Shown: positions 1 to 64,000 of the stretch, one piece after another
Numbering within the stretch: the first letter of the stretch is position 1
How the letters are laid out: the number at the start of each line of letters is the position of its first letter
Made by a program: the position numbers and the translations under genes
Origin: Podarcis muralis
Lineage: Eukaryota
Direction of reading: 5' to 3'
Assembly: GCF_964188315.1 (NCBI RefSeq)
Contig: NC_135659.1
Coordinates: 65,782,001-65,846,000, forward strand
DNA length: 64,000 nt
Notes under the pieces: model-generated
Databases searched by the model: none
What the model saw: the letters and a program-made list of their open reading frames with translations, nothing else
What the model was told of the DNA's origin: nothing

Positions 1-13725: not shown

Positions 13726-14887
13726 TAAAGGAAAGGGTAAACTCTTCTCCCCTTACACCCCCCATTGCTTCTTTACAGTACCCAAAAAAATGTTAAGGGC
13801 TCTAATCACAAATCTCTGTTTTGACCCTTAGCTACACACTTAAAATGAAAAATGCTGCAAATAACATCTACAGCAAGAGGAAACTGCAGTGTGCACACCA
13901 GAGAAACTACCGGTAAATATTAGTATTCAGAGGCTGCAGCCAGCTATGCAAACAGTAGTTGATGACACTCAGAAAAAAAGGGAAAAGAGAAAAAAACACT
14001 TTTTTCCAAGTTACAAGGCAAAATAATGACATTCAGATTTGAATAACCTTCATCTGCAGTGTCTGCCCTGCAGGTATTTGCTGGAGCTAATAAATCCCCT
14101 ATTTTAGGTAATGAGACAGCAACTTCAGCTGTGTAAGCAGAGAAATGGACATGGATTTTAATAATTCAGGCAGAAAAAGCAAAAGAGGTGCGGAAACCAA
14201 GTGCATTTCATTCTGAAATTCAAAATGATAAAACCTGATGTGTGTGTGCATGTGTATTTACATCCGAGCAGCTGAAGAAGATGGTAGGCGAAACATTTTA
14301 CTGTAAGAATTTAATATCTGTGTTTTCTTAGTCACTATAACATGCATTCAGAGTGTAGTATAATATTTGGTATATATTGAGCTAAGCAAAACTGCAATAG
14401 AACCACTTACTTGACTGCCTGAGGATCTCACTCTGACTGTGGAAATCCCTGCACAAAACATGGACAACATGTTGACTTCTTATGATTTTCATGGAGTTTA
14501 CCCCATCCTGTAGCCAGCTATAAGCTCCCTCTTAGTACCAAGGAATTGGGTAGGTTGCTGATCATTGTTTAATTGTTTCCTCCCAATCAATCTGATCAAT
14601 TTAAAGATGAAAAGTTTGGCCAGACACTTTCTTTTTCCTCTTGAGTGTATACATTAATTCACCTATTTTTATCTCATCCACGGCCATTATGGAAGCCGCT
14701 ACAACATAGATTGCATCACCAACTATAAAATTAGAAACATCTAACAAATAAATTTAAAATGTTATGAGAGATAATGATGACAACAGTTAAGAAAAGACAG
14801 AGCAAAATAACAGCAAAACATAATAGAGAACAGGGTGTTTTGAGTTATCCCTCTTCCACCGAACTCTTATCCCCCTGCAATAACAGT

Positions 14888-15317
14888 TGTTGTTTAGTCG
14901 TTTAGTCATGTCCGACTCTTCGTGACCCCCTGGACCAGGGCACGCCAGGCACTTCTGTCTTCTACTGCCTCCCGCAGTTTGGTCAAACTCATGCTGATAG
15001 CTTCGAAGACACTATCTAACCATCTCGTCCTCTGTCGTCCCCTTCTCCTTGTGCCCTCCATCTTTCCCAACATCAGGGTCTTTTCCAGGGAGTCTTCTCT
15101 TCTCATGAGGTGGCCAAAGTATTGGAGCCTCAGCTTCAGGATCTGTCCTTCCAGTGAGCACTCAGGGCTGATTTCCTTAAGAATGGATAGATTTGATCTT
15201 CTTGCAGTCCATGGGACTCTCAAGAGTCTCCTCCAGCACCATAATTCCAAAGCATCAATTCTTCGGCAATCAGCCTTCTTTATGGTCCAGCTCTCACTTC
15301 CATACTTTACTACTGGG
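14888..15317 (-). mobile_element. Bov-B (RTE clade) LINE, 5'-truncated
   Basis: Encodes YGSESWTIKKADCRRIDALELWCWRRLLRVPWTARRSN...; 9-bp TSD AATAACAGT at 14879-14887 and 15318-15326. Confidence 0.96.
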
Positions 15318-15326
15318 AATAACAGT

Positions 15327-15334
15327 ATGTATGT

Positions 15335-15391
<57 letters not shown>

Positions 15392-15392
15392 T
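15327..15392. repeat. Compound (AC)n(AT)n(AC)n microsatellite
   Basis: Read directly. Confidence 0.95.
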
Positions 15393-15595
15393 ATACAGCA
15401 GTTGGATGATCTGATCCGCCTCAAAGAAAATTTTCTGGTCCACCAAGATTCCACCCGTTTTGCAATGGCAACAAAAGAGGGCAGGGGATGAAAGTACAGA
15501 AATTGCTTTGGGGGCAGGGGGTAGAGAGCCTGAGAGGGGTGAAAATCATCCATTCTCCTGTCATCAGATCCGTGATCTTCCAGAGCCTTCCAGAG

Positions 15596-15912
15596 CAGGG
15601 GTAGGCAAACAAAGGCCCGGGGGCTGGATCCAGCCCAATCGCCTTCTAAATCTGGCCTGTGAACGGCCCAGGAATCTGTGTTTTTACATAAGTAGAATGT
15701 GTCCTTTTATTTAAAATGCATCTCTGGGTTATTTGTGGGTCCTGCCTGGTGTTTTTACATGAGTAGATTGCTTTTATTTAAAATGCATCTCTGGGTTATT
15801 TGTGGGGCATAGGAATTCATTCATATATTTTTCCCCAAAATATAGTCCACCCCCCCCCAAGGTCTGAGGGACAGTGGACTGGCCCCCTGCTGAAAAAGTT
15901 TGCTGACCCCTG
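15596..15912. mobile_element. hAT-type MITE with an internal ~65-bp tandem duplication
   Basis: TIRs CAGGGGTAGGCAAAC / GTTTGCTGACCCCTG; ATTTAAAATGCATCTCTGGGTTATTTGTGGG occurs twice; no clean TSD. Confidence 0.75.
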
Positions 15913-15985
15913 ATCTAATGTGTGGAGAAGGGATGATAACCTCACTCCTCTGCTGAGCTGCAAGAGAAGGATCTGTGCCTGTTTA

Positions 15986-15986
<1 letters not shown>

Positions 15987-16022
<36 letters not shown>
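15987..16022. repeat. (GT)n microsatellite
   Basis: Read directly. Confidence 0.95.
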
Positions 16023-16023
<1 letters not shown>

Positions 16024-16139
16024 TGCACATGTGTGTGTAGCCACACCCACTTTTACTCACACCTAGCTCTGTCTGTTGTGTGCCCCCCCCAAAGGACTAG
16101 CCAAGGTTTAGTGTGTCCCTCAGGCCAAAAATGTTAGTC

Positions 16140-16430
16140 ATCTTACACTGGCTGGAATCTTACCCAATAATGATCTAAGGGAACAAGTAGTTTCTTAAGG
16201 TAGTCCTTTAGATGTCCTGGTTCCAGGCCATTCAGAGTTTTAAAGGTCAATATTAGCACTGTGAACAAGGCCTGGAAACAGACCACAACCTGTGAAGCTG
16301 GCATAATATTTCCATACTGTCCTCCATTTGCCAAATCCCATTTACTGCTCTGGTGCTGCATTTCAGATCACTTTTCAACAGCTGCCCCCATAGCTAGAGA
16401 TGCAGCTCCATCTTGACTTGCCCTATCAAT
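16140..16430 (-). mobile_element. L2 LINE ORF2 C-terminal fragment
   Basis: Minus frame FTVLILTFKTLNGLEPGHLKDYL matches the L2 motif. Confidence 0.8.
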
Positions 16431-17109
16431 TGTCCCCTTAAATGAAAACTGATCACAAACTTGCATTCCAGTCCTTTCATTTGTCCCATAGGCTATTTGA
16501 TATATTTTGCATGCAGTAAGGATCTATCAATTCGACAATCATGCAGCATTTCAGCTGTAATAACAGATCTCAGGGAGGGGGGAAACAACCCTATAATTTG
16601 CTTTCATTGCATAGGGAAAAAATCTAGGGCAATCTTAAAGCAATGAATAACTTTTCAGATATTAGTGCACATGGATTGGAAGAGGTAGTCATTTTCTCAT
16701 AACTGCCATGCCACAAAAATCAGATAGAATCATTTCGGGAACATGGTGTTGTCGCTTGCTTGAAGGTTATTTTTGACAGCAGAGTGTTTATAGGAAAAGG
16801 GGGCTGCAAGAAAACACTGTGTGCAAGAAAAAAACCCAACCATTCAAGGTCTCACTTTGTTATTGTTGTTGTTATATTATTATTAATAATAATAACATTT
16901 TGCATCCAGATTGCACTTGTTGGAAGTTAAATCCCTTTGTGTGCATTTTCTCACTAGTCTTTTCAACAATCCATTAAGCAAGTCAGTATTGTCATCCCTG
17001 TGTTGCAGAATGGGAACAGATGGGCCTAATCCTGAGGTACTTTGACTTGCTTAAAGCCATTCTAGAGAGATCAAGTCTGAGGTGAGATTTGTATTGAATA
17101 TTTCACAGC

Positions 17110-17472
17110 TAGGAATGGATGAAACTGTCTATTTCAGTTTCTCTGAATTTTAAAAAAATCCTCTTAAAAATTCATTAGCATTTTAGTGTGAATTTCTCTA
17201 ACTTTTGTGTACAATTTTGGCTAATTTTCATATTTTTTCAAGCAATATAGCTTACATTTTGTATGACATTTTCATGTGTGCGCGCACGTGCGCACGCAAT
17301 TTGCTCAATATACACTTTATATACATTATTTGGATGGACAACTCTGCAAAATTTGGAAAGGCCTGAATTAATAATGATAGCTGTGTTTTGGTTTGTGCAT
17401 TGATTCAAGAAATGCAAATTAGGTAGTATCTCATTAAAATGCAAACTAAATTGAAAATCTTCCCCATCCCTA
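17110..17472 (-). mobile_element. AGGGATGG-ended MITE-like repeat
   Basis: Ends CCCCATCCCTA; inverted homologue of the 5110 and 60560 copies. Confidence 0.55.
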
Positions 17473-17570
17473 TGCACAATTCACACTTAGCCACTACTTA
17501 AAAACACACCAGTTAGCCACTGTTTGAAAGTACTACACTACATGGTTGTTGTTTATTTAACGTTTATTAA

Positions 17571-17890
17571 CGCATGGTCGGCGGTTCGAATCCCCGCGGC
17601 GAGGTGAGCTCCCGTCATTCGGTCCCAGCTCCTGCCCACCTAGCAGTTCGAAAGCACCCCCGGGTGCAAGTAGATAAATAGGTACCGCTTTATAGTGGGA
17701 AGGTAAACAGCGTTCCGTGTGCTGCTCTGGTGCCGGTTTGCCAGAGCAGCTTCGTCACACTGGCCACGTGACCCGGAAGTGTCTGCGGACAGCGCTGGCT
17801 CCCGGCCTCTAGAGTGAGATGAGTGCACAACCCTAGAGTCTGTCAAGACTGGCCCGTACGGGCAGGGGTACCTTTACCTTTACCTTTACC
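17571..17890 (+). mobile_element. Sauria SINE, 5'-truncated
   Basis: Starts at CGCATGGTCGGCGGTTCGAATCC; (ACCTTT)n tail; same variant as the 31941 copy. Confidence 0.93.
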
Positions 17891-18289
17891 TAAAGATTTT
17901 CTTGGTTTACAAAAGTATGTGCAATGTCTCTCTCTTTTTTCCCAAGTAATATTTTTTCATTTGTTGAGACATTAGGAAGAAAAGGGGGAAAGAGGTGGAG
18001 GGGGGAAAGGTGAATGGGGGTAGGGTCGGGTGGCAATGTTTCTGTTTTACTTAATATATGTGGGGGTTTGTGTCAGCGTCGCTTGTGCAGGTTCTCTGCT
18101 ATTCACTTGTGTTCTACACTACATTGTTTAGTCACTGACTAATCAGTATGGTTAGGTTGTCAAGGAGCAAAGAGATTTCTGATACGAAATCAGGACTTCA
18201 TGGCAACCATGGAACCAACTCAACCATGTCACCAACCCAAGACATCAAGCAAGGCATACGCTCAATGTAAGTTCCCTCAGATACCCTCA

Positions 18290-18430
18290 ATGGTATCTGA
18301 AGAAGTGTGCATGCACACTAAAGCTTATACCCAGAACAAACTTAGTTGGTCTCTAAGGTGCTACTGGACAATTTTTTTAATTTTTTTCATTTATTTCGAC
18401 TGCATCAGATCAACATGGCTACCTACCTGA
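18290..18430 (+). mobile_element. Penelope-like element terminal fragment
   Basis: CTGAAGAAGTGTGCATGCACACTAAAGCTTATACCCAGAACAAACTTAGTTGGTCTCTAAGGTGCTACTGG resembles reptile Penelope termini (from memory). Confidence 0.6.
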
Positions 18431-19699
18431 ACCTCAATGTAAGTCTTTCCCCCAAATGTTGTGAGGGGTGTTCTGAAGGTAGAGACAGTCCATTATGATT
18501 ATCATCTGGTGAAGTTGGGATTGGTGGTGACAATTCCCTTGCAGGTGTGGTGGACCTGTCTGAGACAGATGGAAGGTGGTGGTTTCTGAATGCTCTGCGG
18601 TATTTTCAAGCAGAGAAAACCAATGATTCCATTGAAGCTCTGGTCTCACAGTTAGTCTAATTCAGCAGGGCTCTTCATACATATGTACTTAGCTATAACA
18701 ACTTGTGCCATTGCCTACGTTTGAGCTCAGGTTATCTTACGCAAGTTTTGTCTCTTAAGAAAGGGAGGAGAAATGGGTTTGTTCAGACATGATTCATGTC
18801 TACCTGCAAGGCTTAGCAGCTGTCCTTCAGATGACTTCTACTACCTACAAAACACCCAGAATCAAATTCCAAGTATAATCATGGAAAATCTGAGGGGGGA
18901 AATAAATTCTATGACATTACCGTTCTTCAAGGATTTTCCATTTTAAACAATTTGTATTGTTCATTTTTTAAGAAAACAAAAACATGTTTGTCTTGAGGTG
19001 ATATTAAAGATGACCAGACTCATTGCTCTGGAGAAATAGTAACTGTAAAGTTCATGAAAGCCAGATGTGTCAAGGAGACTCATGGAAATGATCACTATCA
19101 GCAGCCTAGCTGCAAATACAGAGAGACACACTGTTCCTGCCAGCCTTTTTGCTCAAGCAAATTATGAGATAAGCAAACTTTGTTTTGCATTACCCATTAC
19201 TTGCCGGTTAGTATCTGGCTTTGCATCTCAGTCAGAGAATTGCATGTGTCTTTGTCACATTGCTATAAATATCTGGATGCTCCTTTAGTCTGCCTCAGTA
19301 GCCTAGTCAGCCAAGAAATGGCCTGCTTCTCCAGTGCTGAGGAAGGGACACAAAAGCTATTTCCTTCTCTAGAAAGCCACCCCACAACCTGAGCACACGC
19401 ATGCACACCTACACACACATAGTGAGACTGCATAAGAAAACCAGTACAGTGCAGCTGTTAAAGATTCCATGTTGTAGGGAGAAGCTGTGGGTCAGTTGCA
19501 GTGCAGCGACTTTGCAAGCAGAAGCTCGCAGATTCAATGGCCAGCATTTCTAGATATGGCTGGCAATATCCTGTCTGCAACGCTGGACAATCGCTACCAA
19601 CCAATGTAGAAAATTCTCAACTACCGGTAGAGGGACTCATGGTCTCACTTGGTATAAGGCTGCTTTCTGCATACCCTCCAACATTCCTCAGATGAAAAT

Positions 19700-19761
19700 A
19701 ATAACATTCTTTTCTTGTTGTGAACTGCCCTGAAATCTACGAGTATAGGGTAGTATACAAA

Positions 19762-19815
<54 letters not shown>
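19700..19815 (+). repeat. L2-type 3' end with expanded (TTG)n tail
   Basis: TGTGAACTGCCCTGAAATCTAC...GTATACAAAT followed by about 18 TTG units; similar ends at ~34275 and ~63390. Confidence 0.75.
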
Positions 19816-22789
19816 ACATCAGTGTCGTCCCCCCACCCATGCCCCCTATATTCCAATGGAATATGGGGAAAGGGTGGGGCTGGCTGAGCTGCCCTAATGG
19901 CTGTTAGCAAGAGGAGTATGTAACAATACCATACCGGCAAATGTCTTGGTTGTACGCGGGAGCCTTAGGTGATACATGGTAAAATCACAAGGCTTTCATC
20001 CCTCTGTCTTGGGTGCCAGAGGAGGCACCTGCACTGGATGTTTACAAGGCAGCACTTCTGTGCCAGAAGCATAGTATGTATGGTGGGCAGCTATGACCAC
20101 CGAAGGGCTCCTGTGGGCCTGCACAAGCAGACCCCTTTAGGCCACTCCCGCTGCCACCATCACTGTATTTGGAAGCGTTGAGCAGTAGCCTACTGACTGG
20201 CAGAGTTCCGCCCCTTCCCCTCTCCATGCGTCCTCCTCCACCACCGTGAGGGGCCAGGCCACCTCCACCTCCTCATCCTGCTCCCCCCTTTCTCTGCCCC
20301 CTTTCCCCATATTCAGGACTCTGTGTGACACAGTGAGAAGCTGTGATGGCTTAAGGGTTTTCGTGACAGTCCTGGCATTTTCTGGACAGTTGGAGACAAT
20401 GCTTTCTGTATTCTGTGTTTTCCATGCTCCTGCGGTAGTGTAAGGCAGAGGTGGGCAGAAATTGGATCAGGGTGTACTAGTAGATGTTTGAGTGATTTAC
20501 AGTAGATTGGTAACAGTTTCTTATTTCCAGTTGTCTCTAGCAACCACTAAAAAAAGCTTTCTCATTCCACCCCAAAAGCAACTAGACTGCTGAAAAATAC
20601 GCTAGCAGTGGATTTTTATGTGAAAGGACTGGTGGATTTCTGGTACTGAGAACAAATTCCTAGTCTATGTGTGTGCTCAGAGGAACCCTGTTTCTTGTAT
20701 GCCCACCTGTCTGAACCTGACACCAGTTGGTGAACCTCAGGGTTCTAATAAAACACACAAACACTATGTAGGCTGTGCAAGCCTGAAGTTTGTCCCTTTT
20801 GCTGTAAGACTGTTGTTTGAGGAAAAGCCTAGATGAGCATCTCAGTGCATCTAGTCAAGAAGAGGCACCATATGGCCTTCAAATACATGCTCTCAAAAAT
20901 TTAGAACCTTCCTGAAAAGTAAAACCACTGAGTGTACTGATGCTGCTCCAAAGTAACTCTTGACTCCTCCTGGGTAGTGTTTGAGGAAACATGAAAGCAA
21001 GCTGAAGGAGATGAGTAGTGTCCAAAGAGCTCCAACCACGTGTATAGATATTTTCTTCCCTTCCAACCTAATTGGAATATGCCAAGTGGCCTGGGGAGAA
21101 ATAAGCACAACCAGAGTATCTTGTTAGCATTTGTGGCTTGGTCTAAACTGGGACAGCAGGCCCATAAGGCAGAGCTTTTCAGACTTTTCATGTTGGTGAC
21201 ACACTTATTAGACATGCGTCATTTCACAACGCAGTAATTCAGTTTTACTAGCAATCCGGAGGTTAAACTAACCCCTTTCTAGCCCCATGAGGAGCGTGGG
21301 GAGTGTTCACGTGACACACCTACACACTGCAGACGACACACGGCACACAGTTTGGATAGCAAAATATGATGGGTTTCATACTGGCATATCCGAGATCTGA
21401 AACAGGCCACAGAACCATTCGGCTGCAGTTGTAGACAGGACTGACTGGGGGGGGGGGGGCGGATCTGTAATTTTTCATTATTCACCTCACATTCTCACAG
21501 TTTGTTTCTCTGATTATTTTTTATTTTTTTATTTTGGAACCCTTAGGTTTCCACTGCACTAATAATGACTCTAAATGTTCACTGATTCTTTAAGACAATT
21601 TCATGCTAACTCATTTCCAATTTCAATGTTGCCCTGGGGAGGGAAATGTTCAGCTTTATGCTGCAATAAAACCTGTTGCATACAAATTAAAAGGTGCTCT
21701 TTCCAGCATATCAAAGTCAGTTTGTCTACTAATTCAAATACAAGCATATAATTAGGAAAAAGAGTAGTGCTCTTGGATATTAGACAAGCCAAACATGGTA
21801 TAGATATACATTATTTTCCCTTTGAAAATGACCCTTGGTCATAAGCATTAAGATGTTGGGACACTTCTGGTATATATTTTTGTGGAAGTCTCCACTTCCA
21901 GGCTGGATAGCAGAATATGATGGGTTTCATACTGACAGATACAAGATCTGAAACAGAGCTCAGAATCACTCTAGATCTGATCATGCCTGTGGACTGATAA
22001 AATTGACATCAGACAGCTTTGTGGATTGCAGGTCTCTGCACATGTACAGCAAGATGTTCTCAGCCCTTCCCTTTTTTGTATATTGCATAACAATTATGAT
22101 TTCTTTGGTAGGGGGTACACTGCTCTCTGTGTGCAAATGCATCAGTGGAGTGGCTGCTGGTTTGTTGTGGTTTGTAAAGAAACTTGAATCCACAGCTCTG
22201 GCAGGTGCAGCCTCTGTGTACTGTATACACATGAAAAGTAGCACAAATCAACCTATCTGGTCTGGACAGGAGCTTAATGGGAATCTGAAAATGCCCCCAA
22301 TGTGACAAGCAAGATAAGACCCAATACTAAGGATGGATGCCTTACAATATTCAAAGAGAAAAGGCTATCCCTCACAGGAGTTTGTTCCGGATATTTCCTT
22401 CCCCCCCCCCCAGCTTTCTCCTCCCTCCCCAACACACACAATGGCAGCCCTGACAGATGAGTTATTTTCTAATATTTTTGTATCCATCTTTTATTCCTTC
22501 TTTCTCATGTTGGTGTGGGTGAGGTGCACCCTGTTTGGAACCAATTTTCTTATTCCTTTTAGTTTCTTTCTTTGACACCTGATTTATAGTACTTGTTTCC
22601 TCAAGAGAACAGCAATATCAAAGTTCTTTTTTATAAAAAAAATAAGCAAATTGATATAACGAATAGAATAGCAAACATAAATTCAGAGTGCTTCTCTGGA
22701 CTATTTCATAGTACTGGAGAAAACAAAATGGTGGCCACTCCAAATCTTCACCACTAAAAAGAATCTCAATCCTCCACCACCCACTATAT

Positions 22790-22910
22790 ATATGTAGATA
22801 GATAGATTGATTGATAGATAGATGATAGATCAATAGACTGGTGTGTGTGTTTGTGAGGGTGGGGAGGGAGGAAAGAGAGAGAGAGAGAGATTGAGAGAGA
22901 GAGAGACTCA
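22790..22910. repeat. (GATA)n and (GA)n microsatellite cluster
   Basis: Read directly. Confidence 0.85.
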
Positions 22911-24746
22911 ACAGCCCCAAACTCTCCAATCTTACTCATATTGACTTGGAAACAACTCTCACTGATTTCAGTGGGGGTGATTCTCATGCAGCTATAACAA
23001 AGGATAACATAATATAAGTTGACTGTGTCAGGCAAACAACCCTGAGTGGGGCAGGCATCTTCTCCCATATACTCCGTAATCCAACTGGCATTGTGTGTTG
23101 TTTCCCCAATATTACGAAGGAGAGGACAACTGAGCGGCTTGATACTTGTGTTTGCACCCATGGAGAACAAGGATTTTACCAACCTCTTAACACATTACTA
23201 CATTTTATTAACATTAACCTCAACACCCTGCCATTCTCCAAAGCCGTTCATATGTCATCAATATGTTTCCATGGTCTCCCAGCTAATATGAATAGCAATT
23301 CCACATGGAGCACAGGAGTGGCCCCATCAATGGGCAGGGTGAGGAGCCTGCATCACAGGGTACAAAGGGAAGCAAATTGTCAGTCGTTTAGCTTGTTACC
23401 AGTGAAATGGTTATCGTCTGGGGGGTTTTCTCCGTCAGGCACCAAAATATCTCAAACCATCCCTCTTAGCAAGGGGCTACCATACAGTATGCTGACAAAA
23501 TGCTTTTTAGAAAGTCTGCATCTGTTGCCTCTCTTTCTCATCTTTGTGATTCTGGACAGTTATTCTAGCTTCAAACCCTCAATCCAAATGCCAGGACAGA
23601 GAGGTCAGGCTCTGCAGTGCAACATGTTCTGTGATGGAATTCACTGATACAAGGAAAGCTTTCCAGAACATTATAAATTGCCGCAGATCCATTCTGTGCA
23701 GTGCTTCTCTTTCTCCTTTCGTTTGTAATAAAATTGTCAGCCAAGGAGAATTTGCACCATAAGAAGAGAAAAGCAAGCAAAGCAGCCAGCAGGAACTGCA
23801 GTCCAGGAAACATCTGTTGACTGATTCTGGAAAATAGCGACTCTGTGTATCTCAGAGATAAAGAAACTCGGTCCTTGACAACTGTGGTGTAGCTGAAAGG
23901 CAGAAAACTCAACCAGTTGTGGTGATAGCATTATACTAAGGAAATATGGGCTCCATCAGTCACATGCTGTTCCTTGTCATTACAACATTTCCCTATAGCA
24001 TCGAGAACCAAATGCAGAACTGCAGCTGAAGACTTACCAATGATGTGTTGAACTGTGTGCTTACCTTAGCCTTGGAAGTGTCGCTCTTTTTCATAAAACC
24101 TAAAATAACATTTGGCTTTTGTGCCACAGGATTTGAGGCTTCAGTCTCATTCAGCTGGTGCCCCCTTTAACTCATGAATCTTTCTCAAAAGTGCTTCACT
24201 ATACAAAATCTGGACTATGCATTTATCCAGCCTCATCTGCCTGGTGATTGGAAGGTAGTTGACACACAGCAAATTGTGTGTAGGCCACATTTCTGGTATG
24301 TAATATAAGGGAAATAATAACACACACTTGTGACCCACACATGGTTTCATTTTGTTCATTTTATTTAAAATGTGTGTTTCCATTAGCTCAAGGAGCCTAG
24401 CAAATCAGACACACAAAGAATATGCACATGACATTGTTTAAAAACAAAAAAAATAAAATAAACCAAGACCAGAATAGTCATTAAAAAAGAAGTAAAGTTG
24501 TTGAAATCTATCTCAAAACAGCCATGGATGCAACTTACGTCTCCACTGCCACTCAGTGAGCTGTTAGAGTACAATGGGTAACCACAATGTGATAATTTTT
24601 ATTTTCTTCTTACTAGCTGTTCCTCTGCCAAAGTTCTTTGAGTTTCAGAAGTATAAAAGTACAAACAACAAATAACCCACACCCACAAAACACATTGGGT
24701 TGTATTTAATTGACCTGACTACATTGGGTTGTATTCAGCTTAAGGT

Positions 24747-24940
24747 GGAAAGGCCATAGTTCAGTGATAGAACATCTGCCTTGCAAGCAGAAGAACCCAG
24801 GTTGAACCCCTGCCATCTCTAGGGGTTGGGAGAGACTCCTGCTTAAAACCCTGAGCTGCCCCTGCCAGTCAGTGTAGACCGTACTGTGCTAGATGAACCA
24901 ATGGTCTAACTTGGTATAAGGCAGCTTCTTATATTTCCTA
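24747..24940 (+). mobile_element. tRNA-derived SINE (Squam3-like)
   Basis: tRNA-like head GGCCATAGTTCAGTGATAGAAC...GGTTGAACCC; tail GCTAGATGAACCAATGGTCTAACTTGGTATAAGGCAGCTTC. Confidence 0.8.
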
Positions 24941-25294
24941 ACTTTTATTCAGTGCAGACCCACCTAATTATGGGCCTTAGTTAGTAATGGTCATTCATTT
25001 CAGTGGGTCTGCTCTGAGTAAAAGTTAGTTTATACAACCCACTGCATGGTATTCAATAGTGGCAACAGAGTTCACATCAAGGAGAGATGAGAACTGGCCA
25101 AACCCTTCCCTAATCCAATGACAGATTCCTTCCATCAATGAAAGCTTCAGATGTCAGGAGGACAGGTCCCTAAGGCCAATCTCAGTACAAGGCTGGATCA
25201 TGCCGGAGAAGACAATTGTTGAATTAAGAGTGGGGATTATTTTTATTCACTGCAACCTTGAAGAATGTGTACCTACTCCCCAAATCATAATAAT

Positions 25295-25470
25295 ATTTTA
25301 ATTATTTGTACCCTGCCCATCTGACTGGGTTGCCCCAGCCACTCTGGGCAGCTTCCATCATATACAGAAACATAATAAAACATCAGACATTACAAACTTC
25401 CCTATACAGGGTTGCCTTCAGATGTCTTCTAAAAGTTGTAGAGCTACTTATCTCCTTGACAAATCCAGCA
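25295..25470 (-). mobile_element. L2 LINE 3' end
   Basis: Same family as 57180-57335 and 59160-59520 (CCCAGCCACTCTGGGCAGCTTCCA). Confidence 0.8.
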
Positions 25471-26044
25471 CTGTCAGTTGGTTGCATTTTCAGACAGTTG
25501 CAATATGGGTTCCTGCTTATTTCTGAAGGCTACCATTTTTGCCAAAACTATACTTTGGATGCCAGCTACCACCAATTGCTCTGTGGGAAGAACAGGAGAT
25601 CAAGAAGGGCAGGTGGGGAAGTCACCACAGTTGGGCTGTTTTTGCCCTTCACTCCACATGGCCAAAAACCAGAAACTGTCCTGCGGTAAGGATCCCAGGA
25701 AAGCAAGGATGGCAGGTGAAGAAGACATCAGGAGCCTGCTGTTGCTCCGGCTGGAGTTTCTCCTCCACACACAGAGCCATCTTCTAACAGTTGGTCTCTT
25801 GGAAGGGCGCGGCCCCCTGACTTCTAATGTACTGCTATTGCTTACTGTGTCCTTTTTTAAGTGCCTTAAGTCACATGTAACTCACCTTATAAGGATTTGC
25901 ATCCTGAAAAGTGGGCTATAAATTATTGTATTTTTTAATGTTGTGTGTTTATTATTGCCTGTTGTGCACTTGGCAGGCAAATAGGTCATGGTGGAGGCTG
26001 GGGGTTGGTTTGAAGTCTATTGATGTCACAAAATGAAGTGTCAA

Positions 26045-26135
26045 GATTTGACGATGACCACTAGCTTAGATGGTTCCGAAACAGGATTAGACAAATTCAT
26101 GGGGGATAACACTCTCAATAGCTACTAGTCATGAG
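26045..26135 (+). mobile_element. CR1 3' fragment
   Basis: CACTAGCTTAGATGG...GGATTAGACAAATTCATGG, typical of reptile CR1 3' regions. Confidence 0.55.
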
Positions 26136-26589
26136 AACTATACAGAGCAGCAGCACACCAACAAATACAATCTTCCAGCGCTTTATTTTTCTGCAGAAAA
26201 TTTCCACCTCATAAGTTAATTAGTAGCGATGAATGGATGCCAACTGCAATTAAATATTATGCAAGCTTGGCGGTTCAAAGTTTGTAGCTTTGTTTACTAT
26301 ATACAAATAAAATAGGAAAGCTAAATTAGATACTCTCCCGAGCATTAGAAAATGTTCCAATGCAAATGACTCTAATTTCCATTTGGTAAGTTTTCCAGAA
26401 AACCCACATCACGGCTGGGAAGCGTACTCACATCCCACTTCTTTTCAGATGGACATAACTAAGGGCTCGTCCCCACTTCTGCATGTCCCATGACTAGAAT
26501 GGTTTTCCACTTGTCCCGTGACTTTCTAGGCACAGGTCCAATGAGTCTTTCATCTGTCCTGCCACTTTCCCCAGGAAAACCCACTTTTT

Positions 26590-28490
26590 TTTTTAAAATA
26601 AATTTTTATTGAGTTTTCAAAGTTTTATAACAAAAAACAAAAACAAACAAAACAAACAAAAACAAAACAAAACAAAAGCAAAAAGATTCTTTCATAACCC
26701 TCTTTCCTGACTTCCCCCCACCCCCACCCCATGCATCCCAATTCTCCTGTATAATTCAGCAAGTTCTTATTTCACTCCTTCAACCTGTTCTTGTTATACT
26801 TAAACTTAATTTCCTTTGCTAGGCCCAATTTAATTATCTAGTTCTCTTGTATACATTAAATCCATTTTCTAAGATCGATCCAGGTTCTTATACCATAAAT
26901 TTCCACTTTTTCATATTAGAATCTAGATTAAAATAATAAAACCCAAAAATCATAAGATGAAGTGAGATTTCCCCCCCCCCCCCTTCCTCCCTGCCCTGGT
27001 ATCTGTCCCTTCCCAGATCACTGTCCTCTTGTAGAACTCTTAGCCCGGATTTCTCACATCAGAGGCTTTTAAGTCCCTTTGAGTCTCTCTCCGCCTGTTC
27101 TGTTGGTAGTCCTTCCTGTAGGTCTCCAAGTCTCGAGGGATGTTAAACACAGTCTCTTCACCTTCTCTCCAATCACATTCCAATCGGATTTGCTGCCAGG
27201 GTTCTAGCAAAAGTTCCCCCAAATCACAGTCAGCAAGACCAGAAAAAAGGAGAAAGTCCCAGTTATGTTTCTTTATTCCTTTAGCTTTACCTCCATAGTG
27301 TCCGTAGGCTTTCTCCTTTGCTTTTCTTCTCTTGTAACTTGTAATCCAAAAGAGTTCTCTGTTCCCTGGCTGCACAAGTTCATATTCCTGCACTTTTTCC
27401 CCTCCAGACTCCTTTTCCACCAGCTCCAAAGATGTTTTTCCTGGTTCAGTTGTAAAATCTTTCAAAGTCGAGTCCTCACTCCCATCAGCAGAGTTGTTTA
27501 TTTTAGAGATCAAGGTCATCAGCTGCTTTTCCATAACCATCTCTTGCTCTTGTAGAGTTCCCACGAGAAAAAGAGTTCTTTCTATTTCTGCTAGTAGTTT
27601 TCCTTCTGCAACCATTGTAATATCACTGGTTCCCCCTAGGGGGATTTCCATTTTTCAAAGTTCAAAGTTTTTCAAAGTTCCTCACCAACAGTCCTGTACT
27701 TTATTGTTACTTGTTGTTACTTTATTTCCAGTCCCTTCTAGTTAAATGTAACACCTCTGTGTCAGAGAGATATAAGGATGTTCTTATCTTGATCTAGCCG
27801 TTTGACAGCTCAGTTGACAGCTGTCAAACTCCCGTTCTTTCGCGCTAAGTTAACACAGGACACTCCAGGGTCCCGGAGGGGGGGGGGGATCCATAAAAAC
27901 TTTTCAGAAAACACCTCTTCTCTCCAGCACAGCTTTAAGATAAAAAAGTAAAAACTTATTCTCACAAATTTATGGAGTCTCTTGTCAGTCCAAAAAGGCA
28001 CAAAAAGATTTTTTAATCCGATCTTAGGTTTTCGTTCCTTGCTTCCAATTGTCTGCATAAAAAGGGGGGGTGCGGACTTCCCTTTAGCACTACCCCCCCC
28101 CCCCCCCGTTCGTTCCAGATTAGGGATATTAATTTCTTCTAAAGTCCGAATTTCATTCTACTTACGGGGTATTTGTTTCCAATCCAATTGTCGGGAAAAA
28201 AGTTGACGCTCTCCGGCAATGGCTTGCGGCTTCGCTCCGCTGAGGTAGCGGTCTACTCTCAGCACCACGCCACTCCTCGTACCTTCTCCGCAGCCTTTAA
28301 AAAGGCTCTTCGACTGTCAAGGAGGGCGCTTAAGGTGCCCACCGAGTCACCAAGTCCACAGGCATCCGCGTCTGTGGTTTCTGAGGGTCCCCGCGTCGCC
28401 GGCACGGTAAGACCCGTCCTCAGCAGAGCCGATTCCCTCCGGAGCTCGGAGGGAATCCGCCATTAGCCGATCGCGTCAACCCGGAAGTCC
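26590..28490 (-). mobile_element. L1-mobilised non-autonomous retroelement, apparently intact 5' end, no ORF2
   Basis: 16-bp TSD GGAAAACCCACTTTTT at 26574-26589 and 28491-28506; target nick TTTTT/A; minus strand starts GGACTTCCGG, has a CpG-rich 5' region and ends AATAAA plus poly(A). Confidence 0.88.
27040..27651 (-). CDS. 203-aa ORF of unknown function inside the L1-like element (ORF1 position)
   Basis: Open frame, AAAATGG Kozak context, TAA stop; Glu/Lys-rich with possible coiled coil; no L1 ORF1 RRM, endonuclease or RT motif recognised. Confidence 0.55.
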   Translation of the reverse strand: MEIPLGGTSDITMVAEGKLLAEIERTLFLVGTLQEQEMVMEKQLMTLISKINNSADGSEDSTLKDFTTEPGKTSLELVEKESGGEKVQEYELVQPGNRELFWITSYKRRKAKEKAYGHYGGKAKGIKKHNWDFLLFSGLADCDLGELLLEPWQQIRLECDWREGEETVFNIPRDLETYRKDYQQNRRRETQRDLKASDVRNPG

Positions 28491-28807
28491 GGAAAACCCA
28501 CTTTTTACCACTGAAGACTTTACCCTCCTCTATTCAGGGCTCCCAAACCAGTAAAGATTGTTGGTGATCACAGGTCTTCTGCATTTTAATGGACAGATTT
28601 ATGTCTGAGGATTACTTAGGTGTCTCTCTTGCCCTTAAAACTACAAACCTGGCCTGGCAAGTAGTTTTTTTGAAAGCAGCTTTTAGGCAGGCTGGGAAGT
28701 GAGGTTTTAATGACGAAACAAATGTGCAGGGATGACCCGCTCTGTGTGTCTATATTTCCATGAATGTATGCTCACCTGAGTGATTGATGTCTATGTGAAT
28801 GAGTTCT

Positions 28808-28808
<1 letters not shown>

Positions 28809-28848
<40 letters not shown>
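28809..28848. repeat. (GT)n microsatellite
   Basis: Read directly. Confidence 0.95.
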
Positions 28849-28850
<2 letters not shown>

Positions 28851-29480
28851 TGCCGGATTTACGTATAAGCTAAAGAAGCTATAGCTTAGGGCCCCACTCT
28901 CTTGGGGGCCCCAAAAAAATTTAAAGGGAAAAAAACCTACAGTGTGGACTACTATGGTGATATTGATATTATATTTTTAAAATGCATTGTATTAACTACA
29001 ATTGCATTGTACAGGTTATAACACTTAATTTCATATTAATAAAGCTATTTATTAGTAGTTTGCATCATATATTTACACCTATTATTATTTCATGTTATAG
29101 CAAGTTTATAGAGACTAGATTATGAGTCTCTGTAAATTGTGTTTCTAAAGGAACTTTTGTTATTGCCAAATGCCAATGTGTTTGCATTATTAAGTTTGTT
29201 ATGAATAAAAAATCATTTTAAGTTAGAGCTTAATAATTATTTCACTATTAATATACTTCTTCTTAATTGTATTTCAGTTCAACAATTACTTTGATAAAAT
29301 ACATATTTTGTCATGTGCAAATGGCATTAGATACCTATTAGGTCCATAAATTACCATGTAGCATATATTCAAACACACACAAAAAGAGACAATTTGTTGT
29401 TGACAAAGGACAGCTGGACATATAAAGGGCCTCATTACCTTCCGTAGCTTAGGGCCTCATCAAACCTAAATCTGACCCTG
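28848..29480 (-). mobile_element. hAT-type MITE (long form of the 41013 family)
   Basis: TIRs TAGTGCCGGATTT / AAATCTGACCCTG; 8-bp TSD TGTGTGTG / TGTGTGCG; both ends match 41013-41390 in inverted orientation. Confidence 0.85.
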
Positions 29481-31551
29481 TGTGTGCGACTGCCTCCAGT
29501 CACTCCTAATGGCATGTGGCCTCCAACCAACAATGCACACCTCTCATGTGGCCTACAGGGCCAAAAAGGTTGCCCATTCACCCCATCATATGACTTCCTT
29601 GTTCTGTAGATGGCTACAGCAGACAGTGGCTGAAGAAAACCATGATTCATATGTATCTATAGCTTGTGTTTCTAGAATGGTTATCATGGAAGTTGGGCTG
29701 TCACACAGAATAAATCATTACAGCCTTGTAGAGTTATTAAGCTTTTATAGCATGCTCTCTCCACAATCATACCTCCAGGTGTTGTGTAACTAGACAAATT
29801 TGTTTATTATGCTTTCTCATTCCAGTTTCCTTTTCATTAGCCCCTTTGCTATTGAAGAAGCCTTCCTGAATAACATTTATTTATTTTGCACATCCTGGCT
29901 TGACCATGCTTGATATTAATGGTGTGCAGTAACCACAAAAATTACATTGAATCTGTATCTGCTGTGTTTGGGAGAAACCCAGCCTGTTTCGGAACTGCTC
30001 TGTGTTGTTCTGATTCAATTTATTCTTTGGGTCTAAATCTATTAAATTTGAAGCTTTGTTTTGTCCCCATTGACTACACTGAGGAATCTAAAAATGGTTA
30101 TAACTTTCCCCCCTTTCAAGATAAATGGATGAAATTTGTAGGCAAATCCCTTCAGAGTGGACTACGCCCTCCAAATTTCAGACAGGTACATTCAGGATCA
30201 TTCCTGCAGAAATATTTTAATGTTTATTTTAAAAGAAAGAATGTCTCACTTTTAATTTTCTGCCAGAATTTGATGCCAGTCACAAGCCCTTCAAAGGGAA
30301 TGAAGCCTGTCAAATTTCATAAGATAGGTGTAGCAGTTCTCCCCCAAGGGCAACCTTATGGAAAACAGAATTCACATTCAGGCCTCTAAATATCTTGGGG
30401 AAATCAATTTGAAAACTGGATATGAGGGATTGCCCTTGGGTAAGAAATCTGCCCATGTTCAGACAAATAATTCTCGTGGCTATTAGGAGCTAGGTGATTT
30501 TACCTTCATTTTTTAAAAATAATAATCTGGGAAAGTCCTTTTTTGTTGCCTTTGGCACCCAACCCTAACTTCCTGGAAGCAGCTTTCATGAAGAAAAAAG
30601 AGAGAGTGCTATGATTTTAACTGTTTGTTAGGAAAAATAAAATTGGGAAAGAGGTTGGCTCTCCCCAAAGTCTAATCCTGCCACATATGCCCTGCTCTCA
30701 GAGCCAAATCTTGGAGAATGATGGCTACCCAAGTAAATAGCAACACTGCTTACTTCAGCATTTCTCCTCCAAATCACTGTGACTGGGATGCACTGGGAAA
30801 ATAAATCTGATTAAAAAGTAGACCTGTCAGATGATCCCTCAATTCTCCACCTCCTCCCCTCTTGAGCATTTTCCTGGTCAGCTTGGTTTTGTTTTTCAGG
30901 AAAGGGAAAGGACGTCATTCATTTAACCTTCTGGAAAAAATGAGGCAACAGAGCATTGTTAACAGTGCATTCTGACTTGGGAATATGAGAGTCCGGCCGG
31001 AATCATCCTAGTTCACCTCAGTTGGGGTACAGGCGTAGCTGTTGCATACCCCTACTTAATATACAGATCAGGATTACTATTTCCATAACAAAGATGACAC
31101 AACAGTGTGATGTAGTACAAGGTTTTGGTCACAGGGTGGAGGTACACATTCACAGAAATGGTTCTCAAAATCTTTACAAGATCTGCAAGCTGTAACTGTC
31201 CAAACAAGTGACTAGATTTAGTATCACAGTTAGGTTGGCTTGCAAAATATTTCGATTGGCATTTCCTTTTCAGGGAATTAATTATTGTTTAAAAGATTTG
31301 GACTGATAGCAGGAGAGGGGGGTCTCCATTAAATCTTGGGAATAGTTTATAATACTCTGTCTTATAATGCACAAGTGCTGGGAAAGCACATATACAAAAC
31401 TAGGTTTGAAAGCTGGAGATATTTGGGCTTTGCAAGTTATTCTAACAAGTGGTCAGATATATTTTATTGCCTTTTTGGTTGCTAATGTTCTTTTCTGACA
31501 TTTGTAATTTGATTTTCAGTATCAGGAAGGCTTTCTTGAAATTGTTAAATC

Positions 31552-31714
31552 CAGTGCTTTTTTTCTGGGAGGATGCAGATACCCCTAAACATTTTGTGAA
31601 TCTTTGTACTTTTGTCCATTCACCATATTTATTTTTCCTGATTTGAACTATAAAAATGTGATTTTCTTAAGTCAGAAGGAGAGTACCCCTAAACATTTTT
31701 TTAAAAAAGCACTG
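31552..31714. mobile_element. hAT-type MITE
   Basis: TIRs CAGTGCTTTTTTT / AAAAAAGCACTG; TSD GTTAAATC / GTTAAACC; second copy at 63493. Confidence 0.85.
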
Positions 31715-31940
31715 GTTAAACCGCATCTGGGTTTGTTTTATAAAATTTCAAGGGTGCTTGGAAATTAAAGCAAGTGTTGAACTATTAGTTTTGATAAACA
31801 GATGATCTACTTCAAGTGTATTTAAATATTTCTTTAAATGAGATATGTTTTAGAATGTATTTATTTTCTGTCTAGAACTTTCCACATTTCATCCCACTTG
31901 AAAACCTCTTAAATAATTACTTTCACTTATTACTGATGTG

Positions 31941-32304
31941 GGGGGTGAGGGTGGCGCTGTGGGTAAAACCTCGGTGCCTAAGACTTGCCGATCGCATGGT
32001 CGGCGGTTCGAATCCCTGCGGTGGGGTGAGCTCCCGTCTTTCGGTCCCAGCTCCTGCCCACCTAGCAGTTCGAAAGCACCCCTAAGTGCAAGTAGATAAA
32101 TAGGTACCGCTTTATAGCGGGAAGGTAAACGGCATTTCCGTGTGCTGCGCTGGTGCTGGCTCGCCAGAGCAGCTTCATCACGCTGGCCACGTGACCCAGA
32201 AGTGTCTGCGGACAGCGCTGGCTCCCGGCCTCTTAAGTGAGATGAGCGCACAACCCTAGAGTCGGACACAACTGGCCCGTATGGGCAGGGGTACCTTTAC
32301 CTTT
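31941..32304 (+). mobile_element. Sauria SINE, full length
   Basis: 14-bp TSD TTATTACTGATGTG at 31927-31940 and 32305-32318. Confidence 0.96.
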
Positions 32305-33904
32305 TTATTACTGATGTGACTTAATAAATGTGTACTTTACAATAAACCAAAAGATTATTGCAACTAAGGAAGATTTGAAGGATTACAGCTGTTGGAAGGT
32401 TCTACTAGCCAAACTCTGTTTTATTTAATGGGGGGGGGGGATATTTCTCAATTCTATTTAAAGCAAATAAGCATCATCAAGTACAAAATAATAGGTTAAG
32501 GAACAAGAACCTGTGTACAAAGCACATTGGTTAATGCTTTAATCTACAAAAAAGTTTGCTCTGCTCTTTCCCTCTCCAACTTCATCTCTCTTCTAGGAGT
32601 AAAGAATAATACATTGTTGAGAACACTGCTTTGGATATTGGCTAAGCAGTTATTTCACTGTTTGGCTGTTCTTTTACCCCACCCAACTTTTCCCCATTTT
32701 CCTCAAATGCATCCTTCTATACACTTTTTCTACACTCCCACCTGCCCACAAACCCTGACCTCTTTAAGCACCCTACTAACATCACATTTGGAATTGATGA
32801 ACTGTAAATATTCTTTTCTTCCTTAGCATATAGTTAACTATCAACACAGGAGCAAATGCAGTTGGCTTCACTAGTTTCCTCTCACGCTGACATTGTAAGA
32901 AAATTATATTTCATATTAAAAGGTTACATGTTCCTGTGCTGTTCTCTTGTCTAAAGATGACACTGGGGATGTAATATTTAAAATTAAACATTGTTAATGC
33001 ATAGCTGCTATTTTAATAAGAAAGTCAAATGTTTAATTTTGATTTCTATGTTTTAGTTGGGAATGGAGTCTTGAACAGATCTATAAAAATGGCACAGGAC
33101 GAGTAGTAGAGTTCTGAGGATGGCTGAATGAACTGGGCCACTTTGGACAACTCTTTATTGTAAACAACGAGAAGTTAGAAAACCAATGCAACAAGGAGTA
33201 AGAGCTAGCTAGCTTCTATTTTCTATTTTTATTTTAGCATGCAAGACTATTCAAAACTGTTCCGCCTGCCTGAAAAGCAGGCTTATGAGTTTCTTTTGCT
33301 TTGTATACTTGTGGATTTATGGCTTCCATCAAAAATAGAAACCATTCTGTGCAGCAAAGATATTGCTTGCTTAAACTCATTATTTGCATTTGGTGTCCTT
33401 TCATCCCACCTGTCTTCAAAAGAGCACCTTGCATATGGTTCCCAGATGGCTTCCTATCCAGGCAGACCCTGTAACCTTTACTGCAAAACAGCTGCACATG
33501 CTTTCCGACAATTATTTAATAATCCTGTTGCTGCCCCATCCCCTCTAGCTGTGCAAGGAAGGAAAACGTAATGCTGGTGGTTAGTAGATTGGACAAAATG
33601 AAAGCCCACCCTCTCTCACATACCTCCTCTCATGTTTCACAGCTTAGCTTGTTGTACTCCAAATTAGCCTTCAAAGAAAGGGAGGAACTTTAATGAGCAA
33701 ACATTTCATCCAATGATTGTTCTAATTCATCTTAGTTTTAGCTTTGCACTTTGGGAAGTATAACTGTCCCATAATTGAACTTTGTGTGATTCATAGTATC
33801 ATACACAGTACAGTATATTTTTGGGAAGAGCCATAGTTCACCCAAGGTTCAATCCATGACATCCTATCTGAAACTCTGGAAAACTGCTGTCATTCACTAG
33901 ATGG

Positions 33905-34110
33905 ACCCATGATCTGACATTAGAAGTGATTTAACTCAGTCAGTTCCTGAAGGCCTGTTCCCACCAAGTGTGCCTGAGATGGTGGTGGGACTGAGAGAAG
34001 GGCTCTCCTCAAAAATCTCAGAGCCCAGGTGAGTTTGTATGGGAGAATATGGACCCCCAGATCGACTGGGCCTAAGTTATAGAAGGCTTTATGGATCATA
34101 ACCAGCACTT
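33905..34110 (-). mobile_element. L2 LINE fragment
   Basis: Minus frame MLVMIHKAFYNLGPVDL...LLSVPPPSQAHLVG. Confidence 0.75.
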
Positions 34111-35039
34111 TGAAGTGTACTCCGTATAAGGAAGAGTCCTTTCGCTCACTAACATCCTATAACCTTTTAAATGTGTTTATTGGAGAGGGTAGAGAGGGGG
34201 CGAGAGGATTATTAGTTTGGTTTGGTTTGGCTTGTTCTTGTTTTTATTATGCATTTTATATTTTATCTTGTATTTTTATGCTGTGAACTGCACTGAGATC
34301 TACAGATAACGCATGGTATACAATTTTTGTTGTTGTTGTCATTGCTGCTGTTATGTACAGCACCATGTTTATAAAGGCTGCATATCTGAACTTCGTTTTT
34401 TGAAGTCACAGGCTTTAAAGGAATGTGTGATTTATTCTTGACACATCTTTTATCCAAGAGTAAAAGCTCTTGAGATTGCTTTTAGCTCAGAAACAAAAAC
34501 ACATGTGACCACTTTGTTTTGCTTCTGTGAAGTAATTAAAGTGGCAGAAAGAAAAGATTTGAAAAGTAGCAAATGGTGTTTTGTTCCACAAAGAAAGCTG
34601 ATAGATCTTACTAGTCTCTTTTTGCATCTGATAGTCATTTCCTTGTGAGCTTTTGGAACCCAAACAAAGATCAGGCAGGGGAATTGAACTCTGCTTAGGA
34701 CACATATTTTGTTCTGCTGTCCTATTAGAAAACTAATACTTGCATACACAGTAGAGGTCATTTCTGCTTTCACTGTTGTTAAGTTTCATTGCTCTTCAGA
34801 CAGAAAGTTTAATTACTTCTAGACAAAGGGGGGGGGGAAGCGCACTATCACAACTGGATGCTCATAGTAAATGATGAAACCCTTTCCAAATACTGATAAT
34901 TTTAATTAAATGTGTGTAAAATATCAAAGATTAGACAGGCTGGGTTTTTTTTAAAAAAATGTTGTGCCTTTTTATAAAGCATGGATCTTCAACCACTATT
35001 GCATTTAAAACTTGCAGCCCTCCTGTGACAAATAATATG

Positions 35040-35428
35040 CACAGCACTAGGTGAGAAGTATTCGATGGAAAGAAATTAACATCTACATGCAGCCGCTGGA
35101 AGAGATCATCAGGGGGTTTGGACTGGGTGTTCATCAGTGTGTGGATGATACCCAGCTCTACCTCTCATTCAAATAAGAACCAGTGAAGGCAGTGAAGGTC
35201 CTGTGTGAGTGTCTGGAGGCGGTTGGAGGATGGATGGCAGCTAACAGATTGAGGTTGAAGTACTGTTTTGGGGGGACAGGAGGCGGGCAGGTGTGGGGGA
35301 CTCCCTGGTCCTGAATGGGGTAACTGTGCCCCTGAAGGACCAGGTGTGCAGCCTGGGAGTCAATTTGGACTCGCAGCTGTCCATGGAGGCACAGGCCAAT
35401 TCTGTGTCCAGGGCAGCTGTTTACCAGG
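35040..35428 (+). mobile_element. L2 LINE RT fragment
   Basis: Decayed YADD region (TGTGGATGATACCCAGCTCTAC), then WMAANRLRL and VCSLGVNLDSQLSMEAQ. Confidence 0.85.
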
Positions 35429-35529
35429 TGGATGTCGTATGTGTTTTTGCAAATCACCCTGGCCACAGTCCCTCATTCAGTACTATCCTATGGGTTTTTA
35501 AATCAGATGGGCACCACTGGTGGAGGAAG

Positions 35530-36390
35530 AAGAGTGTGGGGGGAGTGCAGTCCAAGTGTCTCGAGGTGGTGCCAACCTCAATGGTGTCCACTAGAGCGAC
35601 TATAAATGCGCTCAGGAAGCTATTTGCGACACACGGCTTTCCAGACACACTGGTGAGTGATAATGGGACTGCTTTTACTTCAAGGAAATTGTAATCAAGA
35701 ATGGAATCCACCACATTCGTTCTGCTCCTTTTCACCCGGCCACTAACGGCCAAGCTGAACACATGGTCCGTACTACCAAAAATGAGCTTAGGTGCATAGT
35801 GCATCGAGACTGGACTTTCCAGTTAGTTCTTATGACCCCAAGAGCAGTGACCAGTTGGAGACCGGTGGAGTTGCTTATGAGGAGGAGGCTCACTACCCTC
35901 CTTGATCGTGTGCACCCCAACTGGACTCTTGAGCAACGGCCATCCACTGTGGTGTGGGGGGCTCCAAGAGGGTTCTCCCCGGGGGACACTGTGTACATCC
36001 GAAACTATGGGCCCGGACAGGGTTGGGTCCCTGGTATCATTGCCCACTGTACAGGTCCGGTTTCCTATGAGGTAGGGTTGGAGGGGGGACTGGTTTGGAA
36101 GAGACACCTTGACCAGATCAGAGCCAGGGCACTTCCGAACACGGAACTTCAAGGGGAACCAGAGGACAGAGAAATGGGTACTTTGGGAGATTCTGTGCCA
36201 GGCCAGGGTGGGAACCAGAAGGGTTGCCGGTGACTGAGTTACCCCAGCAGGGTGACTTCAGGCCGGAATCCTCAGTGGCTCCATCAGCAGTGACCCCTCC
36301 CTGACTGTCCCACTCAGACCGTGGGTACCAGAGGAACCTCCTGGGTCACCCACTTGGGCACAGGAACCATGACGGTTGAGGAACTTATAC
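35530..36390 (+). mobile_element. Ty3/Gypsy integrase relic
   Basis: LFATHGFPDTLVSDNGTAFTS, then across a stop/frameshift RSAPFHPATNGQAE and FSPGDTVYIRNY...GPVSYEV...WKRHLDQIR; no LTR pair seen. Confidence 0.88.
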
Positions 36391-36844
36391 TGCCTTGAGC
36401 TTCTGACTTTTTCTGAACATTAAACAGGGACCTACTGAATTCAACAGAAATCAGGTGCATAGGATTTTATTTATTCTGTTACAAAAAAAATCTAGATGGC
36501 TGTCCATCACAAATAGTTTCCAGCATGTTATGAAACAATATCACATCACTTCAAACAATAATAAAATACAGTTATTAAAACCAATCAGCAATTAAATACT
36601 GGGGCACAAAATTAAACTTTTGGCCTTAAACAGTCACAGCCCATCTCCTACAGAGACCCAGTAGAACAGACAAGTTATAAACATGGGAGTGGGATTATTG
36701 CCATCAGCACTACAAGGGAGACAGAATTATAGTCAGTGCACTACAAAAGAGAAAGCCCTGTCCCTCATTATCACATAGTGAGCCATGCTCATTGGCAGGA
36801 TAGCAAGGATAAATGCACACACTTGGCCAACTGTGTGGTGTGGA

Positions 36845-37260
36845 TCACTTGTTAAGTGAGGAAGTGTTGCAACAAATAACTAGGTCCCAAATTGCTTTCC
36901 AAGTCAGGACTAACATCATAAATTGGCCCCAGTAGAATTTATATAGGCAGCCAGTGCAGATCCCACAAAATAGGTGTTGACTTGTTATATGCAGATGCAC
37001 CTGTGAATATACCAGCAGATGTATTTTCAACCAGTGGCAATTTCTTGACCTTCTTGAAGGAAAGCCCAGCATAGAGTGCATTACCATAGTCTAGATGTGA
37101 GCTTCCAAGAACGAGCACCACAGTGAAGGGAATAGCTGTAGTTGGGACAAGATCCATAGCTGATAATGCACACTGCTGGTCACCTGGGCCTCAAGTGTCA
37201 GCACTGAGCCAGGAATATCCCCACACTACAAACCTGCTCCTTTAGGGATCATGCGAGTCC
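36845..37260 (-). mobile_element. L2 LINE fragment
   Basis: Minus frame SHLDYGNALYAGL...ILWDLHWLPI. Confidence 0.85.
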
Positions 37261-38477
37261 ATCAAGCACAGGCCACACACCCAATTCCTGAGCACAATGG
37301 AGAAGGCCAGGGATGCATCCTTGCAAAGTGCCAAAGGTTCATTTCCTTTACTTCAAACATTTTTAAAGCCTCATGCTCACCCAGAGCATCACAGGGCTCT
37401 TTTCAGCCCCACAAGGCTTCCTAAAATGACAATTTTAATTTAAGTGGGGGTGGGCTTTTAAAACTTTAGAAAAGCCCCATTGTGATTGAGTGCACTTTTT
37501 TTTTTATTAAAAAAAGGAGAAGTTTGAAGAGCCCTCAGCCATCTTGCACATTTCCTAAAGTTGAGCACAACACACAAACACACAGGATCCTCATGACAGC
37601 CTCATTTATACATTTCATGCATCTTTACTTATGCCCAGACAGGCCACTGGCTCTTTTTAATATGTGCTGACATCAGGGCATGTTGTCTAGAAAGGTGGAT
37701 AGGTTAAACCATTGCTTGTTTTTCATCTCCTGTCACGTGGATCCTGGACCAGAGGAGAGCTGGCTGGGCAATTCCTCCAGATGCTGAGTTACAAAGCAGC
37801 TCTTTGGAGTGGTCAAACAATGCTTCTAATGTTTGAGGGATGTTTTCTACAGTTCAGTTCTTCTGCATAAATAAAATTGGTCTGCATTCGTTGGCATTTC
37901 CTAGCAGGGTGATATATTAACACTGAAACATTGCTGAGTTAAATTAAATGCAATGCATAGTGCATAGCTGTATGATATTTTAAGTGAATTGGTGGTATAT
38001 AAATACTTCCATAAAGAAATAAACAATTACTGTTGGTAATTTGGGGAGAGGGATGCATGAGAGAGTGACTTGCAGATAGAAATGTGGAAGACTCCTCTTG
38101 TGCACAGACCTTATTTGGGGGGTCTGGGACCCTTTCATTAGCCAGCCACATTTCCTATCCTGTGTTCAGACACCTGCGGATAATGTGACTAATTTCTTAT
38201 CTGTCCTATAGTCAGGGGCAGCTCTTGGCAGGGCTTCAATGTCAGCCACCTGTTAGAGGAGCACTGCTGTATAGTCATGTAGTCGCAGACAATGTTTATG
38301 TAAGATAGGAAAGCGGCTTGGGAACTCACCTCAGTGTAGACCAAGACCATGAAAGATGCTACCTACTGGTCATTAAATAAGTCCATCTCTTGCTGTTCTG
38401 AGAGAGTTCCACCAACTAAAGGGACCAAAGCTATCTGGCTTTTGCTTCCCTCTTTCATCCCCCCTCATCTTAATAAT

Positions 38478-39083
38478 AATAATAATAATATTTATTTATA
38501 CCCCACCCTCCCCGGCCAGGGCCGGGCTCAGGGTGGCTAATACAGAATATAAATTACAATAAAATGTAATAGAAAAATAGAAAAAATAAAAAAGTTAATT
38601 AAAATATGGCTTAAAATACAGCTTAAAATGCAGCCTCATTTTAGTAGTAGCCCATAAATCAAGACCATAACGGGAGGAAACATCAGATATTCACCCGAGC
38701 CAGCTATCCATGCTGGTCCTACATGCGCCATCAAAAAAGCCAAGGGAAAATTTATATACCATATCCCATATAAGGGGTCAGAGTGAGTCCAAGCCGAAGG
38801 CCAGGCAGAACAGTTCCATCTTGCAGGCCCTGTAGAAAGATGTGAAATCCCGCAGGGCCCTGGTCTATTGTGACAGAGCGTTCCACCAAGTCGGGGCCAG
38901 TGCTGAACAGGCCCTGGCCCTTGTTGAGACCAATCTAACCTCCTTGACGCTCAGGACCTCCAAAGTGTTGTTATTTATGGACCTTAAGGTCCTCCTCGGG
39001 GCATACCGAGAGGCAGTCCCGTAGATACGAGGGTCCTAGGCTGCATAGGGCTTTAAAGGTCAAAGCCAGCACCTTAAACCTTA
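38478..39083 (-). mobile_element. L2 LINE 3' end
   Basis: (AAT)n tail at 38475, AGGGCTTTAAAGGTCAAAGCCAGCACCTT (VLALTFKAL on the minus strand) at the 5' end. Confidence 0.8.
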
Positions 39084-39199
39084 AATCTTGCCTCAAATTA
39101 AATGTTTGTCAAGGAACAGTACTGGTGTGCTCTTTGCTTTGTACCAATCTAAAAAGAACCTCTGCTCCTGGCAGAACGCCCTCCAGACAAAAGAGTTTC

Positions 39200-39415
39200 C
39201 ATGAGAACATGAGAAGTCCCTACTGGATCAGACCAGTGGCCCATCTAGGCAGCGTCCTCGTCTCATGGTAACCAACCAGATGCCAGTGGGGAGCCTGAAA
39301 GCAGGACCTGAATGCAACAGAAACTTCCCCTTCTGTTGTTTCTAGAGACTGGTATTCAGAGCTATTGCTGCCTCTATCAGTGGAGTTAGAACAGTCATCA
39401 GGGTTAGTAGCCATG
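39200..39415 (-). mobile_element. L2-type/SINE 3' tail fragment
   Basis: CTGGATCAGACCAGTGGCCCATCTAG..., same family as 9243-9390. Confidence 0.55.
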
Positions 39416-39516
39416 GATGTTCTTCATCCACTGTCATTGGCCAAGGCAATTTCCCTGCCGAAACCAGGCCTGAAAACAGATTAAAAGGGGTGCAGGTAAT
39501 TAGAGGTAGTGCCACT

Positions 39517-39592
39517 GCCAGGTTATTATTGCCTAGGTTAGTATTGCCTAGGTTAGTTATTGCCAGGTTAGTATTGCCTAGGCAATACTAAC
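39517..39592. repeat. 14-16-bp tandem repeat ending in a 26-bp perfect palindrome
   Basis: About 5 units of GCC(T)AGGTTAGTATT; GTTAGTATTGCCTAGGCAATACTAAC at 39567-39592 equals its own reverse complement. Confidence 0.9.
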
Positions 39593-39639
39593 TACTGGCG
39601 CGTGCACACACACACACAAATGCTAACTTCAATTTATTT

Positions 39640-40790
39640 ATTTTTTTAAAGTATTGTAGGGGGAAAATGAAAGGGAAAAAAAGTTGAAACTTCTAACAAA
39701 ATTAAATTGCAAGATTAAGTAATGCAACAATCTTTGATTGTCCTTCTCAAATAAAAAAAGAAAATGTTTTAGGACACATGTTTTAGCGGTGTAAAGAGTC
39801 TTAAAAGTTTCCATTTCAGCCACATCAATTTTGTTACCAATTCCTTTAGGTCAGGTGCTTGGACGTGTTCAATTGATATAGTTGCCAAGCAATTATATTT
39901 TGCAACATTGTTGAGCAGATAAGTCTATATAGTTGCCAAGCAATTATATTTTGCAACATTGTTGAGCTTATGTAAGTTTTTGTAAATTAGAGCTTTGAGA
40001 AATTGCATTCAGCACTTTCCACTGGCACTGAAAGTGTGGGAAGGATCGTTAGAGCAACAGATACATTAGACAAATTATCCAGGAGTTTTTGTTGTAGTGT
40101 GAAAAGAAGTACACTTTGTGGCAACATGGACTTTGGAAGTCTTCAAGCTATAGCTATAAGTTCACAGCACAGATCTTCAGTATTAATATCTTGCTTCCAT
40201 TGTGCATCAATGATTTTTTCTAAATTATTGCTGTCCTTAAGTAGATCTTCAGGCAGTTTTTTTGTTGATACTGTATATATCATACAGGAAGCCAGATAGA
40301 GAATTATATTGTTGTAGCTGTTGGAAACTCTCTTCCACAGAACTGTATGGCCATATCTAAGACAGAAGAGTGGAAACCTGCTTTGAATTTCTTCTTTGGA
40401 GTTTGTGGTGCCTCTTCTAAGGCTTCATATTTCAGTTTCTTTCTCCTTTTCTAACTTGTTCTGTCTCTTTTGGTACTAGTATTTCTAGCTGCTTTGCAAT
40501 CTCAGTAGCACCTATCAGAACTTGCTGGAAAATTTTTCATCACACTTGCAGACCACAAGGTAACTATTGGTCATTTGCAACTGGTTTGTAGCTGAATTTA
40601 AACCATCTTCCTAATTTTGTAGTAGCTTGCAGTAAGATTGACTTCAAAAAGGATATCTTACCATGTAAGAAGGGATACCACAGACTCAAACTTACCAATT
40701 GCATCAGCAACGGCCTTAACTTCAATTTAGGAAGTATTTCCAGATAAACCTTTTAGGTGCGTGTCATCAAAAATCTCATCAAAAATATGG
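39640..40790 (-). pseudogene. Decayed hAT transposase, C-terminal half with dimerisation domain
   Basis: Minus frame NVSVALTILPTLSVPVESAECNFSKL*FTKTYISSTM matches the hATC motif; upstream AVADAIGKFESVVSLLTW*DILFEVNL; in-frame stops; 41-bp duplication at 39876-39916 / 39927-39967. Confidence 0.82.
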
Positions 40791-40942
40791 GGGGGCAGGT
40801 AAGCTCCACCCTGCATAATCGATTGCATGATGTAGCACACACACCCCATTTGAATGGCAATGCCCATTAACGGGGGTGGGACTCAAATATTTTATTGGGG
40901 GGGTGGCAAAGGGACCTTGGCCCCTAGGGCTTGGTTCCTATG
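40790..40942 (-). mobile_element. hAT-type terminal fragment next to the transposase relic
   Basis: Ends GGTTCCTATG (CATAGGAACC on the minus strand); partner TIR not found. Confidence 0.45.
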
Positions 40943-41012
40943 CCCAGTCCTGCTGCAACCCCTCCCCCCCACAGAATGCTACAGACTCTTTTGCTTGCTG
41001 AAGCGCTGGGAC

Positions 41013-41390
41013 CAAGGCCAGATTTAGGTTTGATGAGGCCCTAAGCTACTGAAGGTAATGGGGCCCTTTATACTGTATGTCCAGCTGTCCTTTGTCAACA
41101 ACAATTTGTCGCTTTTTTGGTGTTGAATATATGCTATATGGTACGAACAAATCAATGATATTTTAGGGAGCAGGCTAGCAGGCGGGGCCCATTACTTACA
41201 TCATAGGAGCCTACAGAACACAAAACACTGTTGCTGTATGTAGATTTTATTTTATTTGTTTTTTTATCTTATATTTTGGAAATGTACATCCTGGGTTTTT
41301 TCCCCCTTTGCTTTTTTTTTGGGGGGGGGGCGCCAAGAGAGTGGGGCCCTAAGCTACAGCTTGTTTAGTTTATATGTAAATCCAGCACTG
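41013..41390 (+). mobile_element. hAT-type MITE
   Basis: TIRs CAAGGCCAGATTT / AAATCCAGCACTG; TSD GCTGGGAC / GTTGGGAC. Confidence 0.87.
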
Positions 41391-41459
41391 GTTGGGACAG
41401 AAAAGCCTCCACTGCTGCATTTCTGCCAAGCAGCTCCGACTGAAGCTTTACCTGGAAGC

Positions 41460-41860
41460 ATTTTTGAATTTGGCGCCAGAGGGTCCGTCGCTAAGGTGGT
41501 TGCTAAGGACGCCCTGGGCTCTCAGAAAGACGTCGCTATTTCCTCCTTCCTGCATTCAGGCCAGGCTGGAGAAGGCACTCCTTGCGAATCGCTCTGGTAA
41601 GGGCTGCTTTCTCCGGGTCCTCCCCTCGCTGAGCCTTTTTGCATAAGGAAAGGGAGCTCCCTGTTTCTCTCTGCGTGTTTCCCACCCTTCCACCCAGGGG
41701 AGGGGGGAAAAAGGCTGCTTGTTTCTCTCTGTGTGTTTTTCCCTCCTCCACCCGGTGAAAAAGGCTGTTTGCTTTGTTTCACTCGGTCACTGATAAAGTC
41801 TTCCATCGGGAGCTTGCCTACTTCAGCGTTGTCTGCCTTCTGTGCGTTGCCTTGCATGTA
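41460..41860 (+). promoter_or_regulatory. CTTNBP2NL: Probable CTTNBP2NL promoter and non-coding first exon
   Basis: Local CpG enrichment outside recognisable repeats; TTTGAA-TTTGGCGC and two GTYGCTAAGG motifs; donor-like sites TG|GTAAGG (41597) and AT|GTAAGT (41858); upstream of the coding exon on the same strand. Confidence 0.5.
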
Positions 41861-44800
41861 AGTTTGGAGCTGCTGGCTTAGAAAAGCTTCCTTTGCGTTT
41901 AAGTTTGGAGCGGCAGGTTTGAAATGCTCTCTGTTTGTTTGGTTAGAGAGCACAGCTTTTGATTATTATTTTTTAAGACTACAGCTGCTCATTTTTTAAT
42001 TTTTTAAAAATGTTCTCTCTGTGTGTTTTGCATTTACGTTTGGAGATGCTGGTTATTTTTTTATTTTTTTAAAGGCTCTGTTTTTCATTCAGCTTTAGCT
42101 CCCCCTTAACGTTTGGCCTCGTCCACTTGGCCCTCAGAGCGATGGTAATAATCTGGCGCTCTGGCAGAAAAAGTTACCCTGCCCTTGTTTTAGAATATGA
42201 GGTACTAGGGAGAGGGGGATGCACTGAGCAAGTCCCAAAAGGGAAAGCGGGAACTGGGTGTAGGGCCCCTTCAGAGATCAGTCTGAACCTTCAAATGCAA
42301 CTGATGATCAATAAAAGTTAATGCAAAAAATAACTTGTACATTTGGCAAAAATTAGTGTTTGCTTGCACAGTTGTAACAGATCCTATCATGGGAAAACAC
42401 AATTACAACTATATAATGTGTGAAATGACCCTGCATGTCTGGGACTTGGTAGCTGTGTGTATGTGAGAGAGAGATTCTAAGGTTTGGTTGTCTTGAAATC
42501 CATATTTAATTTCCTAAATGAGAAGTGCTGCTGATCAAGATTTTACTGAGAATCCTCACAATCTCAGAAGTGTAAGGATGGTTGTGGTAGCTTGGTGATA
42601 CAGCATGAAGCACTTTGCACATGCACAAGCTGAGCAAGTTTTTAAAAGCGTGTTTGGAATGTGTATTTATTTGTTCTAGGTAATAAAATGAGTCTTTGGT
42701 GTGATAACAACAAAGAGGGGGGAATGAAAATTACTGGTGATTGTGGGGTACCGTGAGCACAAAGGTATGTTTTTGGCAGGAGCAGGTCAGATAAACCTTG
42801 TGGTCACAGACTTCTTTAGAGGATTGCTGTATGAAATGTTTGGTTTTGGGTTGTTTTAGATCTGCTTGAAAACAATTTGGTAAGTATCAGAAAAGAATTG
42901 AGGGTTTTTATTTCTTTTTAATGGGTGCCAGGATAGTGTTTGATAGGACGTCTTTCTGGAAACAGATCGAGACTAGGAAAAGCAAATGGCTGAAACAAAA
43001 ATAGAAAGTATTTATATTGACTGCTTAAATAAAGGGCTGCTTTGGACTATTGAAACATTTGCAGTACATGACAATTTGTTTACTGTATGTCAAACTTTAT
43101 TCATGACTCCATGAAGGATTCTGGCAATCACTTTATGTTTTGACATCCTCTCAGCTAATATTATAGTGATCTTACATGTCACCTGCAGTGGTATGTAGTT
43201 TTGTATGACATTAGAGAATATTGTAAAGCATTTCTTCCTAGAACGATTTTTTATTTATTTAGAAAACTCTTCTGAGTAATGAGATTACTAATTTAGTAAT
43301 TAAAAATTGACTTATTAGTATTTTCAAAAATCAATATTAATGTATGATATGGTTCCTCAAGGTTTGCCATCACTGTAACTTACTCTAGCCACTACCTCCA
43401 ATATCTCTGCTTCTTTTAAAGTTATTGCTCTTGCATGCCACTGCTATACTGAATCTGTGTTTGTTGAAGGTGTGTTTAGTGCCCATAACAGCACTGACAG
43501 CATAAGTTTGCAGGAATTCTAAAAGCAAACACACTGTTGTATAGGAAATTAGTTGTATGTTCTAGTTTTTTTCTAAAAATGAAGATGTTATATTTCTAAC
43601 AATTGCTAGCAGTAAATTCATTTGGATTGGCAGGAAACAAAGACTGAGGTTCTGATTTGGATATATTGAAGAATATGATTTTAAAACTTTTAATTCCTAT
43701 GCTCATGAACAGATGTGTATGTATTTCCTTTTGACTATAAAAATACAAATATGCTCCTGCAGATCTCTTTAACTGCCACCACCCAAAACTATTGCTATTA
43801 TGCATTTTGTAAATTTGATAATTTGTTATCCTCATCGCTTTGGCTATTGTGCCTTTAATATTAAGCAGAAATGTTGCAGCAACTATAGTTTGTTCACGTG
43901 CAACACTACACGCATGCCAGTGACTTCAATGGAGGAAATGGAAAGAAACCAGATGGCCATATGGCCATTCTAAATGTTTCAGGCAGCAAACAGTGATCTG
44001 GATTACACTCAGAATTATAATTCTCAAGATCCCATAATGCAACAGACTATTCCAGGACCCACTAGTGACATAGCTTTAATGGCTTTAATGTTATCTTAGG
44101 ACACCACTAGATAATCTTGTGTGTTCTTCACTTCCCCATGCCTTTTCCAGCTTTCATTGTTGCTGCTGTCTCCAGCTGGCTTACCTCAGGCAGACTAAAA
44201 TGGGGATTTCCACACTGAACACTGTCTGCCTCTTTTGGAAAAAAGTTGTGTCAGACTGAATTTTTTTCTTACAGTCCTTCTGACTGAGAAATCCAAGATG
44301 TAAAGTAAGGGTGGAGGGAGGTGTGGAGGAAAGTGAGAATGAAACAATTGTTCATGTGCATGGGAGGTAACTTTGCACAATTAATCAGAATGCATGGCTG
44401 CCTCCTGAAGGATGGCGTATGTCTTCCTGCTCGTGAAGTCCAAGTGGTCTGCCCTTGATTCAGTTCTGGGTTTCATGCCATGTCACGTAAAAGGTCCCCT
44501 TTTGCATTATTTTATTATAGATATAGAATGGTTGGGGGGACACTGAGCAGTCCATTTCCCACTCCTGGTAAAGGCTCTATTTGACTCATTTGCAAAAGCT
44601 GCCTTTCACTCATTTGCAACTACTAAGAGTATGTACCAGGATGAATGCGGAAAGCCCTTGAAAGGCTAGCTGGTATCTCAGAGTAAATGTTTAGCAGTTC
44701 CTGGATTAGGCAGAATGATATCCAGTTAGAATCTCCAGAATATGATATGACGTGAACTGAAAAAAGCTCTTTATTAGGGGGATGATTGTGAGAAACGAAT

Positions 44801-45127
44801 TGAAGCTACTGTCTTCAGTTTGGAGAATGGAAGAAGGTAAACCAGCAGTGGCTTTGTATGCTACAGTAGGTTTCGTGCAGCTTTCTATAAAAATGGCCAT
44901 TTAGCTATATGGTTTATGAAACAAGGATGCTGCCATTTATCTATATTTTACTCAGGGTATGTGCCTCTGATAATTTCAAGATGGCAACAAACTGTTAAAT
45001 CCCTGCTTCTGCCCATCATTTTATGCTGGATGAAGGCAAACAAGTTGAAACTTCCTCCAGTAAGACATAAGCTGTGCTCAAACATTTTATCTGGAGCTCT
45101 GACCCAACCACCTCAAGTGCGTGGACT

Positions 45128-45229
45128 CATCTTCATAGAATTGTAGAGTTGGAAGATACCCTGAGAATCATCTAGTTCACCCCCCCCCCCAATGCAGGAA
45201 TATGCAGCTTTCCCAAACAGGGATCGAAC
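45128..45229 (-). mobile_element. tRNA-headed, CR1-tailed SINE, 3' part (split by Copia)
   Basis: CATAGAATTGTAGAGTTGGAAG tail; joins 50204-50249 into one SINE once the Copia and one TSD copy are removed. Confidence 0.85.
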
Positions 45230-45614
45230 TGTTGAATGGTTTCTTTAAATGTAAAGGTTCATCATTGTTCCACTCGATGTGTATATCTTAAAGGGGCCAG
45301 AGCAAGGGCCAGAGCAAGATAATGAGACCCAACTTTAAAGCTGTGAAACATAGCAGGTGCTGCTGAGTTGTATTTGATTAAGGTGTGTCAGCATTTGGGT
45401 TTAGTATATAAGGAGCAGCACCTAGCTCTCCCATTACCCTGGGGTTTGGGTTGGTGGTTGGGTCTGGTTTGGTTGTTAATGTATTTAGTGTAAAAGGAGT
45501 TTTTGTTTTTCTTATTAAAACCTTGTTTAAGTTATTTTTGAGTCCTTTTCATTTTTAATGCATGATCTCCCCAGCAAGCTATCTGCAGCGCTACCATACT
45601 GCAAATAGTCAACA
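45230..45614 (+). repeat. Copia 5' LTR (385 bp)
   Basis: TGTTGA...TCAACA; TATATAA box and ATTAAA; differs from the 3' LTR only at 45323 (T) versus 49907 (C) by my comparison. Confidence 0.98.
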
Positions 45615-45619
45615 TCTTT

Positions 45620-45634
45620 GGTTATGGGCCCAGC
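45620..45634 (+). other. Primer-binding site complementary to the anticodon arm of initiator tRNA-Met
   Basis: GGTTATGGGCCCAGC is the reverse complement of GCTGGGCCCATAACC in tRNA-iMet. Confidence 0.92.
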
Positions 45635-45732
45635 TGCTGAGTGGATGACTGCATATTTTTGGACTCTGAGAAAGGTTTGAAAACTCCTTCTCCTGTTAGT
45701 GTAATTTTTTGTGGGTCTGGAAGAGTTCCAGA

Positions 45733-48700
45733 ATGGTTGACCGGGTTCCTGAAGCTGAGAAGGCTCTGGTCTTCCCACAGCTAACAGATGAGAACTATAG
45801 TTTATGGTCTTTTCGGGTGGAGGCGCTTTTGACCTCTAGAGAAGTATGGACCTATGTAACTGATGACCCTCCTAACCCTGTGACTAATGCTTGGTCGAAA
45901 GGAGATGCAAAAGCCAGGGCGATAATTAATTTGGCAGTCAGCGACCAGCAAGTAGTCTATATAAGAAATAAGAAAACTGCCAAAGAAATGTGGGACAGTC
46001 TTGCAGCAGTGCATGTTAGAAAAGAGTCAGCATCTGCATTGACGTTTTTCAAGCAGTTGTACCAGACGAAGTTGCAGCCTGGTGGTGATTTGGCAGCACA
46101 CTTGAGACGTCTGGAGGCAATACGCGGCGAATTAATTCGAAGGGACATGGTGATACCTGATATTCAGTATGTTTTTATCATCCTTTGTTCCCTTAATGAG
46201 GACTTTGATGGTATAGCTAGCCAGATATCTGCTGTTCCACCAGCACAATTAACTGTGGAAGGGGTAACGGCAAGATTAATGGGCGAGTTGGATAGAAGGG
46301 AGGCTTGTGCCATAAGCACTCCTATTTCCAGAAAGAATGAGGAACGCCATATGCAAACCTGTGGTGATACAACTGCATTTAAAGCTGCAAAGCGTTGTTG
46401 GTTCTGCAATAAGCAAGGACATTTTGCAAAGGACTGCAGAGCCAAAAGAAAGCAAAGTACTCCCAAGTCTGTTTCTGTTCGTCAGTCACGGTTGTCAGCC
46501 CAACAGCAGACATCGTATAGTAAAGACAGAAACGAGCCGCGAGCTTTTCATGCTTGGACTACAAATCGTAAAAGAATTAAAGATGCCAAGTGGAAGTCTT
46601 TTATTATAGACTCTGGAGCATCTCAGCACATCTGCAATGATCGAAGCTTGTTTATTTCTTTCGAAGAGGAAATTGGTAATGTACATTTAGCCAATTCACA
46701 AGTCTTGCAGTCGCTTGGCAGAGGTACTGTTAAACTTGACTCTTTAAACATTACAATAGCAAACTGCATTTACTGCCCGTCAGTGGACAATTTATTGTCA
46801 GTAAGGTGCTTTGCTCGTCAAGGCATAACTGTGCGTTTCTTAAAATCAATGTGTGAGTTTTTTGATGGGAACAAACGTTTATTGTATGCCCGGGACTCTG
46901 ATGGTTTATATAGACTGTATTTTCGCACCTACTCCCAATCGCCTATAAATTGCAGAGCAGCACAGTCAAGCCAGGGGTTGAGGAATGTAAGGCCTCATTC
47001 CGGGTGTGTCCATGAGGCGCACAGAATTCTGGGACACCTGAATTTTGCTGATGTAGTTAAGACAAAGAATATCGTTAATGGCCTCAACTTAAAACCATGT
47101 AAATTCTTTATGCAATGTCTATCCTGTTGCAAGAATAAGATTAAGGTTGCACGCAAGGGTAGGTGCTCAGATAGGAAAGTAACTGAACCATTTGAGCGTG
47201 TACATTGTGATTTAGTTGGGCCACTCCCACCATCATTAGGAGGTTCTAAGTACTGGCTTACTCTGATAGACCAGTATAGTAGATACTGTTGGACTTATGC
47301 AATAGCTGAGAAGTCCCAAGCATTTGAAAAGTATAAAGTTTTTTGCAACTGGGTAAAAATGCACTTTAACAAACCAATTAAGAACCTGTTTTCTGACCGG
47401 GGCGGGGAATTTGTTTCTGAGGATTTTGAGAAATTCCTGGAAGCGCAGGGGACTACTCATGAGTTATCTTGCCCCCGAAGTCCCTGGCAAAATGGGCTTG
47501 TTGAAGTTGTGCAGCGTGACCTACAGGCAGGGGTTAAAACGTATCTGCATGATGCTAATCTGCCCAAAGACTTTTGGGCTGAAGCACTTAATGCATTTTG
47601 TTACGTTAGAAATCGCAGTTATCATACTAGTTTAGATGTCACCCCCTATGAGAAACTGTTTAAAAAACGCCCTAATCTGAAATACCTCCGCATTTGGGGT
47701 TCAGATGTAATTATGCATTATCCTGCTAAGCAAAAATTGGGTGAACGTAGCGTCCAGGGAAAATTAATGGGCTACCAGCAGGGGGCGTACAGAATTTACA
47801 TACCAGCAACTGGCAAATTTCATATTACCAGAAGCATGATACAAACTGTAAATTGGAATGGAGTTGCTGTCTTCCAAGATACTGATGGTATAGATAATAC
47901 TGAGGAAGAAGAGGAAGAAACAGCAGAAGAAGCAGCAGGAAATAGTGCTTCTGAATTAATGGGAAAAGACAAAAAGCCTGTTGAGTCTGATAAATTGTTT
48001 GATGATTTAAAGTCACAGGCACCCGAGGGGAGGTTAGATTCTCTTGATTTTTCTGACCGAGAGCTTAGCCTACAGGCACCTCTTCAATCTGACAATGATT
48101 TACAACCTGAAACTAGTGGTTTACTTAGTCCCATTAAGTCTGAGAAGTCTGACTCTCCTTCTGGACTGAGACGTTCAGATAGAAAGAGACAGAAGCCACA
48201 ACGATTTGCAGATGAACATTTTAATACTGTGTATGCCAATAAGGTAGTTTTTGAGCCAAAAAGCTACAGTGATGTTCAGAAATTACCTAAGCAACAAGCT
48301 GCAAATTGGTATAAAGCTATGAACTCCGAGATAGCTTCTTTAAAAGAGCATAACACTTGGTCTCTTGTACCACAAACCCCAGATATGAGACTTATTGATT
48401 CGAAATGGGTTTATAGAGTTAAAACGAATGACAAAAATGAAGTTGTAAGGTACAAAGCAAGATTAGTTGCTAGGGGTTTTCAACAAATTCCAGGCGAAGA
48501 TTATGATTTGTGTTATTCACCAAGCGTAAAATATGAAACAGTTAAGCTTTTGTTAAAAGATGCATCACAGCGTGGACATTCCGTTTATCACCTAGATATA
48601 AAAACTGCATATTTGTTTGCAGATTTAAAAGAACAAATTTTTATGCGTGTTCCTGAAGGCATAGACGCCGCTGAAGGTTTGGTATGCAAATTAAACAAAT

Positions 48701-49797
48701 CCCTTTATGGTCTGCACCAAAGTGGAAGGAATTGGCACCAAACTTTAGCAAAAGAATTGCTGGATATTGGTTTTTCACAAGGAAAGGCAGACAATTGTGT
48801 GTTCATAAAGGAAAGGGCAAACTCTGTAACAAAAATATGTGTGTATGTAGATGACGTATTAATTTCTACAAAAACTAAACAGGAATATGAACAGGTGGTA
48901 TCACAGTTACAGAAGAAATTTGATGTAGTGGAATTAGGCATAGCTAAAAATTACTTATCCATGCAAATTGAGAAAGGCAAAAATGGATCTTTTCTGGTTC
49001 ATCAAACTGCAAAAATTGATGATCTTGTTGAAATGCTATGTTTAGAAAATGCAAATGGGAAGGAAACACCTATGGTGTGTGGTTTCACCTTTACAGGTGA
49101 AGACAAGCCATTTCCTAACAAAACTTTGTATCGTTCTGCTATAGGCAAGCTAAATTTCATTCAAAGAATCTCAAGACCAGATATAACTTATGCTTTTCAC
49201 TTTCTGGCAAAATTTGTGGAAAAGCCTACTACACAATGTTTCTCTGCTCTTAAGAGAGTGGTAATGTACCTTAAACATACCAAACATTATAGGTTGCAGT
49301 TTACAACATGTATTGACAAAGGTTTTGAAATTTTCTGCGATGCATCTCATGCAATGGAACAAAATAATTGCAGGGGTGTGTCTGGTATGGTGTTTTGTTA
49401 TAACGGTTGTCCATTTGAATGGAAGTCCCAAACACAAACCATTATTTGTCTCTCCACAACAGAAAGTGAATTATGTGCATGCGTTCAGGCCACTCGTGAT
49501 GTAGAATGGTATCTGCAAGTGTTTGCAGACCTACAGATGCAAGTAACACTACCAGTAAAAGTTTACCTTGATTCCCAGAGTGGACTTGCTATCCTGTGCT
49601 CAGAGACCAATACGCAGCGCACTAGAGTCTTAAGGTTACGTTTAGAATTTGTAAAGCAACTAATTGCTGATGAAATGGTTGTATTTGAATATGTTCCTGG
49701 TGACAGTCAAATTGCGGACATTTTTACAAAAGCACTTCCAAAGGTTACACATGAAAAACATGTACAAAGTATGCTTTATGTTTTTGTTCCACAATGA
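45733..49797 (+). CDS. Copia gag-pol polyprotein, 1354 aa
   Basis: ATG at 45733; CCHC knuckle CWFCNKQGHFAKDC, protease IIDSGAS, IN HHCC and D-D(35)E (HCD, SDRGGEF, NGLVE), RT YKARLVARGF and YVDD, RNase H FCDAS/STTESE/ADIFTK; no stops. Confidence 0.98.
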   Translation: MVDRVPEAEKALVFPQLTDENYSLWSFRVEALLTSREVWTYVTDDPPNPVTNAWSKGDAKARAIINLAVSDQQVVYIRNKKTAKEMWDSLAAVHVRKESASALTFFKQLYQTKLQPGGDLAAHLRRLEAIRGELIRRDMVIPDIQYVFIILCSLNEDFDGIASQISAVPPAQLTVEGVTARLMGELDRREACAISTPISRKNEERHMQTCGDTTAFKAAKRCWFCNKQGHFAKDCRAKRKQSTPKSVSVRQSRLSAQQQTSYSKDRNEPRAFHAWTTNRKRIKDAKWKSFIIDSGASQHICNDRSLFISFEEEIGNVHLANSQVLQSLGRGTVKLDSLNITIANCIYCPSVDNLLSVRCFARQGITVRFLKSMCEFFDGNKRLLYARDSDGLYRLYFRTYSQSPINCRAAQSSQGLRNVRPHSGCVHEAHRILGHLNFADVVKTKNIVNGLNLKPCKFFMQCLSCCKNKIKVARKGRCSDRKVTEPFERVHCDLVGPLPPSLGGSKYWLTLIDQYSRYCWTYAIAEKSQAFEKYKVFCNWVKMHFNKPIKNLFSDRGGEFVSEDFEKFLEAQGTTHELSCPRSPWQNGLVEVVQRDLQAGVKTYLHDANLPKDFWAEALNAFCYVRNRSYHTSLDVTPYEKLFKKRPNLKYLRIWGSDVIMHYPAKQKLGERSVQGKLMGYQQGAYRIYIPATGKFHITRSMIQTVNWNGVAVFQDTDGIDNTEEEEEETAEEAAGNSASELMGKDKKPVESDKLFDDLKSQAPEGRLDSLDFSDRELSLQAPLQSDNDLQPETSGLLSPIKSEKSDSPSGLRRSDRKRQKPQRFADEHFNTVYANKVVFEPKSYSDVQKLPKQQAANWYKAMNSEIASLKEHNTWSLVPQTPDMRLIDSKWVYRVKTNDKNEVVRYKARLVARGFQQIPGEDYDLCYSPSVKYETVKLLLKDASQRGHSVYHLDIKTAYLFADLKEQIFMRVPEGIDAAEGLVCKLNKSLYGLHQSGRNWHQTLAKELLDIGFSQGKADNCVFIKERANSVTKICVYVDDVLISTKTKQEYEQVVSQLQKKFDVVELGIAKNYLSMQIEKGKNGSFLVHQTAKIDDLVEMLCLENANGKETPMVCGFTFTGEDKPFPNKTLYRSAIGKLNFIQRISRPDITYAFHFLAKFVEKPTTQCFSALKRVVMYLKHTKHYRLQFTTCIDKGFEIFCDASHAMEQNNCRGVSGMVFCYNGCPFEWKSQTQTIICLSTTESELCACVQATRDVEWYLQVFADLQMQVTLPVKVYLDSQSGLAILCSETNTQRTRVLRLRLEFVKQLIADEMVVFEYVPGDSQIADIFTKALPKVTHEKHVQSMLYVFVPQ

Positions 49798-49805
49798 TGA
49801 ACCGC

Positions 49806-49813
49806 AGGGGAAA
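49806..49813 (+). other. Polypurine tract
   Basis: AGGGGAAA directly before the 3' LTR. Confidence 0.8.
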
Positions 49814-61625: not shown

Positions 61626-62619
61626 TTAGTCAGGATCTTTGAAACTTACTCTGCAAGGTATATTTATGTTAGAAATCAGTATTGGCTCATATCGCAGCCC
61701 ATTTTCCGCTAGTAGAAACATACTGCAAAGAAAACCAGAGAATGCTGAAATTAGCTAGTATGGCTTTGGCATTCAAATGCCACTGGACTAACCGTGCAGA
61801 TTTGGGCTTGGATTATAGCCAACAGCTGTTTGTGCTTGCCAATGAGACCTTGGGCACACAAGACTCAAGAAGGAAAATGATTCTTTTCCTTTACTTCAGA
61901 TGCTCAGCTCTGAAGAAGGAAAACCCTGCACAAGTCCTCCTTGCTACTCCTGCTCACATCTGTATAGCATATGGCATGGGTGAAACTAACTGTGTTAATG
62001 CAATTGAGTGCTTTTTTGTTTGTTTGTTACACAAATAGCAGCCTTATAGGGGGGGTGCAAAGGGGAGTTTAATTCCCTCTCTACCTGTTATGGTCCCAAC
62101 AGCAAAATTTGTGAAGCTTCTGTTTGCATCTCAGGTGAAGCCTTCATAGGCTTCAGTATCACAGATCAAAGGTGCAGCAGTAATCTACTGTTGCAAAGGT
62201 TGTGCACCACCCCTAATCTCTGCCAAGTAGTAGCAAGATTCCAGGTACTCTCTCAGAGTTGTTTCTGTTGGGAAAATTGGGACACAGTGGAGGCTAGTGG
62301 TTTATTTTACACATGTTTACACCTGTCTTCAGTGGAAGGGGTGCAGAACATTACATCCTTAGAGTATCTCTCACTGCTCTCATAGCTTCAGCAAGCTTTT
62401 TCTATGGCATCATGCTACTCATCATCACCTTGACAGCCTCCCAAATCTCCTATCTCTGTCCACTCCTCGAGCAGAGGGGAAGGATCACTTTTTGCATTGC
62501 CAATTGCCCTTAATGGCCCAATACCTGAGTCCCCATTGTTGTTCAATGGTTCTGTATTTTGCTAGCTTGCCCAGGCTGGTTTGCATTTCTCCCTTGTATC
62601 CCAAATAGTATCTAAATAC

Positions 62620-62708
62620 TTGTTGTTGTTGTTTAGTCTTGTCCGACTCTTCGTGACCCCATGGACCAGAGCACGCCAGGCACTTTTGTCTTCCACTAGC
62701 TCCCACAG
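62620..62708 (-). mobile_element. Bov-B extreme 3' fragment
   Basis: GTCCGACTCTTCGTGACCCCATGGACCAGAGCACGCCAGGCAC, as in the 13222 and 14888 copies. Confidence 0.9.
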
Positions 62709-63492
62709 CTTTTTATTAATTTCTACCATCCACTAACAGGCCCTGGTACCCTAGATCTATGACACTACTAATATAGAACTTGAGAAGGGAGAGAATTAAT
62801 GGCAGCAGCTCAGAATTTGTTATGAGAGCCAGAAACCTTCAGAGGAGATCTGTGGTAAGCAATACAACTTAGAAAACTTTCCCATAAAATGTAAACATAT
62901 TTTTTGCTATTAAAGGCTCCATTTACCTGGGTAGCAGGTTCATGGTAATCTAAAGTCATTGGGTGCAAATTTCATTCTGCAGAGGTGGTAAAGTGTAGAC
63001 AAAGTGCCACACCTTATTCTTGTATATAAAGCAGATTGATCACTTGATTGAGAAAGTGGCATGATTAGACAAATAAGCTTTGTGTGTCTGTGTTTTCTCT
63101 TAATACACTGGCAACTTTTAGCCATTATTATATACAACATTATTCTGATTTGGAGCTTCTGCAGACTAGAGATAAGAGGGTTCAGTCTTTTATCAAGTAT
63201 CTGGCTGACAGATTACTTGCATTAATCTAGTCTCATTCTCTCTCTACCCCCATGCTATGACCTCAGTCTGTGTTTATTTTCAAACGTCTGTCTCTAGGAG
63301 AGAAAAAACTAGCAATAAGGAAGTTCAAGATTGCATGGTATGCTATTTAAAGAAGATGCATTTTCTGTGATCTAGAAGAGGCACTGAATTGTAAACCGCC
63401 CTGTGAGCTCTGGATGAAGGGTGTTATAGAAATTTAATAGTAGTAGTAATGATGATGATGAAAGCAGCCTGAGAAATGTAGGATCTTCTAGC

Positions 63493-63668
63493 CAGCGCTT
63501 TTTTCTGGGGGTATGCAGGAATACGCATATCCCTAAACATTTTGTGAATCTTTTTACTTTCATCCATTTACTGTATTTATTTTTCTCAGTTTGAACTATA
63601 AAATGGTGATTTTCTTGAGTCACCATGAGAGTACCCCTAAATATTTTTTTTAAGAAAAAAAAGCACTG
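63493..63668. mobile_element. hAT-type MITE (31552 family)
   Basis: TIRs CAGCGCTTTTTT / AAAAAAAGCACTG; TSD-like CTTCTAGC / TTTATAGC. Confidence 0.82.
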
Positions 63669-63794
63669 TTTATAGCATAGTGAAGCCAGGTATTTAAGCA
63701 GCTTACATGTATGATGTTATAAAGGGACAAGAAACACAGTGGATGGTAAAACTCTGTTTCTTTGCTTCAGAAATACTGATAGCAACTAAACATT

Positions 63795-64000
63795 TTTAAC
63801 TTTTTAAAAATATTTTTTATTGAATTTTCAAATTGTAACAACAAATTTTCCACAAATCTTAATTGAACAATTTATATATCCAGCTTTCTCCCCTCCCCCC
63901 CCTCTTTGGACCCATTGGCAGGTTTTGACTAAACTTTCACAACTATATAAGAGGTAAAACCAGCAGGGTATGGAATTTGTTTAATAAATCAATACAGAAA
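63795..64000 (-). mobile_element. Possible L1-type 3' end running off the window
   Basis: TTTTTTATTGAATTTTCAAA resembles the poly(A)-signal end of the 26590 element (TTTTTATTGAGTTTTCAAA), followed by a C-rich tract. Confidence 0.45.

Follow-up and report, generated by a model that had tools for sequence, protein, structure and literature searches.

A young, polymorphic insertion in the wall lizard Podarcis muralis, probably from a family of L1-dependent, protein-coding retroposons

Within the window (the whole 64-kb stretch of Podarcis muralis contig NC_135659.1 that was analyzed), a 1,901-nt unit on the minus strand, at positions 26590–28490, is probably a young, polymorphic insertion of a non-autonomous, L1-dependent, protein-coding retroposon family of wall lizards (Podarcis). 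Below, we describe the insertion, its empty site and its other copies, the L1-type terminus and the encoded protein, and weigh this explanation against the alternatives.

Anatomy of the insertion

The initial annotation of this DNA described a 1.9-kb unit with a perfect 16-bp target-site duplication (TSD), a TTTTT/A nick site, an open reading frame (ORF), 3' sequence, AATAAA, and poly(A), all of which are present. The parts of the insertion, in window coordinates, are as follows.

26574..26589, no strand assigned: TSD copy adjoining the 3' end of the element, GGAAAACCCACTTTTT (exact 16-mer)
26590..26595, minus strand: short poly(A) tail (6 A; 11 A if 5 A of the TSD are included)
26605..26610, minus strand: AATAAA polyadenylation signal (sense position 1881, ~10 nt before the A run)
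26590..27039, minus strand: 3' UTR, 450 nt (CpG observed/expected 0.11)
27040..27651, minus strand: single ORF, 203 codons plus TAA (start context AAAATGG)
27652..28490, minus strand: 5' leader, 839 nt (48% GC, 41 CpG, five uAUGs)
28320..28470, minus strand: part of the leader common, at ≥90%, to very abundant genomic sequence (from contig depth)
28458..28490, minus strand: L1-type 5' terminus, consisting of G, GACTTCCGG, a spacer, and ATGGCG (from a motif pair search)
28491..28506, no strand assigned: TSD copy adjoining the 5' end of the element, GGAAAACCCACTTTTT (exact 16-mer)

The 16-mer GGAAAACCCACTTTTT is found twice in the 64 kb, at these two places only, against an expectation of 0.03, and none of 100 shuffled sequences contained it two or more times. 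On the plus strand of the window the target reads TTTTT/AC, that is, a TTTT/A-type endonuclease site, so that the first-strand nick would have fallen between 28506 and 28507, at TTTTT/A. The element itself begins with GGACTTCCGG (28490–28481). Its 3' UTR carries a T/G-rich, (TTTTG)n-like repeat at about 26625–26687 together with G runs, the sense strand of the ORF is A-rich (34.6% A), and several further AATAAA hexamers lie inside the sense strand of the element. Besides the 203-aa ORF, the sense strand holds no ORF of >100 aa and no ORF2 (endonuclease or reverse transcriptase); two ORFs of 82 and 97 aa in the leader were rejected as genes. Neither an Rfam scan nor a tRNA scan returned a match in the element, which therefore lacks a SINE-like pol III head. 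Neither a further copy nor an L1 piece resembling the element is present within the 64-kb window.

Empty site, other copies, and transcription

The exact empty site is seen in a second individual, where a 738-nt contig at depth 13 (X3 record 18) runs from 26573 directly on to 28491 and holds one copy of the TSD. The insertion is therefore still polymorphic, and it is young. Together with the presence of an L1-type 5' terminus and of AATAAA with an A tail within one TSD, the exact empty site bears out the earlier proposal that a complete short RNA was copied here, as opposed to a 5'-truncated L1.

In X3, which lacks the insertion at this site, the intervals 26585–27422 and 27450–28232 are represented by collinear contigs of depth 53.5 and 61.7 that differ from the element by about 1%; in X1, depths over the equivalent regions of the element are 50.5–69.1. 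Neighboring single-copy contigs have depths of about 9–16, which places the element copies at 4–5 times single-copy, a figure estimated from contig k-mer depth and not from counted loci. Diverged variants are present as well (e.g., a joint 27646>27798 at depth 167–191). At the A tail, position 26585 marks one end of contigs both from other copies and from RNA (X3 record 19, X12 record 9), homology stops exactly at 28490 in four X12 contigs, and the DNA contigs among those listed are all intronless. The element is thus one member of a multi-copy family with shared ends. A sister subfamily is found in Podarcis lilfordi, where copies sharing ≥90% identity with one another lie on at least six chromosomes; some of them (P0029) are intact, others being truncated or altered. 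With this subfamily and with the collinear, near-identical copies at 4–5 times single-copy depth in an individual without the insertion, the non-autonomous family that had been postulated from the single copy is in evidence.

The element is transcribed: X12, a probable RNA run, covers 26585–28452 at depth 213–330 with zero depth over the unique flanks, and raw single-cell RNA reads (X23) lie over the element at depth 1–3.

The leader and its L1-type terminus

The leader had been described as CpG-rich over ~840 nt. The length is right, and CpG observed/expected is 0.85 in the leader versus 0.19 in the flanks, but the CpGs lie mainly in an island made up of the first ~350 nt (about 28140–28490) and in a second, small cluster at ~600–700 nt (about 27790–27890), so the leader is not CpG-rich throughout. 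The five uAUGs that it places ahead of the ORF had gone unremarked in the initial annotation.

The motif pair GACTTCCGG...ATGGCG has one match in the 64 kb, at the exact terminus of the element, where 0 are expected. The published consensus for the 5' extremity of lizard clade-1 L1s is GACTTCCGGTGN8ATGGCG, and zebrafish L1s begin GGACTTCCGGTT (PMC5381506); the element has the same terminus as the lizard clade, with a spacer of about 17–19 nt as compared with 10 in the consensus. The part of the leader at 28320–28470 reaches a summed depth of 24,794 in X1 and 13,694 in X3, versus 11–16 for single-copy flanks. Because this most abundant part of the leader lies short of the terminus itself, it may belong to a different repeat. 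On the bipartite motif of 15 bases, the general architecture, and the read depth, the 5' end may derive from L1.

The encoded protein and its relatives

The relatives of the 203-aa ORF comprise about 25 proteins of 170–215 aa that are 25–69% identical, with N- and C-terminal segments that are near-invariant among homologues and a middle that is highly variable. Deeply diverged lineages (39–46% identity) occur side by side within a single genus. On a much shorter scale, the differences listed between the ORF and the majority copy include 4 synonymous and 4 non-synonymous changes; the difference rate in the ORF is not below that in the UTRs, and constraint is therefore not visible at such shallow depth.

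That the ORF is unlike canonical ORF1, as first proposed from its sequence, agrees with every search made. Pfam, queried with 13 family members at E up to 10, gave neither Transposase_22 nor any other match, a PDB profile search gave no match (L1 ORF1p included), no L1 protein was matched by the ORF in an exhaustive HMMER search of 1.84 billion representatives or in an N-terminal word search, and no ORF1 RRM or CTD was detected in the ORF by sequence searches or in the model. The best Protein Atlas scores (0.80–0.84, for DUF4806 and BEN) are at chance level, a metagenome scan found no relatives, and annotated squamate genes are absent from the matches beyond P. lilfordi "hypothetical predicted proteins." A fibronectin-like gar protein (P0012) was rejected as a relative, its similarity being a repeat artefact. 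Judged by these comparisons, the 203-aa ORF is conserved, matches no known protein family, and is unlike canonical ORF1.

Two AlphaFold runs (with 5 and 26 sequences) gave pLDDT values of 42 and 49, the confident part being a helix at residues 9–54 only. The protein is accordingly modeled with one long, amphipathic N-terminal helix over these residues and little else, and with a middle that is probably disordered; the helix may be remotely derived from the ORF1 coiled coil. The C-terminal tail is basic and conserved and ends ASDVRNPG, and the N of the motif DVRNPG varies among homologues (N, D, or S). A 2A "StopGo" motif (D[VI]ExNPGP) was considered at this tail and rejected: DVRNPG is followed by the stop, one residue short and without the Pro.

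Comparison with known elements

The Anolis L1_AC families (lizard L1 clade 1) have long 5' UTRs, and lizard L1s have repeat-rich 3' UTRs that end in AATAAA and poly(A) (Boissinot & Sookdeo 2016; PMC5381506). The element resembles clade 1 in its long leader with two CpG clusters and about 45–48% GC, in its A-rich sense strand with internal AATAAA and its repeat-rich 3' UTR, and in its population pattern (i.e., few copies, insertions that are young and polymorphic, and the coexistence of many divergent lineages) (PMC5381506). It differs from clade 1 in having a leader of 839 nt versus ~1.3 kb (PMC5381506), in lacking ORF2, and in having an ORF of 203 aa without RRM or CTD.

In mammals, HAL1 (half-L1) elements are ~2 kb long, are derived from L1, and have arisen several times independently (Smit 1999; Bao & Jurka 2010, via PMC5753468). 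As far as the account given there extends, HAL1 and the lizard element are alike in being non-autonomous, with an L1-type 5' end, one ORF, a polyadenylated 3' end, no ORF2, and L1-type TSDs, and HAL1 is mobilized by L1, as the lizard element presumably is; on the same account, HAL1 encodes a recognizable ORF1p, whereas the lizard ORF has no detectable RRM, CTD, or L1-protein match. The host, moreover, is here a lizard and not a mammal, and no HAL1 from lizards is described in the searchable literature. On the best reading of these parallels, the element would work in the manner of HAL1, a likeness that does not extend to the ORF, for which the searches brought out no relationship to ORF1. With HAL1, mammals already provide an example of the general kind of element, an L1 derivative without ORF2 that retains one ORF.

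HeT-A of Drosophila is a non-LTR element that encodes a Gag-like protein only and has its reverse transcriptase supplied in trans. The lizard element too encodes one protein and would need a reverse transcriptase in trans, but HeT-A shows no sequence relationship to it, is a Jockey-clade element that targets telomeres, and has a Gag with zinc knuckles. Poly(A) and a TSD are also found in processed retrogenes and SVA-type composite retroposons, both of which L1 ORF2p copies in trans; the retrogenes differ from the element in that they descend from a parent gene with introns and lack an L1 promoter end, and SVA differs in being non-coding.

Alternative explanations

The mRNA-like layout of the element (leader, one ORF, 3' UTR, AATAAA, A tail, and TSD) is also what would be seen in a processed retrocopy of a squamate-specific orphan host gene, highly expressed in the germ line, whose mRNA was repeatedly copied by L1. 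The small size of the protein family (about 25 sequences), the expression of the element, and the ETS and YY1 sites near its start fit such a gene; sites of this kind are found in host CpG-island promoters, too. We nevertheless consider this origin unlikely, given that the conserved L1 start is reproduced at the exact first bases of the element, that DNA contigs from the insertion-free animal are collinear with the RNA, stand at 4–5 times single-copy depth, and end at the A tail, that near-identical copies, some of them broken, lie on at least six P. lilfordi chromosomes, that lineages at 39–46% identity exist side by side in one genus, and that no annotated squamate gene is matched, save the P. 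lilfordi proteins mentioned above.

It is likewise doubtful that the host has domesticated such an element into a gene family (e.g., for a role in the germ line or against L1), with the insertion a retrocopy that arose as a by-product. An insertion that is polymorphic and near-identical copies that are broken are expected of a mobile family, the protein varies greatly over its middle part, and nothing in the data points to a fixed orthologous locus, all of which argues against domestication, even though the element is transcribed and an open frame has long been retained, with near-invariant N- and C-terminal segments at 25–69% identity. Close to refuted is the idea that a full-length L1 gave rise to the element in a single internal deletion, with the 5' UTR joined to the 3' end and an ORF present by chance: it would account for the L1-type 5' terminus and the tail, but other copies and RNA share the internal structure, full-length homologues of the ORF extend down to 25% identity, and no part of the ORF matches L1 ORF1 or ORF2.

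Proposed mechanism and implications

We therefore return to an L1-dependent, protein-coding family as the preferred explanation. Because the element has no endonuclease or reverse transcriptase of its own, it must borrow its copying enzyme, for which L1 is the presumed supplier. An internal promoter of the L1 type would initiate transcription at the 5' terminus, where an ETS-like GACTTCCGG and a YY1-like ATGGCGG lie in the CpG island, with the leader serving as the putative promoter, and the RNA would be polyadenylated at the element's own AATAAA. A full-length L1 would then supply, in trans, the ORF2 protein that reverse-transcribes the entire 1.9-kb RNA, target-primed reverse transcription at the TTTTT/A nick giving rise to the 16-bp duplication. 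By analogy with HAL1 ORF1p or the Gag of Drosophila HeT-A, the 203-aa protein may act in cis on its own RNA, aiding particle formation and helping it to reach L1 ORF2p. It should be noted that the very short A tail and the five uAUGs before the ORF weigh against the explanation as a whole.

A more far-reaching proposal, which we put forward only tentatively, is that the 203-aa protein is a distinct and long-maintained protein, not a decayed ORF1, that is needed by a lineage of L1 hyperparasites. It might serve as a minimal "gag" coating the RNA from which it is made, or its helix might co-assemble with L1 ORF1p and so gain entry to L1 particles or poison them. The element would then be a protein-coding parasite or modulator of L1, represented by several deep lineages that coexist in lacertid genomes.

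L1 proteins favor the RNA that encoded them, and the way in which ORF2-less elements compete for ORF2p is therefore an open mechanistic question. If the preferred explanation is right, the element would make a natural minimal system in which to ask what trans-mobilization demands of a cis-encoded protein: in this active, polymorphic lizard family, the RRM and CTD of ORF1p would be gone, and a protein of ~200 aa, its helix and basic tail both conserved, has been kept down to 25% identity. Half-L1-type parasites would then extend beyond mammals, into a host genome with diverse, low-copy, and currently active L1, and the "hypothetical predicted proteins" of P. lilfordi would be recognized in annotation as element-encoded.

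Anatomy of the Element and Its L1-Type 5' End

The region 26400-28700 holds a minus-strand unit bounded by two copies of GGAAAACCCACTTTTT, at 26574-26589 and 28491-28506. No third match to GGAAAACCCACTTTTT exists in the 64-kb window, where 0.03 were expected and 0 of 100 shuffles contained two or more, so the perfect 16-bp target-site duplication (TSD) proposed in the initial annotation is not a product of chance. The primed strand of the target has TTTTT/AC, in agreement with the proposed TTTTT/A nick; this is a site of the L1 endonuclease type. The parts of the unit are listed below.

Features of the element
28490 down to 26590, minus strand: whole unit in sense orientation, 1,901 nt, from sequence reading
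839 nt, minus strand: leader, upstream of the ORF
27651, minus strand: start ATG of the ORF, in the context AAAATGG
27042-27040, minus strand: end of the ORF after 203 codons, stop TAA
450 nt, minus strand: 3' UTR, after the ORF
26610-26605, minus strand: AATAAA signal
3' end, minus strand: run of 6-11 A

The open 203-codon ORF, the ~450-nt 3' sequence, and the AATAAA are thus as first described, and the poly(A) is present after the AATAAA but short. The leader has the length given for it (~840 nt) but is CpG rich only in part, with its 41 CpGs (observed/expected ratio 0.85 vs 0.19 in the flanks) found in the first ~350 nt and in a small second cluster (600-700 nt). The ORF is preceded by five upstream AUGs, and the coding strand of the element is 34.6% A, with several internal AATAAA.

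At its 5' terminus, the element reads G, then GACTTCCGG, 17 nt, and ATGGCG, a motif pair that has no other match in the 64 kb (0 expected) and here coincides with the exact terminus. The 5' extremity consensus of Anolis clade-1 L1 is GACTTCCGGTGN8ATGGCG, and zebrafish L1 starts with GGACTTCCGGTT (Boissinot & Sookdeo 2016, PMC5381506). The Anolis clade-1 5' UTRs are long (~1.3 kb, 45% GC, ~56 CpG), with a conserved first ~120 bp and two CpG islands 300-400 bp apart (PMC5381506), a description that the leader (839 nt, 48% GC, 41 CpG, two-cluster layout) fits. Lizard L1 3' UTRs contain poly-C, poly-T, or T-rich repeats, with G tracts in a few families, and all terminate in AATAAA and poly(A) (PMC5381506); the A-rich sense strand of the element and the T/G-rich and G-run repeats of its 3' UTR likewise agree with the published account of lizard L1. 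The summed depth of 13,694-24,794 over bin 28320-28470 in genomic contigs implies that some of the first 170 nt are shared with a sequence that has hundreds to thousands of copies, and the 64-kb window itself holds no Podarcis L1 with which to compare the leader. The motif pair, the layout, and the read depth are good indications, though not proof, that the ends derive from L1.

A Polymorphic Insertion with Other Copies in the Genome

We compared the contigs of three public sequencing runs (X1, X3, and X12) and the raw reads of one RNA run (X23) with positions 25300-29800. Record 18 of X3, a 738-nt contig at depth 13, passes from 26176-26573 straight to 28491-28800 and is an exact empty site with one copy of the TSD. 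At least one other animal under this species label thus lacks the insertion, which is young and polymorphic. In X1, the flanking contigs end at or within the TSD, the one on the right flank has a 16-letter extension that does not match the element, and no contig bridging flank and element is found among those listed. Between the empty-site haplotype and the window there are 9 differences in the 310 positions of 28491-28800 and 1 in ~400 on the other flank, which places the insertion on a haplotype clearly diverged on one side.

Single-copy contigs adjoining the site have k-mer depths of 11.3-16.1 in X1 and 8.9-13 in X3, and contigs within the element 50.5, 63.2, and 69.1 in X1 and 53.5 and 61.7 in X3. 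Because X3 has the empty site here, its element contigs, at 4-5 times single-copy depth, derive from other loci, as expected of the family, rather than single copy, that had been postulated. As to common ends and internal structure, these contigs are collinear with the window copy over 26585-27422 and 27450-28232, with ~1% differing positions, and one stops exactly at the A tail (26585). The depths, a proxy and not a count of loci, indicate that each genome holds ~4-5 copies that are nearly identical, besides older ones. An identical set of differences from the window copy recurs in X1, X3, and X12; a majority sequence thus exists, from which the window copy departs slightly.

A further relative is seen as a 93%-identical contig at single-copy depth. 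In a diverged form (depth 167-191), the match extends from the start codon (27646) and then takes in just a palindromic stretch of 35 nt in the leader, 27798-27832 (joint 27646>27798), the sole leader piece kept by this more abundant relative. On the minus strand the motif reads TTTGACAGCTGTCAA, repeated as ...GAGCTGTCAAA, and it may be conserved for a role in regulation or RNA structure.

X12 (148 Mb of contigs), a probable RNA run by the tool's guess, shows no coverage of the unique flanks (bins 25602-26054, 26357-26507, and 28622-28772; depth zero), and its contigs span 26585-28452 at depth 213-330, one of them starting at the A tail. In X23, a true single-cell RNA-seq run sampled to ~6%, depth inside the element is 1-3, and the reads at 27116 carry the majority letter in 7/7 cases and the window letter in none. 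Copies other than the one in the window are thus certainly expressed, with an RNA letter at 27116 that differs from its own.

The 203-aa Protein and Its Relatives

For the 203-aa product, Pfam gave no family at E values up to 1 and the PDB no relative. A word-based search returned four Logan proteins (201-214 aa, 40-65% identity), and a profile word search added the homologues P0022-P0024. An exhaustive profile search of 1.84 billion representatives gave 11 matches, that is, 10 orphans of 129-215 aa and one repeat artefact, with no L1 ORF1 or ORF2 protein among them. The N-terminal 60 residues, searched alone, matched family members only; 13 members compared with Pfam at E up to 10 gave scattered single noise matches and no Transposase_22, and the family profile had no meaningful match in the PDB.

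In the alignments, the N-terminal segment is conserved (G31, L33, and Q34 in ≥90% of sequences), as are the last ~30 residues (KDYQQNRRRGTERDLRASDVRNPG-stop), and the middle of the protein contains many indels. The most conserved part of the family is the ...RASDVRNPG-stop tail (27043-27066, minus strand), whose likeness to a viral 2A motif is superficial, the defining residues being missing. An AlphaFold model built with 26 sequences gives a confident helix at residues 9-54 only (pLDDT 82-86), with low confidence elsewhere, and hydrophobic residues can be read along it at roughly heptad spacing (L19, I23, L27, V30, L33, M40, L44, L47, I51). The protein thus combines a coiled-coil-like helix with a basic tail and shows no detectable RRM or CTD; the searches and the single modeled helix uphold the earlier view of an ORF unlike canonical ORF1.

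Homologues with as little as 25% identity still have an open frame of constant length, which speaks for selection on the coding capacity of the ORF, but the homologue database shows predicted ORFs only and under-samples broken copies. The differences listed between the ORF and the majority copy comprise four synonymous and four non-synonymous changes, with no signal of constraint at this shallow depth.

Among the relatives, only "hypothetical predicted proteins" from Podarcis lilfordi are annotated. A cluster at ≥90% identity contains six distinct sequences under at least seven accessions, with members on chromosomes of 137, 123, 103, 98, and 63 Mb; individual homologues are listed below.

Homologues in P. 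lilfordi
P0013: 89.6-Mb chromosome, fused to foreign ends
P0029: 194 aa, intact, MAADG... to ...ASDVRNPG
P0025: same as P0029, from an internal Met
P0023: C terminus changed
P0026-P0028: truncated

Near-identical copies, intact and broken, on many chromosomes have the look of a young mobile family. The P. lilfordi subfamily is only 39-46% identical to the window protein, which suggests deeply diverged lineages side by side in one genus, as with lizard L1 families (PMC5381506).

Interpretation

We consider it probable that the element represents a family of non-autonomous retroposons, mobilised by L1, that has retained a protein of its own and works like mammalian HAL1 (half-L1; defined in PMC5753468). 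However, HAL1's defining ORF1p homologue was looked for in the element and not found, and we therefore do not file it as HAL1. Judging from its anatomy and from L1 biology, the element would pass from transcription through to target-primed reverse transcription (summarised in PMC5381506), and the protein might act in cis, given its conservation and by analogy with HAL1 ORF1p and HeT-A Gag.

A retrocopy of a host orphan gene is an unlikely source, given the L1-type terminus, the intronless multi-copy DNA in an animal without this insertion, and the dispersal in P. lilfordi. Membership in a domesticated gene family, for which no fixed orthologous locus is known, seems similarly improbable. Least credible is a one-off deleted L1, a reading at odds with the other copies and with the distant homologues of full length. 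For the L1-mobilised family that we favor, no description in lizards was found in the searchable literature (Repbase not covered).

Neighboring Features in the Window

Window ORFs of 156-215 aa at 14906-15553 (both strands, a 215-aa ORF overlapping an opposite-strand 189-aa ORF), 23093-23647, 29910-30389, and 35763-36233 have no Pfam family, and no kinship with the 203-aa protein was found. At 28860-29480, beside a (TG)n run at 28809-28849, lies a MITE-like repeat with inverted ends (type GCTTAGGGCC... / ...GGCCCTAAGC) flanking ~330 nt of AT-rich sequence. In genomic contigs, summed depth at these ends is 130,000-330,000, and many other copies skip ~320-350 nt (joints 28904>29241-29251), so the window copy has an extra internal piece or is a long variant. 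The repeat at 25300-25450 is extremely abundant, with summed depths of >1,000,000 among the DNA contigs and 46,864 for the probable RNA run; its loose ends, A/T-rich and tail-like, make it a probable SINE end. On the plus strand, 45709-49797 encodes an open 1,362-aa Copia-type polyprotein with Retrotran_gag_2, Pol_BBD, rve, SH3_retrovirus, and RVT_2 domains (E = 1e-13 to 2e-62).
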